Assembly (NCBI GenBank): GCA_016782495.1 | Contig: JADHYL010000001.1 | Coordinates: 34,360 to 98,359, forward strand | Direction of reading: 5' to 3' | DNA from: Candidatus Omnitrophota bacterium | GTDB taxonomy: Bacteria; Omnitrophota; Gorgyraeia; JABMRN01; RBG-13-46-9 | DNA: 64,000 nt | In this document: in pieces, positions 1-64,000 of the stretch | How positions within the stretch are numbered: the stretch's first letter is position 1 | Layout: every line of letters begins with the position of its first letter | Program-made: the position numbers and the translations under genes | The notes under the pieces: model-generated | Seen by the model: the letters and a program-made list of their open reading frames with translations, nothing else | Database searches by the model: none | Told to the model about the DNA's origin: nothing

Positions 1-1833
1 AACGGTTTCGATAAAACCGTGCTGCTGGGTACCCAGAAGGTTTCCTGCCCCTCTGATTTCGAGGTCCTGCATGGCTATTTTGAATCCGGAGCCAAGCTCC
101 TGATATTTTTTTATGGTGAAAAGCCGTTTTTGCACGTTTCCAGCCAGGTGATGGAGCCTTTTTACGATCAAATAACAGAATGCGCGTCTATTAAACCGGC
201 CGACCCTTCCGCGTAATTGATAAAGATCCGCCAGGCCGAACGTGTCGGCATCGTTGATTAAAATCGTATTCGCGTTTGGTATATCAATCCCGGATTCGAT
301 AATCGTGGTTGAGAGAAGCACATCAATCTCGCCCCTTATAAATTCCCCCATGGTTTTTTCCAGCTCTTTTTCCACCATCCGCCCATGGGCAACGGCAATT
401 CGTAGATCCGGCAACATTTTTTTCAATCTTTCGCGTACCTTTTCTATACCGATTATTCTGTTATGAACAAAATAAACCTGGCCTTTTCTTCTTGCCTCGT
501 TTCGGATAGCGTTTCTTATCATTCGTTCGTCAAATTCTGTAATGTATGTCTTGACCGGCAACCTTTCCAGTGGCGGCGTATCTATAACGGATATGTCTCT
601 GCCGCCCATAAGCGCAAGGTAGAGCGTCCGCGGGATCGGCGTAGCGGTCAGGGTAAGGACATCGATGACAAGCCGTAACATCTTTAGTTTCTCCTTATGT
701 TTTACGCCAAAGCGCTGCTCCTCGTCTATGACTAAAAGCCCGAGATTCTTAATCCGGACGTCATCGGAAAGCAGCCTGTGGGTACCGATTATGACGTCTA
801 CCCTGCCGGACTTCACCGCATCCAGTATGTTCTTTTGCTCTGGCCTTGTCTTGAATCTGCTCAGCATCTCAATGTTTACCGGAAAATCCTTCATGCGCTC
901 TTTAAATACGGTGTAGTGTTGTTCCGCCAAAATCGTAGTAGGCACGAGTACCGCCGCCTGTTTGTTGTCCATCACTGCTTTAAAAACCGCGCGTAACGCG
1001 ACTTCTGTCTTGCCGTATCCGACGTCGCCGCAAAGAAGCCGGTCCATCGGCTTTGTCGCTTCCATGTCCTGCTTGACCTCGGTAGAGGCCCTCGCCTGGC
1101 CCTCTGTTTCTTTAAAGGCAAAAGACTCTTCTAGAACCTTTTGCCAATCCGTGTCTTTGGAATACTTGAATCCCTTCATCATGCTTCTTTTTGCCTGGAT
1201 CTCCAGAATATCCAGCGCCATTTTCGTAGCACCTTTCTCGGCGCGTTTTTTGGCCACCGACCACATGCGGCTACCCATCCTATATAGCTTTGGTGGCTTC
1301 CTCTCGAACGAGACATACTTCTGGACCTTGTTCAAATCGTCAAACGGGACGTAGAGCGTGTCCTTGCCTTTGTACTCAATAACCAGGTGATCAACGAAAC
1401 CCGATTTTGTCTGGATGCGCTCAATGCCAAGATACTTCCCTATGCCATAGTCGGTATGGACTACGTAATCGGAAGGCTCAATGTCAACAAATGCGTCGAT
1501 GGGATCAATTTCTTTCGGGGGTTTTGAAGGCCGGTATTTGCGTTTTCGCAAAAGCCCCTTAATCGGCAGGATTATCAGCATTTTGTGGTCGGATATTGTC
1601 TTGTAAGAAACCAGATCGATGCTCTTGATGCCTTCAACCTTGTTATGGCAGAGCTCTATGCGGACAGGGTACTCAAAAGTGGTGGGGAATACGAATATGT
1701 TCTCGCCTTTTGTGCTAAAATCTCCTTCTTCAGTTATGGCACCGACCCTTTTATATCCAAACTGCACGAGGGTGCCATACACATCTTCGAGATCAATCTC
1801 TTGAGCCTTGTAGATCTTAAGCGCGTCAAACAT
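1..1833 (-). CDS. mfd: Transcription-repair coupling factor Mfd, compact form. The C-terminal part runs off the left edge of the window.
   Basis: Reverse-strand translation is continuous from the ATG at 1833, which is preceded by an AGAGGT ribosome-binding site, down to position 1. I can read a UvrB-homology motif (GDFSTKGENIFVFP...PVRIE), the RNAP-interaction D4 motif (VVHTDYGIGKYLGIE), Walker A (DRLLCGDVGYGKTEVA), DEEQRFGV, and helicase-C (STTIIESGIDIPNANTILINDAD). The six-frame track omits it, presumably because there is no stop inside the window. Confidence 0.85.
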   Translation of the reverse strand, partial: MFDALKIYKAQEIDLEDVYGTLVQFGYKRVGAITEEGDFSTKGENIFVFPTTFEYPVRIELCHNKVEGIKSIDLVSYKTISDHKMLIILPIKGLLRKRKYRPSKPPKEIDPIDAFVDIEPSDYVVHTDYGIGKYLGIERIQTKSGFVDHLVIEYKGKDTLYVPFDDLNKVQKYVSFERKPPKLYRMGSRMWSVAKKRAEKGATKMALDILEIQAKRSMMKGFKYSKDTDWQKVLEESFAFKETEGQARASTEVKQDMEATKPMDRLLCGDVGYGKTEVALRAVFKAVMDNKQAAVLVPTTILAEQHYTVFKERMKDFPVNIEMLSRFKTRPEQKNILDAVKSGRVDVIIGTHRLLSDDVRIKNLGLLVIDEEQRFGVKHKEKLKMLRLVIDVLTLTATPIPRTLYLALMGGRDISVIDTPPLERLPVKTYITEFDERMIRNAIRNEARRKGQVYFVHNRIIGIEKVRERLKKMLPDLRIAVAHGRMVEKELEKTMGEFIRGEIDVLLSTTIIESGIDIPNANTILINDADTFGLADLYQLRGRVGRFNRRAFCYLIVKRLHHLAGNVQKRLFTIKKYQELGSGFKIAMQDLEIRGAGNLLGTQQHGFIETV

Positions 1834-1946
1834 GATTTAACCTCTACCCTTACTCTTGTAGGTACATAAGAAGAAAAGCCTTCCCATAACATTTTAAGGG
1901 TGAGCCGATAGCAGGCATCCCTGGAGTTAAACATGGGACTTGCTAA

Positions 1947-3641
1947 TCACATGCGCTCCGGAAGCGATACGCCTAAGAGCCGCAAGCCGTTGGCAAGGAC
2001 AATTTTAATGCCCTCCACCAATGCCAACCGCGCTTTGGTAAGCGGTAAATCGCCGTCCGAAACTACTCGATGCTTTGTGTAGAAGTTATGAAAAACCTTC
2101 GCTAGCTCGTTAAGGTATTCGACTATCCGGTAGGGTTCGAGGGTACTGGCGCTGGCTTCTACTACAATCGGAAATTGGTAGAGCATCCGCAAGAGATAGA
2201 GCTCCTCGGGTTCTTTTAAAAGTTCTGCAGTATATCTTGTGCGTTTTAATCTGTCCCCCAGATTCCTGCTGAAACCGAAAATCGACGAGATGCGCGCATG
2301 CGCATACTGGATGTAATAAACGGGGTTGTCGAGCGAGTTTTTTTTGGCCACTTCCAGATCAAAGTCCAGGTGGCTGTCGAGCTTCCTCATCAGGAAGAAG
2401 AACCTCGTAACATCGCAGCCCACTTCGTCCATGACTTCTTTTAGCGTAATGAATTCACCTTTCCGTGTGGACATTGATAACAGAACGCCGCCGCGGAAGA
2501 GCCTCGCCAGCTGCACGATGAGAATTGATATGCTGTTTTTGCCGTATCCCAAAGCTTCCACGGATGCCCTTAGCCTTGGAATATAACCGTGGTGGTCGGG
2601 TCCCCATATATCGATCAGCCTATTGAATCTGCGTCTGTATTTATTAAGGTGATACGCTATGTCAGGCGCTAGATACGTAAATGATCCATCTCGTTTTATT
2701 ACAACCCGATCCTTGTCGTCTCCGAAGGCAGTGGACTTAAACCAGGTTGCCCCGTCTTTTTTATAAATATATCCCTTGCCTTCTAGTTTTCCGAGCACCT
2801 TTTTGATTGTCTTCGATGAAAGTTTTTTTTGACTAAACCATTTATCAAAAGATACGCCGAATTTGATGAGGTCTTTTTTTATCGCGTTCAATATGTATTT
2901 AACGCCGAATCCCGTAATAAAGCGCAGATTATTCGGTTTGCTTTCAATAAATCTCTTTCCGTACTTTTTATTGAATTCGTTTGCAACCCTTTTTATGTAT
3001 TCGCCTTGATAGCCGTCTTCGGGAAATTCGGCCTCGATGCCGTTAGATGAGCGGTAACGCGCAAATATTGATTTTCCCAGGAGTTGGACCTGTGTCCCGA
3101 CGTCGTTAATAAAATATTCCCTTGATATGGTATATCCTGAAAATTCCAGTATGCGGCAGAGCGCATCACCGACTGCCGCCTGTCTGCCGTGCGCAACAGT
3201 GAGAGGACCGGTAGGATTGGCGCTCACGAACTCTATGTTCACCCTCGCGCCGCTGCCGGATTCATTTCTGCCGAAGGCATCTTTCTCCTTCGATATTTTG
3301 GATAGGAATGCGTACAGGTATTCTTCGCTAAGCCGGAAATTAATAAAGCCGGGCGGAGATACCTCAATTTTTCTGATAACGCGGCCTAAACGATTACTGC
3401 CGGCAAACATCTCGAGCTCTTCTTTTAAAAGGGCTGCCAGCTTGACACTATTTGTGGAAAAATTCTTTGCAAGGCGCATTGCCACGTTGGTCGTAAGATC
3501 TCCGTGTTTAGGATCCTTCGGGATTTCCAGCTCGATTTTGGGATGAACCGGGAGATCTTTTGCCGGCGTTTTATCGGAAATGTTTTTTAAGGCGTGTTCT
3601 AAGGCGAGTTTCAGATTTTTTTGGATTTGATAGATATGCAT
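1947..3641 (-). CDS. argS: Arginyl-tRNA synthetase. The likely start is the internal ATG giving MHIYQIQ...; the track ORF extends to 3677.
   Basis: 576-aa ORF with the class I HIGH-region motif NPTGPLTVAHGR and an overall ArgRS layout. N-terminal anticodon-binding region; ends VSLPERM. Confidence 0.9.
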   Translation of the reverse strand: MHIYQIQKNLKLALEHALKNISDKTPAKDLPVHPKIELEIPKDPKHGDLTTNVAMRLAKNFSTNSVKLAALLKEELEMFAGSNRLGRVIRKIEVSPPGFINFRLSEEYLYAFLSKISKEKDAFGRNESGSGARVNIEFVSANPTGPLTVAHGRQAAVGDALCRILEFSGYTISREYFINDVGTQVQLLGKSIFARYRSSNGIEAEFPEDGYQGEYIKRVANEFNKKYGKRFIESKPNNLRFITGFGVKYILNAIKKDLIKFGVSFDKWFSQKKLSSKTIKKVLGKLEGKGYIYKKDGATWFKSTAFGDDKDRVVIKRDGSFTYLAPDIAYHLNKYRRRFNRLIDIWGPDHHGYIPRLRASVEALGYGKNSISILIVQLARLFRGGVLLSMSTRKGEFITLKEVMDEVGCDVTRFFFLMRKLDSHLDFDLEVAKKNSLDNPVYYIQYAHARISSIFGFSRNLGDRLKRTRYTAELLKEPEELYLLRMLYQFPIVVEASASTLEPYRIVEYLNELAKVFHNFYTKHRVVSDGDLPLTKARLALVEGIKIVLANGLRLLGVSLPERM

Positions 3642-3907
3642 GATGTAGAAAAATGCTCTTTGGGTGCATCGTGCCATAGCCTTTCCAGATCATAAAATTT
3701 TCTTACGTTACTATGAAATACATGGGCGATAACATCGCCGTAGTCAATCAGCACCCAAAGAGCTTCTCTTTTTCCTTCGATATGCCAGTATTTTACACCT
3801 TTCTCAAGGAGTGTCTCCTCTATGCCTTCGGATATAGTTTGAACCCTTTTTGTTGAGGACGCACTACATATGATAAAATAATCGGTCATGTTTGAAACCG
3901 CCCTCAT
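3611..3907 (-). CDS. rsfS: Ribosomal silencing factor RsfS (Iojap). The N-terminus is uncertain. Homology continues upstream to about 3975 with no in-frame ATG, GTG or TTG.
   Basis: Motifs LGKKAEDIAILDM...TDYFIICSASS and LWVLIDYGDVIAHVFH...R.FYDLERLW are present. It overlaps the 5' end of argS. Confidence 0.8.
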   Translation of the reverse strand: MRAVSNMTDYFIICSASSTKRVQTISEGIEETLLEKGVKYWHIEGKREALWVLIDYGDVIAHVFHSNVRKFYDLERLWHDAPKEHFSTSCISIKSKKI

Positions 3908-4018
3908 ATCCAGAATAGCAATGTCTTCTGCCTTCTTGCCAAGGGCAGCATTGCCGATCAGCTTTGTCTTTTCTAGGGTTTCTATACCTTTTTCACCTCG
4001 CTTAAGAAACGGACGGAA

Positions 4019-4186
4019 TTATTTCAATTTTGCCGCTGTGTCTTTTGACACAACCTTCCAGCATTCGTAGTCGCCGGTCAGGGATTTGGTTACTGCGAAA
4101 AATCTCCCTTTTCGTTCCTCAATTCTGAAGTCAGACGCTTTGAATTTCTTCTTTGTTTTTACATCAAAAAATTCCATTTCTGCCAT
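4019..4186 (-). CDS. Hypothetical small protein of 55 aa (MAEMEFFDVKTKKKFKASDFRIEERKGRFFAVTKSLTGDYECWKVVSKDTAAKLK).
   Basis: Strong ribosome-binding site AAGGAGGTG 6 nt upstream of the ATG at 4186. TAA stop at 4019-4021. No family recognised. Confidence 0.45.
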   Translation of the reverse strand: MAEMEFFDVKTKKKFKASDFRIEERKGRFFAVTKSLTGDYECWKVVSKDTAAKLK

Positions 4187-4314
4187 TACAGCACCTCCTT
4201 TTTAACCCCCTCGACCAATTACTACACGGTTCAAATACACAATTGGTGTGGGGTAAATTTGCCATAAGTGTATCATAATCTCGAGTTAATTTCAAGTTTG
4301 AAAGGTAAAATGCG

Positions 4315-4911
4315 TTATTTAACATAGAGTTTTTTTGTTTTAATGTATTTACGCACGCTTTTCGGAACTAGATGCGCGAGGCACTTACCCTTTCGCACAA
4401 GAAGCCTGATTTCCGTCGACGATATGTCTTTTTTTGGGATATCCAATCTCAAGACGCTCGAAAAACGAGTTTCCGTTTTAAACCCGGGCCTCGGCACAAC
4501 AACAAACCGTAAGAGTGCTGTAAGTTTCGCAATTTTTTTCCATTTCTTTAATCCGGCGAGTGAATCCGATCCTATGAGGAAAAAAAGTTCTGTTTTTTTT
4601 CCATATTTTTTTTTCAAGGATTTGGCAGTTTTTATTGAGTAAGACTTGCCCTTCTGGCGCAATTCATACTGGGAAACCACAAATCTTTTCTTGTTGGCCG
4701 TGGCTAGATCGAGCATGCGGAGCCTGTCAGTATTCGTTGCGTTTCCGCGTATTTTTTTATGCGGTGGGATAGCGGTCGGGATAAATATGATTTTGTCCAG
4801 GCGTAACTTTTTAAGTGTCTCGCGTGCTATGTGTATGTGGCCGTTGTGTACGGGGTTAAATGTGCCGCCTAATATACCGATTCGTTTATTTGCGAATTTG
4901 CCCATTGCCAA
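4315..4911 (-). CDS. nadD: Nicotinate-nucleotide adenylyltransferase.
   Basis: Motif GILGGTFNPVHNGHIHIA, the (H/T)xGH nucleotidyltransferase signature. 198 aa. Confidence 0.9.
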   Translation of the reverse strand: MAMGKFANKRIGILGGTFNPVHNGHIHIARETLKKLRLDKIIFIPTAIPPHKKIRGNATNTDRLRMLDLATANKKRFVVSQYELRQKGKSYSIKTAKSLKKKYGKKTELFFLIGSDSLAGLKKWKKIAKLTALLRFVVVPRPGFKTETRFSSVLRLDIPKKDISSTEIRLLVRKGKCLAHLVPKSVRKYIKTKKLYVK

Positions 4912-6166
4912 ATATGACGTATTTATATGTCGTTAGTTCCTCGAGCCCCATCGGGCCACGGGCGTGTAACTTATCTGTACTTATTCCTATTTCGGCTCCC
5001 TTGCCGAATTCGTATCCATCAGTAAACCTTGTCGAGGCATTCACGTAAACGGCGCTCGAGTCTACCCTCTCCAGGAATTCCATGGCATTCTTGTAATCTT
5101 TTGTGACAATGGCGTCAGAATGCGCTGTTCCATATCGGGTTATATGATCGATTGCTTCTTCGAGACTTTTGACTACCTTTACCGATAGTATCAGGTCTAG
5201 ATATTCTGCATGCCAGTCAGATTCTTTGGCAGTCGCGATATTCATTTTTCGTAAAATCTTCCGCGTGAAAGGACAACCCCTCATTTCGACACCCGCGGTT
5301 TTAAGCTTTTTTGCCATCGAAGGGAGAAAGCGCGCCGCAACGCTTCTGTGGACAAGAAGCGTTTCCATTGCATTGCAGACACCCGGCCTCTGGACCTTGG
5401 CGTTGTATGCAATCGACTCGGCGGTGGAGAGATCGGCTTTTTCATCGACATAGACGTGGCAAACACCCTTGTAATGCTTGATTACCGGTATTCTCGATTT
5501 CTTTGTTACCTCTTTTATCAGTGACTCCCCGCCTCTTGGTATGATCAAATCTATTATGCCGTCTAATCCCAAGAGAACACCTACTGCCTTTCTGTCTGTT
5601 ACTTTAATCATGTTGAGCGCATTTCGAGGAAGGCCTTTTCTTGTGGCTGCCTTGCTGAGCACGTCAAATATGGCAATATTGGAATTTATTGCTTCCTTTC
5701 CGCCCCGCAATATCAGGCTGTTGCCCGATTTTAAAGACAAGGCCATGCAATCAGCGGTTACATTCGGCCTGGATTCGTATATGACGCAGATTGTTCCGAT
5801 GGGGACCTTCATTTTCTTTATCAGAAGTCCGTTTGGCCTTTTTGTCATTTTTTCTACAACTCCTACCGGATCCTTAAGTTTCGCGACGCCAAGAATGGAG
5901 CTTACCATGCCGCTTATTCTTTTATCGGTTAACCGCAGCCTGTCGATTAACGCATCGGGGAGCTTATCTCTTTTGGCTTTCCTTAAATCCTTTTCATTCG
6001 CTTTTGTGATATAGGATTTTGATTTTACAAGGGCATCTGCCATGCCTTTTAAAATTGCATTTTTGAGGTCGCTCCTCAACAATCCCAGCGTTCTTGAAGC
6101 CTCTTTCGCGGCTACGGCAATATTTTTAACCTCTTTTTTCAACTCCATTTTGCGCTTCCTATTCAT
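4886..6166 (-). CDS. proA: Glutamate-5-semialdehyde dehydrogenase (gamma-glutamyl phosphate reductase).
   Basis: 426 aa. Aldehyde-dehydrogenase fold with ProA-typical segments (IYESRPNVTADC, catalytic Cys region GVCNAMETLLVH). Overlaps proB by 4 nt. Confidence 0.9.
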   Translation of the reverse strand: MNRKRKMELKKEVKNIAVAAKEASRTLGLLRSDLKNAILKGMADALVKSKSYITKANEKDLRKAKRDKLPDALIDRLRLTDKRISGMVSSILGVAKLKDPVGVVEKMTKRPNGLLIKKMKVPIGTICVIYESRPNVTADCMALSLKSGNSLILRGGKEAINSNIAIFDVLSKAATRKGLPRNALNMIKVTDRKAVGVLLGLDGIIDLIIPRGGESLIKEVTKKSRIPVIKHYKGVCHVYVDEKADLSTAESIAYNAKVQRPGVCNAMETLLVHRSVAARFLPSMAKKLKTAGVEMRGCPFTRKILRKMNIATAKESDWHAEYLDLILSVKVVKSLEEAIDHITRYGTAHSDAIVTKDYKNAMEFLERVDSSAVYVNASTRFTDGYEFGKGAEIGISTDKLHARGPMGLEELTTYKYVIFGNGQIRK

Positions 6167-7251
6167 AGGATCACGAGATTATCCCTGTGCACAACCTCAT
6201 CGTGGTCTTTATATCCCAGAACCGATTCGATTTCACCTGTCTTTAGTCCTTTTATTCTCTCTATTTCTTTTGACGAGTAGTTTGTAAGCCCCCTGGCGAA
6301 TTCCTTTTTCTTGGAATCCGATATCCCCACTACATCGCCGGCCTTAAAGCTTCCGTCTTTCCCCGCGATACCCGAAATACCCGAAGCAAGCAAACTCTTG
6401 CTCTTGGCGACAAGGGCTTTTTTTGCGCCTTCATCGACGATTATCCTGCCCTTAACCTTAGAGGAATAAGCAATCCATCTTTTCTTCGCCTTTTTCTTAA
6501 CGGGCATTGCCTTGAAGTAGGTGTATGTAGCTTTGCCTTCTAATAAATCTAATATGATATTTTCTTTTGTGCCTTTGGCTATAAAACAATCTATTCCGGA
6601 TTGCATGGCCCTCTTTGCGGCTTCGATCTTCGTAACCATACCGCCCTTTGTAAAAGACAATAATTTCTTATCTACAAGCTTTTCGATGTCTTTGGTAATC
6701 TCTTCCACATACTTTTTTATTCTACCATTCTTATCAAGAAGGCCGAGTACATCCGTCAACATGATTAAACAATCGGCTTCGGATAAGTCTGCGACGAGGC
6801 TTGAAAGCCTGTCGTTATCACCGCACTTGATTTCTTCGGTAGAAACCGTGTCATTCTCGTTAACTATTGGAATAATGTTTTCAGAAAGAAGCGCATCGAT
6901 CGTATATTTTATATTGAGATACCGGCGCCTGTCGTTAAAATCTTCCTGCGTTAAAAGAATTTGACCTGTTAAATAATTTCCTTTTTTAAAAGCTTCGTTA
7001 TAAAGATGCATTAGTTCATTCTGTCCCACAGAAGCCATTGCCTGTAAATCCGATAATGAATTGCCTCTTAATTTTAAAATGCCTCTGCCGGCTCCGATTG
7101 CACCTGATGAAACAAGCATAACTTTCGCGCCTTTGTCCTTAAGTTGTGAAACCTGAGAAGCGATACTTGTTATAATTCCTTCATCTATCGTGCCGTCTCC
7201 CTTCGTCAGGACGCTCGTTCCGATTTTTATTACGATTTTTTTATACTTCAT
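6163..7251 (-). CDS. proB: Glutamate 5-kinase with a C-terminal PUA domain.
   Basis: N-terminus MKYKKIVIKIGTSVLT... with amino-acid-kinase family motifs. 362 aa. Operon context obg-proB-proA. Confidence 0.9.
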   Translation of the reverse strand: MKYKKIVIKIGTSVLTKGDGTIDEGIITSIASQVSQLKDKGAKVMLVSSGAIGAGRGILKLRGNSLSDLQAMASVGQNELMHLYNEAFKKGNYLTGQILLTQEDFNDRRRYLNIKYTIDALLSENIIPIVNENDTVSTEEIKCGDNDRLSSLVADLSEADCLIMLTDVLGLLDKNGRIKKYVEEITKDIEKLVDKKLLSFTKGGMVTKIEAAKRAMQSGIDCFIAKGTKENIILDLLEGKATYTYFKAMPVKKKAKKRWIAYSSKVKGRIIVDEGAKKALVAKSKSLLASGISGIAGKDGSFKAGDVVGISDSKKKEFARGLTNYSSKEIERIKGLKTGEIESVLGYKDHDEVVHRDNLVIL

Positions 7252-8210
7252 CTTTCAGTCGAAATCCTCCATATCTCATTCAATAATTCTTTAATTCCCT
7301 CGCCTGTAACGGCGGAAATAGGGAATATTTTTTTATCGATCTTCTTCCTGAATATGTCTAAATTGCCCTTTGAGTCCACCAGATCCATCTTGTTGCATGC
7401 AACTATCTGGGCTTTTTTCTCAAGGTGAGCGCCGTAGAGAGAAAGTTCCTTATTAATCGACAAATAATCGTTGTACGGGTCTCTTCCTTCCAGAGCCGCG
7501 GTGTCCACCATGTGCAGCAAGATCTTTGTTCTTTCTATGTGGCGCAAAAATTTATCTCCGAGGCCCCTCCCGCTATGGGCGCCCTCGATAAGGCCGGGCA
7601 TGTCCGCAAACGTTAAATCCCCCTCATACATCCTGACGATGCCGAGTGAGGGTGCTTTTGTTGTAAACGGATAATCGGCAATTTTTGATTTTGCGCTTGA
7701 TATCCGCGAAATAAGCGTGGATTTACCGACGTTTGGGTAGCCGATAATGCCCACATCGGCTATCAGCTTCAATTCCAAGAAGAGCTCTTTTTCCTCGCCC
7801 TTCTCGCCTGGCGTGGCATCCCTCTTTCGGGTATTTCCCTTTCCGTATTTTCCGCCGACGGCAGCTATAACTTCTTCGCCGTCATGCGCCATGTCCCTGA
7901 TGACAAGCTCGGTCGTCGCGTCCGTAATTACGGTTCCGGCCGGGATCCGAATGTATGAATTCTCGCCACGCTCTCCCTTCTTATTATTTGAGCCGCCGTG
8001 GCCCCCGCGACCTGCCTTGAAATGCCTCTTGTATTGGAAATCTAAAAGTGTGTGAATGTTCTTATCGACTTTGAATATTACGTTCCCGCCGTCGCCGCCG
8101 TCGCCACCGTTAGGCTTGCCCTTGCGGACGCGCCTGTCACGGTAGAAACTTGTGCATCCGTTTCCTCCGTCGCCCGCCGTGACGTGGATTTTTGCTTGGT
8201 CGATAAGCAT
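7248..8210 (-). CDS. obg: GTPase Obg/CgtA.
   Basis: Obg fold N-terminus (FYRDRRVRKGKPNGGDGGDGGNV), G1 (GYPNVGKST) and G4 (NKMD). Confidence 0.9.
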   Translation of the reverse strand: MLIDQAKIHVTAGDGGNGCTSFYRDRRVRKGKPNGGDGGDGGNVIFKVDKNIHTLLDFQYKRHFKAGRGGHGGSNNKKGERGENSYIRIPAGTVITDATTELVIRDMAHDGEEVIAAVGGKYGKGNTRKRDATPGEKGEEKELFLELKLIADVGIIGYPNVGKSTLISRISSAKSKIADYPFTTKAPSLGIVRMYEGDLTFADMPGLIEGAHSGRGLGDKFLRHIERTKILLHMVDTAALEGRDPYNDYLSINKELSLYGAHLEKKAQIVACNKMDLVDSKGNLDIFRKKIDKKIFPISAVTGEGIKELLNEIWRISTER

Positions 8211-8354
8211 TTGCCCATTTTTGTGTCATTGCGAGGCGTCATAGACGCCGAAGCAATCTCAGTTTTGAGATCCCTCGGGCGCCTTATGCCCTCGGGATGA
8301 AATTCGACCTTATGGCTTACCTCGACTAATACTCGTGTAAGTCATGGTCTCATT

Positions 8355-8597
8355 TCATTTTGGTAAGATACTTACGATTCTTGAGTAGGAAAAATTTACA
8401 ATGCCGTCTATTTTGGCGAAAAGCGTATCGTCCCTGCCGATACCCACATTCATGCCCGGCTTAAAGGGTGTGCCGTGCTGCCTTACTATAATGCTACCTG
8501 CTCTCACAAGTTGGCCGCCGAAACGTTTTACACCTAATCTCTGCGAGTTGGAATCTCTTCCGTTCCTTGAACTTCCCAATCCCTTTTTATGCGCCAT
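8355..8597 (-). CDS. rpmA: 50S ribosomal protein L27.
   Basis: [28 protein letters not shown]...; 80 aa. Confidence 0.95.
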
Positions 8598-8609
8598 TTA
8601 TAGCCCCTC

Positions 8610-8921
8610 TTATATTTTTATTTCCTTAACCTTCAGTTTTGTTAAATCCTGCCTGTGCCCTATTTTCGCCTTATGGCTTTTTCGTCTTTTATATTTAAAC
8701 GCAACTACTTTCCTGGCACGGGGATGCGACAAAATCTCACACGTAACATAGGCGTCTTTTAGGTATGGCTTCCCTATGTGGTAGCTGCTTTTCTCTTTTA
8801 CCAAGAGGACGTTCTTAAACTTTATAACGCTGGATTCCTTGCCGGAAATCCTGTTTATAAGGAATTCGTCGTTCTTCTCTAATTTGTATTGCTTGCCCCC
8901 TGCTTTGAGCACGACATACAT
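8610..8921 (-). CDS. rplU: 50S ribosomal protein L21. The start is taken at ATG 8921 (MYVVLKAGGKQYK), which has a GGAGGT ribosome-binding site. The track ORF begins at an upstream TTG.
   Basis: Clear match to the L21 family; rplU-rpmA-obg synteny. Confidence 0.93.
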   Translation of the reverse strand: MYVVLKAGGKQYKLEKNDEFLINRISGKESSVIKFKNVLLVKEKSSYHIGKPYLKDAYVTCEILSHPRARKVVAFKYKRRKSHKAKIGHRQDLTKLKVKEIKI

Positions 8922-8971
8922 ATATATAACCTCCAACCCTCTCTACACCAATAATCATTGGTGTGGGGGCT

Positions 8972-8999
8972 AATTTATCATAAATGCGCGATTTGTCAA
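8972..8999 (-). promoter_or_regulatory. Sigma70-like promoter for the rplU operon. Minus strand reads TTGACA, a 16-nt spacer, then TAAATT.
   Basis: TTGACA at 8999..8994 with the -10 element at 8977..8972. It lies immediately after a terminator hairpin and upstream of the palindromic leader CACCAATGATTATTGGTG. Confidence 0.45.
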
Positions 9000-9010
9000 G
9001 AAAAATCCCT

Positions 9011-9047
9011 GAGATTGCTGAAAAAGTCTTAATAAAACAGCAATCTC
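9011..9047 (-). terminator. Intrinsic terminator-like hairpin, the first of three in this spacer. GAGATTGCTG/CAGCAATCTC with a 17-nt loop, followed on the minus strand by ATTTTTCTT.
   Basis: Perfect 10-bp inverted repeat with a downstream U-run on the transcribed strand. Sits between the end of the pilus operon and the rplU promoter. Confidence 0.5.
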
Positions 9048-9065
9048 TGATTAAAAGATTAAAAT

Positions 9066-9110
9066 AGATTACACAGATTAAATTTATCGTCGAGAAAATC
9101 TATGTAATCT
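9066..9110 (-). repeat. Second hairpin of the triple array: AGATTACACAGATT / AATCTATGTAATCT, 13 of 14 bp paired with an 18-nt loop. Short GATTAAA-like direct repeats flank it.
   Basis: Seen directly. GATTAAAA, GATTAAAA, GATTACACA and GATTAAATT occur in tandem at 9052-9082. Confidence 0.4.
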
Positions 9111-9131
9111 TTTCTAAAATCTGCGTAATCA

Positions 9132-9170
9132 GAGGTCGCTGTAGAATTTTAGGAGTTTTTCAGCGACCTC
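9132..9170 (-). terminator. Hairpin that begins 11 nt after the pilX-like stop. GAGGTCGCTG/CAGCGACCTC, a perfect 10-bp stem with a 19-nt loop.
   Basis: Seen directly. The tail on the transcribed strand (TGATTACGCAGATTTTAG) is only moderately U-rich. Confidence 0.4.
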
Positions 9171-9181
9171 TCCCTATTTGG

Positions 9182-10354
9182 TCATCTATTCCAGCTTACC
9201 ACCCTGAACGGCTCTTCTTCGCCACCCGGGCCAAGCAATCCGTCGGGACTTAAAAGTTTGTGGTTATAAGTTATATGGCTTAGTAAATCCCAGATTCTTA
9301 TGTTTCTCGCGGCCAAAAGAGAACCCGTAACGGTAACGCGCGAAAAAGCCGCGACAACACGGAAATCCCGCACCGCATAAACAACGGCCTCCTCGACTTC
9401 CAGCCGGTAATATATATATATATCACCCTGAGTGCTTCCGTCATCACTTCCTTTTGCGATAACAACATTTTTATTACCTGTTTTTATCTGGTTTAACCGG
9501 CCGCGGATAAGGATCTTATCCGCGACAATACCTCCGTTCAAGTTTACAGTCCCCTGTAAAGTAGCGGTGCCGTTAACATACACTATGCCGTTTCCGGGGG
9601 TGAGGTTGGTCGTAGTGCCAACTGAACCGAAGGTGGTATCCCCGTTATAATAATCGCCGCTGGCTATTGCTTGGGTTTGATAGTAGGCGTAGTTGAATTG
9701 GGGAAATAATACCGGCGCAACGTCAACCCCAACGTCAGAGCCCTGGGTTACGCTTCCCGCAATCTGTATACTGCCCCCCCATCCTGTTGATTGAAATACC
9801 CTGTTAACGGCTGAGACGCTCCCATCGCAACACCCGTAGCCACAGGGGTCTACGTCAATAAGCGCGATTGCCTGGGCCCTTAGTCTTACATCGTTATTCG
9901 CGTGAAGATCGCCATTAACATCCGCAAGACCCAGGAAAAATGCCCTGAGCCTTAAATCAGTGCCGGCTGCCATCATATAAAAAAGTGCCGTGGCAGTATT
10001 GTCTTTCACTTCCACCGCCACTGTCCGCGAAATGCCATCGAAAGCGCCAACCGACGTCAGAAGCACCCTGCCACCGGATTCGGTCACCGTAACGTTATAA
10101 CCGCCCCCGCCAAAGGTATTATCCACTAAAGGAAAATATGTGTCTTTGGCCATAAAACCGTTTTGCACTAATGTTGCCAGGCCGTCGTTTATACCCGCTT
10201 CGGCAATATACTGTGCCGTCGTGGATTTTTTCAGGTGCCGGACCATGTGGACATCCTGCAGTAACATATTTGAGGCACTTACACCTATCAAAACCATAAG
10301 CATGGAAATAACTATAACGGTTATAAATATTGCGCCTTTGGTATTCTTAATCAT
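9182..10354 (-). CDS. PilX-like type IV pilus assembly protein / minor pilin-like protein, 390 aa.
   Basis: N-terminus MIKNTKGAIFITVIVISMLMVLIGVSASNMLLQDV resembles the PilX N-terminal domain, with a hydrophobic segment and no classic G-FTLIE cleavage box. It is the last gene of the pil operon and has a Gly/Thr/Val-rich beta-type C-terminal region. Confidence 0.55.
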   Translation of the reverse strand: MIKNTKGAIFITVIVISMLMVLIGVSASNMLLQDVHMVRHLKKSTTAQYIAEAGINDGLATLVQNGFMAKDTYFPLVDNTFGGGGYNVTVTESGGRVLLTSVGAFDGISRTVAVEVKDNTATALFYMMAAGTDLRLRAFFLGLADVNGDLHANNDVRLRAQAIALIDVDPCGYGCCDGSVSAVNRVFQSTGWGGSIQIAGSVTQGSDVGVDVAPVLFPQFNYAYYQTQAIASGDYYNGDTTFGSVGTTTNLTPGNGIVYVNGTATLQGTVNLNGGIVADKILIRGRLNQIKTGNKNVVIAKGSDDGSTQGDIYIYYRLEVEEAVVYAVRDFRVVAAFSRVTVTGSLLAARNIRIWDLLSHITYNHKLLSPDGLLGPGGEEEPFRVVSWNR

Positions 10355-12498
10355 TTTCCGGTATTCCTCGGCTCGACCTCGGTTTTCATGCCGGTTTTGT
10401 AGTCTAAGCCTTGAAAATCTTCGTAAACGGTTACATCAAACTCGATACCCTTCATTAGATCATTTCCATCTACAAGAAGTTTTATAATTCCGTAGTCCGC
10501 ATCTTGCGCAAAATAACCGCTTATGTCACACATCTTTGTCTCGCCCGGCCAGGTGACTTTAATATTATCGACCCAGGGCGCGCTAACGCCCGGAATCAGA
10601 TACTTCCCGCATGCCGGTTGCGTGCAGTTTATGACACCGTTATTTTTATAGTTCTCGTCTGTGACGTTTACGCTCGGATGATCGATACATGTCCAATACG
10701 GCGTTGTGGAAAGCTCTGCTTTGGCCTGCGCATATCTTCCTGTACCGGCTACAGACCCGACAGTCCACGCTGCCACACCCATAAGCGGGTCATCGCTTGA
10801 ACGGCCGTAGACCGAAACAGATCCAAAGCTCGACCAATTCATGGAATCATAACCCGGATTCGCTATTTTCGTATCATAAATCTGTGTCGTAACACTACCG
10901 CTTTGCAACCAAACCTCAAGCGAGGCCTGCGCATAAATATTCGCGGATGAAGTGTACTTTTCGTCGGCGAACGGAGGCAAAACTTCATGTCCGAGATAAT
11001 CGAGCGGATCAGACCACCTAGCCTGTGCGGCATGATCGCCGCCCATCAAATATGAATTTGTGTCAGCGGGCTGGGTTCCGGCCCAGTAGCTTGTATATGA
11101 GGTTCCTGACATATAGAAGGTCACAAAGTAATTTTTTGAAGAATCAATCGGAAAAATCGCCCAATTCGAATATGCAGTGCCACCTGCGGCAATCGTTATT
11201 CCCGGCGAAATCCCGCCTAGGGCATCAGTAAAATAAAGTTGTATCCGCGTTGTACCTGGTGTTGTGATTACCGGAGGATTCACGCAATCTTCGTTGCCCG
11301 CTCTTTCATCAAAATATGCGGCATTAATTGTCAAGGTTTGAGCTGAATGCGACTCAAACTTGATCCTCAGTAAATCTCCGCCTGAATCGATATTATCGGA
11401 GAAAATAAGATTTCTTACGGTTACTCCGGAGAGCGCAGTAGCAAAATCCGCTTTTACGGCATCGCCGTTTACGCTACCGGCTTCAACCTCTGCCGTCCAC
11501 ACGATCTCATTTCCCTCCTCGGGATCCGGCAATTTCACAGATAAATCATCGCCTGCCAGAATCGTATTGTTTCTGACTGAGTTGTCGAAATTGGCTTCAA
11601 GCCAGGTGTCATAATATAGCCTAAAGTTAACATAGTCACCGATTGCGTCAGAGTTGTATTCCCGGAAATTATTTCCGCTCCAAAGTAAATCGGGACCAAC
11701 TTTTGCGCTGCCGTCACCGCTTGAGGCTTGCGGCGCGTAAACTTCCATTTCCTGCTGGCAGCCGCTCGGCGCAATCGAAAGCGTGTCTATACCTAATTCA
11801 TATCCCGACGAATCGGCATTTTGTCCGGTTACCTCGAACGTGAAATCATGATTTCCCGATGTAAGCCTGATGCTACCGAACGTCACGTTGTCGCTTCTTT
11901 TGACAGGATCGCTGTACCCGTCAAATTCCTGCGCCTTCGGATTTATAATAAAACTTGTGAGCTTCTCGACTATAACCTTAGGTGGAATAGTTGCGTTAGC
12001 TGCGTTGGGCCCTCCCGAACCGTCTCCGCTTGCGACGACGTTGGCAAGCTGCGTCTCTCTTTGGGCATCATCGACTAATACGTCGTGGTTGGCAGTAAAC
12101 TCTGTTCTTCGAAGCTCCCTGTATCCTGTCGACGGGTTATCGTAAACGTGGTATATGACGCTCTTGTCCCAGTTGATGAGTCCATCTGCGTCTAAATCAA
12201 AAAAGCCGTTTGCGTCAGGGGGTGCCATCGGAAAACTTATGGCGGTGTATTCGGTTTCACCTGCGGGCTTGTAAAGACTTAGGTATGTAGTGCTTGAAAG
12301 CCTGAGTTCTCCCTTGATCCGTTCCATGGCGACTTGAAGGTCAACTCTGTTCTTTGTTCTTATTCTGTCAAGCGCCCAGTTTTTATAGGCGAAATACCAC
12401 GCGCTTAAGACAATGCCGATCAAGATGGCGCCCAGAAGAACCGACACCATAAGCTCGATCAGCGTCATGCCTTTCTTATGATATTTTTTTCGTTTCAT
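10351..12498 (-). CDS. Giant 715-aa protein with a class III (prepilin) signal peptide. PilW-like minor pilin or putative pilus-tip adhesin.
   Basis: KKG|MTLIELMVSVLLGAILIGIV is a canonical prepilin peptidase cleavage/methylation motif, with Glu at +5. It is followed by about 680 aa of Asn/Gly/Thr/Trp/Tyr-rich sequence with several Cys pairs. Confidence 0.7.
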   Translation of the reverse strand: MKRKKYHKKGMTLIELMVSVLLGAILIGIVLSAWYFAYKNWALDRIRTKNRVDLQVAMERIKGELRLSSTTYLSLYKPAGETEYTAISFPMAPPDANGFFDLDADGLINWDKSVIYHVYDNPSTGYRELRRTEFTANHDVLVDDAQRETQLANVVASGDGSGGPNAANATIPPKVIVEKLTSFIINPKAQEFDGYSDPVKRSDNVTFGSIRLTSGNHDFTFEVTGQNADSSGYELGIDTLSIAPSGCQQEMEVYAPQASSGDGSAKVGPDLLWSGNNFREYNSDAIGDYVNFRLYYDTWLEANFDNSVRNNTILAGDDLSVKLPDPEEGNEIVWTAEVEAGSVNGDAVKADFATALSGVTVRNLIFSDNIDSGGDLLRIKFESHSAQTLTINAAYFDERAGNEDCVNPPVITTPGTTRIQLYFTDALGGISPGITIAAGGTAYSNWAIFPIDSSKNYFVTFYMSGTSYTSYWAGTQPADTNSYLMGGDHAAQARWSDPLDYLGHEVLPPFADEKYTSSANIYAQASLEVWLQSGSVTTQIYDTKIANPGYDSMNWSSFGSVSVYGRSSDDPLMGVAAWTVGSVAGTGRYAQAKAELSTTPYWTCIDHPSVNVTDENYKNNGVINCTQPACGKYLIPGVSAPWVDNIKVTWPGETKMCDISGYFAQDADYGIIKLLVDGNDLMKGIEFDVTVYEDFQGLDYKTGMKTEVEPRNTGK

Positions 12499-12502
12499 AG
12501 TA

Positions 12503-12931
12503 TTATTGGATGGTCGAAAAAATTGTAGTAAGAGTTACGGAAGCATTGTCTTTCCAGTTACCCCTGTATTTGTAGATGACTACGACTTCAAATTGCGTGC
12601 GGTTTGTATCGAGCGGGGTTACCGTTGTCGAACGGTTAAACTCGCCGTTGGGGTTTTGGCCGCCGGTCTCGTCTATTATTGTATCGGTTTCGCGTAAATC
12701 GGTTAAATAATCAAACCCGCTTGATTCTATAACGGTTCTTGCTCTTTCCATTCTTGCCGTGGCAAGATTCGTCGCTGTATATTCATGGTCGATTCTTTTT
12801 GACATATCAAGCGTTTGAACAAATATAAAAAGGATGCCCGTTATGACCATGGCAAGAATTACGGCCGAAAAGAGTACTTCAACCAGGGTAATACCGTTTT
12901 CTTTTTTAAGGGGGTTACTCAAAATACACAT
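12503..12931 (-). CDS. PilV-like minor pilin, 142 aa.
   Basis: ENG|ITLVEVLFSAVILAMVITGILF prepilin motif. Followed by LATARMERARTVIESSGFDYLTDL, which resembles PilV. Confidence 0.65.
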   Translation of the reverse strand: MCILSNPLKKENGITLVEVLFSAVILAMVITGILFIFVQTLDMSKRIDHEYTATNLATARMERARTVIESSGFDYLTDLRETDTIIDETGGQNPNGEFNRSTTVTPLDTNRTQFEVVVIYKYRGNWKDNASVTLTTIFSTIQ

Positions 12932-14393
12932 CCTCTACGTGAAGCGTCGAGTTGGTCTTTATCGTTATCTTCTTTCTGAATTTGCGTTCCAGGAAATGGA
13001 ACATGTCCCTAAAAGAGGCCGTGAGATAATCCGCTACATCCGGATGCGCCGTTAGGATAATTTCTCGCGGTCTCCTTTCTCTCGCAAGACGCTGGAGCTT
13101 GCGAACGGCTGCGATTGCGATTGTAGCAGGTGTTTTTACACGCCCCATGCCGTTGCAATAGGGGCATTCCCTGAACGATACGCTCTCGAGGCTCTTTCTC
13201 ACTCTTTGGCGCGTCATTTCGACGAGGCCAATCGGTGAGATAGTTACAATATTTATTTTTGCCTTATCCCGTTTAAATGCAGCCTCGAGTGTTGTGTATA
13301 CCTGTTTTCGATGCGTTCTTTCGTTCATATCTATAAAATCTATTACTATAATCCCGCCTATGTCTCTTAACATTACCTGCCTGGCAATCTCGGGGGCTGC
13401 CTCCATGTTTGTTTTGAAAGCCGTTTCTTCAGGCTTTGTCTTGCCTTTATACTTTCCCGTGTTTACGTCTATGGCCACGAGGCCTTCTGTCTGTTCGATA
13501 ATGATGGATGCCCCGCTTTTTAAAAACACCTTCCTGTGAAATATCCCTTCTATGCGGTCTTCGATGCCGTATCTTTCATAGAGGGGAGTTTTTCCCTTAT
13601 AATAAAAAATCTTTCTGTTCAACGCAAGGTGTATGGTGCTTGCAAATCGGGAAATTTTCCTGTATTCATCTTTTGAATCAACCAGGATTTTTTCCACATT
13701 CTCGTCGAGATAGTCCCTTATGATACGTAGCGGCAGGTCGTATTCCTCATAAATCAAAGTCGGGGCTTTTTGTTGCTCGGCGCGGCGCTGGATGCGTACC
13801 CACAAATTCGCAAGATACCGGAACTCGAGCCTGAGTTGTCTTGGTTTTACCCCGACGCTTTGAGTCCTTGCGATACAACCGATGCCTTTTGGTAAATCAA
13901 TTTTCCGAAGGGTTTCCTTAAGCCTCGATCGGTCCTCGCGGCCTGCTATGCGCTTTGAGATTCCGACCGTTTCGTTAAAGGGCATGAGCACCAAGTATTT
14001 TCCCGGCAGGCTAATATCGGTTGTGAGCAAGGGTCCTTTTGTTCCGATCGGTTCCTTTACGATCTGGACGAGGAGTTCCTGGCCCTTTTTCAGGCGTTCG
14101 AGCGGGCTTTTTTTTTGTTCGGCCCTCTTTTCGATAACTATCTCTTCATCGAGCAGCGTCTGAACGGTTTTACCTTCTCTTTCGTAAATATACAAAAAAC
14201 CGTTTTTTCCTGTCCCGATATTAACAAAGAGCGCGCCTATTCCGGGAACAACGGATTCTATCACACCCTTATAGATGTTACCGGCCAGGCGTGGTTGACC
14301 GGCTCTCTCGATATGAAATTCTTCGAGCTCGCCCCTCTGGGTAATTGCAACCCTCTTCTCATAGGGTTCGACGTTTATCAGAATTTGCTTCAT
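12915..14393 (-). CDS. rng: Ribonuclease G, RNase E/G family. The likely start is MKQILINVEPYEKR at 14393; the track ORF extends to 14540.
   Basis: S1 domain (GNIYKGVIESVVPGIGALFVNIG), the RNase E/G catalytic core, and a zinc-link CPxCxGxG (CPYCNGMGRV). Confidence 0.85.
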   Translation of the reverse strand: MKQILINVEPYEKRVAITQRGELEEFHIERAGQPRLAGNIYKGVIESVVPGIGALFVNIGTGKNGFLYIYEREGKTVQTLLDEEIVIEKRAEQKKSPLERLKKGQELLVQIVKEPIGTKGPLLTTDISLPGKYLVLMPFNETVGISKRIAGREDRSRLKETLRKIDLPKGIGCIARTQSVGVKPRQLRLEFRYLANLWVRIQRRAEQQKAPTLIYEEYDLPLRIIRDYLDENVEKILVDSKDEYRKISRFASTIHLALNRKIFYYKGKTPLYERYGIEDRIEGIFHRKVFLKSGASIIIEQTEGLVAIDVNTGKYKGKTKPEETAFKTNMEAAPEIARQVMLRDIGGIIVIDFIDMNERTHRKQVYTTLEAAFKRDKAKINIVTISPIGLVEMTRQRVRKSLESVSFRECPYCNGMGRVKTPATIAIAAVRKLQRLARERRPREIILTAHPDVADYLTASFRDMFHFLERKFRKKITIKTNSTLHVEDVYFE

Positions 14394-14406
14394 CTCAATA
14401 ATATCC

Positions 14407-16059
14407 TTACTGTTTTTTCTTCTTTCGAAAATCAAATAACGGCTTAGGTTTCGCCTTCGGGGTCTTCGCCCTGGTATCACCGGGGAGCTCCACAAATACC
14501 TCTTTTTCGTAAACAACCGCCCCTTCAGACTTCTCGCCAATAATTTCTCCGGGCAACTTTACTTCTGATACGTTACGCGTTGCAAGGCGATTTATTTCCC
14601 GCAGGTCTTTTACAATGTGGACTGTTATGAAGAAAATAAGTTCGGTCTTTTCATTGTCAACCCCCTCATGCTTTACAAGCCCTCCTATAAATGGTATATC
14701 ACCGAAAAGATCTCCAAGAAGCGGCACCTTTTTCACTATATTGATAGTATTGTCGTTTATAAGGCCGCCTATAAAAATTGTATCGCCGTCCTTTACCATG
14801 ACCTGCGTATCCGCTACCCTTGTCGACCAGAGAGGGGCGCTGAGCTCCTCGCTTATTTTCTCCACTCCTAAATAGTTGCTGATTTCCGGCTTGAGTTCCA
14901 CTACAATCTCCCTATTTTTGTTAACGTGCGGCGTTACAAGGAGCCTGATACCGAGCTCTTTGGCTTCATACCCGCTTATTACCCATCTGCCGGTCTCTTC
15001 GGTCTGGTCAAAAGTCGGGAAATTGTAGACTCTTCCGACAAGGATTTTTGCCTCTTGATTATTCAATGTTGTAATTCTCGGGTTCGATATAATTTCGGTT
15101 CTGCGCCTCTGTTTCAAAAGTTCAAGCACTGCCTGAAATTGCGAAAAATCGAGAGCGCCATAAGTAAACTGATCGGTGCCGACAAAAGGAAAGGCAACGG
15201 TCCCATCCATTGTCGATGCGAGTGGAAAGTCGGTTACGCCTGTTGTTGTTACATAATTGCCGGCGGCGTCTATTGTCCCGCCAGCGCTGCCAGTCTGCCC
15301 AAACGGATAAAATCGTTCCAGGGTGTGTGCAACTATATCGCGAGTCCCCCAATTTGCAAACGGTATCGTCGTTGGCCGTTTTGCGCCTATCGCCGCTATC
15401 CTCATCGTCCAGTCAATGCCCATTTTTTCATCTTTTTCCAAGAGTGTCTCGAATATTCGCGCCTCTATCATGACCTGGGGTGTTTTCCTGTCTAATCTCT
15501 CAACCACCCGTTTTATCCTGTAGGTATTGGTCGGGAGATCCGTTACGAGAAGTGAGTTGGTTCGCGTATCGTAAGTTATTTTACCGCGGTCGGTCAGCAT
15601 CTCCTTCACGGCATCGTGCGCTACTTCGGCGTTGGTGTAATTTAATTCTATGACCTCCGTGGATAGCTCGGCTTTCTTCAGGCTATCTATTGTGACAACC
15701 CTTATTATGTCGCCTTCGCGCTCGTACGCATAGCCATAATTCTTCACGATTATATCGAGTGCCACGTCCCATGGTTTATCCGTCAGCTTCAACGTTACCG
15801 TACCTGTCACGTCAGGGGCCGTGACTATGTCGACCCCGCTCACTTCTGAGAGGTAATTAAGAACCGCACTTATGTCAGCGTCTTTGAAATTTACCGTAAC
15901 ATGCCCAGGCTTGACATATACAACATCCTCCATATTTTTGGGTGCTTTGTCGCTTGCCAAATCTACCGATGGCGTGATTTCCTGTGAATAGACGCACTTA
16001 GTAAAAGTGAATAATGCAAGGAAAGCCAGGATCAGGCATAATTTTTTTCTGCTCATCAC
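14407..16059 (-). CDS. pilQ: Type IV pilus secretin, 550 aa.
   Basis: Signal peptide, then secretin N-domains (VTVNFKDADISAVLNYLSEVSGVDIV), then the C-terminal secretin domain (VMVKDGDTIFIGGLI...VPLLGDLFGDIPFIGGLV). Lies immediately downstream of pilMNOP. Confidence 0.85.
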   Translation of the reverse strand: MMSRKKLCLILAFLALFTFTKCVYSQEITPSVDLASDKAPKNMEDVVYVKPGHVTVNFKDADISAVLNYLSEVSGVDIVTAPDVTGTVTLKLTDKPWDVALDIIVKNYGYAYEREGDIIRVVTIDSLKKAELSTEVIELNYTNAEVAHDAVKEMLTDRGKITYDTRTNSLLVTDLPTNTYRIKRVVERLDRKTPQVMIEARIFETLLEKDEKMGIDWTMRIAAIGAKRPTTIPFANWGTRDIVAHTLERFYPFGQTGSAGGTIDAAGNYVTTTGVTDFPLASTMDGTVAFPFVGTDQFTYGALDFSQFQAVLELLKQRRRTEIISNPRITTLNNQEAKILVGRVYNFPTFDQTEETGRWVISGYEAKELGIRLLVTPHVNKNREIVVELKPEISNYLGVEKISEELSAPLWSTRVADTQVMVKDGDTIFIGGLINDNTINIVKKVPLLGDLFGDIPFIGGLVKHEGVDNEKTELIFFITVHIVKDLREINRLATRNVSEVKLPGEIIGEKSEGAVVYEKEVFVELPGDTRAKTPKAKPKPLFDFRKKKKQ

Positions 16060-16071
16060 ATCCCCCTTATG

Positions 16072-16425
16072 CTAGTATTTCTCCTCATAAATATTAAGCT
16101 TGTATTCATCCTCATCTATTAATAATAAAACGGTATTTTTTGAAATATTTTTAACGGTAACGCGGCCTATAGTCTGAGCTTCTCTTATCATTTCTCCGTT
16201 AATTATGGCGACCCTGCTACCGGCGGAGTCGTTTGCTATACCCTGTAAATCCACATCCTCTATGCTCATGACGTCTTCAAGGGACCCTGAGGCTCTCGCA
16301 TGAGTTCCTACAAGCGGTACAAACGGATCGCGTTTGCTGTGACTGTCGTATGGGCTAGCCTCACTTAGGTATGTCGTAAGAGTAAATGCAAATAAAAGTA
16401 AAAACATTACTACAAACTTTCGCAT
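16072..16425 (-). CDS. pilP: PilP-like pilus assembly lipoprotein. Start taken at MRKFVVMFLL (16425).
   Basis: Signal peptide, the conserved KRDPFVPL motif, and its position between pilO and pilQ. Confidence 0.65.
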   Translation of the reverse strand: MRKFVVMFLLLFAFTLTTYLSEASPYDSHSKRDPFVPLVGTHARASGSLEDVMSIEDVDLQGIANDSAGSRVAIINGEMIREAQTIGRVTVKNISKNTVLLLIDEDEYKLNIYEEKY

Positions 16426-16429
16426 AGTG

Positions 16430-17038
16430 TTACTCGCCGCTTTTAAATGTATATGCGTACACCACAAAATTTATATCGTGCTTTCTGGGATTGGCGGTAT
16501 TTGACTTTATTTTTATGTCCGAAACCTGCAAGTATCGCTTGTCATTTTCCATCTTGCTTATGAACTCGCCCAATTCATGATACCCGCTCTGGGCGCTTAT
16601 CGCGATGGGCAGTTCCTCGTATACACTTTCTTTTTTGTCATTTGTTTCTCTTTTTCTTACTTCAAGCGGCGTTATGCTCAAAATTTTTACGCGCGAGCTT
16701 CTTGCCATTTTCGAAATATTTCCGAAAAGTATCGGCAGTTCCTTTTCGCGCGAAAGCTTTTCTTCATAGCCACCTAATTTATCCTGCAGGGTTTTCGATC
16801 TCTCTTTAAGCTTGGCTTCAAACCCCAAATCGTCGTAAACCGCTTTCATTTCCATTCTTAATACCCTTACCTCTGGTATAAGGCTGAAGAGCCTTGCAAT
16901 GCTGGGGCTTAGAAAGACAAAAATGTACACGGCAAACAAGACTAAAAGCCCCACGCCGTAAAAAAGGAGAATCTTTTTCTTCGATTCATCCAATTCAAGT
17001 TGCGGCATGTTTTTAAAAATGCTTGTTATTCCCGCCAT
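16430..17038 (-). CDS. pilO: PilO-like inner-membrane pilus alignment protein.
   Basis: 202 aa with a single N-terminal transmembrane helix and a coiled-coil. Position between pilN and pilP. Confidence 0.6.
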   Translation of the reverse strand: MAGITSIFKNMPQLELDESKKKILLFYGVGLLVLFAVYIFVFLSPSIARLFSLIPEVRVLRMEMKAVYDDLGFEAKLKERSKTLQDKLGGYEEKLSREKELPILFGNISKMARSSRVKILSITPLEVRKRETNDKKESVYEELPIAISAQSGYHELGEFISKMENDKRYLQVSDIKIKSNTANPRKHDINFVVYAYTFKSGE

Positions 17039-17713
17039 CTATCTACCCTTCTTTTCCGGATTGAACTTGCAGATTACAGCAAAACTCATAACTTCCTGGC
17101 CCTCTACGATCGCCTTTTTTATGGGGCCTTGCCCGATTTCCGCAAAGTGTTTTGCGAAGCCCTTATTATCTTTTAATGACTCTACGAAACGGGTTATGTA
17201 GTCTGTTGCGTCCCCGCCCTTACCCAGGGCATAGCCTGACAAGGTAAGGGTGCGTACTTTAACTGCCCTGGTTGTTGCTGTTTTTTTGGCCGTTGGTTTT
17301 CTGCCGGCCAAGCCTTTAGGGCCTTTTACTGTTTCTGTTACATTCCGCTCGCTGTAGAAAAATTCGCGCAGCCAGATATTGGCCGTTAGACTATCGCTTA
17401 TCTCGTTTAAAAGACCCGACCATCTGAGTCGTCGCACGATCAGCTCGTCTATGGCCTGCCCTTTTTTATCAATGTCGGCTATATTTTTCTTGATTTCGTC
17501 AAGTTCCGATTTTTTTGGCGCAAGGCTTTCCCACTCTTTTCCTAACCGGGTAAGCTGGCTCTTACTTACGTATATAAGCCCGCCCAAGATGAGCTGGATT
17601 GCCACCATGCCCGCGACCACCCAAATAACGATGGGGATGATCGGTATTTCCGGTAACTCGATCTTCCTTTTCTTTTTTTTCAGCTCCTCGGGGAGCAGGT
17701 TTAATTCTATCAT
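17039..17713 (-). CDS. pilN: PilN-like pilus assembly protein.
   Basis: MIELNLLPEE, the INLLP-type N-terminal motif, followed by a transmembrane helix. 224 aa. Confidence 0.7.
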   Translation of the reverse strand: MIELNLLPEELKKKKRKIELPEIPIIPIVIWVVAGMVAIQLILGGLIYVSKSQLTRLGKEWESLAPKKSELDEIKKNIADIDKKGQAIDELIVRRLRWSGLLNEISDSLTANIWLREFFYSERNVTETVKGPKGLAGRKPTAKKTATTRAVKVRTLTLSGYALGKGGDATDYITRFVESLKDNKGFAKHFAEIGQGPIKKAIVEGQEVMSFAVICKFNPEKKGR

Positions 17714-18733
17714 TTATTTCCTGATCGCCAATCCACAAGAAACGGCAAATTGGGATTGAATGGTTTGAAGGGACTTCGGATCCACATCCGGGCCGATCTC
17801 AATTCTTGAAAATGGATTCCACAATATCGGTTTCATTCCGAAACTTTCTTCAAAATAATTCAAAATGCCTTCCAGGCGCGTTACACCGCCGGAGACGTAA
17901 ATTTCATTAAGCCCCTTTCCGTACTGGTTTTCGTAATATCCGAAAGATAACCTGAGTTCGTTGGCTAGATCGCTTAAAACCGGTTTCGTCGCCTCGAAAA
18001 CCTGTAAGATCTTATCTTTGGGGTCAAATATCAGCGTGTCGGATTCTTTTTCATCTACCTGGAGTATCTTTGAAATGGCCTTACCCACATCCTTGCCTCC
18101 GATCAATATGTCCCTGGTAAAAAAGGGCTTATCCCCTCTTGATATGACAACATTGGTTTGCGTATAGCCGATGTTTAAGAGCGCGGTGCTTTTGGATTCG
18201 TCCAGGCTTTCAAAGGAATTGCAGAACGCATTAAAACAGGCAAAGCTATCGATATCGATGACGGGAACGAAAAACCCGATTTCTTTCAACATGTCGATTC
18301 TGGAATTGATATCCTGTTTTTTTGCGGCGGCCAAAAGAACCCTCATCTGGCTTTTTCCTCCGGTGGCACTTTCCAATATGAGCGCGTCAATGTTTACGTC
18401 GTTGATGTTGAAAGGTATGTACTTTTCCGCTTCGAAACGCAGGGAATTTTTGAGGTCTTCTGCTTTCATCTTTGGCATCTCGATGAACCTCACGATAGCC
18501 GAAGGGGCTGAAAGAGAAATATTAATGTCTTTTGTGGACGGGCGGAAACGTTCCAGAAGTGCCTTGAGCGTCTTGCCGGCCTTGGTTTGGGTTGGCGGGA
18601 ATTCGATCTCGGCGGAATCGAACTTCACAAGCTTCTCGCGGCTCGCCTCCGACGATATCTCTACTATCTTGATGCATCTCGTGCCGATATCAAGACCTAC
18701 GCGTGATATCTTTTTTGAAGGTCGGGGCTTCAT
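17714..18733 (-). CDS. pilM: PilM, an actin-like ATPase-fold pilus assembly protein.
   Basis: 339 aa. Phosphate-1 motif GLDIGTRCIKIVEI and an FtsA/PilM family layout. First gene of pilMNOPQ. Confidence 0.85.
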   Translation of the reverse strand: MKPRPSKKISRVGLDIGTRCIKIVEISSEASREKLVKFDSAEIEFPPTQTKAGKTLKALLERFRPSTKDINISLSAPSAIVRFIEMPKMKAEDLKNSLRFEAEKYIPFNINDVNIDALILESATGGKSQMRVLLAAAKKQDINSRIDMLKEIGFFVPVIDIDSFACFNAFCNSFESLDESKSTALLNIGYTQTNVVISRGDKPFFTRDILIGGKDVGKAISKILQVDEKESDTLIFDPKDKILQVFEATKPVLSDLANELRLSFGYYENQYGKGLNEIYVSGGVTRLEGILNYFEESFGMKPILWNPFSRIEIGPDVDPKSLQTIQSQFAVSCGLAIRK

Positions 18734-18768
18734 TATAATAGTATTATATAAAGTCTAATTTTATCATA

Positions 18769-18797
18769 AGAGTAGCATATGCGGGTAGGTTTGTCAA
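18769..18797 (-). promoter_or_regulatory. Possible promoter for the pilM operon. Minus strand reads TTGACA, a 17-nt spacer, then TACTCT.
   Basis: Perfect -35 element. The -10 is weak, and an A/T-rich TATATAAT lies near the start codon. Confidence 0.25.
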
Positions 18798-18809
18798 GGG
18801 CGCAAACTT

Positions 18810-27342: not shown

Positions 27343-28413
27343 CTATCCTTCTCTCCTGATTAGTTTGCGAAGCTCATCGGGATTTGTCGATTTCTGCAGA
27401 CACACCTCTGGGGTTACAGCGCCTTTGTTGTAGAGATCCGCCAGCGATTGGTTCATCGTTTTCATCCCGTCTTTCTGTGAAGTTTGTATGACCGAATATA
27501 TCTGGTGAACCTTGCTCTCGCGAATCAAGCTCCTTACAGCAGGTGTTGCCACGAGGACTTCGGTGGCAAGTACCCTGCCCGATTCCCCGGCCTTCGGCAA
27601 TAACTGTTGCGAAACTATGGCAAGGAGCACGAACGAAAGTTGCGTCTTTATCTGCTGCTGCTGGTGGGCGGGAAACACGTCAATAACCCTGTTGACGGTT
27701 TGCACGGCGTCAGAGGTATGCAGGGTGGCGAAAACGAGATGCCCCGTTTCAGCGATTATCAAAGCGCTTTCTATGGTTTCCAGGTCTCTCATCTCGCCGA
27801 TCAGGATGACGTCGGGGTCCTGTCGTAAGACGTGTTTTAAGGAATCGCCGAACGAATGCGTATCCGTGTAGACCTCTCGCTGTTCCACAAGGGCTTTTTT
27901 GTTTTTGTGCACGAATTCTATAGGATCTTCGATGGTTACGATGTGGCACTGGCTGTGGTCATTTATATAGTCTACCATCGAGGCAAGTGTCGTAGATTTT
28001 CCGCTTCCTGTCGCTCCAGTAACCAATACAAGCCCCTTTGGCTTATTACAGAGTTCCGTTACGATGTCGACAGGGAGCCCGCATTGTTCGAAATTTAAAA
28101 TATCAAAAGGAATAAGCCTTATTGCGCAACCAACCGATCCTCTCTGATAAAAGATGTTAACCCTGAATCGGGCCACATTTTTAACCTCGAAAGAAAAATC
28201 CAGCTCCCAGTCTTTCTCAAACTGCTTTATCTGTTCCGGGCTTAACAAGGCGTAGGAAGCTTGCTTTGTTTCCTCTGCGTTTAAGGGTGACTTTCCGATC
28301 GGATAAAGCTTTTCGTCAATTCTTAAATGGATCGGCGAATTCGTCGTGATGTGCATGTCAGAAGCATTCTTTTCCAGCATCATCTTTAACAAACCCTTTA
28401 TATCTATTCCCAT
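27343..28413 (-). CDS. pilT: Twitching-motility retraction ATPase PilT.
   Basis: 356 aa. Walker A VLVTGATGSGKSTTLASM, plus PilT-specific segments (VNIFYQRG, AHQQQQIKTQLS). Confidence 0.9.
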   Translation of the reverse strand: MGIDIKGLLKMMLEKNASDMHITTNSPIHLRIDEKLYPIGKSPLNAEETKQASYALLSPEQIKQFEKDWELDFSFEVKNVARFRVNIFYQRGSVGCAIRLIPFDILNFEQCGLPVDIVTELCNKPKGLVLVTGATGSGKSTTLASMVDYINDHSQCHIVTIEDPIEFVHKNKKALVEQREVYTDTHSFGDSLKHVLRQDPDVILIGEMRDLETIESALIIAETGHLVFATLHTSDAVQTVNRVIDVFPAHQQQQIKTQLSFVLLAIVSQQLLPKAGESGRVLATEVLVATPAVRSLIRESKVHQIYSVIQTSQKDGMKTMNQSLADLYNKGAVTPEVCLQKSTNPDELRKLIRREG

Positions 28414-28414
28414 A

Positions 28415-29845
28415 TTATACCCCTGCTCCTATTATTTTATTTTTTCCTTCTTCTTTGGCTTTGCCAAGCGCCGCTTGGGCCTTCTCCAAGATTTCGTTCG
28501 CGGTTGGCCCGTCAAGCGGGTTTTCGCTTACCCCGCAACTTACGGTTAGCGTATTGCCTTTTTCTTCGGATAATTGCATCTTTTCGACTCGCTTCCTGAT
28601 CTTTTCCGCAATTTGCAAGACAGCTTTTTTATTTACTTCTGGCATGATCAATGCAAAGAGATCCTTGTCAAACCTGCCGGCTTTTCCCAGCGGACCGGAA
28701 AGCTCCGTTATGAGGTGGCCGATCTTTTTCAGTGCGACCGCCGCCTGTGCCTTGCCCTTTTCGGTCTCGTATTTTTTGAAGTCATCGATATCCAGCAGGA
28801 TAAAGGAGCACGGCCTGTGAGAAATAAAGGAACGTTGTATTTCCTCATTTAGACGCCTTTTCATAAAATCCTTGTTGAACAAGCCCGTAAGCTGGTCCTT
28901 TATTTGCAGCTTTTCGGCCGTTTTCATCAGAACGTCGTTTTCGATGGCGATCGCGATCTGCTCTGTAAAAACCTTTATTATTTCCACATCGTCATTTGTA
29001 TATGTAAAGTTCTTTATCCCGTTGCCTGTGACGAGCAGGGCCTTCACATCCCTGATGGTAAACAATGGAAAGATTACTATGTTCTCGCATTTGTATTTTT
29101 CTTTAAATTCCTGGTTTTCGCGTGAGAACTTGGAGGAAGCGTCCATTACGATATGTTTTTTCTTCAGCATGGCCTTGCCCAGGAGCCCGCTTCCGCTCTC
29201 GATGGTCGCTGTTAAAAGATTTTCATTGACCAGGTTTTGAGACAGTCGCACGGTAAGCGGCTTGTCCGGCTCATCGGAAAAATAGAGCGCTGCAAATCCG
29301 CCGTCGTAAAGCTGGGCTATTTTAAGAAGTACTATCTCGATAATGCTGTCTAATTTGACGGACGAGGATATAAGCTCCCCTATTTGCAGGACATTGGATA
29401 AAACGGAAACCCTCTTTTGTATTTCCGCGTTTATCTCCTTCATCTTCTCCTGGTAATCCTTGAGATCCATTATGTTATCCCTGATTTTCTTTGTTAAGAA
29501 GTTTATCGCCTCACCAATTTCACCGATTTCGTCTTCAGTCCCAACGGGAACCTTTCTTTCAAAATTTCCCTCTCTGATGATTTTGGTCTCGAGGGCAACG
29601 TCTATAACGCGCTCGACAATTCCTTTTGCAAGAAATAGCCCCAGCCAGGCGATCGCGATGGAGAAAAGAACCATCGTGCTTATCTGGCCGAGCGAAATCT
29701 CCCCGTCAAATAATATGAAATTGTTTACTATGTACCCGATAACAAGGAGCGGTATTACCGACATTAAGCTAAACGCTATCAATAATTTATAGCGTAGCCC
29801 ATAGGGCAAAAGCGAAAGTCTCTTTAAAAAACTTTTTTCTTTCAT
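28415..29845 (-). CDS. Membrane-anchored HAMP-GAF-GGDEF-like protein with a degenerate GGDEF site. Putative regulator.
   Basis: Two N-terminal transmembrane helices and a HAMP-like linker, then a GAF-like middle region. The C-terminal GGDEF fold starts KDQLTGLFNKDF...ILLDIDDFK, but the signature motif reads AGRFDKDLFALIMPE where RYGG(D/E)EFxxLLP is expected. Confidence 0.7.
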   Translation of the reverse strand: MKEKSFLKRLSLLPYGLRYKLLIAFSLMSVIPLLVIGYIVNNFILFDGEISLGQISTMVLFSIAIAWLGLFLAKGIVERVIDVALETKIIREGNFERKVPVGTEDEIGEIGEAINFLTKKIRDNIMDLKDYQEKMKEINAEIQKRVSVLSNVLQIGELISSSVKLDSIIEIVLLKIAQLYDGGFAALYFSDEPDKPLTVRLSQNLVNENLLTATIESGSGLLGKAMLKKKHIVMDASSKFSRENQEFKEKYKCENIVIFPLFTIRDVKALLVTGNGIKNFTYTNDDVEIIKVFTEQIAIAIENDVLMKTAEKLQIKDQLTGLFNKDFMKRRLNEEIQRSFISHRPCSFILLDIDDFKKYETEKGKAQAAVALKKIGHLITELSGPLGKAGRFDKDLFALIMPEVNKKAVLQIAEKIRKRVEKMQLSEEKGNTLTVSCGVSENPLDGPTANEILEKAQAALGKAKEEGKNKIIGAGV

Positions 29846-29908
29846 AACATCCCACCTCTTTTTAGTTCGGCAAGTGATTTAAGCCAACCGTCAAACCACA
29901 ACGCATTA

Positions 29909-29937
29909 AGTATACTTGACAGGAATTATTTTGTCAA
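29909..29937 (-). promoter_or_regulatory. Sigma70-like promoter for the GGDEF-pilT-mshEN-pilB-pilB-pilC operon. Minus strand reads TTGACA, a 17-nt spacer, then TATACT. The spacer ends in TGTCAA, forming a palindrome with the -35 box.
   Basis: Minus strand reads TTGACAAAATAATTCCTGTCAAGTATACT. Followed by the ribosome-binding site AAAAAGAGGTGG before the ATG at 29845. Confidence 0.45.
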
Positions 29938-29953
29938 TATAGTGGTAATGGAG

Positions 29954-31024
29954 TTAAAACAGGGGCCTTCGCATTCCGATATTCAGCAAGATACCGATAT
30001 ACGTCAAGGTTGTTATGAGGCTGGAACCGCCGTAGCTTATAAGAGGCAAGGTAAGACCCACGATAGGCAAAAACCCTATCGTCATACCTATATTTATAAG
30101 AACCTGAAGCGCAAAAAGGGTCACAAACCCCGTAGCAATCAACTTGCCGTTTATATCAGGTGTTGCCTCGATTATCTTTGTCCCCCTGTACGCGATTGTG
30201 GCATATAAGAGAATTAAAATGAACGCCCCTAAAAACCCCCATTCCTCACCTACTACGGAAAATATAAAGTCCGTGTGTCTTTCGGGCAGGAAATTCAGCT
30301 GATTTTGCGTACCGCTGAGCCATCCCTTACCGAGAAGTCCGCCCGAACCGACAGCGATTTTGGACTGAATTATCGTGTAACCTGAACCGAGAGGATCGAT
30401 GTTAGGATTTATGAATACGATGAGTCTCTGCTTTTGATAATCTTTTAAAAAATGCCAGAAAAACGGAAGGCCGCATAAGCCAAGCGAGGTTATCCCGATG
30501 AGGTGGCGCAGCTTCGCGCCGGCAGCGAAAAGCACAGCAAGCGTTATCGGTATTAAAAGAAGTGCCGTCCCGAGGTCCGGTTCGATGAGAATGAGAAAAA
30601 ATGCAGGCAGCACCAGGCAAAGAACGCCGAACAAGAATCGGACCTGCGTAACTTCGTTTTTCCGCTTGCCAATATAAGAAGAAAGTGCCAGAACCAGTGT
30701 TATTTTGGCAAGCTCCGATGGTTGAAAATTGAACACGCCGAGGCTTATCCAGCGATGCGCACCACCCCTGGCCTTTCCAAAAAATAATACAAGGATAAGA
30801 AAAAATATGCTTATTCCGTAGAGGAGATATGAAATGCTCCCGAGTCTTTGATAATTGACGCGCAAAACAATGCAAAAAAGAACGCCGCCTAAAAAAATCC
30901 AGGATAATTGCCGAAGGATAACGTTCTGGGAATCATATCTGCTGGAAGCGCTATAGAGCGTTGCCAATCCTATTAAAAGTATCGCTATAACGGAAAAAAA
31001 TAAAGCCTTGTCAAATCGGTTCAT
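29954..31024 (-). CDS. rodA: SEDS-family peptidoglycan glycosyltransferase RodA.
   Basis: 356 aa of the FtsW/RodA/SpoVE family. Sits downstream of mrdA in the mre operon. Confidence 0.85.
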   Translation of the reverse strand: MNRFDKALFFSVIAILLIGLATLYSASSRYDSQNVILRQLSWIFLGGVLFCIVLRVNYQRLGSISYLLYGISIFFLILVLFFGKARGGAHRWISLGVFNFQPSELAKITLVLALSSYIGKRKNEVTQVRFLFGVLCLVLPAFFLILIEPDLGTALLLIPITLAVLFAAGAKLRHLIGITSLGLCGLPFFWHFLKDYQKQRLIVFINPNIDPLGSGYTIIQSKIAVGSGGLLGKGWLSGTQNQLNFLPERHTDFIFSVVGEEWGFLGAFILILLYATIAYRGTKIIEATPDINGKLIATGFVTLFALQVLINIGMTIGFLPIVGLTLPLISYGGSSLITTLTYIGILLNIGMRRPLF

Positions 31025-32742
31025 AGCAATTCAAGCCTTTTAGCTTCCTCTATAATGTTTTTGGCAAAACGCGCCGGATCGAGTCCACCCTTTCCTCCAT
31101 GCTCGATAAAGACCACTATCGAGAGCCGTGGATTTTCAAAAGGCGCAAATCCCGTAAACCACGCATGAGACGTACCCTTCGGGTTTTGAGCCGTACCTGT
31201 CTTTCCCGATATAACAGTATCTTTTGATCTCGCGTATAGACCTGTGCCCCGGCGGGCGTTTACAACGTCTCGCAGCGCCTCTTTCACGATCGTCAAAGTT
31301 TCTTTTTTCAATCCCATGCTCCGCGGCCCGGCATGCTGCAACCGTACATCCTCTATTCTTTCAACCACAAAAGGATGTACGAGTTTTCCTCCGTTGGCTA
31401 TTGCGGCGACAGCGCGCACGACCTGTATAGGGGTGACCAATAAATACCCCTGGCCTATCGCGTAGTTTGCCGTTTCGCCCTTAAACCATGGCTGTCTTAA
31501 GTTTTTTCTTTTCCACGCCGGGGTCGGAACGAAACCGTTTGCCTCGCCCGGAATATCTATCCCTGTGGGTTTACCGAACCCGAACCGAAATGCGTACCTA
31601 GATATGCCATCCGGACCGACCAAGATTCCCAACTGATAGAAAAACACATTGCATGAAGCCTTTATTCCCTCGTTTATGCTGATAACACCGTGCCCCTTTT
31701 CCCTCCAGCAGCGAAAACGCCTGTTTCCCACCATGATACTGCCTTCGCAGGTAAGCGTTCTTTTATTGTCAAAGCAGCCTTCATTCAAAGCGGCGCTGGC
31801 AATAATTATTTTAAAAACGCTTCCCGGCGGATATAAACCGCTTATGGCACGGTTAAGCATGGGGTAAGTAGTCGAGTTATTTAAAAGGGCTGTTACATTT
31901 TTAGAATTGTTCCGCTTGACGAATATGTTTGGATCAAAATCGGGGTGGCTCGTAATCGCCAGGATTGCGCCGGTTTGAGGGTCCATCGCAACAATAGCGC
32001 CTCTCTTCTCGGCAAGCAGAGAATCGCAGAATTTCTGAAGCTCAATATCAATGCTTAGATGGAGATCCCTGCCTGATTGTGGCTCTTTTATCGCGAGGAT
32101 ACAAAGTTCGCGCCCCCTTGAATCTACTTCTACCTGCAGGCCACCGTCCACACCTCGCAGGTAATCGTTGTAGCTTCGCTCGATTCCGTCCTTTCCGACG
32201 AAATCCCGCATGCGGTATCCGTAAGTTCTATACTTGTCCAGTTCTTCTTCGCTGATCTTCCCGAGATACCCTGTTATGCGTGAAAGAGAGTTCTTGTATA
32301 TGTAATTCCGCAAGGGCCTGGTGGTTACAATTACTCCCGGCACCTCCAATGCTATTTCCTCTATCTGGATGGCTTTATGTTTTTCAATGTCTTCGATTAT
32401 TTTTACGGGGATGAAAGGGCGCCGGCGGGCCTTTTCTATCCTTAGAGACAGCACCTGCCGATCCACATAAGCAATATCGCTGAGTAGATCGATTACCCCT
32501 TCGACATCTTTTATCTCCTGAAAGATGACCTCGACGTCGAAAGATATCCTGTTGTTTACAAGGAGCCTGCCTTTTCGGTCATATATTTTTCCACGCGGCG
32601 CTTCAAGGGGCAGTACCCTCACCCTGTTTTTCTCCGAGAGCTTTTCGTATACATCGCGTTGCAACACCTGCGTATAAAAAAGCCCCAACGTGAGAACGGC
32701 AAAGAAAAAGAGGATTACCCTGGTAAATATCCTATTTCGCAT
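31021..32742 (-). CDS. mrdA: Penicillin-binding protein 2 (elongasome transpeptidase).
   Basis: Transmembrane anchor, PBP dimerisation domain, and the transpeptidase motifs SVFK, SCN and KTGT. Confidence 0.88.
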   Translation of the reverse strand: MRNRIFTRVILFFFAVLTLGLFYTQVLQRDVYEKLSEKNRVRVLPLEAPRGKIYDRKGRLLVNNRISFDVEVIFQEIKDVEGVIDLLSDIAYVDRQVLSLRIEKARRRPFIPVKIIEDIEKHKAIQIEEIALEVPGVIVTTRPLRNYIYKNSLSRITGYLGKISEEELDKYRTYGYRMRDFVGKDGIERSYNDYLRGVDGGLQVEVDSRGRELCILAIKEPQSGRDLHLSIDIELQKFCDSLLAEKRGAIVAMDPQTGAILAITSHPDFDPNIFVKRNNSKNVTALLNNSTTYPMLNRAISGLYPPGSVFKIIIASAALNEGCFDNKRTLTCEGSIMVGNRRFRCWREKGHGVISINEGIKASCNVFFYQLGILVGPDGISRYAFRFGFGKPTGIDIPGEANGFVPTPAWKRKNLRQPWFKGETANYAIGQGYLLVTPIQVVRAVAAIANGGKLVHPFVVERIEDVRLQHAGPRSMGLKKETLTIVKEALRDVVNARRGTGLYARSKDTVISGKTGTAQNPKGTSHAWFTGFAPFENPRLSIVVFIEHGGKGGLDPARFAKNIIEEAKRLELL

Positions 32743-32747
32743 ACATG

Positions 32748-33239
32748 CTATGTTTCTTTAGGGCTGAAAACCAACGTAAAAATAAAAAATAGAAAAGGGG
32801 CAAAGATAGCCGTATACAATCCTTTGTACAATACAACCTTCCAAAAACCCGTGCCAATATCGTTTTTTACGATTTCAGCAAGATATAAAAAATATACGCT
32901 TGAAAGAATAAGTACCGATAACATTGAAAACGTAAACTGTGTGATGAAATTCTCTTTGATTAGCTTGTTTTTTAAAAAACCCGCCAGAAAACCTATAGCG
33001 ATAAACGAGAAAATGTTGATTCCAAAACCGGTTATACTGAATACATCTTTTAAAATTCCGGATACAAGTCCCGCCTCCATGCCGCGGGCTATTCCGAAAT
33101 GAAAGCCAAAAAATACAGTAAAAATCAATAATAGTTCGGGCCTTGTTCCAAAAATCGCCAAATTCTTAAAAACCGCGATCTCTATGACGAGAAGCATAAA
33201 AAGAGTCGCGTATATTTTTATTCTGTTAATATTTTTCAT
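32748..33239 (-). CDS. mreD: Rod shape-determining protein MreD.
   Basis: 163-aa polytopic membrane protein in the MreD position. Confidence 0.7.
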   Translation of the reverse strand: MKNINRIKIYATLFMLLVIEIAVFKNLAIFGTRPELLLIFTVFFGFHFGIARGMEAGLVSGILKDVFSITGFGINIFSFIAIGFLAGFLKNKLIKENFITQFTFSMLSVLILSSVYFLYLAEIVKNDIGTGFWKVVLYKGLYTAIFAPFLFFIFTLVFSPKET

Positions 33240-34020
33240 GTCCGAGCGTATCGATACAGATAATTTCTTCGATTTTGTTCATATCTTCAAAAAGGTCTAC
33301 GATTGCATATTTATATAGTTTTGTCTTCTCAACACCCGTAGAGATAACCTCGCCTATCAATAAGCCCTTCGGGAAAAATGTGCTGAAACCCGCAGTTAAA
33401 ATCTTCTCGCCTTTATCGATTTTCGCGTCAACCGAAAGATATATAACCTTGCAGCTTCCCTGCGGCGAACCGATCAAAACACCGCTCTCGCGGGAAGACT
33501 CGAGTATTACCCCTACCTTTGAGTTAGGGTCGTTTATCAAAATAACCTTGCTTGAGCTTGAACCGACCTCCACTACGCTACCGATAAACCCCTTCGCTGT
33601 CGCGCAAGGCATGCGCTGTCTGATACCATCTTTTTTACCCTTGTTTATAATTATCGACTTTCTCCAATCCGTGGAATCGCGTCCGATGACTTTTGCAGCA
33701 ACACTCTTAAATCGCACATTTCTTTTAAAATCCAAAAGCGCCTGGAGCCTTTTGTTCTCGTAAGCCGTATCATCCAATCTTGCCAGTAGAACCGAAAGCG
33801 TGGCTAGGCGTTGTTTTAAGCGCAAATTCTTCTCGGAAAGTTCGTTGATTTTGGTAAAGTGGGTTTTTATGCTGGTGAGGAATTTGAAGGGTTTGGCCAG
33901 GGTGTTAAAAGCAAAACCTCTGAGTGAGAGAAAGATTTTCGGATTAAATGCGATGATAGCAATGATTACAATAACAAGAAGTAGTCTGGCGGGAAATTTT
34001 CTTATCCTATATTTTCGCAA
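33226..34020 (-). CDS. mreC: Rod shape-determining protein MreC.
   Basis: N-terminal transmembrane helix, a coiled-coil, and beta-domains (GIRQRMPCATAKGFIGSVVEV). Confidence 0.85.
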   Translation of the reverse strand: MRKYRIRKFPARLLLVIVIIAIIAFNPKIFLSLRGFAFNTLAKPFKFLTSIKTHFTKINELSEKNLRLKQRLATLSVLLARLDDTAYENKRLQALLDFKRNVRFKSVAAKVIGRDSTDWRKSIIINKGKKDGIRQRMPCATAKGFIGSVVEVGSSSSKVILINDPNSKVGVILESSRESGVLIGSPQGSCKVIYLSVDAKIDKGEKILTAGFSTFFPKGLLIGEVISTGVEKTKLYKYAIVDLFEDMNKIEEIICIDTLGHEKY

Positions 34021-34039
34021 CTTAAACCGGAGGAGTCTC

Positions 34040-35113
34040 TTATCTCTCTACTTTCGGGCTTACAGAAAGTCTTTTAAGATATTTTATTTCACTAAGTACC
34101 TTACCGGTACCCAACACAACGGCCGTCAGGGGATCTTCGGCGATATGAACTGGTAAGCCTGTCTCTTCGGAGATAAGTTTATCCAGGCCTCGGAGGAGCG
34201 AGGCGGCGCCTGCCAGGATAAGCCCTTTCTCCATAAGATCAGCTGAAAGTTCGGGTGGGGTCCTCTCCAGCGTTATTCTGATAGCTTCGATAATTTGAGC
34301 AATGGGTTCTGCGAGTGCTTCCCTTATCTCCTCACTGGAAACCGTAATCATCTTCGGGAGCCCTGCTATAAGATCCCTCCCCCTTACTTCCAGGGTAAGC
34401 TCTTCGTCTAGAGGATAGGCTGAACCTATTTTAATTTTTATGTCTTCTGCGGTACGCTCGCCGATCATAAGATTGTATGTCTTCTTCAAATAATTTGTAA
34501 TTGCCTCATCCATCTCGTCACCCGCGATTCGTATCGATTTTGAAAAGACTACGCCTGCCAGCGATATTACTGCCATCTCGGTAGTTCCGCCGCCTATGTC
34601 GATTACCATGCTGCCCGAAGGTTCTTGTATGGGTAAACCCACACCTATCGCAGCCGCAATCGGCTCTTCCACCATGAATACTTCCCGCGCGCCTGCGTGC
34701 AATGCCGAATCTTTGACGGCTCTTTTTTCTACCTCGGTGATGCCTGACGGAATCGCAATAACCATCCTAGGCCTTACAAGGCGCCTGGAATTGTGCACCT
34801 TTTTTATAAAATATCTGAGCATCGCCTCGGTAATCTCGAAGTCGGCGATTACGCCGTTTCGCATGGGCCGGATCGCCACGATGCTTCCAGGGGTCCTTCC
34901 CAGCATCCTTTTTGCTTCTTCTCCGACAGCAAGGACGTTTGAAGTGCCGGCTTGGACTGCAACGACCGAGGGCTCGCAAAGAACGATCCCCTGGCCGCTT
35001 ATGTAAACGAGTGTGGTAGCGGTACCTAGGTCGATACCCATGTCGTTGGAAAAAAGACCCAATAAACTATTGAAACCTTTAGAAATGAGTTCTTTTAATC
35101 TGGTAAGATCCAT
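34040..35113 (-). CDS. mreB: Actin homologue MreB.
   Basis: [14 protein letters not shown]...; 357 aa. Strongly MreB-like. Confidence 0.95.
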
Positions 35114-35137
35114 ATTACCCCATTTGTTTATTGTATA

Positions 35138-35166
35138 ATACTATCAAAGCATCTCTTATTTGTCAA
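35138..35166 (-). promoter_or_regulatory. Sigma70-like promoter for the mreB operon. Minus strand reads TTGACA, a 17-nt spacer, then TAGTAT.
   Basis: Minus strand reads TTGACAAATAAGAGATGCTTTGATAGTAT, about 25 nt upstream of the mreB ATG. Confidence 0.45.
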
Positions 35167-35174
35167 ATTGTTTT

Positions 35175-36965
35175 TTATTTGAGGATTATACTATTTTTAA
35201 TTTTGTCTTGGGTAATAGTATAAGCTTCTGATTCAGCCGAAAAATTTTCCAGGATATACCGGTATGCGCGACGCGCAGCCTCGTAATCCCCGGCCCCTTC
35301 ACAGGCTGTGGCAATCCTGAGCCACGCCATGGATTTATGTTTCTCGGTTTTGGCGCGCTTTAACATCCTTTCATATACGCCGACGGCATCTTTATATTTT
35401 TCCTCTAGCATTAAAAGTTGCCCGAGATTTAAATAAGCTGTAAAATAATCGGGATTTTTTCTTATTATTTTTTCAAAAAGAACCCTGGCCCTTTCACGCT
35501 CTCCCCCGAGGGCCCTTACCAGCGCAATCGTATTTGAAAGTTCCGGCCTTTGGGGTTCAATAAGAAGGCCCTTTTCGGCGACGGCGAGGGCCTCGCCGGG
35601 TTTCATCGTTTCGAAATAAAGTTTGCTCAAATTTATATATGCTGGCACAAAGTTTTTATCAAGCCGTATGGCCTTTTTGTATTCTTTTTCGGCTTCGGGA
35701 AATTTGTCATTACCACTTTCGTAATGCGCCCGGCCTAGGTTGTTATGCAGGCGCGCGTTTAAGGGCTCTTTTTTTATATCATTTTCAAATAACGCAAGTT
35801 CCGTCTTCCAGTCTCTGTTTCGCTCGATCGTGGCAAAAGAGGCCCCTACGATAATTACCGCAAAGGAAGCGAAAAGAAGAACTTGGTTCTTTAGGATGTG
35901 GCTTAAAAATATCCCGGTTAGCGTGGTAACGGCAATACCCGGAAGATAAAGAAATCTCTCTGCTACAAGAATTTTTATCGGTATGATGTTGCTTACCGGT
36001 AAAAGCGTAATAAAAAACCACGCGATGAAAAAGGCAACCGCCCCATTGCGCTTCACAAAATTTACAAAAGCGACCAGCGATAGAATTAAAAAACCCACTC
36101 CTCCTAAAAAGTAAGGATTTGCCGGTGATGGAACTACGGAAATCAGATGATCCGAGCACAACCGTATCGGAAATAGCATAAAGCGCGCGTATGTCAGGAA
36201 AATTTTGGGGACCGTGAGGAGGTTGATAAAGGGGTTGCCGCTCCAATAAGAACACTGCGCGACCTTGCCGAGAATCGCATAGCGGCCTAATAAGTATGCC
36301 GCAAGTAGCGCAAAGAAAGGCAGCCAAGCGATATAGGCCTTGCCGCTATTTTTTTTTCTGCGAATGAAAATAACATCATATAAAACAATAAGCAAGGGAA
36401 ATGTAGCTGCGGTTTCCTTCGAAAGAAGCGCTCCTGCAAAACCAAAAAGCGAAAATAAATAGTAGGGTTGCGTATTTTCACGCGCTCTCCATCCCATGTA
36501 AAACAAAAACGCACCAAGATAAAAAAAGAGAAAAAGGACGTTTGACCTCCCGGAAATCCACGTTACTGCTTCTGTCTGGATGGGGTGAACGGCGAACAAC
36601 AAAGCTGCGAAGGCCGCTGGTATTCTTTTCCGCACAATCTTTTCGACCAGAAAAAATACAAGGATCGCATTTGCGATGTGTAAAAGTATATTCGTCAGAT
36701 GATACCCGAATGTGCTTAACCCCCAAAGGGAATAATCAATCGCATAGGAAAGCGTTACAAAAGGCCGGTAATTCTCAAAAGCGAGTGTTCCCGCAGCAAG
36801 GGTTTGCGGTTCAGTAAAAAAAGTTCGCAAGGCGCGAAGACTGCGGATGGCAGGGTTGTTATTGACATATGAACGGTCATCCCAGACAAAATCTCCGTCA
36901 AGTGAATTAAGGTAACAAAAAACGCCTGCGGCTATTATTAAAAATATTACCGTCGTCTTTGTCAT
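35175..36965 (-). CDS. Second GT-C family (PMT/ArnT/TMTC-like) membrane glycosyltransferase with C-terminal TPR repeats, 596 aa. Paralog of 19584-21620.
   Basis: N-terminus LDGDFVWDDRSY...ENYRPFVTLSYAIDYSLWGLSTFGYHLTNILLHIANAILVFFLV is nearly identical in motif content to the first paralog. TPR-like repeats at the C-terminus. The start overlaps the aroA stop by 4 nt. Confidence 0.75.
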   Translation of the reverse strand: MTKTTVIFLIIAAGVFCYLNSLDGDFVWDDRSYVNNNPAIRSLRALRTFFTEPQTLAAGTLAFENYRPFVTLSYAIDYSLWGLSTFGYHLTNILLHIANAILVFFLVEKIVRKRIPAAFAALLFAVHPIQTEAVTWISGRSNVLFLFFYLGAFLFYMGWRARENTQPYYLFSLFGFAGALLSKETAATFPLLIVLYDVIFIRRKKNSGKAYIAWLPFFALLAAYLLGRYAILGKVAQCSYWSGNPFINLLTVPKIFLTYARFMLFPIRLCSDHLISVVPSPANPYFLGGVGFLILSLVAFVNFVKRNGAVAFFIAWFFITLLPVSNIIPIKILVAERFLYLPGIAVTTLTGIFLSHILKNQVLLFASFAVIIVGASFATIERNRDWKTELALFENDIKKEPLNARLHNNLGRAHYESGNDKFPEAEKEYKKAIRLDKNFVPAYINLSKLYFETMKPGEALAVAEKGLLIEPQRPELSNTIALVRALGGERERARVLFEKIIRKNPDYFTAYLNLGQLLMLEEKYKDAVGVYERMLKRAKTEKHKSMAWLRIATACEGAGDYEAARRAYRYILENFSAESEAYTITQDKIKNSIILK

Positions 36966-38248
36966 TGAGAAGCAAGGTAAGATAATATGTCGAAGAATTG
37001 CGGAAAAGAAGTGTTAACGCAATCAATATCGTCTATGGTAGAGGTGCCATCGGATGCAAGCGCCGCGACATACATCGCCATCGCTGTCCTGTGATCACCG
37101 AAACTTTTAAGATCCGCCTTTTTGAATCTATGCTTTTTCCCACGGATAAATATTTTCTTTTTATCGGATCCTATGTCCACTCCCATTCTTTTTAAGTTTT
37201 CGGTCATGGACAACACCCTGTCGGTCTCTTTAAGGCGCAGCTCCGATATCCCTTCTATCACGCTTTTTCCTTCCGCCGAAGAGGCAATGACAGCCAGAAT
37301 CGGCACTTCATCTATTAGAAGTGGTATTTCATTTTCTTTTACAACCGTAGGTTTAAGTCTTGCGTGCTTTATGCGAATATCGCCGTACGGTTCGACCGCA
37401 TCTTTTTTATTCTTTATGCTTATGTCCGCGCCCATTCTCTTGAGGACATTTAAAAAACCCGTCCTTGTAGCATTAAGTCCGATATTCCTTATGGTTGCAT
37501 CCGAGCCTTCCAACAAGCAACAGGCAGCGATAAAAAAGGCGGCACTCGAAATATCTCCGGGGATAAAAATTTCTTTTCCGGATAGTTCGTGTTTTCCCTC
37601 GACCGATGCCGTAAGAGCGCTTCTTGAGATCTTTGCGCCGCAAAAATCAAGCATGCGCTCTGTGTGGTCTCTTGAGCGAAACGGCTCCGTTACGCTTGTA
37701 ACCCCGTCAGCGTAAAGCCCGGCAAAAAGTATAGAGGATTTTACCTGAGCGCTTGCGACTTTTGTAGAATATTTTACGGGCCTTACCCCACTGCCTTTTA
37801 TCACAAGCGGAGGAAAGCCGTCGTTATTTTTTGAATTTATATCCGCGCCCATTTTCTTAAGCGGTTCTATGATTCTCTCCATCGGCCGCTTTGAAAGCGA
37901 CTCGTCCCCCGTAAGGGTTACATTGAAATCCTGTCCCGCCAGTATTCCGGGCAGGATCCGCATCGTCGTGCCGGAGTTACCGAGATATAATTCCGTATCT
38001 GGTTTTCGCAAACCATTCAATCCTTTTCCTGTAATCGCGATATTTTTCCCTTTTAACTCGATATCGGTCCCCATGCTGCGAAACGCTGAAACAGTGCGCA
38101 TGCAGTCTTCCGCATTCAGAAAATTTTTCCCGGTTGTTTTTCCCTTTGAAACACCCCCGATGAAAACTACTCTATGGGATATGGACTTATCGCCTGGCAG
38201 GTCGATTTCACCACGCAGGCGTTCTATTGGCTTAATAACTTTATTCAT
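36962..38248 (-). CDS. aroA: 3-phosphoshikimate 1-carboxyvinyltransferase (EPSP synthase).
   Basis: LPGDKSISHRVVFIGG...; 428 aa. Confidence 0.9.
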   Translation of the reverse strand: MNKVIKPIERLRGEIDLPGDKSISHRVVFIGGVSKGKTTGKNFLNAEDCMRTVSAFRSMGTDIELKGKNIAITGKGLNGLRKPDTELYLGNSGTTMRILPGILAGQDFNVTLTGDESLSKRPMERIIEPLKKMGADINSKNNDGFPPLVIKGSGVRPVKYSTKVASAQVKSSILFAGLYADGVTSVTEPFRSRDHTERMLDFCGAKISRSALTASVEGKHELSGKEIFIPGDISSAAFFIAACCLLEGSDATIRNIGLNATRTGFLNVLKRMGADISIKNKKDAVEPYGDIRIKHARLKPTVVKENEIPLLIDEVPILAVIASSAEGKSVIEGISELRLKETDRVLSMTENLKRMGVDIGSDKKKIFIRGKKHRFKKADLKSFGDHRTAMAMYVAALASDGTSTIDDIDCVNTSFPQFFDILSYLASQ

Positions 38249-38304
38249 TTTAGCATAAAAAATTAGATATCAAAAATTAAAAACACAAACCAAAAATATA
38301 AAAA

Positions 38305-38332
38305 TATTTTACCCTTTGAATATATGCTTTCA
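38305..38332 (-). promoter_or_regulatory. Candidate promoter for aroA. Minus strand reads TTGAAA, a 16-nt spacer, then TAAAAT.
   Basis: A/T-rich tract upstream of aroA, with GC-rich hairpins on its 5' side. Confidence 0.3.
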
Positions 38333-38357
38333 ACTTTTGATATTTTCCGCCCGAGGC

Positions 38358-38394
38358 GCCTGCCTGCCGGTCAGGCAGGGATCCGCCTTTGGCG
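38358..38394 (-). terminator. Two GC-rich stem-loops downstream of rluD: CCTGCCT/AGGCAGG and CCGCC/GGCGG. Followed by AAAATATCAAAAG on the minus strand.
   Basis: Seen directly. An isolated GC-rich island in an A/T-rich intergenic region, and a likely transcription stop after rluD. Confidence 0.35.
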
Positions 38395-38412
38395 GAGACA
38401 TTTAATATTATA

Positions 38413-39324
38413 TCAGATTTTTCCCCTATTAATCAACCCCTGCATATCTTCGGGTAGTTCGCTCGTAAACTCCATGAAATCTTTTTTTGTTGGGTGAAAA
38501 AATCCGAGGGTCTTCGCGTGTAAAGCCTGCCTAGAAAGCCCTTTTGGAGAACCGTACATCTTATCTCCTATGAGTGCGTGTCCAATATGGGATAGGTGGA
38601 CCCTTATCTGGTGCGTTCTTCCGGTCTGGAGAGAAAGTTCCAGCACTGTAAAATCCCCAAACCTTTTTAAAACCTTATAAGTCGTAATGGCATTCTTTTT
38701 CTTTTCGTCAACGAAGGAGACACCCATTTTTGTTATGTCCTTTTTGCGCCGTGCGATGGGTAGTTCTATTCTTCCGTTATCGTGCTCTACGATTCCTTTT
38801 ACTAAAGCAACGTATTTTCTTTTTACGGAGCGGTTTCTGAATTGATTTGAGAGATTTATGTGCGCGAGGTCGTTCTTTGCTGCAACCAAAAGGCCCGAAG
38901 TATCCTTGTCCAGGCGGTGGACGATTCCGGGCCTCAACACGCCCCCTATGCCGGAAAGATCCTTGCAGTGGTAAAGAAGTCCGTTAACCAGGGTCCCCGT
39001 AAGATACGCGCCTGTGGGGTGCATGGAAATCCCGGGGGACTTATTAATTACGACAACATCTTCATCTTCATAGGCAATATCAAGGGGAATGTTCTCGGGT
39101 TTAAGTTCAAGTGGTTTTGCCTCCGGTATTACTATTTTTATCTTTTCGCCCTCGGAAACCTTGTAATGCGCATTCTGGCTTTCGCCGTTAACAAAAACAT
39201 TGTTTCCGTCTATCAGTTTTTTTATAAAAGACCGCGAAAATTTTTTCTCTAGCGCTTCGACTAAAAATTTATCGAGGCGCTTGCTGTCCTCTTTTTTTTC
39301 AACCGTGCGTTCCAGTTCTTCCAT
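38413..39324 (-). CDS. rluD: 23S rRNA pseudouridine synthase of the RluA family, with an S4 domain.
   Basis: HRLDKDTSGLLVAAKN catalytic motif. 303 aa. Confidence 0.85.
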   Translation of the reverse strand: MEELERTVEKKEDSKRLDKFLVEALEKKFSRSFIKKLIDGNNVFVNGESQNAHYKVSEGEKIKIVIPEAKPLELKPENIPLDIAYEDEDVVVINKSPGISMHPTGAYLTGTLVNGLLYHCKDLSGIGGVLRPGIVHRLDKDTSGLLVAAKNDLAHINLSNQFRNRSVKRKYVALVKGIVEHDNGRIELPIARRKKDITKMGVSFVDEKKKNAITTYKVLKRFGDFTVLELSLQTGRTHQIRVHLSHIGHALIGDKMYGSPKGLSRQALHAKTLGFFHPTKKDFMEFTSELPEDMQGLINRGKI

Positions 39325-39327
39325 CTT

Positions 39328-40086
39328 TTACTTTCTTGCCCTCAAGCGAGGCCGAAGGGTGATTTTTAACATTAAAGGAAAAAGCACGATAAGAAATATG
39401 ATTATACTTATGATCTGTGATATCGTAAGCCCAAGAGCATATGTCGGGTTGTCACCCCGGAGAAAATCTATAAAGAATCTCTGCGTAGTGTATAACGCGA
39501 GGTAGAGAAAAAATATGCATCCGGCGAAGTGCGGTTTTTGTTGGATAATCCTGAGAATCACAAAAACGCCAAGAAGTGCAACAGACGCATAAATTTGGGT
39601 CGGATACCTGAATATAGTATCGCCTGGAAAGATTACGCCCAAAAACGGAAGTGCTGCAGGTCTTCCAAAACAACACCCGTTAAGAAAGCATCCGATTCTT
39701 CCTATGGATTGCCCGAGCACTATGTACGGAATGATGAAATCAGCTGTTTCCCAGAACGGCATTCCCTTCTTTATTGCGAAAACCCACCCTGCCACAACAG
39801 CAGAAATAATGCCGCCGTATATGGCAAGTCCGCCGCCCCAAAGCAAAAATATGGAAAACACCTCTTTTGTATAAAAGTCGAGATTTACCAAAACGTGCAG
39901 AAGTCTGGCACCGATTATTCCGAATACCACGATGATAAGTTCCATGTCGAGCATCTTGTCCGCATAGAAGTTTTTTCTTCTGGCTTCTTTGTGCAAGAGA
40001 TAAAACGCTACGACGACCGCAAGCGCAACGAAGAAACCGTAGCTACGTATTTCAACGGAGCCGATTCTGAACAAAATAGGATGCAT
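39328..40086 (-). CDS. lgt: Prolipoprotein diacylglyceryl transferase.
   Basis: MHPILFRIGSVEIRSYGFFVALAVVVAF; 252 aa, polytopic. Confidence 0.88.
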   Translation of the reverse strand: MHPILFRIGSVEIRSYGFFVALAVVVAFYLLHKEARRKNFYADKMLDMELIIVVFGIIGARLLHVLVNLDFYTKEVFSIFLLWGGGLAIYGGIISAVVAGWVFAIKKGMPFWETADFIIPYIVLGQSIGRIGCFLNGCCFGRPAALPFLGVIFPGDTIFRYPTQIYASVALLGVFVILRIIQQKPHFAGCIFFLYLALYTTQRFFIDFLRGDNPTYALGLTISQIISIIIFLIVLFPLMLKITLRPRLRARK

Positions 40087-40095
40087 TATTCGGTA

Positions 40096-40539
40096 TTATT
40101 CCTGCTTTTTAAGCAATGAACTTAAGATCAGCAAAAATGCGCCGATGGTTATCGCCGAATCTGCCGTATTAAACACCGGCCATATCCTGAAATCCAAAAA
40201 ATCAATCACATAACCGAAGCGCAATCTATCTACCAGGTTGCCGAGCGCTCCTCCTAATATAAGCGCAAGGGCAGCATCCAAGAGAAGCGTTCTTTTTGTT
40301 TTCTTCCTTACATAGATAACGATGGTGGCGACTGCGAGGATCGAAACGACAATAAAGAAAAGTGTCTGGTTCTTGAAAATACCGAACGCGGCACCGGTGT
40401 TGTGAACGAGGGCGAGATAAAAAATGCCTTTTATTATTTCCAGGGATGTGTGAGGATCGAAATATCGCGAAATGAAAAATTTTGTGAGCTGGTCCAAGAA
40501 GAAAACAAGAATGGCTAAAAACCAAATAAAATTACTCAT
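40096..40539 (-). CDS. lspA: Lipoprotein signal peptidase II.
   Basis: LDQLTK...NTGAAFG...NLVDRL motifs. 147 aa. Confidence 0.88.
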   Translation of the reverse strand: MSNFIWFLAILVFFLDQLTKFFISRYFDPHTSLEIIKGIFYLALVHNTGAAFGIFKNQTLFFIVVSILAVATIVIYVRKKTKRTLLLDAALALILGGALGNLVDRLRFGYVIDFLDFRIWPVFNTADSAITIGAFLLILSSLLKKQE

Positions 40540-40931
40540 CTACCGCTTTTTTCTTCTTTTTCCTGGCAGCCACGGCAATAAGGCGTATGCGGTATGGCTT
40601 TCAAGCGTGTTTTGCCTATTTTCTTTTTGCAGCTCATGCAAAAACCGTATTCCCCGTCTTCCATACGTCTTAGGGCCTCGTCTATTTTCATGAAAAGTTT
40701 CCTTTCGCCCGAAGCAAGCTGCAACAAAAGATCCGTCTCGTAAACGTCACTGGCCATATCCGCCATGTGATAGGCGTATCCGGAGAGATCCCCGGAGGCC
40801 TCTCGCTGAGTCTTCTTCAGCGTTTCGTTTGTCAGGTGGTTTATACCTTCCAGTAGATTTATCTTTTTCTTTATTAAAAGGTCTCTGTAAGATTTTAGTT
40901 CCTTTTTGTTGAGTTTTTTCTTCTTCGGCAT
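40536..40931 (-). CDS. DksA/TraR-family C4 zinc-finger protein. The start is at the MPKKKK ATG, which has a perfect AAGGAGG ribosome-binding site.
   Basis: Coiled-coil followed by CMSC-x17-CRGC. Located between ileS and lspA, as in many genomes. Confidence 0.7.
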   Translation of the reverse strand: MPKKKKLNKKELKSYRDLLIKKKINLLEGINHLTNETLKKTQREASGDLSGYAYHMADMASDVYETDLLLQLASGERKLFMKIDEALRRMEDGEYGFCMSCKKKIGKTRLKAIPHTPYCRGCQEKEEKSGR

Positions 40932-40945
40932 TTTATATTCCTCCT

Positions 40946-43780
40946 TTATGTTTTTGCATTGCCAATGACGCCTGCGCATCGTGAGCAAATGTCCCGAAAA
41001 TCTTTATTGCTACCAACCGTCCCGCTGTAGTTCCAGCACCTCTGGCACTTCATGCCGTCGGCCGTTTCGACCGATACCCATAAAGGCAAATTTTCACTCT
41101 TGGCCAAATTTTTATTCATGCTATCCGATATCTCGACCTGTGAGCTTATTAAAAATGCCGGCAGGGTTTTCGCATTCTCTTTTAAAAATGCTTTAAGGTC
41201 ATTCTTGTCGCTATATAAGATGACCTTTGCGTCTAAAGAGCTGCCGATCTCGTTTGAGATTCTTTTTGCCTCCAAAGCCTTTAAAACTTCTTCGCGGACC
41301 CCAAGAAGGCGTGACCACTTTTCGTCGAGTGTTTTGTCTTTCCACTTTTTTAATGCCTTATCCTTCCAGTGCCACGAGCTTAAATGAATCGATTTTTCTT
41401 TGGACTTAAGCGCCTGCCAGGCCTCTTCTGTAGTAAAAGACAGAATCGGCGCAAGTATTTTTAAGAGCGCGATCAAAATCTCATGCAAAACCGTCTGACA
41501 CGAACGTCGTTCCGGCGAACCCTTCCCAAAAGTATACAGTCTGTCCTTTAAAATGTCCAGATAGAGGCTTGAAATTTCATAAACACAGAAATTATATGCC
41601 GAGCGGAATATTTTGTAGAAGGTGTAGTCGCGATAATTCTCATCCGCTTCCTCGATGAGCCGCGCAAGCCTGGAAAGCATCCAGCGGTCTATCTCCACCA
41701 TGTTTTCGATTTTTACACAATCTTTTTCGGGATTAAAGTCGTAGGTGTTGCCAAGAAGATACCTGAAGGTGTTTCGGATTTTTCTATAAGCGTCGGCTAA
41801 TCTCTCGAGGATCTCTTCCGAAAGCCTTACGTCATCGTGGTAGTTGCTGGAGGCAACCCAGAGTCTCAAAATGTCTGCACCGTATTTTTTCATTATATCC
41901 TGCGGGGAGATAACGTTGCCGAGACTTTTTGACATCTTCTTCCCTCCTCCGTCAACGACAAAGCCGTGGGTAAAAACACTTTTGTATGGAGCCTCGTCTT
42001 CTATGGCTCGAGAAATTATTAACGATGACTGGAACCAACCGCGATGTTGATCAGAACCTTCTAAATAAAGTTCGCACGGAAAATCAAGCTTATTCTTTTC
42101 TTTTAAAACAGACTTATAGCTTGTGCCCGATTCGAACCATACGTCAATTATATCTTTTTCTTTACGAAGATCCTTGGAGCCACATTTTTTGCATACCATT
42201 CCTTTCGGCAACAGGTCTTTTTCATTTTTAACAAACCATGCGTCACAACCTTCCTTGTCGATGATTTTGGCAATGTGCTCTATCGTTTTATAATCCAAGA
42301 TGGTTTCTTTGCACTTTGTGCATTTGAAAGCGATGATTGGTACCCCCCAATATCTCTGCCGCGAAAGGCACCAGTCAGGTCTATTTTCTACCATAGCGGA
42401 TATACGACTTTTTCCTGCTGGGGGATACCATTTAACCTCTTTGTTGACAGAATCAAGCATTCTTTTTCGTAAGTTTTTGTGGTCTATGCTAACGAAATAT
42501 TGTTCTGTTGCTCGAAAGATTATTGGTTTTTTACATCTCCAACAGTGTGGATACGAATGTTCCATCTGTTCGGATAACAATAACGCTTTTTCCTTTTTGA
42601 GTCGCTCTATGATTTTCGGGTTTGCCTTATACATGTTTAAACCGCTAAATTCTCCACATGAATCGTCAAAAACGCCTTTTGAATTTACCGGCATTATCAT
42701 GGGCAGGTTATATTTTTTACCCGTAAGGTAGTCTTCCTGGCCATGGCCGGGCGCGGTGTGCACACAGCCGGTTCCTTCTTCAGACGATACATAATCTGCA
42801 AGCACAACTTTTGATTCTCGCTCGATAAACGGGTGTTTAGTGCAAAAATTTTCAAGTTTTCTGCCTTTTGTTATATGTAAAATTTTATATTTTTTTCCTA
42901 ACTTTTTCATTGTCACATCAACTAGTGACTCCAGCATTATCCGCAATTCGCCATCAACTTCACATGTAACATAGCTTAAATCGGGATGAACAGCTATGGC
43001 AACATTTCCTAAAAGCGTCCACGGTGTCGTTGTCCAAATAATAAAATATGCATTATCTAATTGCTGCGGAGATAAAGGAAAAAATATGGCGTTCAGAGTA
43101 TCTTGGCTTCCATGTTTTGGCTTTTCTTTCTTTAGTAGTTTGAATTTAACATAAATCGAAGGTGAGGTACGATTTTCGTATTCTACCTCCGCTTCCGCAA
43201 GCGCAGTTTCGCAAGCAGTGCACCAGTTTACCGGCTTTAAATCTTTATAAACATAACCTTCTTTTACCAGTTTACCAAATGCGCGAACGCAAGAGGCTTC
43301 GTATCTGGGACTTAATGTAAGGTAGGGATTATCCCAATCGCCAAAAATACCGAGGCGTTCAAATTCTTCCCTTTGCGTTTTCACAAACTTAAGCGCATAG
43401 TCTTTGGCCTTTTTGCGGAATTTCACCTGATCGATATCATATTTCGAGATGCCGAGCTCTTTGAAAAGCTGGTGTTCCACCGGAAGTCCGTGGCAGTCCC
43501 AGCCCGGCACAAAAGGCGAATCATACCCTTTCATCGTATAAAATTTTACAACGATGTCTTTTAAGATCTTGTTGAGAACGTGACCCATATGAATATGGCC
43601 GTTGGCGTATGGAGGGCCGTCGTGGAGAATGAATTTCTCTTTGCCTTCTCGCACCTTTCTTATGGCACTATAGATTTTTTCCTTATCCCAAAATTTTAGC
43701 ATGGGAGGCTCTTTCTGGAGCAAATTTGCCTTCATGCCAAATTCGGTCTTTGGTAAGTTTAACGTGTTTTTATAGTTCAT
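40946..43780 (-). CDS. ileS: Isoleucyl-tRNA synthetase, type 1, with a C-terminal zinc-binding region.
   Basis: HMGH and KMSKS motifs. C-terminal CxxC...CxxC. 944 aa. Confidence 0.95.
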   Translation of the reverse strand: MNYKNTLNLPKTEFGMKANLLQKEPPMLKFWDKEKIYSAIRKVREGKEKFILHDGPPYANGHIHMGHVLNKILKDIVVKFYTMKGYDSPFVPGWDCHGLPVEHQLFKELGISKYDIDQVKFRKKAKDYALKFVKTQREEFERLGIFGDWDNPYLTLSPRYEASCVRAFGKLVKEGYVYKDLKPVNWCTACETALAEAEVEYENRTSPSIYVKFKLLKKEKPKHGSQDTLNAIFFPLSPQQLDNAYFIIWTTTPWTLLGNVAIAVHPDLSYVTCEVDGELRIMLESLVDVTMKKLGKKYKILHITKGRKLENFCTKHPFIERESKVVLADYVSSEEGTGCVHTAPGHGQEDYLTGKKYNLPMIMPVNSKGVFDDSCGEFSGLNMYKANPKIIERLKKEKALLLSEQMEHSYPHCWRCKKPIIFRATEQYFVSIDHKNLRKRMLDSVNKEVKWYPPAGKSRISAMVENRPDWCLSRQRYWGVPIIAFKCTKCKETILDYKTIEHIAKIIDKEGCDAWFVKNEKDLLPKGMVCKKCGSKDLRKEKDIIDVWFESGTSYKSVLKEKNKLDFPCELYLEGSDQHRGWFQSSLIISRAIEDEAPYKSVFTHGFVVDGGGKKMSKSLGNVISPQDIMKKYGADILRLWVASSNYHDDVRLSEEILERLADAYRKIRNTFRYLLGNTYDFNPEKDCVKIENMVEIDRWMLSRLARLIEEADENYRDYTFYKIFRSAYNFCVYEISSLYLDILKDRLYTFGKGSPERRSCQTVLHEILIALLKILAPILSFTTEEAWQALKSKEKSIHLSSWHWKDKALKKWKDKTLDEKWSRLLGVREEVLKALEAKRISNEIGSSLDAKVILYSDKNDLKAFLKENAKTLPAFLISSQVEISDSMNKNLAKSENLPLWVSVETADGMKCQRCWNYSGTVGSNKDFRDICSRCAGVIGNAKT

Positions 43781-43782
43781 CC

Positions 43783-44682
43783 TTAAAAGCGTGTAAGTGC
43801 CTTAAATTTTTTGATTCGTTTCGCAATATCCGCTTTGCCAATAGATGCCAGGCGGTTTAGACTGAAATCCTCGACCGCAAAGGTTGCCATCACGCTCCCG
43901 TATACAACCGCCTTTCGTAGGACCTCTTTGTTTACTGTCTTTTGGGTTGCCAGATACCCCATGAGGCCCCCCGCAAAGGTGTCTCCCGCTCCTGTGGGAT
44001 CAAAAATCGATTCCAGCAAATATGCGGGCGTGCTAAAAACAGAATTGCCCGAAAAAAGGAGACTCCCGTGCTCTCCCTTTTTTATGATAACGGTTCGGGG
44101 ACCGATCTTTAGTATCGCCTTCGCAGCCCTCGGGAGGCTTGCTTCTCCGGTAAGCTGTTTTGCCTCTGACTCGTTCAGTAAAAAAATATTGACTTTCTTA
44201 AGAAGCTTTATCAAATCCCTGCGCCTCTCTCTTATCCAGTAATTCATGGTGTCAGACGCAACTAGTCTCGGATTTGCCATGCGGTTTAAAACTTTTATCT
44301 GGAGCTTCGGGTCAATATTTGCAAGAAACACATATTTGCTATTCCTATATTCTTGCGGAATATACGGATTAAATTCCGAAAGCACGTTTAAGTGAGTAGC
44401 GATTGTTTTCGGATCGCCGAAATCCCAGCCGTATTCCCCCTCCCACCTGAAGGTCTTCCCTTTTTTGACTGACAGGCCTTTTAAGTCTATACCTTTTCGC
44501 TTGAAAAAATTTATATGCTTTGCAGGGAAATCGTTCCCGACTACGGCAACCAAATTCACGGGACTAAAAAAACTTGCGCTCACGGAAAAATAGGTCGCTG
44601 ACCCGCCCAGTATCTCTTTTCGCTTTCCGAAAGGGGTTTTTACCGTGTCAAGCGCTACGGAGCCGACAACCAGTATGCTCAT
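43783..44682 (-). CDS. PfkB-family (ribokinase-like) carbohydrate or nucleoside kinase.
   Basis: DPTGAGDTFAGG C-terminal motif. 299 aa. Adjacent to mtnP. Confidence 0.75.
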   Translation of the reverse strand: MSILVVGSVALDTVKTPFGKRKEILGGSATYFSVSASFFSPVNLVAVVGNDFPAKHINFFKRKGIDLKGLSVKKGKTFRWEGEYGWDFGDPKTIATHLNVLSEFNPYIPQEYRNSKYVFLANIDPKLQIKVLNRMANPRLVASDTMNYWIRERRRDLIKLLKKVNIFLLNESEAKQLTGEASLPRAAKAILKIGPRTVIIKKGEHGSLLFSGNSVFSTPAYLLESIFDPTGAGDTFAGGLMGYLATQKTVNKEVLRKAVVYGSVMATFAVEDFSLNRLASIGKADIAKRIKKFKALTRF

Positions 44683-45539
44683 TTTACATATTTCCCGATT
44701 AGGATATCCAATTTCTTCTTTACATCGCGCGGAATGACTTTGTGGTCCGTCAAGATCGCGTGTTTAAGGGCGTCCTTGCAAGCGCAGCTTCGCCTCTCAT
44801 CGATACGCGTTATGGCATCTTTTAATATACTTTTTGCGTTCTCGACGTTTCTCGTAAGATTCTCCAAAATCCCCTCGACGCTTACAGTTTCTTCGGTCTG
44901 GTGCCAGCAGTCGTAATCGGTAACAGCCGCTAGCGTGGCGTAACAGATCTCGGCTTCCCGTGCCAGGCGCGCTTCGGTCATGTTCGTCATGCCGATTATA
45001 TCCATGCCCCAACTTCTGTAAAGATTCGATTCCGATAACGTTGAAAATTGCGGCCCTTCCATATTAATGTAGGTTCCGCCAAAATGGACATCCAGTTTTT
45101 TCTCTTTTACTACGTTGTATAAAAGATTTGCCAGATTCTCGCATACAGGGTGGGCAAATCCTATGTGGGCCACTATGCCGCTGTCAAAAAACGTATATTT
45201 ACGGGCCTGGGTGGTTCTGTCCACAAATTGTAACGGAATAACAAAATCCAATGGTTTTATTTCTTCTTTCAGGGAACCACATGCCGAAACAGAGATAAGC
45301 CATTCCACGTCTAATTTCTTCATCCCGTAAATATTGGCCCTGTAGTTTATGTGGGTCGGGCTTATGCGGTGCGCCTTGTCGTGACGGGGCAGGAAAACGA
45401 CTTCTTTTCCGTCTAAGGTGCCTATAACATATTCGCTAGAAGGGTCTCCGAAGGGGGTATTTATCTTCCGGGTTTCTTTTACCTTCAAGCCCTCGATGTG
45501 GTAAAGGCCGCTTCCGCCGACAACTCCGATTCTACCCAT
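44679..45539 (-). CDS. mtnP: S-methyl-5'-thioadenosine phosphorylase (PNP/MTAP family).
   Basis: GRIGVVGGSGLY, the MTAP-type phosphate-binding and purine-binding segments, and a C-terminal Cys-rich tail. 286 aa. Confidence 0.8.
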   Translation of the reverse strand: MGRIGVVGGSGLYHIEGLKVKETRKINTPFGDPSSEYVIGTLDGKEVVFLPRHDKAHRISPTHINYRANIYGMKKLDVEWLISVSACGSLKEEIKPLDFVIPLQFVDRTTQARKYTFFDSGIVAHIGFAHPVCENLANLLYNVVKEKKLDVHFGGTYINMEGPQFSTLSESNLYRSWGMDIIGMTNMTEARLAREAEICYATLAAVTDYDCWHQTEETVSVEGILENLTRNVENAKSILKDAITRIDERRSCACKDALKHAILTDHKVIPRDVKKKLDILIGKYVK

Positions 45540-45550
45540 TTATTTCTCCT

Positions 45551-45772
45551 TTATTGTACAATCTCCACAACCTTACTTTTTGACCTTAAACCACTTAATA
45601 TCCTGACTCTGTTCTTTTTTGTTCCAAAGTATTCGGCAAGCATCTCCGTGAGCTTTTGATTTGCCCTGCTTTCGATTGCCGGTTGGTGCATATAAATTTT
45701 ATAAGAATTCCCGCCTAATTTTACTATCTCTTCTTTTGACGCCCTTGGCTGAACTCTAAGGTGTATCTTCAT
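45551..45772 (-). CDS. yggU: YggU/DUF167 family protein. Start at MKIHLRV, forming an ATGA overlap with the yggT stop.
   Basis: KIHLRVQPRASKEEIV...YKIYM..PAIE..AN. Confidence 0.65.
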   Translation of the reverse strand: MKIHLRVQPRASKEEIVKLGGNSYKIYMHQPAIESRANQKLTEMLAEYFGTKKNRVRILSGLRSKSKVVEIVQ

Positions 45773-46071
45773 TAGTGCATTAACCGCATGGCGTAGTGGC
45801 TCAGAACTCCGACGACAAAACTTCTTAAAAACCACAGAACCATGAAAGCCAAAATCGGCGAGAAATCTATGGGACCTGCTTGCAGTGGAAGCCTGCGAAA
45901 TGGCGCGAGGATCGGTTCTGTTATCCTGAACAGGATCTGGACGATTTCACTATAGGGATTAACACCGAACCAGGACAGGATAATCCTTATCACCAGCAAA
46001 AAATACAGGACGTTGAAAATCATGTTAAAGAGGTAGGCGAGGCTTGCGAGTAACTGTCCGAGTATATACAT
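45772..46071 (-). CDS. yggT: YggT/Ycf19 family membrane protein.
   Basis: 99 aa with two transmembrane helices, in the conserved yggS-proC-yggT context. Confidence 0.75.
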   Translation of the reverse strand: MYILGQLLASLAYLFNMIFNVLYFLLVIRIILSWFGVNPYSEIVQILFRITEPILAPFRRLPLQAGPIDFSPILAFMVLWFLRSFVVGVLSHYAMRLMH

Positions 46072-46090
46072 GTTTGGGCTCCTCCAATGA

Positions 46091-46127
46091 AAGGCACCCT
46101 TGACATCTTCAATGTCAAGGGTGCCTT
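46091..46127 (-). repeat. Perfect 16-bp hairpin: AAGGCACCCTTGACAT, loop CTTCA, then ATGTCAAGGGTGCCTT. It abuts the proC stop and is part of a repeated element also found at the ddl stop.
   Basis: Seen directly. It lies between the proC TAG and the yggT ribosome-binding site GGAGGAG. Confidence 0.8.
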
Positions 46128-46940
46128 CTATAAATTCCTCCCTCGAAGGGTCGAAAGCTCTCTTGACTTTTTTGCTGCGGCCGTCACAGCCCTCACCACA
46201 AGGCGCTTAAATTCTTTTGATTTCAGAATCTTTAATGCCGCCTCGGTAGTTCCCCTTTTCGACGTTATGCGCTTTCTTAAGACATCCGGCGTAAGTTTCA
46301 AACTATCCAGCAATGCTCCACTTCCAACTAAAGTCGCGGCTGCAAGCCTTGCGGCGGCCTCTTTCTTTATTCCGAACCTTACCGCAGCATCCTCAAGAAG
46401 CTCCGTTAAATAGAAATAATAAGCCGGACCGCTTCCTATAATCGCGGTTACGGCATCCATCTTTGTTTCATCAATCTCCATTACCTCGCCTATCGAAGAA
46501 AAGATCTTTTGCACGAACGCCTTGTTTTTTACTGCCTTGTTATGGGCAAGGCATGTTATGCTTTTTCCGGCCAGTGCCGCCATGTTCGGCATGGCGCGCG
46601 TTAAGGCGATTTTGCTGTTATTAATCATCGCGCCGATTTGTGAGAGCGTGACTCCGGCCATAATGGAAACCAAGTGCTTGGAATTATCAAGTTCCCCTTT
46701 GATTGAACCAAACAAACCCTTGGAATCCTGGGGCTTTACGACTATAATAATGAAGTTACACTTTTTTGCGATTTCGATATTTGTGCTCATGCGAGCGCCG
46801 AATTTTTTATAAAGCTCCCTCGTTTTATACGAATCCCTGTCGCTTATGTAAACGGTATTAAACGGCACGACTTTTTTTGACAGAATGCCGCTTGCAATGG
46901 CGCTACCCATATTTCCGCAACCGATTATCCCTATCCTCAT
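46128..46940 (-). CDS. proC: Pyrroline-5-carboxylate reductase.
   Basis: MRIGIIGCGNMGSAIASGIL Rossmann N-terminus. 270 aa. Confidence 0.9.
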   Translation of the reverse strand: MRIGIIGCGNMGSAIASGILSKKVVPFNTVYISDRDSYKTRELYKKFGARMSTNIEIAKKCNFIIIVVKPQDSKGLFGSIKGELDNSKHLVSIMAGVTLSQIGAMINNSKIALTRAMPNMAALAGKSITCLAHNKAVKNKAFVQKIFSSIGEVMEIDETKMDAVTAIIGSGPAYYFYLTELLEDAAVRFGIKKEAAARLAAATLVGSGALLDSLKLTPDVLRKRITSKRGTTEAALKILKSKEFKRLVVRAVTAAAKKSRELSTLRGRNL

Positions 46941-46968
46941 CTTTCTACCTACTCTTTACTTTTCCGCC

Positions 46969-47625
46969 TTAGGCGGAAAATATCGCGCTACCTATGCGTA
47001 CCATGGTAGCGCCTTCTTCTACAGCAACCTCAAAATCCTGTGTCATACCCATTGAAAGTTCTTTCAGCCTGTGGGCATTCGCCAATTCTTTCAATTTTCT
47101 GAAATAAGGGCGTGTGACTTCGGCATCAGCTACAAGAGGTGCCATTGTCATCAAGCCTAGTACGTTTAGGTGTTTCAATGATCGGGTTTCTTCTAAAAAA
47201 TTTTCTATATCATTGGGCTTGATACCGAATTTACTTCCCTCACCCGAAACATTGACCTCCAGAAGAATATCCTGAACTTTGTTGTTTTTCGCGGCCTCCC
47301 GGTCTAATATATATGCTAATCTTACGCTATCAACGGAGTGAATAAGCGAAAATATCCTGACCGCTTCCCTTACCTTGTTCGACTGAAGGTGACCTATCAT
47401 GTGCCATGCAAGCACATGGGAATTCAATAAGTTCCTCTTTAATAAGGCTTCTTTTACGCGATTTTCACCGATGTCGGCGACACCAGCCTCTACTGCCTCG
47501 CGCACCTGGTCGATCTTGGCTTCCTTCGTAACGACCACGATTTTTACGCTTTCGAGGTCGCGACCTACCCTTTCTGCGGCAGCTTTTATCCTTTCTTTCA
47601 CTCGAGTGAGGTTTTCTTTTACCAT
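46969..47625 (-). CDS. yggS: YggS/PLPHP pyridoxal-phosphate homeostasis protein.
   Basis: 218-aa alanine-racemase-N fold. The lysine-containing motif (VVVTKEAK) and the C-terminal R.G are present. Confidence 0.85.
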   Translation of the reverse strand: MVKENLTRVKERIKAAAERVGRDLESVKIVVVTKEAKIDQVREAVEAGVADIGENRVKEALLKRNLLNSHVLAWHMIGHLQSNKVREAVRIFSLIHSVDSVRLAYILDREAAKNNKVQDILLEVNVSGEGSKFGIKPNDIENFLEETRSLKHLNVLGLMTMAPLVADAEVTRPYFRKLKELANAHRLKELSMGMTQDFEVAVEEGATMVRIGSAIFSA

Positions 47626-47634
47626 TTTGACGGT

Positions 47635-47711
47635 ATCCCGAATGTAGAAACATCTTTTAAAGTATCATCGGGATCCCGAAGATACTTTAAAAGAAGAATA
47701 TCTTATTCGGG
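47635..47711 (-). repeat. 77-nt near-perfect palindrome centred on TCGGGATCCCGA, located between the ftsA stop and the yggS start.
   Basis: The arms share TCCCGAAT, ATCTTTTAAAGTATC/GATACTTTAAAAGA and TCGGGA. Confidence 0.7.
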
Positions 47712-47761
47712 ATAGGGTAGCACATAAGTTTTCTAATGTCAATTGAAAATGGAAATTGGAA

Positions 47762-48823
47762 TTAGAAGTAGCTTTCGTAGATATCGTGAATCTTGCGGAA
47801 GGCTTTGCGAATCGGGTTCTTGTACCGACCGGAGGTCTTATATTCTGTGGCTATCTGATTAATAAGTCCGATCGTTGAGGTGTGAATAATTGCTTCTTGC
47901 GAGTTTAAATTGTGTCCTGCGTTTCTTGCGATTCCTATTCTCGCCGGCACCCCGAGCAGTTTTTCCGTCTCTTCGATAGCACCCTCAAGGAGTGCGCCCC
48001 CGCCTGTTACAACGGCGGAAGAAAAATTATTCTTGCCAGCGGCTAGACCAGCAAACACCTCTTTTAACAGTGCGGTTAACTTCTCCTTGTTTACGCGCAT
48101 TTTATCGTCCAGAATAGCGCTTGCGCCCTTCTTTATAATATGAGCGCTTTTTAGCATGCTGTTCTTAAAAATAAGCTCCTCGGTCAACGAATCGCCTATA
48201 TCGAGCAATAATACGCCGTTTTCCTTTTCTTGCCCGGTCAAAACGCCGTTTGCGGAAGCGATGCCGGAAAGATGTATTCCGTCCAAAAGAAGCCCGGCAT
48301 GGTCTATGCATTTGGTAATACTTTGCAGTTTTGATTGGCTTGCCGTCGCGATAAATGCCTCTACTTCCATTTTTATACCGTAAAGGCCTACGGGATTTCT
48401 GATGCTTGATGCCCCGCCATCAATGTAAAAACCCCTTACCGCTTTATCTATGACAATCCTGTCAAGCGGAACCTTCACCATGGCCGCGATTTCCAGGCAC
48501 CTTTTGACATCCCTTTTTGTAATTTCGCGTGGTATCTTAGATAGCGGGGCCATGCCACGTGCAATGTCCATCCGTACGTCAGCACTCTTGGTCGTGACAA
48601 AAACGTTTTTAATCCTTTTTTGCCGGTGTCGCTGCAACTTGCACACTACGGAATTTATGTCTTCGACGGCTTTATCCATATCCGTTATCTCTCCACCGCT
48701 TATGCCCCGCGAATATAAATTCTCGAGCGACAGGATATTGACTCGGCCATCCTTCCGCACGCTGGCCGAAACTGCGGCGATCTTGTTCGAACCCAAATCT
48801 ATAACCGTAACTAACTTTTTCAT
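47762..48823 (-). CDS. ftsA: Cell division protein FtsA. Start at MKKLVTVIDLG; the track ORF extends to 48931.
   Basis: Actin/SHS2 fold motifs (VIDLGSNKI, DIGDSLTE, VTGGGALLEG). Follows ftsQ. Confidence 0.88.
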   Translation of the reverse strand: MKKLVTVIDLGSNKIAAVSASVRKDGRVNILSLENLYSRGISGGEITDMDKAVEDINSVVCKLQRHRQKRIKNVFVTTKSADVRMDIARGMAPLSKIPREITKRDVKRCLEIAAMVKVPLDRIVIDKAVRGFYIDGGASSIRNPVGLYGIKMEVEAFIATASQSKLQSITKCIDHAGLLLDGIHLSGIASANGVLTGQEKENGVLLLDIGDSLTEELIFKNSMLKSAHIIKKGASAILDDKMRVNKEKLTALLKEVFAGLAAGKNNFSSAVVTGGGALLEGAIEETEKLLGVPARIGIARNAGHNLNSQEAIIHTSTIGLINQIATEYKTSGRYKNPIRKAFRKIHDIYESYF

Positions 48824-48830
48824 ACCCATC

Positions 48831-49607
48831 CTACCTCGGCCCGATAACAACGTCCTTAAATCTGAGATCCAGGTATTTGATATTCTTTTTGTCGAGATCT
48901 GGATTTTGAAGAGTCGTCTTGAGCATCTCAAGCCTTTTGCGAAAGTCTTCGCCCCCTATTTTCACTTCTATAGTGTCGTCAATGTAAAAAGAAATATTTT
49001 TGTAATTTGAAACATCAATCGTGGTCAGGTTGTAGTCGGAGAGTATAGAGCTTTCTTTAAGGGCGTCCAAAAGTAAGAACGCACTTTCTAATTGGCGGCT
49101 TTTCAAGTTCTCTCCCACGCGGGGCCTTGCCCAGGCGGAAAATCCTATTATAGTAGGGAGTTTGCCGCTTTTTATGCCCGGCGATAATATCATTCCGGTC
49201 CGGTCAACGGGAAAATATCTCCGGGCTTTTATCCGGGCGACGGGAATTCGTGGGATGACATCTATTTCCAGCCTGTTCGGCAGAACCCTTTTGACGACCG
49301 CATTTTTGACGGTCGGATAGTCATGTTTTATCCTGGAGGACAAAGCATTGATATTAATATCAAAAATATTCCGCCCTTTGTACAGCCGCAATAAATCATG
49401 CCGGTCGAGTCCGGAAGCGTAGCTTAAATCGTTTACCTGGATGTGCTCCAGTTTAAAATAAGACGAATTTCTAAAAAATAAAAATACTGTTAAAATTAAA
49501 ATAAAGGCTACTAAAAAAGGCAGAATTTTCTTTGTTACGGCTTTTGCCTTTGCCGGTTCGATTCTCTTTGGTCCGGGTCTCCGTTTTTTTACATTATCCT
49601 TGGCCAT
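48831..49607 (-). CDS. ftsQ: Cell division protein FtsQ/DivIB.
   Basis: N-terminal basic region, a transmembrane helix, and POTRA-like and beta domains. 258 aa. Position is ddl-ftsQ-ftsA. Confidence 0.75.
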   Translation of the reverse strand: MAKDNVKKRRPGPKRIEPAKAKAVTKKILPFLVAFILILTVFLFFRNSSYFKLEHIQVNDLSYASGLDRHDLLRLYKGRNIFDININALSSRIKHDYPTVKNAVVKRVLPNRLEIDVIPRIPVARIKARRYFPVDRTGMILSPGIKSGKLPTIIGFSAWARPRVGENLKSRQLESAFLLLDALKESSILSDYNLTTIDVSNYKNISFYIDDTIEVKIGGEDFRKRLEMLKTTLQNPDLDKKNIKYLDLRFKDVVIGPR

Positions 49608-49633
49608 TTATTACCTCCTTCAATGAGACCTGT

Positions 49634-49700
49634 CCTTGACATTTATGATGTCAAGGGTATCTTCTATAAGTTTACCCTCCGAATGGTCGAATTGAACCCC
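49634..49700 (-). repeat. Second copy of the hairpin repeat (CCTTGACAT, 5 nt, ATGTCAAGG, then GGT..CTTCTATAA..TT..CCCTCCGAA.GGTCGAA). It overlaps the ddl stop codon.
   Basis: About 80% identical over roughly 60 nt to 46095-46160. Confidence 0.7.
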
Positions 49701-50607
49701 TCCTGTACGCCAGCTCTACCAGCTTAAGACACAGATCTTCAAAGGTTATACCCGCTTTCGCGGCCGCCTTCGGTAAAAGGCTGCGCTGGGTCATGCCAGG
49801 AATCGTGTTTATCTCCAATACGTAAATGTTCCCGCCGGAATCCATGCGCATGTCAACGCGGGAAAAATCCCTGCAACCAAGCGCTTTATGCGCCTTTAGC
49901 GCCAATTCTTGAGCCCGTTTTGAATCTTCTTCCTTTAATTCTGCTGGAACAATATATTTCGTACCTTCATCTAAATACTTGGCGTCAAAATCGTATACAT
50001 TGTGTTTCGTAACGATCTCAATGATGGGAAGCGCTCTCTCCTCCAGGATGCCGACAGTCAGTTCCCTGCCGTGTATATATTCTTCGACGATGGCCGTCTT
50101 GCCGTAACCGAAAGCCATCTCCAGAGCTTGCCTCGCATGGATTTTATCACTGACTATCGATAGCCCTATGCTGGATCCCTCATGTTGGGGTTTAACTACA
50201 AAAGGTACCTCAAGGCTTGCTGTAATGTCCACTTCTTCAGCATTCTGCCTGACTATCATATATTTAGGCACGCTCAAGCCATTTGTCAGAAATAGTTCAC
50301 GCGAAGCAATTTTATCCAGCGCAAGCCTCGAGGCCCGAGCGCCTGAGCCCGTGTAGGGCAAATTTGATTCTTCCAATATTGTCTGGACCGATCCGTCTTC
50401 GCCAAACTTGCCGTGCAGGGCGATAAATACCAGAGCCGCGTCGATATTTTTTATCTTCGAGTGAAAGTCGCTATCAACATCCAGAAAATCCACCTCTTGG
50501 CGTTGTCTCTTAAGTGCGTCAAAAACGGCCCGCCCGCTTTTAAGGCTGATCTCACGCTCGCTGGAAGGCCCTCCGGCAAGCACAACTATCTTACCATAGC
50601 TCGCCAT
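49672..50607 (-). CDS. ddl: D-alanine--D-alanine ligase.
   Basis: MASYGKIVVLAGGPSSEREISLKSGRAV and an ATP-grasp fold. 311 aa. Confidence 0.9.
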   Translation of the reverse strand: MASYGKIVVLAGGPSSEREISLKSGRAVFDALKRQRQEVDFLDVDSDFHSKIKNIDAALVFIALHGKFGEDGSVQTILEESNLPYTGSGARASRLALDKIASRELFLTNGLSVPKYMIVRQNAEEVDITASLEVPFVVKPQHEGSSIGLSIVSDKIHARQALEMAFGYGKTAIVEEYIHGRELTVGILEERALPIIEIVTKHNVYDFDAKYLDEGTKYIVPAELKEEDSKRAQELALKAHKALGCRDFSRVDMRMDSGGNIYVLEINTIPGMTQRSLLPKAAAKAGITFEDLCLKLVELAYRRGSIRPFGG

Positions 50608-50616
50608 ATTTTCATC

Positions 50617-51501
50617 CTAAATTATTATAATTTCCGGTACCAGATTGACGTTAAAACGCGATTTAACGCGTGTTTTCACAAAACTGATAAGGCGCAGTAT
50701 ATCTTCTGCCTTTGCATTTTTTAAGTTAATGATAAAATTCGCATGTTGTTTTGAAATCTCGGCACCGCCCATTCTTTTGCCCTTTAAACCAAGCATGTCG
50801 ATATACTGTGCTGCCGAGCTTTTGTTGTTTGGATTTCGAAAAATACACCCGGCGCTAAAGTGGCCGAACGGCTGTTCCCACTTTTTAGTTTTTAAAAGAT
50901 CCCTCTTTCTTTTTAACAGCATCTTTCTCTTATTTTTTTTCAGCCGCAGTGTTGCCTCTAATATTATATATCTACTTAAATTCGATTGTCGATAGCCAAA
51001 CCTTATATCTTTTTGTCTGATAATCCTCGTTTTGCCGCCGGCTTTATCCATAAGCTTTAATTTTTCCAGACAATCCGATATGTTTCCCCTGTATCCGGAA
51101 TTCATAAAAATAGCTCCTCCGAGCGTCGCCGGGATTCCCACAAGCCCCTCTATTCCGCCGAGTCCCTTGCGGCAAGCAGCGTTTACTAAAACACCGAGCT
51201 CGGCCCCTGCGCCGGCTGTAACCCTTGTGCCGTCAAACCTAACCTTTTTAAAATGTTTGTTCCCGAGGTGAATCGCTATGCCGTCAAATCCTTTATCGCG
51301 GAATAAGATATTACTACCCATGCCGAGCACAAGTATCTTTCTTTTGTTTGACCTGGCAAACCTTAAAATTTCCCGTAGTTCATCTTCGCTCGAGGGCTCG
51401 ACCCATACTTTACAGGGCCCGCCTACATGAAATGTTGTATGCCTTGCGAGAGGTTCGTTAAAACGGACTTTACCTCGCACCTTTGGAAATTTGTTTTTCA
51501 T
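50617..51501 (-). CDS. murB: UDP-N-acetylenolpyruvoylglucosamine reductase.
   Basis: FAD-binding PCMH domain (TTFHVGGP...ILVLGMGSNIL). 294 aa. Confidence 0.88.
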   Translation of the reverse strand: MKNKFPKVRGKVRFNEPLARHTTFHVGGPCKVWVEPSSEDELREILRFARSNKRKILVLGMGSNILFRDKGFDGIAIHLGNKHFKKVRFDGTRVTAGAGAELGVLVNAACRKGLGGIEGLVGIPATLGGAIFMNSGYRGNISDCLEKLKLMDKAGGKTRIIRQKDIRFGYRQSNLSRYIILEATLRLKKNKRKMLLKRKRDLLKTKKWEQPFGHFSAGCIFRNPNNKSSAAQYIDMLGLKGKRMGGAEISKQHANFIINLKNAKAEDILRLISFVKTRVKSRFNVNLVPEIIII

Positions 51502-52888
51502 TTCTCTTTTTCATCTCTTGCAAAAGTTTGGGGGCTGTGCCTCCGATATCCCCCGCACCCATAATTAAAACAAGATCTCCCCTTTTTAGCTTTCCGGAGA
51601 GATATTTGGGTATTTTGTCCTTGTCCAATAACTTAACGGGGATAGACCTGTCTTTTAGCATGATCTCGTATATACTCCGGGAGCTGGCACCTTTTATTTT
51701 GTCCTCGCTGGCAGGATACACCTCGGTCAGTATGACTTCGTCCGAACCCGCAAAAGAGGCCGAAAACTCTTTATAAAATGATTTTGTCCTTGTGTACCTG
51801 TGCGGCTGAAAGACCGTTATAAGCCTTTCGGGTTTAAGTGAATATGCGGCGGAAATTGTCGCCTTGATCTCCGTGGGGTGGTGGGCGTAATCCTCAACTA
51901 TCTTCGCTCCGCCAACATCCCCTATAAGCTCAAACCTTCTTTTAACGCCTTTATAACCCGAAAGCGCGCGTTTCATCGTATCGAACCCTATTCCGAACTC
52001 AATGCCCAGCGCAATCACCGCCACCGCATTTAAAACATTATGAACCCCGGGCATGTTCAGCGCAAAGCGACCTATTTTTTCTCCTCTCTTAAAACAGTCA
52101 AATAGGATTTTGAACGTGTCGATTTTTACGTTTGCCGCATATACGTCCGCTTCTTCAGAGAATCCGAAGCTTACGGTTTTTCCTTTGAAAATCTTTGCGA
52201 GTTTCCTGAGGCGCCTGTCTTCGACTTTGTAGAAAAAAGTAGATCGAGAAGACTGGCCGGCGAGAAACTTCCTGAACGCATTCGCAAGATGCGCCTCGTC
52301 TTGGTAGTGCTCCAGGTGTTCTTTTTCAAGATTGGGCATAATAATGTGGGTAGCCTTTAGGATAACAAATCTGCCATCGCTTTCGTCTACCTCCGCTACG
52401 AGTGTTTTACTCTTTCCGGATTTGGCATTTCCTCCAAAGTGCGGGGATTCTCCACCTATTAAAACGGTGGGATCGGCCCCCGCTTCCTCCAGAAGAAGCG
52501 ATACCATCGCGGTAATTGTAGTTTTTCCGTGGGTTCCGGCAACTGCCACGACGTCTATATTCCCGTCCATAACCGTCTTTAAAAGCTCGATCCTCGATAT
52601 AATAAGAATCTTCTTTTCTTGGGCTGCCAGAATCTCCGGATTGTTCATGCGAATGCTTGACGAATATACAACAATATCCTGATCTTTTATGTAGGACTTA
52701 TCATGGCCTATGTTGACTATAATGCCTTTTCTGCGCAATTTCTTCACAATGCTCCCCTCGACAACATCCGAACCGCTCACTCTGCAACCTGACTCTTTTA
52801 AAATAAATGCCAGGCCACTCATGCCGATACCGCCTATGCCGATCATGTGAATTTTGCGGTTTTTTATCTGCAAGCTGCCGTCGTTCAC
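51470..52888 (-). CDS. murC: UDP-N-acetylmuramate--L-alanine ligase.
   Basis: IHMIGIGGIGMSGLA...AVAGTHGKTTITAM; Mur ligase domains. Confidence 0.9.
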   Translation of the reverse strand: MNDGSLQIKNRKIHMIGIGGIGMSGLAFILKESGCRVSGSDVVEGSIVKKLRRKGIIVNIGHDKSYIKDQDIVVYSSSIRMNNPEILAAQEKKILIISRIELLKTVMDGNIDVVAVAGTHGKTTITAMVSLLLEEAGADPTVLIGGESPHFGGNAKSGKSKTLVAEVDESDGRFVILKATHIIMPNLEKEHLEHYQDEAHLANAFRKFLAGQSSRSTFFYKVEDRRLRKLAKIFKGKTVSFGFSEEADVYAANVKIDTFKILFDCFKRGEKIGRFALNMPGVHNVLNAVAVIALGIEFGIGFDTMKRALSGYKGVKRRFELIGDVGGAKIVEDYAHHPTEIKATISAAYSLKPERLITVFQPHRYTRTKSFYKEFSASFAGSDEVILTEVYPASEDKIKGASSRSIYEIMLKDRSIPVKLLDKDKIPKYLSGKLKRGDLVLIMGAGDIGGTAPKLLQEMKKRNEKQISKGAR

Positions 52889-53967
52889 TTTAGCACTTCT
52901 TCCTTCAGCCTCTTTGCTCCGTCCACAACGCTAAGCCTCCCGGCGTTTTCCGCCAGAATTTTTCTCTTATCGGGATCGTCCATAAGTCCGATTATAAGGT
53001 TTTTTAATTCTTCGTTGGTGATGCGCTTTTCATCTCTGTAAATAGCGGCATTCTCTCTCGCAAAAAATTGTGCGTTAAAACGCTGGTTATTTTTTTCGTC
53101 GGGGTACGGTATGAGTATCATGGGTTTTTTGAATGCTGCCAGTTCAAAGACCGCTGCCGCGCCCGAGCGACTGATGGCCAGGTCGCATACGCTATATGCT
53201 TCATTTATGTCTTTTATAAATCCAAACACCTTGCCGTGTATGCCGTTTTCCTCGTAACGCTTCCGGATTTTCTCCACATTTTTTGGTCCAGCGATATGAA
53301 GAAGCTGCAAGCGTCTCTTTTTCTCGTCCGGCAGGAGGCCCACGCTTTTTGAAACCAGGTCATTCAGTGACCGTGCCCCCTGGCTGCCGCCCATAACGAG
53401 TATGGTCATTTTATCTTTTTCAAGACCGAGATCTAGAAATCCCTGAGGACCACAGTCTTCCAGGCTTTCCTTTCTCAAGGGATTTCCCGTAATAACGATA
53501 TTTCTATTGCGGAAATATTTTTTTGTCTCCGAAAAACTTATCGTAACTTTATCGACAAATCTATCAAGAAATCGATTTGTCCTGCCCGGAACTACGTTTT
53601 GCTCGTGGATAATCGTTTTTATGCCGATTAAAGCTGCCAATAAAACAATGGTGCCTCCGGTATATCCTCCAAAGCCGATAACCATACCCGGCCTGCAATT
53701 CGCAAGGATATACAAAGCGTGGAAACTATCGAGAATCAGCTTGAACGCAAAAATAAAAAACCGATATCCGAAATTATACGGCATCGGATTTGCAGAGAGA
53801 AATATTTTTTTATACTTTTTGTTTTCCAGTATGTTTCGATCAAGTTCTCTTCTGCTTGCCACAAAGATTATCTCGACCGCTTCACTCTCAAGCTCTTTTG
53901 CAAGCGAAACGGCGGGAAATATATGGCCTCCGCTTCCCCCGGATGCTATTAGTACTTTCATGCTCAT
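52885..53967 (-). CDS. murG: UDP-GlcNAc:undecaprenyl-PP-MurNAc-pentapeptide GlcNAc transferase.
   Basis: VLIASGGSGGHIFPAVSLA (GT28 N-terminal G-loop). 360 aa. Confidence 0.9.
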   Translation of the reverse strand: MSMKVLIASGGSGGHIFPAVSLAKELESEAVEIIFVASRRELDRNILENKKYKKIFLSANPMPYNFGYRFFIFAFKLILDSFHALYILANCRPGMVIGFGGYTGGTIVLLAALIGIKTIIHEQNVVPGRTNRFLDRFVDKVTISFSETKKYFRNRNIVITGNPLRKESLEDCGPQGFLDLGLEKDKMTILVMGGSQGARSLNDLVSKSVGLLPDEKKRRLQLLHIAGPKNVEKIRKRYEENGIHGKVFGFIKDINEAYSVCDLAISRSGAAAVFELAAFKKPMILIPYPDEKNNQRFNAQFFARENAAIYRDEKRITNEELKNLIIGLMDDPDKRKILAENAGRLSVVDGAKRLKEEVLK

Positions 53968-53993
53968 ATAGTTATATCTAACCGTTTAGCTAC

Positions 53994-54127
53994 GAGGGAC
54001 GATGGACGCCCACTCGCTTCGTTCGCTCGGACGAAGGACGATTCGCTTTTTAACCAATCGTCCTTCGTAACGCGGTTATAGTCATATACTCGTCCATCGT
54101 CCTTCATCCATCGTCCTTCGTAACGTG
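53994..54127. repeat. Nested inverted and direct repeats of a TCGTCC(T/A)TCG-type motif in the ftsW-murG spacer.
   Basis: ACGAAGGACGATT (54031-54043) pairs with AATCGTCCTTCGT (54056-54068). GACGATGGACG (53998-54008) pairs with CGTCCATCGTC (54091-54101). ATCGTCCTTCGTAACG is directly repeated at 54057-54072 and 54109-54124. Confidence 0.7.
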
Positions 54128-54138
54128 TTCCTTCTAAC

Positions 54139-55218
54139 CTACTCCCTCATCGCATTCAACATAACTCCCAGTGCAACCATGTGGAATACAAGCGAAGAAC
54201 CTCCATAGCTGATAAATGGCAAGGGCAGTCCTTTCGTCGGAAGCGCACCCACGCTCACGCCTATATTTACGAGCGCCTCAAAGGCGATCATGTTTGTTAT
54301 CCCGAATATAAGAATTTTATTAAAGGGTCTCTGCTCCTTGAAGAACGCTCGCATGCCCTGCCACACAAAAGCGCCGAAGAGAATAATAATGCAAGATGCA
54401 CCGATAAACCCGAGTTCCTCGCCAATTATGGAAAATATAAAATCCGTATGCGACTCGGGAAGATAGAAAAGTTTTTGCTTAGATTGCCCTAGCCCTACGC
54501 CGAAAAGCCCGCCAGATCCAAGCGCAAGAAATGATTGGATAATCTGAAAACCCGCGCCCTTCTTGTCATGCCAGGGGTTTAAAAAAATGAGCATTCGTTT
54601 TCTCCGATAGGGCACGCTGAATATTAAATAATATAGAACCGGAAGTCCTGGAAGGACTGTCATAAAAAGGTGTTTTAATTTCCCGCCGGCAATAAAAATA
54701 ATGAGAAACCCGATGAAAAAAATCGATATGGCTGTTCCGAGGTCCGGCTGAAGCAAAACCATAGAGCACGCGAGAATAACCACCGAGATACAAGGAATAT
54801 AACCAGAATATAGATCCTTTATCCTGTAACCTTTTCTGGACAAAAAATCCGCCAGGTATAAGATAAGGGTGAATTTTGCGAACTCTGATGGCTGTAAGCT
54901 AAGCGCCCCCATTCTGAACCAGCGCCGTGCTCCGCCGACCGATGCGCCTATGCCTGGAATAAGAACAAGCAACAAAAGTAAAAGTGACCCGAGCATTAAG
55001 GTTCTGGAGGATTTTTTGATTACATCGAGATTTACCGACATAGCGCATAACATAAGCAAAAATCCACCGAACAGAAACCAGAGGTGTTTTTTTAGGAAAA
55101 ATGCGCTGTTTCCGAATTTTTCATAGGCATATATCGCGCTTGAGCTGTATATCATGACAACGCCGAAAAAAAGCAATATAAGCGCAATTATAAAAATGGA
55201 TCTTCTGATATTTGCCAT
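54139..55218 (-). CDS. ftsW: SEDS-family divisome glycosyltransferase FtsW.
   Basis: 359-aa FtsW/RodA family protein in the murD-ftsW-murG position. Confidence 0.85.
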   Translation of the reverse strand: MANIRRSIFIIALILLFFGVVMIYSSSAIYAYEKFGNSAFFLKKHLWFLFGGFLLMLCAMSVNLDVIKKSSRTLMLGSLLLLLLVLIPGIGASVGGARRWFRMGALSLQPSEFAKFTLILYLADFLSRKGYRIKDLYSGYIPCISVVILACSMVLLQPDLGTAISIFFIGFLIIFIAGGKLKHLFMTVLPGLPVLYYLIFSVPYRRKRMLIFLNPWHDKKGAGFQIIQSFLALGSGGLFGVGLGQSKQKLFYLPESHTDFIFSIIGEELGFIGASCIIILFGAFVWQGMRAFFKEQRPFNKILIFGITNMIAFEALVNIGVSVGALPTKGLPLPFISYGGSSLVFHMVALGVMLNAMRE

Positions 55219-55222
55219 GATT

Positions 55223-56584
55223 TTAGCCTTTAGCCTTCAATCCCCGAACGGTCTTCTTGAAAATCTCGCCCCGCTCTTTATAGCTATCGAACATGTCAAA
55301 ACTCGAACACATGGGTGAAAGAAGCACGCACCCTTTGGGAGGCGCGCTTTCGTAGGCGGCCAGGACTGCTTCCTCGAGCGAATCTTTTTCCTCAACCTTT
55401 ACAAGCTTCTCAAAGAGATTCCTCATTTTCCGCCTTGTCTCGCCGATCAGGACGATTTTTTTTACATTCTTTTTCAAAGCGGGCAAAATCTTGCCGTAAG
55501 AGAGATTTTTATCCTTGCCGCCGGCTATGAGAACAGCCGGCTTCTGGAGGGACTCAAGCGCCCGACGGGTCGAATCCACATTTGTCGCTTTAGAATCATC
55601 TATAAATTCTATCCCGCCTATCGTTGCTATATTCTCGAATCGGTGCGCAAGCGGCTTAAACACCTTTACCACTTTTTCAATAGCATCCGGCCGTGCGCCC
55701 AACAAGGTGGCCGCCAAGGCGGATGCCAAAATATTCTCTAAATTATGCTCGCCTTTTAATGTGGAATCGCCGAGCGTAAACAGTTCTTTTGTTTTGCCCC
55801 TGAGAGATATTTTGACCGCGTTTTTATCAAGATATATTCCTTCGACTCTTTTCTTTCTGCTAAAATGAAAAAGGTGTGAGGCCATCTTCTTAGTTTTTCC
55901 CAGCTTCTGGAGATTTTTGTCGTCATAATTGAGTATGGTAATATCGTCGCCTCTTTGGTTTTTGAATATTCGCTTTTTGGCGTCAAAGTACGTTTTAAAA
56001 TCGCTGTACCTGTCCAGGTGGTCTTCCGCGATGTTGAGCATGACTGATATCTTCGGCCTGAAAAACGCTATCCATTCGAGCTGGAAAGAACTTGTTTCCA
56101 ATACGACCACTGTCCCTTTTTTGATATGCTCAACTTCGCCCGATAAGGAATTTCCTATGTTGCCACATACGCTAACGGGGAATTTGGCATTTCGCAGAAT
56201 TTCACCAAGGAGTGAAACAACGGTTGATTTTCCGTTCGTGCCGGTAACCGCTACGATGCGCCCCTTGCAGAAGTGGTACCCAAGCTCGAGTTCACTTATT
56301 AGGGGAATATTGTTTTCTCGCGCGTAGCGAATCGGCAGGGATGTCTTTTCCACGCCCGGGCTTACCACCAAGAGTTCTGTGTCGTGCAAAAAGGACTCGG
56401 TGTGCTTGGCAATTTCCAGATCTATATATTTTTCTTCGAGAAGCTTTGCGTTTTTTCTTATGTCTTCATTCTTGCTATTGTCCGTAACGGATACAATAGC
56501 ACCTTCTTTTTCGAGAAGTAAGGCACTTCCGATTCCGCTGTTTCCCAGCCCTACTACCGTAACTTTTTTATTCCGTAGATCCAT
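55223..56584 (-). CDS. murD: UDP-N-acetylmuramoylalanine--D-glutamate ligase.
   Basis: KVTVVGLGNSGIGSA...AVTGTNGKSTV. Confidence 0.9.
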   Translation of the reverse strand: MDLRNKKVTVVGLGNSGIGSALLLEKEGAIVSVTDNSKNEDIRKNAKLLEEKYIDLEIAKHTESFLHDTELLVVSPGVEKTSLPIRYARENNIPLISELELGYHFCKGRIVAVTGTNGKSTVVSLLGEILRNAKFPVSVCGNIGNSLSGEVEHIKKGTVVVLETSSFQLEWIAFFRPKISVMLNIAEDHLDRYSDFKTYFDAKKRIFKNQRGDDITILNYDDKNLQKLGKTKKMASHLFHFSRKKRVEGIYLDKNAVKISLRGKTKELFTLGDSTLKGEHNLENILASALAATLLGARPDAIEKVVKVFKPLAHRFENIATIGGIEFIDDSKATNVDSTRRALESLQKPAVLIAGGKDKNLSYGKILPALKKNVKKIVLIGETRRKMRNLFEKLVKVEEKDSLEEAVLAAYESAPPKGCVLLSPMCSSFDMFDSYKERGEIFKKTVRGLKAKG

Positions 56585-56595
56585 GATTACAGTAA

Positions 56596-57684
56596 TTACA
56601 TTGCCTTCAACGTCGCCAATCCCAGAAAGACGAGTATAACGGCCGCTATCCAGAAACGTATCGTAATTTTACTCTCCGGCCAGCCCAAAAGTTGAAAATG
56701 GTGATGGAGCGGCGCCATCAAAAAGACCCTTCTTTTAAAAAGTTTAAATGACATAACCTGCATTATTACGCTTATGACTTCTGCAACAAATATCCCGCCG
56801 ATTATGAGCAAAAGAATCTCCTTCTTTATTAAAACGCTTACCACGCCGATCGCGCCTCCCAAAGGAAGCGATCCCGTATCGCCCATAAAAACCGTCGCGG
56901 GGTAAGAATTGAACCACAGAAATCCCAAGCAGCTACCTGCTATAACTGCGCAGAATACCGCAAGCTCACTGCTTCCCGGCAGGTAGTAGATGTTGAGGTA
57001 ACCGCTGAATTTTATATGCCCTGCAAGATAGCTTATTGCGCTATAGCTAAGCGCTATAAAACCTACGCAACCGATAGCAAGGCCGTCCAGGCCGTCGGTC
57101 AAATTTACGGCATTGCTCGTCCCGACAATAACAAGCGTAACAAACAAAATGTAAAATATCCCTAAGTTTACGAGCGCGTGCTTGAAAAACGGCACGTAAA
57201 GCGCGGTGGATATCTCGGGATCGAAATAGAGATACAGCGCAATTCCTGCGCCCAGAAGAAGTTGCCCTATGAATTTGGTTGTAGCGCTAAGCCCGCGCGA
57301 CCTTACCTTGATCAGCTTTATGTAATCATCGACAAAGCCGACTATGCCGAGCCAGAGGACGCTTATGAGACCAATAACAATAAAGCGATTATCGAGCCTG
57401 GCCCAGAGAAGCGTGGAAAATAGTATGGAGAGTATAATTATTATGCCCCCCATTGTCGGCGTGCCTTCCTTGTGCTTGTGGAGCTCGTAAAGATTTTCAA
57501 CGTATTCTTTCCTGGGCGAGTCACCTATTCTTAAATGTGAGAGCTTCCTTATTATAATCGGTCCTATTATGACGCTGAATAAAAATGCGGTTATACTGCC
57601 CATTGCGGCGCGAAAAGTAATATATTTGAATATATTAAATCCAAACCACAGATCCTTTAAGGGATACAATAAATGGTATAGCAT
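56596..57684 (-). CDS. mraY: Phospho-N-acetylmuramoyl-pentapeptide transferase.
   Basis: 362 aa, polytopic. MraY motifs (NAVNLTDGLDGLA, HHHFQL). Confidence 0.92.
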   Translation of the reverse strand: MLYHLLYPLKDLWFGFNIFKYITFRAAMGSITAFLFSVIIGPIIIRKLSHLRIGDSPRKEYVENLYELHKHKEGTPTMGGIIIILSILFSTLLWARLDNRFIVIGLISVLWLGIVGFVDDYIKLIKVRSRGLSATTKFIGQLLLGAGIALYLYFDPEISTALYVPFFKHALVNLGIFYILFVTLVIVGTSNAVNLTDGLDGLAIGCVGFIALSYSAISYLAGHIKFSGYLNIYYLPGSSELAVFCAVIAGSCLGFLWFNSYPATVFMGDTGSLPLGGAIGVVSVLIKKEILLLIIGGIFVAEVISVIMQVMSFKLFKRRVFLMAPLHHHFQLLGWPESKITIRFWIAAVILVFLGLATLKAM

Positions 57685-57692
57685 GCGACTCC

Positions 57693-59015
57693 TTATTCAC
57701 TTCTTTTTTTAAAATACTCTATTACCTTTTCCATTTCTGTTCTACGTGAACCCTTTACCAAAACCACATCACCGGGTTTTGCGATTTTCTTTAGAAAACC
57801 GGCGGCATCCCTGTGGGACCGGGCATGATAAAGACCTGCCATGCCCTTAAGACGCGCGCCTTTATTTATAAATTTTGAGAGCCCTCCCATCGTTATAAGA
57901 ATATCTACAGGTCCGGAGGCTATTGTTTTGCCGATGGCCTCGTGCATGGCTTTCGCTTTTTTGCCGAGTTCCAACATGTCGCCGCTCACAACAATCCTCT
58001 TTCCGTCCGCATTGTACTCCAGAAGCGCATCTATGGCGCACTCCATGGATAATGGGTTAGAATTATAACTGTCGTCTAATATCTCTATGCCGCGGACATG
58101 CTTGAATTCAAGTCTCATGGGAGAGATGTGCCTGTATGAACTTATTCTACGCTCAATCGTAGGGAAATCGATATTGAAGTGCCTTGCGACGGCGATAGCG
58201 ATAAGCGCATTGTAGACATTGTGCCTTCCAAGAATCGGAAGCTGAAAAGAATGTTTTTCGGCAATGCGAAAAGACCACTTATTTCCCGAATACACCAGAT
58301 CCTTTGCCTGAAAACGGCACGGTTTTTCTATGCCGAAATAAATCTTTTTGCATTTAAGGCCTTTGATATTCGCGAGGTAAATATCGTCGCTATTCAATAT
58401 GGCCGTACCCTCTTTTGAAAGGTGCCCCAGAAGTTCCGATTTAGCCGTAAAAACCTTTTTCAATGTGCCTAAGAATTTGAGATGCGACGGGCCGATATTC
58501 GTCACAACGCCTATCTCGGGGCTTGCGATTTCGCTTAGCCGGTCGATCTCGCCGAGATGACTCATTCCCATCTCTAAGACCACCACATCGTGTTTTTTTT
58601 GAAGTTTGAATAAGGTCAGCGGAAGTCCTATGAGATTATTTTTTGAAGTTTCGTTTTTCAATACATTATACCGCGCTGACAAGACATGCCCGATCATGTC
58701 TTTTACCGTTGTCTTCCCGTTTGTACCGGTGACGGCGATAACGGGTATCTTGAATTTTAAACGGTGCGCCTTTGCGACCCCACCCAATGCCTTAATAGTG
58801 TTATTTACTTTGATGAGCCGCTTTTTAAAAGAGGCTAGATTCTTCGGTATTTTTGAAACAACCGCTGCTCGGACGCCTTTTTTAAACGCTGTTTTTACAA
58901 AGTCATGGCCGTCGAATTTCTTGCCCTTAATCGCGAAAAAGACATCGCCTTTTTTTACCGTGCGTGTGTCGATTGAGATTAAATCCGGCTTTCCCGTAAT
59001 TTCTTCGATACGCAT
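57693..59015 (-). CDS. murF: UDP-MurNAc-tripeptide--D-alanyl-D-alanine ligase.
   Basis: IAVTGTNGKTTVKDM and a Mur ligase C-terminal domain. 440 aa. Confidence 0.88.
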   Translation of the reverse strand: MRIEEITGKPDLISIDTRTVKKGDVFFAIKGKKFDGHDFVKTAFKKGVRAAVVSKIPKNLASFKKRLIKVNNTIKALGGVAKAHRLKFKIPVIAVTGTNGKTTVKDMIGHVLSARYNVLKNETSKNNLIGLPLTLFKLQKKHDVVVLEMGMSHLGEIDRLSEIASPEIGVVTNIGPSHLKFLGTLKKVFTAKSELLGHLSKEGTAILNSDDIYLANIKGLKCKKIYFGIEKPCRFQAKDLVYSGNKWSFRIAEKHSFQLPILGRHNVYNALIAIAVARHFNIDFPTIERRISSYRHISPMRLEFKHVRGIEILDDSYNSNPLSMECAIDALLEYNADGKRIVVSGDMLELGKKAKAMHEAIGKTIASGPVDILITMGGLSKFINKGARLKGMAGLYHARSHRDAAGFLKKIAKPGDVVLVKGSRRTEMEKVIEYFKKRSE

Positions 59016-59018
59016 ACA

Positions 59019-60506
59019 TTAACCCCTTAACGAGGGCATCGGTCGCTCTGTGGTTTTCAGGATACCCTCTGCGATCTTTTTGTCGTCGAAGGATATCCTT
59101 CTATCAGCCAAGACCTGTTCTGTCTCGTGTCCCTTGCCTGCTATTAACACTATATCATTTTTTTTCGCTTTTTTTAAGGCCTTTTCTATAGCCTTTTTCC
59201 TGTCAAGCGCTACTATATAGTTACCGGAGGATCTCTCCATGCCCCCTTCCACATCGCGAATAATTCTTTTTGGATCTTCGTTACGCGGGTTATCATTCGT
59301 CAGAATAACAAAATCGGAAAGTTTCTGCGCAACCTGCCCCATCAAAGGCCTTTTTGTCCTATCCCTATCGCCGCCGCAGCCAAAAACCGTTATGATATTT
59401 CTTCTTTTGATGTGATTTAAGAACTTGAGGACATTTTCTAAGGCATCGTGGGTGTGCGCATAATCGATGAATATCCTGAAGTCCTGCCCCTTCTCCACCG
59501 CTTCCAGTCTACCCCTTATGCTATTTACAGTTTCGATGCCACGCTTTATTGCGTGCTTGTCGATTCCCTGTGAGATGCCTACTGCTATTGCCGCAAGGAT
59601 ATTGGAAACGTTATGCAATCCCACTAACTTTGTATTAATACAAAATGCGTACTTTTTTTGTATTTTTACATCAAAAGAAGAACCCCCGGGTTCAGTGCTT
59701 TTAACGCGCGCGGCGATGTCGGCGTCTTTGTCGAGACCGTATGTGATTCTTTCGCATTTTACAATTTCCCTTATCCGCTTTGCGTTATTGTCGTCATTGT
59801 TGATTATTGCGATCCCCCGCGCTTTAATCCTTGAGAAAATCTTTGCCTTACTTTTAAAATACGTCTCGAGATTTCCGTGGTAATCAAGGTGCTCCCGCGT
59901 AAGATTGGTAAAGAGGGCTACGTCGAAAAATATATCGTCAACGCGCTTCTGGTCAAGGGCATGGCTTGAGACCTCCATGACAGCAGCTTTCAATCCGCTC
60001 TTCAGCATCTTATCGAGTAAAGCATTCAAGCTAAGCGCATCGGGAGTAGTGCGTTCGGCCGCAATACGGCGGTTTCCGGTTTTATATTCGATTGTGCCGA
60101 TAACCCCGCAAGGCATGCCTGATTTATTAAATATGCTCTCCACCAATAGTGCGGAGGTGGTTTTTCCGTTCGTTCCTGTTATACCGATGACTTTAAGTTT
60201 TTCTGCTGGTGAATGGTAAAAATTTTTCGCGGCTACCGAAAGTGCTTTTCTCGTATCTCTGACCGTAACGATTTTTCCTCTTTTAAAAGATTTTATCTTG
60301 CTCTCGTTGACAACGCAGGCTCGCGCCCCTTTTTTTAAAGCCTCATTTACAAATTCATGCCCGTCAACCCTGGTGCCCTCTATGGCCACAAAAAGGTCAC
60401 CTCTCTTTAAAACTTTTGAGTTCGCCGTAACGGACTTTATATCCGTTTTCAGCAAAGCCGGATCTGCGGTAACACTCATTCCCTCAAAAATATCCTTAAG
60501 TCGCAT
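59019..60506 (-). CDS. murE: UDP-MurNAc-L-Ala-D-Glu--2,6-diaminopimelate ligase.
   Basis: IGITGTNGKTTSALL plus a DNPRNE-type motif (NDNPRNEDP). 495 aa. Confidence 0.88.
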   Translation of the reverse strand: MRLKDIFEGMSVTADPALLKTDIKSVTANSKVLKRGDLFVAIEGTRVDGHEFVNEALKKGARACVVNESKIKSFKRGKIVTVRDTRKALSVAAKNFYHSPAEKLKVIGITGTNGKTTSALLVESIFNKSGMPCGVIGTIEYKTGNRRIAAERTTPDALSLNALLDKMLKSGLKAAVMEVSSHALDQKRVDDIFFDVALFTNLTREHLDYHGNLETYFKSKAKIFSRIKARGIAIINNDDNNAKRIREIVKCERITYGLDKDADIAARVKSTEPGGSSFDVKIQKKYAFCINTKLVGLHNVSNILAAIAVGISQGIDKHAIKRGIETVNSIRGRLEAVEKGQDFRIFIDYAHTHDALENVLKFLNHIKRRNIITVFGCGGDRDRTKRPLMGQVAQKLSDFVILTNDNPRNEDPKRIIRDVEGGMERSSGNYIVALDRKKAIEKALKKAKKNDIVLIAGKGHETEQVLADRRISFDDKKIAEGILKTTERPMPSLRG

Positions 60507-62187
60507 CTCTTGGGCTTTCGACCTCCGCGTACGCCAGGATTTTTTCCATTATATTTTTAAAAGCAGGGGCTCCTACCTGGCCGCCGAAGTACTTTCCGCG
60601 CGGTTCATCCACGCATACAACCAATGACACTGTAGGTTTATCATATGGCGCAAATCCTATAAATGACGCAATATACCTGTTTTTGTAATAACCGCCTCGT
60701 GGGTTTACCTTTTGCGCTGTACCGGTTTTGCCGCACGCCTTAAAGTTATCGAGACTGGCTCTTTTACCGGTTCCGCGCTCAATAACTCCCAGGAGCAACT
60801 CCTTGACTTGCGTAGCCGCCTCTTTTGAAATTACACTCCTTAGCGCCTTTGGTTTATTCTCCCTTACTAAAGCCCCTTCTTCGTTAAAGTGTTTTTTTAC
60901 GATATACGGCCGCATGAGAACGCCCTCGTTTGCTATGGCGGAAATGCAGGCGGCAAGTTGCAAGGCTGTAACAGCGATACCCTGCCCCATCGGTATCGTT
61001 GTCATGTCAACATAAGACCATGACGAGGAATCGCGCATTATGCCGGAGACTTCTCCGGGCAGATCGACACCTGTGGGGCTGCTGAAATTAAATCTCTTTA
61101 TATATGCCGAGAGCTTCTCTTTTCCTAACTTGGCGGCTACCTTTGTCGTACCAATGTTGCTTGATTTTTCTATGACCTGCCTGAAGGTTAACGTGCCGTA
61201 CGGCCTGTAATCATGCAATGTTCTCTTGCCGATTTTATAGGCACCGTTTTCACAAAAGAACTTGGTGTCAAAATTAACAATACCTTCATTCAGGGCAGCG
61301 CTTGCCGTAACGACCTTAAAAATGCTTCCCGGTTCAAATGAATCCGCTATGGCCCTGTTTCTCATAGAATCCACGCTGGCACTGGAGATATCGTTCAGGT
61401 CAAACCATGGATAATTGGCAAGCCCTAAAATCTCGCCTGTTCTCGGATTTAGCGCCGCTATGGAAACGGCTTTTGGTTTATATGCTTTTATGAGGCGCTC
61501 GATTTCGGTTTCAAGAATGTGCTGTATAACTTCGTCTATTGTGAGTACGAGGCTATTTCCGTCCCGGGCAGGCAAAGTGTCCGTTTCAAAGGAAATGAGT
61601 TCTCTTTTTTTCGCGTCGCGCGCAGAACGCCGCCAACCGTATTCGCCCTTGAGTTCATTGTCATAATAAAGTTCAATGCCCTCAATACCCACGTTGTCAA
61701 TATTTGTTATGCCCAGGACATGACAGGCAAGCTTTCCTCCCGGATAAAACCGCTTGGGTTCCGTAATTAGATAGACACCTTTTATTTTTAAGTTTTTTAC
61801 CCGCTCGGCTGTAGCGGTACTGACCTTTCGCTTTACCCACGCGAAGTAGTTATCTCTGGCAAGCCTTGCCGAAAGTTTTTCTTGGTCGGTGCCTAGCTCT
61901 TCCGCCAGAATTCGTGCCGCGTGCTCTTTATCACTTATTTCGTTCGGCACGACGTAAATCGAGGACGTGTCTAAATATATCGCCAATACCCGATTCAGCC
62001 TGTCGTATATCTTGCCCCGTCGGGGTTCGAGCTTGACGAAAATCTTGTGCTGCTTGGCCGCGAGGTCTGATAAATGTGTATGTCGTATAATTTGGATATA
62101 TAAAAGGCGGGCAAAAAGAACTGCAAATAAAGATACAATAATTACAAAGACAGCATGATGGCGAGTTTTTCTAAAATTAATATGCAC
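60496..62187 (-). CDS. ftsI: Divisome transpeptidase PBP3.
   Basis: Transmembrane anchor and PBP dimer domain, with SxxK (SIFK), SSN and KTGT motifs. 563 aa. Confidence 0.88.
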   Translation of the reverse strand: MHINFRKTRHHAVFVIIVSLFAVLFARLLYIQIIRHTHLSDLAAKQHKIFVKLEPRRGKIYDRLNRVLAIYLDTSSIYVVPNEISDKEHAARILAEELGTDQEKLSARLARDNYFAWVKRKVSTATAERVKNLKIKGVYLITEPKRFYPGGKLACHVLGITNIDNVGIEGIELYYDNELKGEYGWRRSARDAKKRELISFETDTLPARDGNSLVLTIDEVIQHILETEIERLIKAYKPKAVSIAALNPRTGEILGLANYPWFDLNDISSASVDSMRNRAIADSFEPGSIFKVVTASAALNEGIVNFDTKFFCENGAYKIGKRTLHDYRPYGTLTFRQVIEKSSNIGTTKVAAKLGKEKLSAYIKRFNFSSPTGVDLPGEVSGIMRDSSSWSYVDMTTIPMGQGIAVTALQLAACISAIANEGVLMRPYIVKKHFNEEGALVRENKPKALRSVISKEAATQVKELLLGVIERGTGKRASLDNFKACGKTGTAQKVNPRGGYYKNRYIASFIGFAPYDKPTVSLVVCVDEPRGKYFGGQVGAPAFKNIMEKILAYAEVESPRDAT

Positions 62188-62214
62188 TTTTTTGAGGGGA
62201 TCAAGTTTTGTGGC

Positions 62215-62598
62215 TTATTCCACAACTTTTGCTTCTGCTTTTGCAGAAAAGCGGTCAAAAAATCTTACCAAAAAGAATTCTCTCTCGGCCGATTCTACAT
62301 TCTCGTTGCGGTATGCAAGGTCTACCCTGTCAAAGCGGCGTATGTTGTCGGCCTCGGGTACGCAAAGGGCTATTTTATTAACACAAAGCGTATCCTCAAT
62401 CCTTCTGGGTGACTCCAGTTGTGAAAGATTATATACCAAAGACCTGTATTGGTCAAGCAGGAAGGAAACCTCGTGGCGGTGTTTATTGATGTTGAAACCC
62501 GTTTTAACGATCTCTATTTCTTGATGAACGTAGCCAAGCGCGAATATCGCGCATAACAATATACTTGAAATAATTTTAAAAAATCTTATTTTTGCCAT
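62215..62598 (-). CDS. ftsL: FtsL-like septum formation protein.
   Basis: 127 aa with a single N-terminal transmembrane helix and a coiled-coil. Position between rsmH and ftsI. Confidence 0.6.
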   Translation of the reverse strand: MAKIRFFKIISSILLCAIFALGYVHQEIEIVKTGFNINKHRHEVSFLLDQYRSLVYNLSQLESPRRIEDTLCVNKIALCVPEADNIRRFDRVDLAYRNENVESAEREFFLVRFFDRFSAKAEAKVVE

Positions 62599-62601
62599 TT
62601 T

Positions 62602-63501
62602 TTAATTGGTTTTTTCAAAAACCCTTAATTTAGCGCTGCGTGAGCGGGGATTTCCACTTCTTTCCCCATCTCGGGGGAGGAGTGGTTTTTTCGTAATTAT
62701 GTCACCCTGCCCTTCTTTTTTAAACTCTCTGAATCGCCTCTTTACGATCCGATCCTCAAGTGAATGAAAAGAAATAACGCAAAGCCTCGCGCCCGGTCTT
62801 AAAAAATTTAAAATTTTGCCCAGGGCGTTTTCGATATTATCCAACTCGTTGTTAACGGCGATCCTGAGCGCCTGAAATACCCGCGTTGCCGGATGTATTT
62901 TTTGGGATTTATATCTTCCGCCGACCGCCGCCTTTATAACACCGGATAGTTCCAGTGTGGAAGTTATCGCTCCCTTACTCCTTCTCTCGATGATAAAGCT
63001 TGTGATTCTTTTAAAGAACCTTTCTTCGCCGAAGTCGCGGATGATATTCTCTAACTCCTGCCGCCTGCATTTGTTAACAATGTCGTAAGCGCGTAAGCCT
63101 GATGAGAGATCCATTCGCATGTCAAGAAAACTGTCTTTCGCGAAACTGAATCCACGACTATCATCGCCTATCTGGAAACTCGAAAACCCCAAGTCAAAGA
63201 GCGCCGCATCGATTTTATCTATATCCAGCTTTACTAAAACCGTATCTATATCGCGAAAATTAGCATGCACTAATCGGCAGTTTTTTTTAAACTCGGCGAG
63301 TTGTCTTTCGGCAATCTCGAGCGCCTTCTCATCGCGGTCAATACCTATTAAAATCCCGTTTGGTTTGATCTTTTCTAAAATGAAATTTGCGTGTCCGCCG
63401 CAGCCTACCGTTGCGTCCAAAACCCTATAGCCTTTTTTTAATCGCAAGAACCCGATTGTCTCATCAACCATCACCGGCTTATGAAGCTCTGGGATCGTCA
63501 T
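62602..63501 (-). CDS. rsmH: 16S rRNA m4C1402 methyltransferase RsmH (MraW).
   Basis: HKPVMVDETIGFL...VLDATVGCGGHA...DLGFSSFQ. Confidence 0.92.
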   Translation of the reverse strand: MTIPELHKPVMVDETIGFLRLKKGYRVLDATVGCGGHANFILEKIKPNGILIGIDRDEKALEIAERQLAEFKKNCRLVHANFRDIDTVLVKLDIDKIDAALFDLGFSSFQIGDDSRGFSFAKDSFLDMRMDLSSGLRAYDIVNKCRRQELENIIRDFGEERFFKRITSFIIERRSKGAITSTLELSGVIKAAVGGRYKSQKIHPATRVFQALRIAVNNELDNIENALGKILNFLRPGARLCVISFHSLEDRIVKRRFREFKKEGQGDIITKKPLLPRDGERSGNPRSRSAKLRVFEKTN

Positions 63502-63675
63502 CTTGGATAATTATTCTGGTTCTATGCTTAGGGCTACCTGGTTTTATCCGGCCGAGATTGAGCGCTCTTTCCTTGCGAACCCTTTCGATTATAAAAAGAT
63601 CGTCGCTAAGATATTTCCCTTCCCCTATCTGTTTCACAATACCAAATGTAAACATAATCACCACCCCTTTCTTGG

Positions 63676-64000
63676 TTATTCTAGATCGATTAACTTTTCC
63701 GCTATATCCTCAAACGACTCTTTTGACGTCCGGTAGAATTCCGCCCACTTGTCCTTGTTCCATATTTCGATCCGGTTTGCGACGCCTATTATCATTATGT
63801 CCTTTTTAATACCCGCGTAGCTTTTGAGATACGGGGGTACCAATATTCTTCCCTGCTTGTCGGGAACCGTCTCAACCGCTCCCGAGAAAAAGAGCCGGTT
63901 GAATTTTCTTGCCTGGCTTTTTGTGAACGAGAGGTTTTTGAACCTGGCTTCCTGCAGCTTCCATTCGTCTTCCGGAAACATAAAAAGACAGACATCCAAT
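63676..64000 (-). CDS. mraZ: Transcriptional regulator MraZ. C-terminal part only; the N-terminus lies beyond the right edge.
   Basis: ...DKQGRILVPPYLKSYAGIKKDIMIIGVANRIEIWNKDKW... is the second MraZ repeat. Confidence 0.85.
   Translation of the reverse strand, partial: LDVCLFMFPEDEWKLQEARFKNLSFTKSQARKFNRLFFSGAVETVPDKQGRILVPPYLKSYAGIKKDIMIIGVANRIEIWNKDKWAEFYRTSKESFEDIAEKLIDLE

Follow-up and report, generated by a model that had tools for sequence, protein, structure and literature searches.

A large modular minor pilin of Candidatus Omnitrophota as a candidate tip adhesin of the type IVa pilus

Results

An oversized pilin gene beside a type IVa pilus gene set

The window analysed here is a stretch of 64,000 nucleotides (64 kb) of Candidatus Omnitrophota DNA. 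The following genes of its pilus locus were recognized:

9182–10354, minus strand: PilX/GspK-type protein, 390 aa, ...NTKG↓AIFIT (arrow, predicted cleavage), without Glu+5 (PilX_N, PF14341, 33 bits against a cut-off of 25.5)
10351–12498, minus strand: large modular minor pilin, 715 aa (open reading frame, N_methyl, family alignment, AlphaFold2 model, NCBI identity)
12503–12931, minus strand: small minor pilin, 142 aa, ...KKENG↓ITLVE, with Glu+5, in the PilV/GspI position (N_methyl, 24.2 bits against 21.2)
14407–18733, minus strand: pilM, pilN, pilO, pilP-like and pilQ (secretin) (Pfam PilM_2, PilO, Secretin, Secretin_N, STN; conserved synteny)
21699–22046, minus strand: putative major pilin, 115 aa (Pfam N_methyl)
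22173–23393, minus strand: PilC platform protein (Pfam T2SSF)
23398–25131 and 25142–26881, minus strand: two PilB-like ATPases (Pfam T2SSE)
26884–27339, minus strand: stand-alone MshEN protein (Pfam MshEN)
27343–28413, minus strand: PilT-like retraction ATPase (Pfam T2SSE)

The pilM–pilQ genes, which encode the envelope-spanning type IVa machinery, lie upstream of the minor-pilin cassette in the same orientation. As annotated from the sequence, the genes for a type IVa pilus form a complete set with PilT and share their strand with the large pilin. Searches of the 64-kb window returned no PilY1, no Peptidase_A24 or other prepilin peptidase gene, and neither a fourth (FimU/GspH) nor a fifth (PilE) minor pilin.

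The open reading frame of the large pilin starts with ATG, and its product is identical to NCBI MBL7155559.1 from a Candidatus Omnitrophota metagenome-assembled genome, an entry named 'prepilin-type N-terminal cleavage/methylation domain-containing protein'. In the ENA gene call (P0001) Met11 is taken as the start, which clips off the leader. At 715 aa the protein is 5.0 times as long as the neighbouring 142-aa pilin and 6.2 times as long as the 115-aa putative major pilin, in line with the five- to sevenfold excess over normal minor pilins given in the preliminary description of this DNA.

The protein begins MKRKKYHKKG↓MTLIELMVSVLLGAILIGIVL, with KKG↓MTLIE at the leader junction. It therefore carries the short hydrophilic leader, Gly at −1 and hydrophobic tract of a class III signal. 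It scored above the cut-offs of both Pfam N_methyl (PF07963, 28.1 bits against 21.2) and NCBIfam TIGR02532 (21.6 against 16.3), and its alpha1 segment gave a profile match to the N-terminus of geopilin (E = 0.002). In a family alignment of 44 sequences, Glu+5, which is Glu15 of the large pilin, was present in 43/43 sequences. Position −1 was Gly in 36 of 41 homologues, Ser in two, Ala in two and Tyr in one, so that a small residue (Gly/Ala/Ser) occupied it in 40/41 homologues, reaching down to 23% identity. Only three open reading frames across the 64-kb window contain a prepilin-type motif, and all three belong to the pilus locus. This pattern of conservation argues that the N-terminal motif is not a chance match, and the reading frame encodes a genuine, unusually large pilus subunit. 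The leader had been described as a perfect class III signal with Glu+5, to be abandoned as a fortuitous anchor if Gly(−1) and Glu(+5) were not conserved among homologues; since both residues are conserved, the description of the leader holds and the case for such an anchor fails.

The large pilin lies in the middle of a conserved three-gene cassette

The family of the large pilin comprises at least 348 clusters at 50% identity (E ≤ 1e-30), and all named members come from Omnitrophota. No member carries a Pfam domain beyond the leader, and Pfam/InterPro signatures are absent over the extra domains of the large pilin.

At all loci examined the gene order is the same: a small PilV/GspI-like pilin, the large pilin and a PilX_N protein. 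The full order was found in the window and at L001, L003, L004, L006, L007, L008, L009 and L010, and at the end-truncated L002 and L005 an X-like gene follows the large pilin. Counted by gene, an X-like homologue lies downstream in 12/12 related genes and a V-like homologue upstream in all nine for which upstream DNA was available. Glu+5 is missing from every X-like protein, in the 12 related genes as in the window, and is present in 8/9 V-like proteins. The cassette is still present at 23–29% identity, and in two genomes (L008, L009) the whole of it is tandemly duplicated. In the lineage of the window it follows pilMNOPQ-rng; the distant cassettes at L006 and L007 have T2SSE or T2SSG genes nearby in place of the full pilMNOPQ set. 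The proposed check, whether homologues always sit in pilVWX-type operons, came out in favour of the preliminary description, a small pilin and a PilX-type gene flanking the large pilin at every locus examined.

Of the two flanking labels assigned earlier, the PilX-like one agrees with a PilX_N score above cut-off; the start of this gene overlaps the stop codon of the large pilin by 4 nt. The label 'PilV-like' is only weakly supported by sequence, because the PilV, GspI and ComGE matches of the small pilin (12503–12931) all fall below the NCBIfam cut-offs and cover its N-terminus only. The large pilin itself lies between a PilV/GspI-type and a PilX/GspK-type gene, the position of PilW/GspJ. We make this assignment from gene order, since its head gave no fold match and no PilW or T2SSJ model matched the protein. 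Identification as PilW/GspJ by family model was rejected, there being no PilW, T2SSJ or GspJ match.

A pilin stem carrying about 550 residues of beta-domains

The AlphaFold2 model of the large pilin (pLDDT 89.1, pTM 0.72) begins with a 54-residue alpha1 helix, after which come a small head and about 550 aa of all-beta domains. We divided the protein as follows:

12469–12498, minus strand: leader peptide, residues 1–10, MKRKKYHKKG (basic, ends in Gly; predicted prepilin-peptidase cleavage after Gly10)
12301–12468, minus strand: alpha1 helix, residues 11–66, with hydrophobic alpha1-N and Glu15 (AlphaFold2 helix 13–66, Glu+5)
12004–12300, minus strand: small head, residues 67–165 (secondary structure in models, family conservation)
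11734–12003, minus strand: beta region, residues 166–255 (profile against the PDB; 204–242 resembles MiXBM)
11284–11733, minus strand: beta domain or domains, residues 256–405 (all-beta in the AlphaFold2 model)
10879–11283, minus strand: variable CBM-like beta-sandwich, residues 406–540 (Foldseek, 7TOK alignment, phage homologues, insertions)
10354–10878, minus strand: C-terminal beta domains, residues 541–715 (AlphaFold2, Cys content, family conservation)

Helix 13–66 was predicted with a pLDDT of 77–90 and gives way to beta-strands, as expected of an extended pilin alpha1; it recurred when the N-terminal module was modelled alone. The head consists of three main beta-strands and two helices, ends in a conserved GDGS motif (158–161) and is among the most conserved segments of the family (44% mean pairwise identity). 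A Foldseek search of the PDB with a model of residues 1–172 (pLDDT 78.9) gave no hit at E ≤ 0.001, and none of the top 50 structures was a pilin; the head thus matched no solved pilin significantly, GspJ among them. Strands further downstream may complete the head. Residues 256–405 had no recognizable relative and averaged 33% identity within the family, and hhalign detected no internal repeats. Pfam at E ≤ 1 returned N_methyl alone, with no PilW, T2SSJ, CBM or catalytic family; NCBIfam returned ComGE, GspH and HpsC below cut-off over the N-terminus only, and no GspJ or catalytic family. With a pilin leader and alpha1 followed by about 550 aa of beta-domains, which include a CBM-like sandwich and a stretch resembling MiXBM, the protein has the architecture of a modular pilin in the sense of Raynaud et al. 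2021 (PMC8179133).

Relative to 11,287 aa of other window proteins, the C-terminal 650 aa are enriched in Asn (6.2 versus 4.0%), Thr (7.8 versus 5.1%), Gly (8.9 versus 7.0%), Trp (2.0 versus 0.6%) and Tyr (5.4 versus 3.1%), the same five residues that had been singled out before, and are depleted in Lys, Arg, Leu and Glu. Judged by this bias towards Trp, Tyr, Asn and Thr, the large pilin has the composition of an extracellular protein. The 'several Cys pairs' of the preliminary description did not survive comparison. The protein contains six cysteines (247, 405, 604, 625, 630 and 657), which are not conserved across the family, some members having none or one; the insert that holds C604, C625 and C630 occurs in about half of the family. 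Residues 641–715 form a conserved last domain.

The variable domain has a CBM-like fold

In Foldseek searches the large pilin matched the CBM-like domains of acetylxylan and PVA esterases (E = 5e-9). A weak sequence alignment to 7TOK over residues ∼412–505 agrees with this fold match. Residues 204–242 gave a profile match to the C-terminal strands of MiXBM (PDB 7EHG, E = 1.6e-07), a module tabulated under a Microbacterium xanthan lyase (PMC10881899); this match spans only about 39 residues. The CBM-like module also occurs in a phage SGNH-hydrolase protein and in phage tail fibres. Significant matches were limited to CBM-like modules of carbohydrate esterases and xanthan lyase and to the related phage modules, with no beta-propeller or vWA fold among them.

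Residues 406–540 are predicted to adopt a CBM-like fold, which is not that of a classified CBM, and glycan binding is putative. The claim is held to this wording because Pfam reports no CBM family here (at E ≤ 1, on which ground membership of a classified CAZy CBM family was rejected) and because the nearest solved 'CBM-like' esterase domain could not be placed in any CBM family by its authors (PMC9105624). That esterase domain binds sugar only jointly with the catalytic domain (PMC9105624).

The same residues are the least conserved part of the family, with 30.5% identity against about 44% for the base. Both insertion hotspots of the family, after residues ∼426 and ∼504, fall inside the CBM-like domain, where insertions measure 56–265 aa; in one relative a ConA-like lectin domain (Laminin_G_3, E = 1.7e-10) has been inserted. 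In one of two paralogue pairs the CBM-like domain is the most diverged segment, and in the pair P0029/P0037 it shows no preferential divergence. Taken together with the fold, these features suggest that the large pilin is probably glycan-binding.

Discussion

A proposed tip adhesin on a pilin stem

We favour, with moderate confidence, the reading that 10351–12498 encodes a modular minor type IV pilin acting as a tip adhesin in Candidatus Omnitrophota. The 10-residue leader would be cut off by a prepilin peptidase whose gene lies elsewhere in the genome. By analogy with GspI-J-K and PilV-W-X, the cassette proteins would then form a pilus-priming complex that ends up at the tip, the PilX-type protein without Glu+5 being uppermost and the large pilin taking the PilW/GspJ position. 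Its beta-domains would project from the tip, where the variable CBM-like domain could bind a surface polysaccharide or another cell-surface ligand, and PilT-driven retraction would draw the very small cell onto the surface or host. The large pilin would thereby fill the role of the non-pilin adhesin PilY1/PilC of Pseudomonas and Neisseria.

Adhesion, tip location and ligand are each properties that we infer as probable. Given this, the absence of a propeller or vWA fold, the unmatched head and the unconserved cysteines, the preliminary description is supported in part. Its suggestion of a PilY1/PilC equivalent fused to a pilin stem is plausible in function; having neither beta-propeller nor vWA domain, the large pilin is at most a functional analogue. 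It had proposed to look for propeller, lectin or vWA folds in an AlphaFold model; the model yielded neither propeller nor vWA, and showed beta-sandwich domains whose only significant relatives are modules of carbohydrate-binding type. The checks that it had named all came out in its favour. Membership of the PilY1/PilC family (IPR008707, PF05567) was rejected, as the protein has no such Pfam hit, no propeller and a prepilin leader.

Alternative roles

The large pilin might instead be an enlarged PilW/GspJ-type core minor pilin that serves only as a priming or capping subunit. It occupies a core minor-pilin position in a minimal cassette directly behind pilMNOPQ, and its base parts (67–255 and 641–715) are the most conserved; capping by a large tip pseudopilin is established for GspK (PMC7248040), and the closest CBM-like domain of known structure lacks a binding pocket of its own (PMC9105624). 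However, some 550 residues of beta-sandwich domains far exceed the needs of capping, and it is the distal CBM-like domain that is hypervariable, contains both insertion hotspots and has gained a lectin domain in one member. The cassette has moreover been duplicated with divergence. Because hypervariability, insertions, lectin gain and diverged duplicates fit ligand specificity better than pure scaffolding, we consider a role confined to priming rather unlikely.

That the pilus displays an enzyme, for example a polysaccharide esterase or hydrolase, or that the protein is a pseudopilin of a type II secretion-like piston, is improbable. The best fold matches are indeed parts of carbohydrate esterases and of phage SGNH-hydrolase proteins, but they cover the CBM-like accessory domain only, no catalytic family was found in Pfam or NCBIfam, and the alpha/beta/alpha catalytic fold of SGNH enzymes is excluded by a C-terminal 550 residues that the model shows to be almost free of helices. 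In Omnitrophota, genes for secretion or pili are often found at one locus with those for extracellular glycoside hydrolases (bioRxiv 10.64898/2026.06.07.730766), and L006 and L007, near T2SSE or T2SSG, would suit a secretion system; the locus in the window, in contrast, encodes PilT, PilM, PilN, PilO, PilP and PilQ, as in a retractile type IVa pilus.

A large tip minor pilin could also capture extracellular DNA for a competence pilus, and Thermus ComZ, which is very large for a type IVa minor pilin and has an additional beta-rich domain, provides the precedent (PMC7248040, PMC8179133). The ectodomain of the large pilin, however, has a pI of 4.29 and a net charge of −45, each sub-domain having a pI below 5, and ectodomains are strongly acidic in 44/44 family members (median pI 4.35, median net charge −43). 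No beta-solenoid or DNA-binding protein was among the significant fold matches, and the weak ComGE matches in the leader region are below cut-off and confined to the generic pilin N-terminus. A ComZ-type DNA receptor was rejected on charge and on the lack of a solenoid among those matches, and we rate this role as very improbable. Least credible of all is an unrelated surface protein whose membrane anchor fortuitously resembles a prepilin leader: although the window holds no prepilin peptidase gene and the head modelled alone matched no solved pilin, this explanation is effectively refuted by an invariant Glu+5 with Gly/Ala/Ser at −1 in 40/41 homologues, a constant place between two other pilin-type genes, an N_methyl score above cut-off and a 54-residue alpha1 helix typical of pilins.

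Significance

The Omnitrophota are uncultured bacteria that occur widely and are mostly ultra-small, and their genomes suggest that they depend on a host or live as predators. Nearly all of them have type IVa pili, for which a role in attachment has been proposed, with no adhesin named (PMC10066038). The family of the large pilin, with its many clusters, its lack of signatures beyond the leader, its two constant partner pilins and its hypervariable CBM-like domain, is a concrete candidate for such an adhesin. It offers a defined ectodomain for glycan-array or host-cell-wall tests and a marker of host specificity for comparative genomics.

A bolder extension, possible if doubtful, is that the cassette is a phylum-wide host- or prey-recognition device of Omnitrophota nanobacteria in a type IVa pilus that lacks PilY1. 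The pilin in the PilW position would have taken over as the adhesin, its hypervariable CBM-like domain, with two insertion hotspots and an occasional lectin insert, would set specificity in the manner of a phage receptor-binding protein, and duplicated cassettes would provide alternative specificities. Variation in residues ∼406–540 would then predict the host range of uncultured bacteria.

Comparison with known systems

The family of the large pilin is undescribed; other bacteria already provide examples of an adhesin built on a pilin. The value of the present work therefore lies in a lead and a family, with no new mechanism, and the proposal is less novel than first implied, 'modular pilins' being established (PMC8179133, PMC9934059). 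In Streptococcus sanguinis, PilC is a modular pilin with a ConA-like lectin module that forms a tip complex with PilA (PMC9934059), and PilB is a modular minor pilin with a vWA module (PMC9934059, PMC8179133). As in these proteins, a class III signal and pilin module of the large pilin carry grafted non-pilin domains, and a tip location in complex with small minor pilins is proposed. The lectin module of S. sanguinis PilC and the Laminin_G_3 domain of one large-pilin relative belong to the same Pfam superfamily; between the modular pilins of S. sanguinis and the large pilin itself we found no sequence or family relationship. S. sanguinis pilins have one module, whereas the large pilin has several beta-domains (∼550 aa) and no vWA/MIDAS. 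It differs further in its diderm Omnitrophota host with PilQ and PilT, and in its place in the PilW/GspJ slot of a V-W-X-type cassette.

Another parallel is provided by TM7x (Nanosynbacter lyticus), a Saccharibacteria episymbiont whose PilX1 and PilX2 have C-terminal lectin-like domains, jelly roll plus beta-propeller, by structure prediction; efficient binding to the host requires PilX2, and a glycan-binding mechanism has been proposed (PMC11623550). Like the large pilin, PilX1 and PilX2 exceed the other minor pilins of their loci in size, and the bacterium that bears them is ultrasmall and associated with a host. TM7x belongs to another phylum with a monoderm envelope, and its propeller fold has no counterpart in the large pilin. 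The role of PilX1/PilX2 is backed genetically, whereas that of the large pilin is drawn here from sequence and model.

PilY1 of Pseudomonas and PilC of Neisseria resemble the large pilin, on the arrangement proposed here, as large adhesins presented by a core minor-pilin complex at a type IVa tip, and all are encoded beside pilV-, pilW- and pilX-type genes. PilY1/PilC are non-pilins defined by a C-terminal beta-propeller (IPR008707); the large pilin, in contrast, has a prepilin leader and no propeller. In its order of small, middle and large PilX/GspK-type subunits, the cassette corresponds to GspI-GspJ-GspK and PilV-PilW-PilX. GspK is likewise reported to lack Glu5 (Korotkov and Hol, 2008). 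The middle subunit of the cassette measures 715 aa, against ∼200–300 aa for GspJ and PilW. Assembly is primed by the GspI-GspJ-GspK/PilV-PilW-PilX complex, which comes to lie at the tip (PMC7248040).

Oversize and extra beta-rich domains, which only the tip is expected to accommodate, are also found in ComZ (Thermus), CofB (ETEC) and TcpB (Vibrio) (PMC7248040, PMC8179133), and the large pilin shares both features with them. CofB and TcpB come from type IVb pili, whose assembly is initiated by a single minor pilin (PMC7248040), and CofB forms a trimer (PMC8179133). The DNA-binding part of ComZ is a beta-solenoid set into the pilin sheet, in contrast to the strongly acidic ectodomain of the large pilin.

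Prepilin leader and protein family

The open reading frame at 10351-12498 on the minus strand, here called the large pilin, encodes 715 aa, as given in the preliminary description. Its N-terminus reads MKRKKYHKKG, with predicted cleavage before MTLIELMVSVLLGAILIGIVL, and scores above the curated cut-offs of both Pfam N_methyl (28.1 bits, cut-off 21.2) and TIGR02532 (21.6, cut-off 16.3). A six-frame motif scan of the 64-kb window detected only three prepilin-type N-termini with glutamate at mature position 5 (Glu+5), belonging to the large pilin, the adjoining upstream 142-aa ORF (12503-12931; the small pilin) and a 115-aa pilin (21699-22046). When 44 sequences with identities down to 23% were aligned, Glu+5 was present in 43/43 homologues and position -1 was Gly in 36 of 41, Ser in two, Ala in two and Tyr in one. 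Both positions are conserved among homologues, and the leader is a defining feature of the family. The same conservation upholds the proposal of a genuine prepilin leader and effectively excludes the reading of the motif as a fortuitous signal anchor.

A word-indexed search returned 50 homologues, almost every one of them full-length (665-780 aa); those with names were all from Omnitrophota, and none of the 50 carried a precomputed Pfam domain. Exhaustive profile searching gave 348 clusters (50% identity) at E <= 1e-30 and 925 at E <= 1e-10, with end-to-end alignment in almost all of the best 150 matches. The family is new and unannotated, and these searches indicate that it is large and apparently specific to Omnitrophota. 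An NCBI record from a Candidatus Omnitrophota MAG, MBL7155559.1, is identical over the full 715 aa and is named 'prepilin-type N-terminal cleavage/methylation domain-containing protein'. The ENA gene call (P0001, 705 aa) begins at Met11, the predicted mature N-terminus, and therefore misses the leader (12469-12498, minus strand); such inconsistent annotation would hide the prepilin signal.

The pilus locus

The window covers a core chromosomal region, comprising the dcw/mur cluster, mreBCD-PBP2-rodA, aminoacyl-tRNA synthetases and rplU-rpmA-obg-proBA, and holds a complete type IVa pilus gene set, all on the minus strand.

Genes of the pilus locus in the window
23398-25131 and 25142-26881, minus strand: two PilB-like ATPases with MshEN domains, in tandem
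26884-27339, minus strand: stand-alone MshEN protein, 151 aa
27343-28413, minus strand: PilT-like ATPase
22173-23393, minus strand: PilC
21699-22046, minus strand: small pilin of 115 aa (putative major pilin)
14407-18733, minus strand: pilM, pilN, pilO, pilP-like and pilQ
12915-14540, minus strand: RNase G gene
9182-12931, minus strand: three pilin-type genes (small pilin, large pilin, PilX-like), here called the cassette

Neither a prepilin peptidase gene nor a PilY1-type gene was found within the 64 kb. A HAMP-GAF-GGDEF diguanylate cyclase joins the two PilB genes, the MshEN protein and PilT (23398-29845, minus strand); this arrangement points to control of pilus extension by cyclic-di-GMP. 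The interval 18810-21620 (minus strand), between the genes for the major pilin and PilM, encodes a GT2 glycosyltransferase and a protein of 678 aa with C-terminal TPR repeats and, judged by eye from the translation, a long hydrophobic N-terminal part. A second protein with C-terminal TPR repeats (596 aa; 35175-36965, minus strand) is encoded near mreB. The GT2 and TPR proteins may take part in glycosylating pilins or the envelope.

The small and large pilin genes are 4 nt apart, the large pilin and PilX-like genes overlap by 4 nt, and the end of the RNase G gene overlaps the start of the small-pilin gene by 17 nt. Promoter and terminator scans gave counts near shuffled expectation, with no convincing terminator within the run from pilQ through rng to the cassette, and it is plausible that this run forms a single operon. 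Just upstream of rplU we noted an inverted repeat with a 13-bp stem (8940-8969) and, on the minus strand, a sequence resembling a promoter with an extended -10 (8999-8972); an Rfam scan of the whole window yielded zero RNA families, ribosomal-protein leader included.

Both neighbours of the large pilin had been named after type IV minor pilins. For the PilX-like ORF (9182-10354, 390 aa) the name is supported by a PilX_N match above cut-off. For the PilV-like small pilin (12503-12931) sequence gives the name weak support, with N_methyl above cut-off but PilV, GspI and ComGE matches sub-threshold and N-terminal only. Single-sequence searches of the PDB with either protein returned nothing meaningful.

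Conservation of the cassette

Related loci were located by scanning contigs with a profile from a 12-sequence family alignment. Three of them, from Omnitrophota MAGs (L001, L003 and L004) and with large pilins 44-76% identical, reproduce the gene order of the window: pilMNOPQ, rng, small pilin, large pilin, PilX-like, rplU, rpmA, obg, proB, proA. L002 and L005, which start within or just after the large-pilin gene, show the same order in what they retain downstream. In the most distant loci examined, L006 and L007 (23% and 29% identity), the wider neighbourhood differs but the cassette flanks are kept, with blastp E = 1.7e-07 and 1.1e-17 for the small pilins and 9.5e-15 and 8.2e-21 for the PilX-like proteins. 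The whole cassette is tandemly duplicated in two other Omnitrophota contigs, L008 (128-7319, where the contig end cuts off the first small pilin) and L009 (5672-13355). A PilX-like gene lies downstream of 12/12 related large-pilin genes and a small pilin upstream of 9/9 with upstream DNA, as would be anticipated from the proposed setting between a small pilin and a PilX-type gene. The cassette is thus the conserved unit, which argues that its three products act together.

The RNase G/E-family gene between pilQ and the cassette keeps its place in L001, L003, L004, L009 and L010, and is an odd yet stable partner for a pilus operon. Five loci have a gene for a secreted-looking retropepsin-type aspartyl protease (PF13975/PF13650, DTGAS motif, ~245-255 aa) directly after the PilX-like gene (L002:3328-4086, L003:10363-11106, L005:1533-2276, L009:13362-14099 and L010:11497-12264); it is missing from L001, from L008 and from the corresponding place in the window, 8937-9181.

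Glu+5 is absent from the PilX-like protein of the window and of all 12 related genes, and present in 8/9 related small pilins. Lack of Glu5 is reportedly, after work by Korotkov and Hol in 2008, the hallmark of GspK, the apex subunit of the GspI-J-K tip complex. The correspondence of PilV to GspI, PilW to GspJ and PilX to GspK is summarised, along with the tip-priming model, in PMC7248040. PilW and GspJ family models did not match the large pilin. A model of its head (residues 1-172, 19-sequence alignment, pLDDT 78.9) found nothing in the PDB at E <= 0.001 using Foldseek, with pilins and pseudopilins missing from the top matches, and in the PDB the head sequence profile hit nothing but Geopilin and PilA, through generic alpha1 similarity. 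With neither a family model nor a solved pilin or pseudopilin matching, the assignment as PilW/GspJ equivalent is a positional one, suggested by gene order only.

Predicted structure and composition

AlphaFold2 on the 44-sequence alignment yielded a confident model (mean pLDDT 89.1, pTM 0.72) with a helix at residues 13-66, strands to residue 135, two helices within 138-157, and a region of ~174-715 that is beta throughout except for two very short helices. At the junction of the head and the beta-domains lies a GDGS motif (residues 158-161; 12016-12027, minus strand), with G158 and G160 invariant and D159 nearly so in the 19-sequence head alignment, and G158 close to invariant across the 44 sequences; the motif could serve as a hinge or bind a metal.

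Foldseek found no whole-chain relative in the PDB, and the significant high-probability matches were all local (~130-220 columns). They comprised the N-terminal 'CBM-like' domain of FjoAcXE-type acetylxylan esterases (7TOG, 7TOH, 7TOJ, 7TOK) and the polyvinyl-alcohol esterase 9KR0 (E = 5e-9). A weak co-linear sequence alignment to 7TOK placed the domain at ~412-505. In a viral structure library the same module (~220 aligned columns, best E 1.4e-9) occurred in phage proteins, including an SGNH-hydrolase-containing protein and tail fibre proteins. The preliminary description had named beta-propeller, lectin and vWA folds as candidates; neither propeller nor vWA was among the fold matches.

The sequence profile also matched residues 204-242 to the last strands of MiXBM (7EHG, E = 1.6e-07), a name that we take to mean 'xanthan-binding module'. 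MiXBM is tabulated under Microbacterium xanthan lyase (PMC10881899). We do not claim residues 166-255 and 641-715 as one discontinuous MiXBM-like domain, the second HMMER stretch being non-significant (-1.7). A repeat array of beta-domains was ruled out by hhalign of six segments against each other (all probabilities < 1%).

According to the authors of the esterase structures, their CBM-like domain cannot be placed in any CBM family, and it supplies sugar-binding residues only where it meets the catalytic domain (PMC9105624). For this reason we take a CBM-like fold in the large pilin as shown, and glycan binding is a property that we infer.

Measured against the other window proteins (11,287 aa), the C-terminal 650 aa contain more N, T, G, W, Y, S and D and less K, R, L and E, bearing out the reported richness in Asn, Thr, Gly, Trp and Tyr. 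The 'several Cys pairs' proved a weak detail. Three of the six Cys fall within an insert found in only half of the family, C247 and C657 occur together in 22 sequences (C657 only in 13, C247 only in two, neither in seven), and some homologues have one Cys or none. With no clean co-variation of C247 and C657, Cys pairs were dropped as a defining feature. The segment carrying C604, C625 and C630 (residues ~604-631; 10606-10689, minus strand) occurs in roughly half of the members, the others lacking it as a block; these cysteines and C657 might together make a small disulfide or metal cluster.

Variation within the family

Family-wide mean pairwise identity by segment
Residues 67-165 (head): 44%
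Residues 166-255: 43%
Residues 256-405: 33%
Residues 406-540 (CBM-like domain): 30.5%
Residues 541-640: 39.5%
Residues 641-715: 44%

All large insertions (56-265 aa) among 183 family sequences follow residue ~426 or ~504, both within the CBM-like domain. At the second hotspot one Omnitrophota member, P0087 (1010 aa; NCBI name 'LamG-like jellyroll fold domain-containing protein'), carries a Laminin_G_3/ConA-like lectin domain (E = 1.7e-10). Insertions of 88-265 aa after ~426 were seen in the members P0051 (938 aa), P0058 (838 aa) and P0023 (753 aa); the P0051 insert has no Pfam domain, and none is precomputed for P0023. These inserts represent additional modules at the first hotspot. P0023 and its paralogue P0015 from the same genome are 30% identical in the CBM-like domain and 45-57% in other segments. 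Among the tandem duplicates it is the two large pilins of L009 that differ most in this domain (30% identity); the second paralogue pair displayed no such preferential divergence. A specificity-determining adhesin would be expected to show this pattern, a conserved base and a distal domain that varies and tolerates insertions.

Function of the large pilin

Taken from its sequence, the large pilin appears to be a genuine, conserved and very large minor pilin. Most probably it serves as the adhesin in a pilus-tip complex of three proteins, where adhesion and tip location are what we infer, and its variable CBM-like domain is likely the ligand-binding end. A pure priming or cap role, less probable in our estimation, would be a weaker account of the variability, the insertions and the acquisition of a lectin domain. 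Display of an enzyme is unlikely and was rejected: the fold matches are confined to an accessory domain, the C-terminal 550 residues are almost helix-free in the AlphaFold2 model, and no catalytic family was detected. A DNA receptor like ComZ is likewise unlikely, and was rejected on charge: all 44 ectodomains are strongly acidic, with a median pI of 4.35 and a median net charge of -43, and the pI of each query sub-domain is < 5.

Comparison with known systems

Type IVa pili are reported to be nearly universal in Omnitrophota and have been proposed to serve host attachment (PMC10066038). The large pilin is not mentioned in the Omnitrophota literature as covered by full-text search (PMC10066038 included) and otherwise by titles and abstracts. 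As an adhesin candidate the family is moderately interesting, giving a specific lead on how members of an uncultured phylum may recognise hosts or surfaces. The family is new; the principle is not, since the adhesin-on-pilin design is already known. 'Modular pilins', in which functional domains are grafted onto pilins, number > 1,200 proteins in 264 InterPro architectures and have been explicitly likened to PilY1/PilC (PMC8179133). [quoted passage not shown]

Follow-up and report, generated by a model that had tools for sequence, protein, structure and literature searches.

The gene at 28415..29845 on the minus strand of the window, by which we mean the whole stretch of 64,000 nucleotides that was analysed, belongs to a family of membrane-anchored proteins whose GGDEF domain has lost its catalytic and I-site residues, carries a set of nearly invariant residues of its own, and is encoded at the head of a type IVa pilus motor operon. 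The family, which we call the Omnitrophota pil-linked HAMP-dGGDEF family, is defined here by its motifs and its gene position, and the query has both. No earlier description of it was found in the literature on c-di-GMP or pili in Omnitrophota or on degenerate GGDEF domains together with PilB. The first-pass annotation had taken the gene product for an enzymatically dead GGDEF protein acting as a sensor or scaffold, and that interpretation is supported and is extended here by the family-wide pattern, the new motifs and the gene linkage. We infer that the protein has no enzymatic activity and regulates or scaffolds the pilus motor under the control of a signal, in a manner that may loosely resemble that of FimX.

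The gene and the domains of its product are as follows.

28415..29845, minus strand: whole gene, an open reading frame of 476 aa with an ATG start, from the list of open reading frames
29621..29791, minus strand: membrane anchor, TM1 (residues 19-42) and TM2 (53-75); helices 15-45 and 52-91 in the AlphaFold2 model
29480..29635, minus strand: HAMP (residues 71-122); Pfam PF00672, E=1.9e-6, 28.5 bits against a cutoff of 25
29354..29479, minus strand: coiled-coil linker (residues 123-164), within the continuous helix 106-160 of the model
28940..29353, minus strand: GAF (residues 165-302); Pfam GAF_2 2.6e-8, GAF 1.1e-6, GAF_3 1.4e-6
28436..28900, minus strand: degenerate GGDEF-fold domain (residues 316-470); Pfam GGDEF and Foldseek

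A Shine-Dalgarno sequence, GAGGTG, precedes the start codon, and a public protein from a Candidatus Omnitrophota MAG (P0001), which is annotated as a diguanylate cyclase, is 100% identical to the query. Profiles and the AlphaFold2 model give the order TM, TM, HAMP, coiled coil, GAF, S-helix and degenerate GGDEF. There is no periplasmic sensor domain between TM1 and TM2; the loop that joins them is about 10 residues long, variable, and higher in entropy than any other part of the protein. TM1 has 10 of its 24 columns conserved at 90% or more, with a motif that presumably resembles the TM1 often seen in sensors with a HAMP domain; the idea that this conservation marks a specific intramembrane partner was dropped, all faces of the helix being conserved. 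The coiled-coil linker has 8 of 42 columns at that level, and the GGDEF-like domain, with 39 of 155, exceeds all other parts of the protein in conservation. GAF and HAMP had been suggested as the signal input, and Pfam confirms both domains. The GAF domain is the least conserved of all (entropy 2.22 bits) and is absent from a short form of the family, of about 295 aa, that keeps the same genomic position. The constant input part is therefore the HAMP domain with the membrane anchor.

That residues 316-470 have a GGDEF fold is certain. Pfam GGDEF matches with E=1.1e-28 and 100.5 bits (cutoff 23.8) over profile positions 3-161 of 161, and TIGR00254 with 9.1e-28 and 97 bits (cutoff 37.4). The model of the 476-aa protein has a mean pLDDT of 84.4, and about 90 over this domain, where its secondary structure follows the beta-alpha-alpha-beta-beta-alpha-beta-alpha-beta order of the palm-like GGDEF fold; in Foldseek it superimposes on solved GGDEF domains (3ign, 7a7e, 6tts, 5euh, 3i5b) with TM 0.85-0.91 and an rmsd of 1.6-2.4 A. 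The fold markers that had been picked out by eye, DQLTGLFNKDF and LLDIDDFK, are residues 317-327 and 350-357. A profile alignment and a structure model, two of the checks proposed in the first-pass annotation, recovered the fold, and the alignment assigned the positions of the A-site and the I-site. Neither of the findings that it had named as fatal, an intact GGDEF elsewhere or a different fold, was made; the 476-aa protein contains no second GGDEF-type stretch, in or out of register.

The register was set by an ungapped residue-level alignment to WspR, and catalytic residues are given in PleD numbering.

28655..28669, minus strand: A-site position, DKDLF (residues 393-397) for GG(D/E)EF; aligned to GGEEF of WspR
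28685..28696, minus strand: I-site position, GPLG (residues 384-387) for RxxD; aligned to RSSD of WspR
28737..28790, minus strand: equivalents of D327 (D352, kept), K332 (K357, kept), N335 (E360, lost) and D344 (A369, lost)

The codons of DKDLF, read directly, are gac aag gat ctc ttt. The motif had been described as replaced by RFDKDLF; the sequence AGRFDKDLF does stand at 389-397, but the replaced pentapeptide is DKDLF and RF is not part of it, because these two residues align with R366-Y367 of PleD, the normal conserved Arg. The query has no Gly-Gly turn and no equivalent of E371. At the Mg-binding positions it has D352 for D327 and D395 for E370, the first of these positions being N in 46% and D in 41% of the family, and R390 is replaced by K415. 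The claim that no I-site is present holds as well, as the GGDEF-like domain contains no RxxD at all and the only RxxD of the protein, at R79, lies in HAMP. D327, N335 and D344 have been reported as essential, N335 and D344 having roles in guanine binding (PMC7288161), and the loss of these last two besides the motif itself agrees with the view of a dead enzyme. Judged by the sequence criteria for active cyclases, the query is predicted to be unable either to make c-di-GMP or to bind it at a canonical I-site. The public name diguanylate cyclase is probably wrong for these proteins.

Within the essentially uncultured Omnitrophota the family counts about 200 sequence clusters with a full-length domain, of which none of those examined has the full catalytic set. 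The degeneracy is an ancient, family-wide state and not a single loss, which the first-pass annotation had missed. None of 119 close homologs combines D327, N335, D344 and GG[DE]E. The A-site has drifted into 71 different pentapeptides in these homologs, the catalytic positions fall between the 43rd and 84th entropy percentile of the domain, and Asn is found at the N335 position in a single homolog. The I-site Arg is missing in all 119 and is rare among about 90 wider representatives, which are the family clustered at 50%, nor do the homologs share an RxxD at any aligned position of the domain. An apparent RxxD at position 391 in 31 homologs was rejected as an I-site; it is made up of R366 and the D that replaces G369 in GDDEF variants. 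The R390 equivalent is also variable (K/E/D). Several nucleotide-contacting positions stay conserved in the family, namely K442 in 94%, R446 as K in 90%, R366 in 87%, the E370 position as D or N in 92% and the D344 position as E in 94%. For this reason some residual nucleotide binding is possible in most members, although the query has A at the D344 position.

GGDEF proteins that fall outside the family but came up in one and the same exhaustive profile search served as controls. All 18 of those examined have K332, N335, R366 and the RxxD of the I-site, their A-site is GG[DE]EF or close to it (one AGDEF and one GGEEL), and 16 also keep D327, D344 and K442. The motifs described below are absent from these 18 proteins, apart from the Cys of RPC in one. 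The family representatives are the reverse of the controls, with the new motifs kept and the catalytic set lost. Giant multi-GAF proteins that the search had brought in as possible members were discarded as repeat-driven noise and were reused among the canonical controls. A domain HMM built from the family gives the query 237 bits, against 104 bits for WspR.

Three motifs that are nearly invariant in the family were found in the GGDEF-like domain.

28805..28816, minus strand: RPCS (residues 344-347), start of beta1; R 98%, P 97% and C 100% in 119 homologs
28625..28642, minus strand: PE-x-NK-[KR], here PEVNKK (residues 402-407), end of beta3 and start of alpha3; from the 119 homologs
28508..28528, minus strand: S-ENP-[LI]-DG, here SENPLDG (residues 440-446), end of beta4; from the 119 homologs

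The first, as RPC[SAG], is kept in nearly all of the wider representatives and is lacking in the canonical GGDEFs of the same search. In PExNK[KR] the conservation over the 119 homologs is P 98%, E 99%, N 95%, K 100% and K/R 99%, where canonical domains have a variable PETxxx. In ENP[ILV]DG it is 99% for E and 100% for each of N, P, D and G, which makes it the most diagnostic signature against canonical GGDEFs. Together with K/R388, the motifs lie at the start of beta1, the start of beta2, the end of beta3 and the end of beta4 in the secondary structure of the model. The I-site has been described as "antipodal to the A-site" (PMC4937426), and the strand topology of the model, rather than its coordinates, suggests that the new motifs are situated at the former I-site pole, opposite the beta2-beta3 hairpin of the A-site. 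Most of their invariant residues are charged or polar, a composition that fits a binding pocket for a small molecule no less well than a surface for protein contact.

Downstream, the gene is followed by a tightly packed block of pilus motor genes.

27343..28413, minus strand: pilT, retraction ATPase; TIGR01420, 6.2e-147, 489 bits against a cutoff of 319
26884..27339, minus strand: standalone MshEN protein of 151 aa; Pfam MshEN 2.5e-19, NF053729 (c-di-GMP motif) 60.6 bits against a cutoff of 38
25142..26881, minus strand: pilB paralog a, MshEN and T2SSE ATPase; TIGR02538 1.3e-193
23398..25131, minus strand: pilB paralog b, MshEN and T2SSE ATPase; TIGR02538 7.8e-190
22173..23393, minus strand: pilC, platform protein at the end of the motor block; Pfam T2SSF 1.1e-69

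Gene order was compared by exact-protein look-ups in 11 loci, the window and 10 others at 39-66% identity, and the unit [pilT]-standalone MshEN-pilB-pilB-[REC-HD-GYP]-pilC follows the gene in all of them, with an intact HD-GYP in 4 of the 11. That it is the first gene of a pilT-pilB operon had been proposed from the window, and the 11 loci, the single nucleotide between its stop codon and the ATG of pilT and a promoter-like site upstream all point the same way. The neighbour to which it is universally linked is, however, not pilT but the gene for the standalone MshEN protein, one or two genes downstream in 11 of 11 loci and with 62-84% identity across 7 of them. MshEN is a domain of the c-di-GMP receptor type, and the first motif of the standalone protein is QLG instead of RLG. 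This protein had been overlooked, as had the MshEN domains on both PilBs, of which that of paralog a scores 37.8 bits for the c-di-GMP motif, slightly below the cutoff of 38, and that of paralog b 44.2 bits, above it. It is from the gene order that we infer a role in pilus control, and a linkage conserved throughout the phylum makes the gene a candidate pilus regulator.

We consider it somewhat probable that the protein is a membrane-anchored signal transducer with a GGDEF-derived pseudoenzyme as its output, which would gate the pilus motor through protein contact. The catalytic and I-site residues would have been freed from selection in an old family spread over the Omnitrophota, a new set of nearly invariant motifs would have become fixed at the pole opposite the old active site, and the gene would be expressed as the first of the type IVa pilus motor operon. 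In a transducer of the dimeric type, the TM hairpin, HAMP, coiled coil, GAF and signalling helix would feed the pseudoenzyme, and a conformational signal passing down the rod of HAMP and coiled coil could reposition the two GGDEF-like domains. This would in turn govern how the new surface meets its partner, presumably the standalone MshEN protein, the MshEN N-domains of the two PilB ATPases or both of these, or else PilT, and that contact would gate extension versus retraction of the pilus. What speaks against a pseudoenzyme is the operon itself, since an active cyclase would be the simplest counterpart to its c-di-GMP receptor domains and to the intact HD-GYP found in some relatives.

It is conceivable, but in our judgement unlikely, that the domain is instead a non-canonical receptor for c-di-GMP or another nucleotide, relaying a second messenger to the pilus motor, with a new pocket formed by R344, K/R388, E403, N405, K406, K/R407, E441, N442 and D445. 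Invariant charged and polar residues would then sit where canonical domains bind c-di-GMP (PMC4937426), in an operon rich in parts of the c-di-GMP type, and degenerate GGDEF receptors have precedents such as PelD, which binds through RxxD (PMC7288161). In this family, however, the RxxD and its Arg are gone and the R390 equivalent varies, no match to known nucleotide-binding motifs was seen, and three dedicated MshEN domains are there already.

A bolder thought, offered tentatively, is that the GGDEF-derived domain has been rebuilt, into a novel ligand-binding or catalytic pocket or into a docking site for MshEN, and that it regulates the core of the type IVa pilus motor throughout the phylum. 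The residues concerned are R344-P-C346, K/R388, P402-E-x-N-K-K/R and E441-N-P-x-D-G446. If this were true, a core motor regulator would be shared by a whole, largely host-dependent phylum, and the MshEN and HD-GYP proteins of its reduced genomes would run on a messenger made elsewhere, possibly with no GGDEF enzyme encoded in the cluster.

The region upstream of the gene bears on another explanation, namely that it belongs functionally with the cell-shape genes mreBCD-PBP2-rodA, and contains one feature of interest.

29909..29937, minus strand: candidate sigma-70-like promoter, TTGACA-17-TATACT, 11 of 12; from consensus match and conservation

The candidate promoter lies in the gap of 108 bp between rodA and the GGDEF-like gene. 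TTGACA-N17/18-TATACT is also found 34-92 nt before the start of the ortholog in five other loci (L001, L004, L007, L009 and L010), which makes it conserved in 6 of 11, and with L012 (11 of 12) and L011 (10 of 12) a score of at least 10 of 12 is reached in 8 of 11. In 10 of the 11 loci the gene does have rodA on one side and the pil genes on the other, with all of them on one strand. Yet the upstream gap is at least 93 nt and holds the promoter-like element, whereas downstream the genes are 1-78 nt apart or their reading frames overlap (L011 and L012); a radical-SAM gene lies between the gene and rodA in 6 loci; and in L008, where mre and rodA are gone and the genes upstream are divergent and unrelated, the linkage to pil is kept. 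We find a place among the cell-shape genes improbable. A palindrome in the upstream gap, TTGACA...TGTCAA, which gave promoter matches on both strands, was dropped as an operator, being unconserved in the relatives where the -35/-10 pair is conserved.

Still less credible is that the protein remains a diguanylate cyclase whose active site is unconventional, or makes another cyclic dinucleotide, and supplies a local pool for the MshEN receptors. Receptors next door would suit a local source of messenger, the public annotation says as much, the phosphate-binding K442 and R446 (as K) are retained together with R366, and some family members read GGDEF, SGDEF or AGDEF at the A-site. The query has, however, neither the Gly-Gly turn nor E371, N335 or D344, two of which are among the residues reported as essential. 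The A-site is as variable as surface positions, and canonical cyclases of the same search retain their catalytic residues. Activity was also rejected for the 11 homologs with a literal GGDEF, all of which lack D327 and N335, with N, G or S at the former and R at the latter. That the GGDEF-like domain is a decaying relic, in a protein working through HAMP and GAF alone or not at all, would fit the free drift of the catalytic motif but can hardly be believed of a full-length and confidently folded domain of over 200 clusters, which is the most conserved of the protein, holds 100% invariant residues foreign to canonical GGDEFs and is never lost, as the GAF can be.

More than 200 public sequence clusters bear the name diguanylate cyclase and would not be cyclases by the sequence criteria used here, and this mislabelled family would inflate the number of c-di-GMP synthases counted in Omnitrophota genomes. 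Nearly all Omnitrophota have type IVa pili, which are regarded as a key means of attaching to host cells or preying on them (PMC10066038, a study in which the GGDEF-like gene is not mentioned). A conserved first gene of the motor operon that could receive signals is an obvious place to seek the control of pilus extension and retraction in these nanobacteria. With three MshEN-type receptor domains, an HD-GYP hydrolase in some lineages and apparently no working synthase, the operon also puts the source of the messenger in question. The family is moreover a clear natural example of pseudoenzyme evolution, in which catalytic and allosteric residues drift and a new invariant patch is fixed at what would be the opposite pole of the fold.

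Among known systems, FimX of Pseudomonas aeruginosa and Xanthomonas is comparable in being a multidomain protein with a catalytically dead GGDEF (GDSIF) that serves the type IVa pilus. Its action depends on protein contact with PilB, either direct or by way of PilZ (PMC11656802, PMC5595344, PMC8389850), a small adaptor whose part the standalone MshEN protein could play here. FimX is, on the other hand, a cytoplasmic REC-PAS-GGDEF-EAL protein that senses c-di-GMP with its EAL domain, whereas the query is membrane-anchored, has HAMP and GAF, shows no EAL domain in Pfam and ends 6 residues past the GGDEF-like domain. The GGDEF of FimX is thought to keep a weak affinity for GTP and the query lacks the base-binding residues, nor are the two close by sequence (3hva E=1.3e-5, against 5e-16 for WspR). 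The analogy would accordingly concern the mode of action and not family membership. PelD of P. aeruginosa also has a membrane anchor, a GAF and an inactive GGDEF, and is encoded inside the operon of the machine that it regulates. It differs in its intact RxxD, which binds c-di-GMP (PMC7288161) and whose Arg the query family lacks, in having no HAMP and in regulating polysaccharide synthesis, and it was not found among the sequence matches of the query at E<=1e-3. An I-site receptor of the PelD/PopA type has an RxxD five residues upstream of the A-site and an R390 equivalent, and the query has neither.

The domain order and fold are shared with the cyclases Dcsbis/PA2771, Treponema DgcA, YfiN/TpbB and SadC, and the best structural matches include 4zmu (Dcsbis) and 7a7e (YfiN GGDEF). 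These proteins have an intact GG(D/E)EF, D327, N335 and D344 and usually RxxD, in contrast to the query, which scores far under the NCBIfam equivalog cutoffs; NF041606 (DgcA), for instance, aligns over residues 141-471 with 97 bits against a cutoff of 370. SadC is a membrane cyclase that, according to a work cited in PMC11656802, interacts with the type IV pilus alignment protein PilO. GTP sensors of the PdeA/CC3396 type differ in having the GTP-binding residues and an EAL domain. GdpP/YybT (PF24898) likewise has a degenerate GGDEF after a membrane anchor and a sensor domain, but it carries DHH/DHHA1 phosphodiesterase domains that are absent from the query. The query has no match to PF24898 at E<=0.1, and a few of its relatives have weak ones, among them P0031 and P0213, the latter with 31.6 bits against a cutoff of 30.

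The GGDEF-like gene of the window (28415..29845, minus strand) comes from a Candidatus Omnitrophota metagenome-assembled genome and encodes a protein of 476 aa, which is 100% identical to the public protein P0001, annotated as "diguanylate cyclase". Pfam finds a HAMP domain (residues 71-122), a GAF domain (165-302) and a full-length GGDEF domain (316-470, E=1.1e-28), and NCBIfam agrees with this assignment. An AlphaFold2 model, calculated from a 66-sequence family alignment (mean pLDDT 84), has two N-terminal transmembrane helices with a loop of about 10 residues between them, an unbroken 55-residue helix after the HAMP domain, a GAF fold, a signalling helix of 30 residues and, at the C-terminus, a GGDEF-type domain that matches solved GGDEF domains with TM 0.85-0.91 and an rmsd of 1.6-2.4 A. 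The GGDEF fold and the GAF and HAMP domains claimed in the first-pass annotation are thus confirmed. The residue register, in PleD numbering, was set by an ungapped alignment to WspR.

Canonical residues (PleD numbering) and their counterparts in the window protein
D327: D352
K332: K357
N335: E360
D344: A369
R359..D362 (RxxD I-site): G384-P-L-G387
R366: R391
G368-G-E-E-F372: D393-K-D-L-F397
R390: K415
K442: K464
R446: K468

In cyclases, D327 and E370 bind two Mg ions, N335 and D344 the guanine, and K442 and R446 the phosphates; D327, N335 and D344 are reported to be essential, and the I-site is made of R359, D362 and R390 (PMC7288161). With these roles, the alignment leaves the window protein without both base-binding residues and the entire I-site, and also without the Gly-Gly turn and the second acidic residue. 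GG(D/E)EF is indeed replaced, but not by RFDKDLF as first read: the replaced pentapeptide is DKDLF only, and the "RF" is the normal R366-Y367 pair. The I-site was rightly called absent, as the RxxD position reads GPLG, and with the A-site, N335, D344 and I-site all lost, the earlier reading of an enzymatically dead GGDEF domain appears correct from the alignment. The protein is very probably not a cyclase.

A homolog search gave 244 matches at E<=1e-5, of which the best 120 clusters were analysed; these share the same architecture at 39-66% identity, and all named ones are Omnitrophota. Among the 119 full-length members of the family alignment the A-site pentapeptide has 71 versions (GGDEF in 11, GDDEF in 10, SGDEF in 8), and in the clade of the window protein it reads [DE]x[DN][TSIL]F. 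The N335 position holds Asn in a single member (R in 62, E in 18, H in 11) and the D327 position N in 55 and D in 49; none of the 119 has the I-site Arg, and none combines D327, N335, D344 and GG[DE]E. In each of the 11 members that read GGDEF, the D327 position is N, G or S and the N335 position is R, and the canonical catalytic positions fall in the 43rd-84th percentile of column entropy in the domain. Judged from the alignment, the loss of A-site and I-site is a family trait and no accident. No part of the protein is better conserved than the GGDEF-like domain, in which 39 of 155 columns reach >=90%, and among its conserved columns R344-P-C346-S, P402-E-x-N-K-K/R407 and S440-E-N-P-[LI]-D-G446 have no canonical GGDEF counterpart; position 388 is basic in 100% of the alignment but not in canonical GGDEF domains. 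The GAF is the least conserved domain (11 of 138 columns at >=90%) and is absent from a short form of about 295 aa (TM-HAMP-GGDEF-like) that occurs in Omnitrophota at the same operon position, so the constant core consists of membrane anchor, HAMP and remodelled GGDEF domain.

Short-form proteins
Locus L012, 8001-8885: GAF-less short form (P0270/P0213)
P0202, P0217, P0248, P0231, P0266: other short-form proteins of about 295 aa

The D344 position is Glu in 94% of the family and Ala (A369 here, window 28739-28741) in just 2 of the 119 members, the window protein included. About half of the family has this Glu together with Arg at the N335 position, and, speculatively, the two could form a salt bridge that fills the old guanine pocket.

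An exhaustive profile search over 1.84 billion representatives returned about 90 family representatives (50% clustering), together with fragments, a short form and a large number of giant multi-GAF proteins with canonical GGDEF domains at their C-termini. Alignment to a family-derived domain HMM gave scores of about 115 to 243 bits (mostly >=140) for family members and of 75-135 bits for out-of-family proteins (WspR 104). The 18 out-of-family proteins examined all have K332, N335, RxxD and R366 with a GG[DE]EF that is canonical or nearly so, 16 of them also D327, D344 and K442, and almost none carries the family motifs, whereas nearly all of the roughly 90 family representatives have RPC[SAG], PExNK[KR] and ENP[ILV]DG with scrambled catalytic and I-site positions. 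This contrast delimits the family sharply, by its losses and by its gains alike. In the AlphaFold2 model RPCS lies at the start of beta1 (346-353), with D352 at the far end of that strand; K/R388 opens beta2, PExNKK closes beta3 (396-402), which has the A-site at its beginning, and SENPxDG closes beta4 (435-442). The ferredoxin-like palm of GGDEF domains has the strand order 4-1-3-2 with adjacent strands antiparallel, and from this topology the four elements should come together at the edge of the sheet that lies across from the beta2-beta3 A-site hairpin. The I-site is described as "antipodal to the A-site" (PMC4937426), and we infer that the new motifs sit at the I-site pole.

The pilT ATG lies 1 nt from the stop codon of the GGDEF-like gene, and the window pil genes follow on one strand with gaps of a few bases.

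Motor genes following the GGDEF-like gene in the window
27343-28413, minus strand: pilT (TIGR01420, 6e-147)
26884-27339, minus strand: standalone MshEN protein, 151 aa
25142-26881, minus strand: pilB paralog (PilB-a) with N-terminal MshEN
23398-25131, minus strand: pilB paralog (PilB-b) with N-terminal MshEN

After these come pilC, a pilin, a TPR protein, a GT2 glycosyltransferase, pilM, a probable pilN, pilO and the secretin; upstream of the GGDEF-like gene is mreB-mreC-mreD-PBP2-rodA. Ten other loci were compared (L001, L004, L005, L007-L013; their family members are 39-66% identical, and the most divergent one and the short form are among them), and in all 11 the pilus motor block directly follows the GGDEF-like gene. 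In seven loci, the window among them, pilT comes next (type A); in the other four it is the standalone MshEN gene, with a REC-HD-GYP gene between pilB2 and pilC (type B), and the MshEN gene overlaps the GGDEF-like gene by 10-19 nt in L011 and L012. The gap upstream of the GGDEF-like gene is at least 93 nt in every locus. In the window it holds TTGACA-17-TATACT (11/12 consensus match), identical hexamers and spacing precede five orthologs (spacing 18 in L010), and the promoter score is at least 10/12 in 8 of 11 loci. The conserved hexamers are good comparative evidence for a promoter and, with the 1-nt junction to pilT and the arrangement in all 11 loci, uphold the proposal that this is the first gene of the pilT-pilB operon. 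The protein probably functions with the pilus motor. An inverted repeat (TTGACA-N10-TGTCAA, 29909-29943) that overlaps the -35 and gives promoter-like matches on both strands was rejected as a candidate operator, the palindrome not being conserved in the ten related loci. Between rodA and the GGDEF-like gene, just upstream of the latter, 6 of the 11 loci (L005, L007, L010, L011, L012, L013), not the window, have a gene for a radical-SAM protein of about 580 aa (PF19864 and PF04055).

The standalone MshEN gene is a universal neighbour (11/11 loci), and its product is far better conserved than the GGDEF-like protein (62-84% identity, 7 loci aligned). It scores 60.6 bits against the NCBI-curated c-di-GMP-motif model NF053729 (cutoff 38) and has well-kept tandem c-di-GMP-type motifs, QLGELLIERGVITRAQLEKALQVQ and LIGQVLVLLGFTKEEEIAQALTVQ, the first with Q where the MshE consensus has R. 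The two PilB-type ATPases, full-length, in tandem and both with MshEN at the N-terminus, are kept as a duplication in 11/11 loci; PilB-b passes the same model (44.2 bits) and PilB-a is borderline (37.8, cutoff 38). HDLGK and HHEHYDGxGYP are invariant in the four type-B HD-GYP proteins, the best solved relative of which is a cGAMP-specific HD-GYP (5z7c, 7e-37), and three of the four have E, P or K in place of the REC phospho-acceptor Asp.

REC-HD-GYP genes, pilT absent at this position
L005: 13430-14500
L011: 13614-14684
L012: 12739-13803
L013: 13379-14449

No further GGDEF, EAL, HD-GYP or PilZ gene was found among the 46 window ORFs scanned, and the operon thus has receptors, in some lineages also a hydrolase, while its sole GGDEF member lacks the synthase residues.

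We hypothesize that the GGDEF-like protein acts as a transducer anchored in the membrane. The short periplasmic loop has no room for a sensor domain, so a signal is probably received in or at the membrane, or via the GAF where present. The rod would reposition the two C-terminal domains, as other HAMP/S-helix rods do; in real cyclases such movement brings two GTP-loaded A-sites together. Here the output would lie in how the new conserved patch is exposed or arranged; this patch may contact the MshEN protein of the operon, the N-domains of PilB or PilT. That the protein acts through such contacts is our tentative preference. FimX, a dead-GGDEF protein, controls PilB directly or via a small adaptor PilZ (PMC11656802), which would be a parallel to the proposed action on the motor. 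The main rival, in which the patch serves as a pocket that binds c-di-GMP or another nucleotide, is less probable. A role in cell shape is improbable, since L008 keeps the pil link with unrelated and divergent genes upstream, which ties the GGDEF-like gene to pil and not to mre/rodA. Residual cyclase activity, even less credible, is contradicted by the residue losses, and a functionless relic, the least credible of all, by the strong conservation of the domain and its motifs.

Receptor, scaffold and sensor roles of degenerate GGDEF domains are well known (PMC7288161, PMC12448109), which makes the finding as first stated an ordinary one. By the criteria that define each class, the family belongs neither with active cyclases nor with I-site receptors or GTP sensors, and it is not of the FimX or GdpP type. 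What is new is the family itself, with a phylum-wide signature in which A-site and I-site are lost and an invariant patch is gained at the I-site pole, and also its strict link to the T4aP motor operon and the standalone MshEN protein. No description of it was found in the searchable literature, and the main Omnitrophota genomics paper highlights T4aP and nowhere mentions GGDEF or c-di-GMP. The organisms are hard to work with, and the comparative signal is unusually clean.

Every domain-matching ORF of the window (1-64000, 46 scanned) is encoded on the minus strand, with a GC skew below zero in nearly all 2-kb bins (one bin +0.001); this one-orientation 64 kb holds pro/obg genes, the pil cluster, mreBCD-PBP2-rodA, lgt-lspA-dksA-ileS and a complete dcw cluster (ftsQ to murE). 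Inside the pil cluster, between the pilin and pilM (18810-21620, minus strand), lie genes for a GT2 glycosyltransferase of 254 aa and a TPR protein of 678 aa. Counted from its first TTG, the RNase G ORF (12915-14540, minus strand) shares 134 nt with the 3' end of the secretin ORF (14407-16059, minus strand); RNase G probably starts further downstream than listed. Two unusually large pilin-like proteins (9182-12498, minus strand) are encoded downstream of these two genes, one of 715 aa with an N-terminal methylation motif and one of 390 aa with a PilX_N domain, which may be minor pilins or tip adhesins.

Follow-up and report, generated by a model that had tools for sequence, protein, structure and literature searches.

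The DNA analysed here, a window of 64,000 nt from a Candidatus Omnitrophota bacterium, carries on its minus strand the genes murC, murB, ddl, ftsQ, ftsA, yggS, proC and yggT, in that order, followed by a DUF167 gene and an MTA phosphorylase-like gene of the PNP_UDP_1 family. The palindrome CCTTGACAT-N5-ATGTCAAGG has just two exact matches in the whole window, one at the junction of proC with yggT and the other at that of ddl with ftsQ (Table 1); shuffled sequence leads one to expect 0.02 matches by chance. The sequence around the palindrome is shared as well, so that 46079-46155 and 49615-49691 form a direct repeat of 77 nt with 74% identity in which the Shine-Dalgarno sequence of the downstream gene is included. 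A first-pass annotation, made from the sequence by itself, had described a repeat of about 60 nt. The repeat is real but its extent is larger, because the GGAGG before yggT and ftsQ also belongs to it.

Table 1. Genes at the two junctions and features of the repeat family in the window
Feature	Position	Strand	Location and remarks	Basis
ddl	49672-50607	-		
ftsQ	48831-49607	-		
proC	46128-46940	-		
yggT	45772-46071	-		
Copy 1, composite repeat	46079-46155	-	proC-yggT junction	Direct repeat and alignments
Copy 1 hairpin	46091-46127	-	16-18 perfect pairs; invariant palindrome core at 46098-46120	
proC stop codon TAG	46128-46130	-	Supplied by the repeat; CTA on the plus strand, directly after the stem	
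yggT Shine-Dalgarno GGAGGAG	46079-46085	-	3' edge of copy 1; yggT ATG at 46069-46071	
Copy 2, composite repeat	49613-49699	-	ddl-ftsQ junction	R1 match, alignments to relatives
Copy 2 palindrome core (9-5-9)	49634-49656	-	Invariant	Exact match
ddl stop codon TAA	49672-49674	-	Supplied by the repeat, as is the tail SIRPFGG	
Third family member, plain type A frame unit	8295-8363	+	Between rpmA (L27) and obg, antisense to both	

On the plus strand copy 1 contains a perfect 16-bp hairpin, with 46091-46106 paired to 46112-46127; as minus-strand mRNA it has 18 pairs around a 3-nt loop and -39.6 kcal/mol over 94 nt (z = -5.1). In copy 2 nothing beyond the 9-bp core of the hairpin is left (-22 kcal/mol, z = -1.5). 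Each copy provides the stop codon and the last seven to eight codons of the gene upstream of it, for proC the seven codons of TLRGRNL. The two genes use different frames of the DNA they have in common, so that proC ends in ...STLRGRNL and ddl in ...GSIRPFGG, and stop codons are present in all three frames of copy 2 and in two of the three of copy 1. The GGAGG stands 7 nt ahead of the yggT ATG and 6 nt ahead of that of ftsQ, and neither window copy has a U-tract 3' of its hairpin on the mRNA strand. All this agrees with the first-pass annotation, which had seen a repeat giving both proC and ddl their last codons and stop, a perfect 16-bp stem with the proC TAG right behind it, a ddl TAA lying further inside the second copy, a change of reading frame between the copies, and a ribosome-binding site rather than a U-tract after the hairpin.

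Relatives with the same gene order preserve the empty sites. In six of them (L124, L125, L127, L128, L135 and L136) ddl and ftsQ overlap by 14-19 nt, the ddl tail running through the Shine-Dalgarno sequence and ATG of ftsQ, and when four of these (L124, L125, L127 and L128) are aligned with the window, a 78-nt block at 49622-49699 falls opposite a clean gap. Among 120 Ddl homologues the conserved core stops at ...LAYKRR and the tails beyond it are hypervariable, that of the window being unique. At the other junction proC and yggT are only 1-4 nt apart in three syntenic relatives (L127, L135 and L136), as against 56 nt in the window; ProC in these three has 265 residues and ends in ...ELS(R/K)(E/G)A, while in the window it has 270 and a new tail. 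Both inserts lie just behind a Shine-Dalgarno-like run within the last codons of the upstream gene and, compared with the empty sites, have (A)GGAGG on each side, the second one 6-7 nt before the downstream ATG. The flanking (A)GGAGG could be a target-site duplication, or the GGAGG could be carried by the element itself; across 44 frame units (see below) no general, consistent target-site duplication was found.

By these comparisons, both window copies are lineage-specific insertions of a dispersed structured repeat. The first-pass suggestion of an inserted REP- or MITE-like element bringing its own stop has been borne out in two ways: copies are dispersed in other genomes, and the orthologous proC and ddl 3' ends lack the repeat and encode different C-termini. 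The opposite outcome, with no further copies and with repeat-less orthologues sharing the same C-termini, is therefore not what was found. Since the genes at these junctions overlap in relatives, and are probably translationally coupled there, the insertion would have broken an older coupling rather than made one.

The ddl 3' junction has also received other hairpin repeats, in three further lineages. In L126 and L139 the insert directly follows the Shine-Dalgarno sequence, and both contigs end within the repeat; in L138 an in-frame hairpin insert of 63 nt in the ddl tail adds 21 residues. The junction is a recurrent landing site, the family assignment of these three other inserts being made by eye from short motifs.

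The palindrome mostly adjoins a second hairpin module, the type A frame unit, which was sought with a covariance model, R1, and with nhmmer. This unit, of about 65 nt, opens with GGG-TTnAAT, followed by an internal loop (2x2, UC/UC) and by a variable-tipped helix of some 13 bp; UC-ATTnAA closes its 3' strand, and the distal part of the helix reads ACTTAYG/CRTAAGT. In 44 frame units compensatory changes are seen at 16 of 20 pairs, the pair closing the internal loop is G-C in 33 and A-U in 11, and the 6-bp outer stem TTnAAT/ATTnAA covaries rather than being fixed. With the terminal pair excluded, the stems contain 12 G-U against 10 A-C mismatches, so showing no asymmetry. R1 identified 114 frame units in 666 kb of fetched loci. 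At 20 loci the frame units were covered by no Rfam family and, in the window, Rfam 15 gave no match at gathering score, with only chance-level hits (E up to 10) around copy 1.

Copy 2 is matched by R1 with 32.2 bits (E = 3e-4), in a model built without it, and bears a 50-nt insert in place of the inner helix of the frame unit. The repeat at the two junctions is accordingly a frame unit into which the palindrome is nested. The frame of copy 2 is complete, GGG-TTCAAT-UC-GACC...(palindrome hairpin)...GGTC-UC-ATTGAA-GGAGG. Copy 1, whose mRNA strand reads TTCGACC-CTTC..GAAG-(hairpin)-..TTTCATT-GGAGGAG, has a degenerate 5' frame half and was not detected by R1. The third family member in the window, GGA-TGAAAT-UC-GACC..GGCTTAC/GTAAGTC..GGTC-UC-ATTTCA, has the rpmA stop codon (TGA, 8355-8357) within its outer stem; its R1 score of 62.3 bits is that of a sequence belonging to the training alignment.

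Three more copies of the nested composite are found in a Black Sea MAG (JADHYN010000014.1), beside unrelated genes; by eye, the ORFs downstream of them resemble MlaD, the RibD C-terminal domain and a HAD phosphatase. The nested pattern gave no matches in JGI metagenomes. Two loop subtypes can be distinguished, one with loop CATAA and a flank ...ACAGGT, the other with loop TGAAG and the stem extension CAC/GTG, and each is common to the Black Sea MAG and the window. Subtypes shared in this way between non-orthologous sites of two genomes mark the repeat as a dispersed family that has split into subfamilies. The search for further copies advised at first pass thus succeeded in other genomes. The original two-copy picture still holds for the nested copies of the window, but they are one variant of a modular family whose core is present in about 61 assemblies.

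The reach of that core was gauged in 596 Gb of sequence, with each species represented by one genome, and the matches listed are a lower bound. The exact palindrome occurs at no fewer than 120 loci, of which 114 belong to some 61 assemblies labelled Omnitrophota or PVC: among the matches listed, 59 are labelled Omnitrophota/Omnitrophica, 46 'uncultured Planctomycetia' or 'Planctomycetales', and nine unclassified or Brocadiia. Only six loci among the matches listed lie in unrelated taxa, near the nine or so expected by chance in 596 Gb. In the fragmented MAG CAYZNX01 there are copies on 18 contigs. The usual form of the palindrome is 10-3-10, (Y)CCTTGACATC-NNN-GATGTCAAGG(R), an almost invariant sequence of 23 nt whose three loop positions are free, the triplets being symmetric between the strands (AAA in 28 and TTT in 23, GAA and TTC in nine each). 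Degenerate copies are few. In 789 kb there are 268 half-sites and 124 full palindromes, with about 20 half-sites isolated; their rarity sets the palindrome apart from an uptake-signal word, and a DNA uptake sequence was rejected as a candidate. Six matches were obtained in viral contigs, one being the palindrome in a group I intron and the rest unrelated palindromes.

Most of 130 palindrome copies are intergenic (113); seven lie over the end of an ORF and ten within called ORFs, although some of the 'called ORFs' around palindromes are really RNA genes. Of 93 palindromes, 75 have co-directional genes on either side, 14 have convergent ones and four have divergent ones. Such a predominance of co-directional and convergent neighbours follows the REP pattern and speaks against a bidirectional promoter. 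Frame units flank the palindrome on one side or on both, their 5' ends turned toward it. Two-sided composites have the order frame unit(-)/palindrome/frame unit(+), the two units being in opposite orientations, and in 15 of 16 exactly one of the units adjoins a gene start. One locus, L067, holds a cluster of several units. Of 91 frame units, 46 (51%) end -2 to +29 nt ahead of the beginning of an ORF that is 60 aa or longer, with either GGAGG between unit and start or the ATG directly abutting. The genes downstream are diverse but belong to the core, such as groES/EL, recA, mreB, gap, tpi and those for ribosomal proteins S7, S19, L18 and L27, and are probably highly expressed. Both orientations with respect to transcription are represented, copy 2 being sense and the unit at 8295-8363 antisense to rpmA-obg. 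By analogy, this placement amounts to REP/BIME-like behaviour.

In other genomes the palindrome also turns up inside unrelated structured RNAs. It forms the tips of RNase P RNA helices, P12 in L071 and P3 in L038 and L078, where it replaces a helix of similar size instead of merely extending one. It is seen in two different hairpins of c-di-GMP-I riboswitches (L018 and L113), in a stem of a cobalamin riboswitch (L022), and in peripheral stems of group I introns (L068, L101 and the viral contig L133). Identical 20-nt sequences in such independent contexts cannot be convergent; the hairpin has been copied into these positions. The hairpin may be mobile and settle at helix tips that tolerate it, or a binding partner common to all these RNAs may have selected for it. 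A bolder reading, that the palindrome is a self-propagating or trans-recognised hairpin module overwriting the tips of unrelated helices, those of intergenic repeat units among them, is put forward tentatively, as a possibility that we rather doubt. If true, it would imply either a dedicated protein that reads the duplex as RNA or DNA, or an undescribed mechanism of 'hairpin homing' or gene conversion.

Taken together, these results are probably best explained by a modular family of REP/BIME- or MITE-like palindromic repeats of the Omnitrophota that spreads as DNA, and copies of which have inserted at both junctions of the window. One copy would have entered each of ddl/ftsQ and proC/yggT after the split from the nearest sequenced relatives. 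As the sequence shows, the original C-terminal tails have been replaced by seven to eight codons and a stop of the element, and the genes at each junction moved 56-64 nt apart, while a GGAGG is still found 6-7 nt ahead of the ATG downstream. A stable, self-contained hairpin domain has been added to the polycistronic mRNA. Candidate routes for the spread as DNA are hairpin-dependent single-strand transposition and recombination, and copies would survive only where they are tolerated, for instance at gene boundaries. The hairpin may also act as RNA, on mRNA stability, on processing or on ddl-ftsQ coupling, but such a putative effect would be secondary.

Several observations count against this explanation. 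Evidence for a target-site duplication is ambiguous, as the (A)GGAGG on both sides of the window inserts is not general in the family. No mobilising enzyme, whether transposase or RayT, was found in the loci searched: the ORFs bracketed by repeats in the fetched loci were housekeeping genes, with no transposase among them, no related autonomous insertion sequence was seen in these loci, and tblastn with E. coli RayT gave no match at E < 0.5 in fetched sequence of about 70 genomes that totals 1.03 Mb. It is also odd for REPs, which are normally lineage-specific, that 18-20 nt should be kept without change in about 61 species-level assemblies among the matches listed. Finally, the proximity to start codons and the covarying stems could reflect a function at the RNA level and not mere tolerance.

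That last point leads to the serious rival among the alternatives, a cis-regulatory RNA. The repeat would then be a functional module of intercistronic regions or 5'-UTRs, maintained by selection, whose hairpins a phylum-specific protein or RNase would recognise, thereby setting the ends or stability of the mRNA or the initiation of translation at the downstream gene. Its best arguments are the strong covariation of the stems, the closing of 51% of frame units before a start codon with GGAGG or an abutting ATG, the core and probably highly expressed genes downstream (groES/EL, recA, mreB, gap and ribosomal-protein genes), and the exactness of the palindrome in the PVC-labelled assemblies, mainly Omnitrophota, of the matches listed; the helices of RNase P RNA, riboswitches and group I introns that are tipped by the palindrome would likewise fit a shared RNA-binding partner. 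However, the orientation with respect to transcription is variable, not only for the antisense unit at 8295-8363 but also for the units on either side of the palindrome, and stems selected as RNA sit uneasily with the lack of any G-U excess over A-C. The loop is unconstrained, with strand-symmetric triplets, close relatives do without the element at the very same junctions, and no Rfam family matches. We consider this reading unlikely, while taking it seriously.

A role as a protein-binding site in DNA seems very unlikely, whether as a bidirectional promoter of sigma-70 type or as an operator or chromosome-organisation site for a dimeric protein. It is true that the 10-3-10 palindrome presents a perfect TTGACA on both strands, often with TTnAAT or TAAATT 16-17 bp downstream, and that a scan of the plus strand returns TTGACA-16-TATCTT at 49636. 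Against a sigma-70 promoter, the mRNA strand of both window copies has no -10 element at 16-18 nt, the hexamer, being one side (5') of a stem, changes together with the opposite side instead of keeping the -11 A, and palindromes are depleted between divergent genes, with only four of the 93 there. Also against a DNA site stand the palindromes within RNase P RNA and riboswitch aptamers and the rarity of isolated half-sites, which does not fit an uptake-signal-like word. The downstream genes have no common function and therefore make no regulon, which argues also against sigma-54, LexA, HAIR or other operators. As a terminator or attenuator at the two junctions, intrinsic or factor-assisted, the hairpin would draw on the very stable, GC-containing stem of copy 1, on palindromes being about as frequent between convergent genes as expected and on a terminator scan that flags the plus strand of copy 2. 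The flagged site is antisense, though, and an intrinsic terminator was rejected for want of a U-tract on the mRNA strand at both copies; what is more, the genes downstream are essential members of the operon, overlapping or contiguous with their neighbours in relatives, and no promoter follows the hairpin. Termination is accordingly an extremely improbable role. Scarcely credible at all is a one-off local duplication between junctions 3.5 kb apart with no repeat family behind it, despite there being only two nested copies in the window and despite the identity of TTCGAGGGAGG of copy 1 with the ancestral proC tail in L127. It is refuted by the composite with TTCAATTCGACCCTTC and both loop subtypes at unrelated loci of another genome, and by the recognition of copy 2 by R1, a model built from other genomes.

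The closest parallels are the REP, BIME and REPIN systems of Enterobacteria and Pseudomonas: short imperfect extragenic palindromes, arranged in mosaics of alternating orientation and mobilised by single-strand HUH transposases (Bertels & Rainey 2011, PMC3116915; PMC3337134; PMC5581495). The Omnitrophota repeats resemble these in the upkeep of the hairpin, the strand-symmetric loops, the nesting and the mosaics. The 23-nt palindrome is likewise chiefly intergenic (113/130) and can reach many copies, as on the 18 contigs of CAYZNX01 among the matches listed; it is also found in mosaics of alternating orientation and in transcribed gaps between co-directional or convergent genes, and avoids divergent regions. 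There are differences, too. No RAYT was found here in the 1.03 Mb of loci, the 5' tetranucleotide of GTAG type is by eye not conserved, the core is common to the whole phylum whereas REP cores are shared at genus level, and the units here are nested, with two or three modules, and often abut starts or overlap stops.

Other families offer partial parallels. Rickettsia palindromic elements are reportedly inserted in genes, both protein-coding and for RNA; they are 100-150 bp long and are mostly in-frame internal insertions. Like them, the repeats described here are palindromic and occupy permissive landing positions, the in-frame 63-nt insert in the ddl tail of L138 being the nearest likeness. 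The copies here, by contrast, mostly truncate the tail and supply a stop, as both window copies do, and in RNA genes of the Omnitrophota family only the 23-nt hairpin appears, at helix tips. Correia elements of Neisseria (CREE/NEMIS) can alter the expression of neighbouring genes, and share with the present repeats a MITE-like character, a location at gene boundaries, co-transcription and long hairpins. Correia elements have, besides, 25-bp terminal inverted repeats, a TA duplication of the target and sites for IHF, and both promoter activity and cleavage by RNase III are documented for them; none of these features was seen in the present repeats. The sporadic extra hairpin at a helix tip of an essential structured RNA recalls the intervening sequences of rRNA helices. 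Those are of greater length, RNase III excises them, and they lack a single conserved sequence, unlike the Omnitrophota hairpin, which is a single conserved sequence that is also found in intergenic repeats.

Our literature searches found no published description of Omnitrophota repeats of this kind. The filled and empty sites form a natural experiment in which a small structured repeat remodels junctions between essential genes of cell-wall synthesis and division, and should be of use for understanding translational coupling and for correcting the annotation of gene ends in Omnitrophota MAGs. For the phylum-wide 20-nt duplex, what recognises or spreads it is now directly testable. As a minor observation, many contigs terminate exactly within these repeats, which therefore probably fragment MAG assemblies.

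The exact 23-nt palindrome, the near-invariant hairpin-forming core of the repeat family, also forms helix tips in unrelated structured RNAs at nine loci in other genomes, as listed in the Table. Among the c-di-GMP-I riboswitches it occupies two different hairpins, and one of the group I intron instances lies on an IMG/VR viral contig.

In CAYZNX01, a higher-GC MAG (loci L011, L036, L097, L099 and L107), the type A unit, which is the second hairpin module of the family, is replaced by a different repeat, GCGAGGTGGATTGGCAGACAGGACCCGC, standing symmetrically on both sides of the palindrome. Many contigs of this assembly start or stop exactly at the palindrome, so the repeats probably disrupt assembly. 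An 800-nt intergenic cluster (L067 3960-4740) comprises a number of type A units, some in each orientation; in two of its composites the centre is taken by a different hairpin, CCCCGCACCTTT...AAAGGTGCGGGG, rather than by the TTGACAT palindrome. The central module is therefore interchangeable.

In several type A units, for example those at L034, L037 and L122, the ATG of the downstream ORF directly follows the 3' stem, as CTCATTnAA(T)ATG, with no intervening Shine-Dalgarno sequence. A third family member in the window, a plain type A unit, is antisense to both its neighbours, rpmA (encoding L27; 8355-8597) and obg (7248-8210), and its outer stem contains the rpmA TGA stop codon (8355-8357). More small hairpins occupy the spacer at 8211-8300.

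Coordinates of type A units, ddl 3' junction insertions and palindrome-bearing structured RNAs
Feature	Locus	Position	Strand	Remark
Plain type A unit	Window	8295-8363	+	Between rpmA and obg
Type A unit, ATG directly after 3' stem	L034	353-425		
Type A unit, ATG directly after 3' stem	L037	5476-5545		
Type A unit, ATG directly after 3' stem	L122	389-456		
Inserted hairpin repeat, ddl 3' junction	L126	6900-6939		Directly behind Shine-Dalgarno; contig ends within repeat
Inserted hairpin repeat, ddl 3' junction	L139	2190-2246		Directly behind Shine-Dalgarno; contig ends within repeat
In-frame 63-nt insertion, ddl 3' junction	L138	2405-2470		Ddl gains 21 residues
RNase P RNA	L071	1030-1052		P12 tip
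RNase P RNA	L038	5008-5030		P3 tip
RNase P RNA	L078	1495-1517		P3 tip
c-di-GMP-I riboswitch	L018	2293-2315		Hairpin
c-di-GMP-I riboswitch	L113	7820-7842		Hairpin
Cobalamin riboswitch	L022	2010-2032		
Group I intron	L068	6296-6318		
Group I intron	L101	442-464		
Group I intron	L133	1284-1306		Viral contig

At the proC-yggT junction, the inner segment of the repeat copy, TTCGAGGGAGG (46139-46155), exactly matches the ancestral sequence of the proC tail plus yggT Shine-Dalgarno in a syntenic relative (L127 11840-11866). A similar TTCGGAGG(G/A) is present in the ddl-ftsQ copy and in one copy from a Black Sea MAG. Two possible reasons are that the insertion site shared microhomology with the element or that flanking sequence was captured. 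The ddl 3' junction carries different inserted hairpin repeats, assigned to the family by eye, in three other lineages.

At 46969-48931, within the dcw cluster of the window, yggS-proC-yggT directly follows ftsA, and ftsZ is absent from its usual place after ftsA, as it is in the syntenic relatives L127, L135 and L136. Gene calling merges murC with murB into one fused gene of ~740 aa in two of the relatives (L125 3773-5995; L128 4753-6981).

Follow-up and report, generated by a model that had tools for sequence, protein, structure and literature searches.

The dcw cluster in the 64-kb stretch of DNA analysed here (the window), which comes from a metagenome-assembled genome of Candidatus Omnitrophota, stops at ftsA with no ftsZ behind it, and the 353-residue FtsA encoded there lacks subdomain 2B, the docking site of the FtsZ tail, while subdomain 1C and the C-terminal amphipathic helix are kept, a combination that appears to be new. 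Because the cluster ends at ftsA and this FtsA is devoid of the FtsZ-binding subdomain, division in this lineage most likely proceeds without a conventional Z-ring. The phylum Omnitrophota, which NCBI places in the PVC group, consists of abundant, uncultured bacteria of ultra-small size.

Gene order in and beyond the dcw cluster

ORF calls combined with Pfam and NCBIfam searches of the window revealed a canonical, collinear minus-strand order, mraZ-rsmH-ftsL-ftsI-murE-murF-mraY-murD-ftsW-murG-murC-murB-ddl-ftsQ-ftsA, followed 3′ of ftsA by a 136-nt spacer and then by yggS-proC-yggT-yggU-MTAP-pfkB-ileS-dksA-lspA-lgt (Table 1). The order from mraZ to ftsA and onwards from yggS to yggU had been given in the same form in a preliminary description of this DNA, as had the lack of ftsZ after ftsA, with which the motif, tblastn and profile HMM searches agree. 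Its end coordinate of 48931 had to be corrected: this is the TTG at which the longest readable ORF would start, overlapping ftsQ, and the gene calls, like every homologue, have ftsA begin at the ATG at 48823.

The genes MTAP-pfkB-ileS-dksA-lspA-lgt constitute a conserved downstream block whose order is shared with 10 other Omnitrophota loci. Neither sepF nor divIVA was found after ftsA, and the interval between yggS and yggT holds proC, with no other ORF called. The absence of sepF is uninformative, because SepF is missing from all Gracilicutes except Fusobacteria (PMC8178401). The unit running from yggS-proC-yggT to ileS-lspA is the counterpart of the 'DCW2' block in Firmicutes, where DCW1 and DCW2 together comprise …ftsA-ftsZ and then ylmE-sepF-ylmG-ylmH-divIVA-ileS (PMC8136486). 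Both arrangements place ylmE (yggS), ylmG (yggT) and ileS, in that order, behind the division genes, whereas the window is without ftsZ, sepF, ylmH and divIVA and has proC, yggU, MTAP and pfkB interspersed. The dksA/traR-like gene and lspA, situated 3′ of ileS, were also counted as a likeness to the Firmicutes arrangement, the B. subtilis order presumably being ileS-ylyA-lspA-rluD. Further along the same strand, the window bears the elongasome genes mreB-mreC-mreD-PBP2-rodA (29954-35113), whose products are candidates for organising wall synthesis in an alternative way.

Table 1. Features of the dcw cluster, the ftsA-yggS spacer and the downstream genes, all on the minus strand, with positions in the window.
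Feature	Position	Basis or detail
mraZ	63676-63999	ORF and Pfam; cut by window end
rsmH	62602-63501	ORF and Pfam
ftsL	62215-62598	Position and N-terminal transmembrane segment only; no Pfam match
ftsI	60496-62187	ORF and Pfam
murE	59019-60506	ORF and Pfam
murF	57693-59015	ORF and Pfam
mraY	56596-57684	ORF and Pfam
murD	55223-56584	ORF and Pfam
ftsW	54139-55218	ORF and Pfam
murG	52885-53967	ORF and Pfam
murC	51470-52888	ORF and Pfam
murB	50617-51501	ORF and Pfam
ddl	49672-50607	ORF and Pfam
ftsQ, 258 aa	48831-49607	POTRA_1 4.5e-10; FtsQ_DivIB_C 1.6e-9
ftsA, short form, 353 aa, last dcw gene	47762-48823	SHS2_FTSA 6.7e-12
FtsA subdomain 1C (SHS2 insert), retained	48350-48577	PF02491, residues 84-159, 6.7e-12
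FtsA subdomain 2B deletion site	48044-48112	HMM and MAFFT alignments
FtsA C-terminal amphipathic helix (ends ...DIYESYF), putative membrane-targeting sequence, retained	47765-47815	AlphaFold2 helix 337-352
ftsA-yggS spacer, 136 nt	47626-47761	Promoter and hairpin
Sigma-70-type promoter, yggS operon	47714-47742	-35 TTGACA 47737-47742; -10 TACCCT 47714-47719
Nested hairpin, predicted yggS 5′ leader	47634-47714	Outer arms 47634-47643 / 47705-47714; inner arms 47653-47673 / 47674-47694
yggS/ylmE	46969-47625	TIGR00044 1.6e-51
proC	46128-46940	P5CR_dimer 5.8e-32
yggT/ylmG	45772-46071	YGGT 7e-22
yggU	45551-45772	DUF167 (TIGR00251) 2.1e-19
MTAP-like phosphorylase	44679-45539	Pfam
pfkB kinase	43783-44682	Pfam
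ileS	40946-43780	Pfam
dksA/traR-like	40536-40931	Pfam
lspA	40096-40539	Pfam
lgt	39328-40086	Pfam
mreB	34040-35113	MreB_Mbl 1.5e-148
mreC	33226-34020	Pfam MreC
mreD	32748-33239	Pfam MreD
PBP2	31021-32742	Pfam Transpeptidase with PBP_dimer
rodA	29954-31024	FTSW_RODA_SPOVE

The ftsA-yggS junction

No FtsZ tubulin signature was present in the six frames of the window, and tblastn with the E. coli, Dependentiae and Auribacterota FtsZ proteins against the window gave a best E of 0.8. The FtsZ profile, run with hmmsearch --max on all six-frame ORFs of the window, reached a best E of 5.9, which was also the best value when the window was searched with filters off together with 369 kb of Omnitrophota loci. 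A protein search seeded with the Dependentiae FtsZ of locus L008, the locus of the nearest canonical FtsA match (P0055), likewise returned no Omnitrophota FtsZ. According to one scan of species-representative genomes, ftsZ occurs in none of 13 Omnitrophota loci and, approximately 100-700 nt past the aligned part of ftsA, in all 65 loci of other phyla with downstream sequence; Auribacterota, a PVC neighbour phylum, shows the order ftsQ-ftsA-ftsZ (FtsZ at 11282-12400 of L096).

The junction between ftsA and yggS recurs in 10 other Omnitrophota loci, distant ones included. The order murB-ddl-ftsQ-ftsA-yggS-proC-yggT-MTAP-(pfkB)-ileS-dksA-lspA-lgt is kept in L009, L010/L020, L015, L018, L021, L022, L024 and L025, and the same order from murB to lgt was found in L026, a distant genome with a short FtsA (26% FtsA identity), and in L011 (Ca. 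Aquitaenariimonas noxiae), whose FtsA is long. The cluster also stops at ftsA in a second Omnitrophota lineage with a long FtsA (L094 and L095) and in the closed 1.43-Mb chromosome CP070780.1 (GCA_020346285.1; L006/L017).

The spacer had earlier been called palindromic, and it does contain an inverted repeat, with directly abutting 21-nt arms that are 95% complementary, inside a 10-nt perfect outer pair. Its RNA has a minimum free energy of -40.5 kcal/mol (z = -6.3; none of 200 shuffled sequences reaches it), and the nested hairpin is unique in the window. An Rfam search of the spacer gave no family at threshold, only chance-level matches far below the gathering scores, and scanning it for consensus terminators and promoters was negative. 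The promoter in Table 1 has 17 nt between the -35 and -10 elements and a TG extended -10, and all 11 of the 11 Omnitrophota spacers between ftsA and yggS contain the pattern TTGACA-N17-TAnnnT, at a distance of 11-112 nt 5′ of the ATG of yggS, against an estimated ~0.1 chance matches over the whole set. Leaders of yggS starting ATCCCGAATGA were also present in L018, L022 and L024. A terminator function of the hairpin was considered and rejected: it has no U-tract, and the promoter conserved across genomes lies upstream of it, which therefore places the hairpin in the yggS leader, the predicted transcription start being near 47707. Judging from the sequence, the 'palindromic spacer' probably contains the sigma-70 promoter of yggS, which is conserved, together with a hairpin in its leader.

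A short FtsA without subdomain 2B

The product of the last dcw gene is an ATPase of the actin/HSP70-like fold into which SHS2 (1C) is inserted, according to Pfam, its AlphaFold2 model (pLDDT 83.9) and Foldseek. The top 19 PDB matches of the model were all FtsA, the best being 7q6d and 7q6f (TMq 0.79-0.81), with 4A2A also among the fold matches. Like canonical FtsA (E. coli; T. maritima; PDB 7Q6D, 4A2A), it is encoded directly after ftsQ and combines the actin-like fold and 1C (TMq ~0.8) with a GGGA adenosine motif and a C-terminal amphipathic helix. It differs from the canonical protein in its length (~410-440 residues in the latter), in its phosphate-2 loop (DIGDSLT versus DIGGGT), in bearing ~23 residues instead of subdomain 2B, and in that its gene is not followed by ftsZ, which the canonical ftsA precedes. 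It also scores just under the curated equivalog cut-off of TIGR01174 (1.5e-50; 172.4 bits versus 175.85), matching profile positions 2-234 of 371 only, and PF14450 remained at 25.6 versus 31.8 bits.

The deletion leaves ~23 residues (238-260) where E. coli FtsA has ~82 (240-321), so that ~60 are missing. An HMM alignment that included FtsA chains from the PDB matched profile positions 237-261 to E. coli/Vibrio residues 239-323, and when the short forms were aligned by MAFFT with E. coli FtsA and with the long FtsA of Omnitrophota, ~50 columns (~261-311) were blank in every short form. The missing subdomain contains the binding site of the FtsZ C-terminal peptide, and FtsZ binding requires it (PMC4281207; PMC10769210). 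The same protein part is absent from engineered E. coli FtsA without 2B or strands S12-S13, and deletion of 2B in E. coli abolishes the FtsZ interaction and causes filamentation (summarised in PMC4281207). Unlike the engineered deletion, that of the short FtsA arose naturally, is ancient and has been conserved by selection across the clade. Omnitrophota with a long FtsA keep 2B although their clusters are without ftsZ, and 2B may therefore have other roles.

The retained subdomain 1C recruits late divisome proteins in model organisms (PMC4281207). The FtsA C-terminus had been proposed as the place to look for adaptations; the helix there is intact, and what has changed is subdomain 2B, which is deleted. 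The last 15 residues have a hydrophobic moment of 0.69, versus 0.57 in the membrane-targeting sequence of E. coli FtsA, and Y352 is invariant and F353 near-invariant among 44 Omnitrophota-type FtsA sequences; the role of the modelled helix in membrane targeting is putative. The short forms, which are 343-361 aa long, fall into ~35 clusters when grouped at 50% identity, are roughly monophyletic in a neighbour-joining tree and conserve their motifs and the C-terminal ..YF; as far as these comparisons indicate, they are long-lived.

A PilM identity of the dcw-linked gene was rejected because the profile score is low (PilM_2, PF11104, 16.6 bits versus a cut-off of 27) and a separate pilM exists in the window; the gene has no pilMNOPQ context. 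The true pilM (1.3e-47) is located at 17714-18733, with pilO and a secretin gene behind it.

Probable division without ftsZ and competing explanations

Of five 'Omnitrophica' genomes in Pende et al. (2021, PMC8178401), four are recorded as having neither FtsZ nor SepF (NA in Supplementary Data 2), namely Omnitrophus magneticus, RIFOXYB12_FULL_50_7, SM23_29 and GWA2_41_15, with absences checked by TBLASTN and FtsA present in three of the four. The sole FtsZ-positive genome, OLB16, is now classified as Ca. Hinthialibacterota. Two older reviews attribute FtsZ to Omnitrophica, and this contradiction in the literature is resolved because their claim rested on OLB16, now outside the phylum. Omnitrophota resemble Chlamydiota and Planctomycetota as a PVC lineage apparently without FtsZ or SepF (PMC8178401) that retains peptidoglycan genes and MreB, and differ from these phyla, which are also without FtsA (PMC8178401; PMC12283558), in keeping a conserved ftsA in an otherwise complete, collinear dcw cluster.

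The preliminary description had left two options, an ftsZ moved elsewhere or an FtsZ-less lineage as in some PVC bacteria, and the second is favoured by the PVC placement, PMC8178401 and the loss of 2B. Omnitrophota probably lost ftsZ early rather than moving it, kept FtsA, deleted its 2B in a large subclade and may have come to rely on FtsA-centred septal synthesis; for the window genome, loss rather than relocation is what we infer, and the phylum-wide absence of FtsZ is taken from the literature. What the analysis itself shows is the gene content and order, the conserved junction, the deletion of 2B and the promoter. The dcw cluster would thus stop at ftsA, and yggS-proC-yggT … ileS-lspA would be the next transcription unit, with its own conserved promoter. 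FtsA would retain its actin-like core, the 1C subdomain for recruiting proteins of the late divisome and, at the C-terminus, an amphipathic helix that presumably binds the membrane, 2B having been deleted in the large subclade to which the window genome belongs. Membrane-bound FtsA would then organise septal peptidoglycan synthesis by FtsQ, FtsL, FtsW and FtsI without a Z-ring, and the MreBCD-PBP2-RodA system may contribute.

An intact but unlinked ftsZ, with a rearrangement having removed the last gene of the dcw cluster and Z-ring division proceeding through an anchor other than 2B, is an unlikely reading, although the sequence read amounts to the 64 kb of the window genome and ~369 kb over all Omnitrophota loci, the long-FtsA Omnitrophota retain 2B, and the dcw genes of Ca. 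Omnitrophota are described in general terms as 'highly conserved', a statement that counts against FtsZ loss (iScience 2025, PMC12283558). Against relocation stand the four genomes in which neither FtsZ nor SepF was found by HMM and TBLASTN (PMC8178401), the deletion of the FtsZ-docking subdomain in the short-FtsA clade, and an ftsA-yggS junction that is ancient and phylum-wide. We give very little weight to a tubulin or FtsZ-like protein so divergent that standard FtsZ profiles would miss it, which would replace FtsZ and work with the trimmed FtsA: many large ORFs of the Omnitrophota loci, for example in L006, have no Pfam match, but the profile search with filters off came no closer than the E of 5.9 given above and the conserved junction holds no candidate. 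A chimeric contig in which ftsZ was dropped and the end of ftsA fused to a yggS region unrelated to it, conceivable in principle for a metagenome-assembled genome, is refuted for practical purposes, because independent assemblies of five samples from ENA and Logan gave an identical locus, and the junction is kept in >10 species at 26-66% FtsA identity, closed chromosome context included.

If ftsZ was lost as we favour, a third kind of FtsZ-independent division is conceivable, on which we place slightly less than even weight, in which a membrane-anchored FtsA polymer, without 2B and with 1C, would alone position and activate FtsQ, FtsL, FtsW and FtsI. Such an 'FtsA-only' divisome would differ from the MreB-driven system of Chlamydiota and from the planctomycetal system, both of which are without FtsA. 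Omnitrophota combine an entire, collinear dcw cluster, FtsA included, with an apparent lack of FtsZ, and one large clade of them does without the FtsZ-binding subdomain of FtsA. The short FtsA is in this respect a natural separation-of-function allele that points to FtsZ-independent roles of FtsA in membrane binding, polymerisation and 1C-mediated recruitment, and it provides a concrete protein for tests in vitro or in E. coli.

The end of the dcw cluster and the ftsA-yggS junction

The open reading frames and their Pfam/NCBIfam assignments bore out the gene order of the preliminary description, with the cell-wall and division (dcw) cluster ending at ftsA and yggS-proC-yggT-yggU coming next. 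Within the cluster, mraZ is truncated by the window end, and the identity of ftsL was assigned by position only. The ftsA boundary first placed at 48931 corresponds to a TTG that would give the longest ORF and an overlap with ftsQ, whereas gene calls and all homologues support ATG 48823. Not only the usual place of ftsZ but the entire 64-kb window lacks it: the window contained no tubulin signature in six frames, no tblastn match to three FtsZ queries, and no match to an FtsZ profile HMM with all filters off. The encoded FtsA is 100% identical to a Candidatus Omnitrophica MAG protein (locus tag ISS90_00435), and independent assemblies from five ENA and Logan samples contain the same locus; the ftsA/yggS junction is therefore not a chimera.

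Features of the dcw region and the elongasome cluster in the window
Feature	Position	Strand	Basis or detail
mraZ-rsmH-ftsL-ftsI-murE-murF-mraY-murD-ftsW-murG-murC-murB-ddl-ftsQ-ftsA		minus	ORF list and Pfam/NCBIfam
ftsQ	48831-49607	minus	ORF list and Pfam/NCBIfam
ftsA	47762-48823	minus	353 aa; ATG 48823 is the start in gene calls and every homologue
ftsA-yggS spacer	47626-47761	minus	136 nt
Predicted yggS promoter	47714-47742	minus	-35 at 47737-47742; -10 at 47714-47719
Hairpin in predicted yggS 5' leader	47634-47714	minus	Fold and position downstream of promoter
yggS-proC-yggT-yggU-MTAP-like phosphorylase-pfkB kinase-ileS-dksA/traR-like-lspA-lgt-rluD		minus	Pfam/NCBIfam; follows the spacer
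Elongasome mreB-mreC-mreD-PBP2-rodA, complete	29954-35113	minus

The palindrome described earlier in the spacer is real; no U-tract follows the hairpin, and an Rfam search of the spacer gave no family matches. In a comparison of 11 Omnitrophota spacers (the window and the homologous loci L009, L010, L011, L015, L018, L021, L022, L024, L025, and L026), all carried a TTGACA-N17-TAnnnT motif with a 17-nt spacer and a TG extended -10, separated by 11-112 nt from the yggS start downstream. Given this conserved promoter, the hairpin falls within the predicted yggS 5' leader. The leader starting ATCCCGAATGA is common to the window and three other genomes (four in all); it forms a long hairpin near the start codon of yggS and possibly regulates yggS translation. 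The predicted promoter and leader thus place the end of the dcw transcription unit at ftsA and the beginning of a separate unit at yggS. In Omnitrophica RBG_13_46_9 (L010, 11060-11790), the spacer is expanded to ~730 nt, and the part preceding the conserved promoter bears short motifs of the GGTTTC/GATGTTGC type in repeated copies.

The elongasome cluster follows the dcw cluster downstream at a distance of ~13 kb, and with both clusters present the organism has both SEDS-bPBP pairs (FtsW/FtsI and RodA/PBP2). A large type IV pilus/T2SS-like cluster (9182-28413, minus strand) encodes three pilin-like proteins, among them one of 715 aa, that bear N-methyl or PilX_N motifs, as well as a secretin, PilO, PilM, PilC, two tandem PilB-type ATPases, PilT, and a stand-alone 151-aa MshEN-domain protein, and is followed by a gene for a HAMP-GAF-GGDEF protein (28415-29845). 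Midway through this cluster lies an RNase G gene; the RNase E/G ORF (12915-14540) and the secretin ORF (14407-16059), both on the minus strand, overlap by 134 nt as listed, and translation of RNase G probably begins at a start codon further downstream.

Distribution of the junction and of FtsZ

The murB-ddl-ftsQ-ftsA-yggS-proC-yggT-MTAP-(pfkB)-ileS-dksA-lspA-lgt order is kept in L009, L010/L020, L015, L018, L021, L022, L024, and L025, whose FtsA proteins are 41-63% identical to that of the window, as well as in the distant Omnitrophota locus L026 (26% FtsA identity) and in Ca. Aquitaenariimonas noxiae (L011), whose FtsA is of canonical length. The cluster also ends at ftsA, with different downstream genes, in a second Omnitrophota lineage with long FtsA (L094, L095) and on the closed 1.43-Mb chromosome CP070780.1 (L006/L017). 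Of the loci retrieved in one FtsA-profile scan of species-representative genomes, 13 belonged to Omnitrophota and 67 to other phyla (among them Peregrinibacteria, Dadabacteria, and Thermodesulfobacteriota). By tblastn, ftsZ was found in none of these 13 Omnitrophota loci and in all 65 of the other loci extending past ftsA, always directly downstream; Ca. Ancaeobacter aquaticus (Auribacterota, a PVC-group phylum) has ddl-ftsQ-ftsA-ftsZ. The lack of ftsZ after ftsA is therefore a specific feature of Omnitrophota, and an old one within the phylum.

Four loci of the Omnitrophota type, with short FtsA and the same synteny (L018, L022, L024, and L034), come from TPA 'binchicken' MAGs titled 'uncultured Planctomycetia bacterium' (CAZYPU01, CAYTQI01, CAZFLU01, and CAYIQH01), a taxon label that is probably wrong. 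In Omnitrophota lineages whose ftsA is not followed by yggS, genes for PilZ-domain proteins (c-di-GMP receptors) are found immediately or closely 3' of ftsA (L006 11292-13183, L094 11234-11668, L095 1398-1790), perhaps by coincidence. The closed Omnitrophota chromosome CP070780.1 has a single call for murC-murB, a 740-aa fusion (L006 6135-8357) that combines Mur ligase domains with FAD_binding_4 and MurB_C; the window has two separate ORFs with a 32-nt overlap.

The FtsZ-less option raised in the preliminary description is supported; at the phylum level it has already been published, although it is barely discussed and is contradicted elsewhere. Planctomycetes, Omnitrophica, and Chlamydiae were reported to lack FtsZ (Pende et al. 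2021, PMC8178401); Supplementary Data 2 of that study, with absences verified by TBLASTN, gives FtsZ and SepF as NA in Ca. Omnitrophus magneticus, RIFOXYB12_FULL_50_7, WOR_2 SM23_29, and GWA2_41_15, and lists an FtsA for the first three. Within Gracilicutes, SepF is confined to Fusobacteria (PMC8178401), so its absence from the window is expected. Statements that FtsZ is present (PMC5147048 and PMC5945725) are based on OLB16, the only FtsZ-positive 'Omnitrophica', today placed under Ca. Hinthialibacterota in the NCBI taxonomy. The dcw genes of Omnitrophota have been called highly conserved in general terms (PMC12283558), and the text of the main Omnitrophota genomics paper (PMC10066038) mentions no divisome (Fts), MreB, or peptidoglycan genes.

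Subdomain 2B of FtsA

The most interesting result of the analysis is the deletion, as judged from alignments, of FtsA subdomain 2B, which docks the FtsZ C-terminal tail. The window FtsA is ~60 residues shorter than usual, and TIGR01174 aligns to it at profile positions 2-234 of 371 only, scoring 172.4 bits, just below the 175.85 cut-off. When a profile built from 32 family members was aligned to solved FtsA chains, positions 237 to 261 of this short-FtsA profile were equivalent to residues 239 to 323 of the E. coli and Vibrio proteins. Likewise, when MAFFT was used to align the short forms with E. coli FtsA and with long FtsA from Omnitrophota, ~50 columns (roughly 261-311) were empty in every short form. 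The segment aligned to this gap is subdomain 2B. In E. coli, deletion of 2B or of the S12-S13 strands abolishes the FtsZ interaction (summarised in PMC4281207), and the FtsZ C-terminal peptide has been modelled close to FtsA residues 234-245 and 294-304 (PMC10769210). No mention of a 2B deletion in a conserved dcw-linked FtsA was found in the searchable literature.

Apart from 2B, the protein looks intact. Its AlphaFold2 model is confident (pLDDT 83.9, pTM 0.83), with FtsA structures as best fold matches (TMq 0.79-0.81) and PilM and MreB ranking below them; the matches include PDB 4A2A, the T. maritima FtsA:FtsZ peptide complex. The 1C/SHS2 domain and the DxGxxK and GGGA motifs are kept, as is the C-terminal helix, with a hydrophobic moment of 0.69 versus 0.57 for the E. 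coli membrane-targeting sequence. The preliminary description had proposed to look for adaptations at the FtsA C-terminus; the helix there is intact, and what has changed is subdomain 2B, by deletion.

When 1.84 billion representative proteins were searched exhaustively with HMMER, ~35 clusters at 50% identity, of 343-361 aa, matched the short profile over its full length; canonical FtsA (400-435 aa) match it in two stretches split near position 240, and the closest of the long forms carry Omnitrophica annotations. In a rough neighbour-joining tree, the short forms fell in essentially one clade, with the long Omnitrophota FtsA P0209 beside it and an independent partial 2B reduction in P0264 (386 aa). 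As genomes with long FtsA also lack ftsZ after ftsA, it is likely that ftsZ left the cluster first and that the deletion of 2B came later, within a single large subclade. Nearly all Omnitrophota-type FtsA, long or short (P0001, P0192-P0248, P0201-P0222), end in ...[D/E]xYF, a lineage signature at the tip of the putative membrane-targeting helix, with Y352 invariant and F353 near-invariant among 44 sequences.

Cell division in the Omnitrophota lineage

The arrangement ftsA / ylmE(yggS)-proC-ylmG(yggT)-…-ileS in Omnitrophota looks like DCW1 joined to DCW2, but specifically without the FtsZ-related genes ftsZ, sepF, and divIVA. From this selective gap we infer that loss in place fits better than random rearrangement. 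The main rival explanation, in which ftsZ is present but unlinked and there is another membrane anchor, appears rather unlikely. The best-supported reading, which we consider probable, is FtsZ-independent division by membrane-bound FtsA using 1C. Through this domain, FtsA would engage FtsQ/L/W/I at the membrane, possibly with the assistance of MreB, as in Chlamydia. In contrast to Chlamydiota and Planctomycetota, which lack FtsA, the Omnitrophota lineage keeps it.
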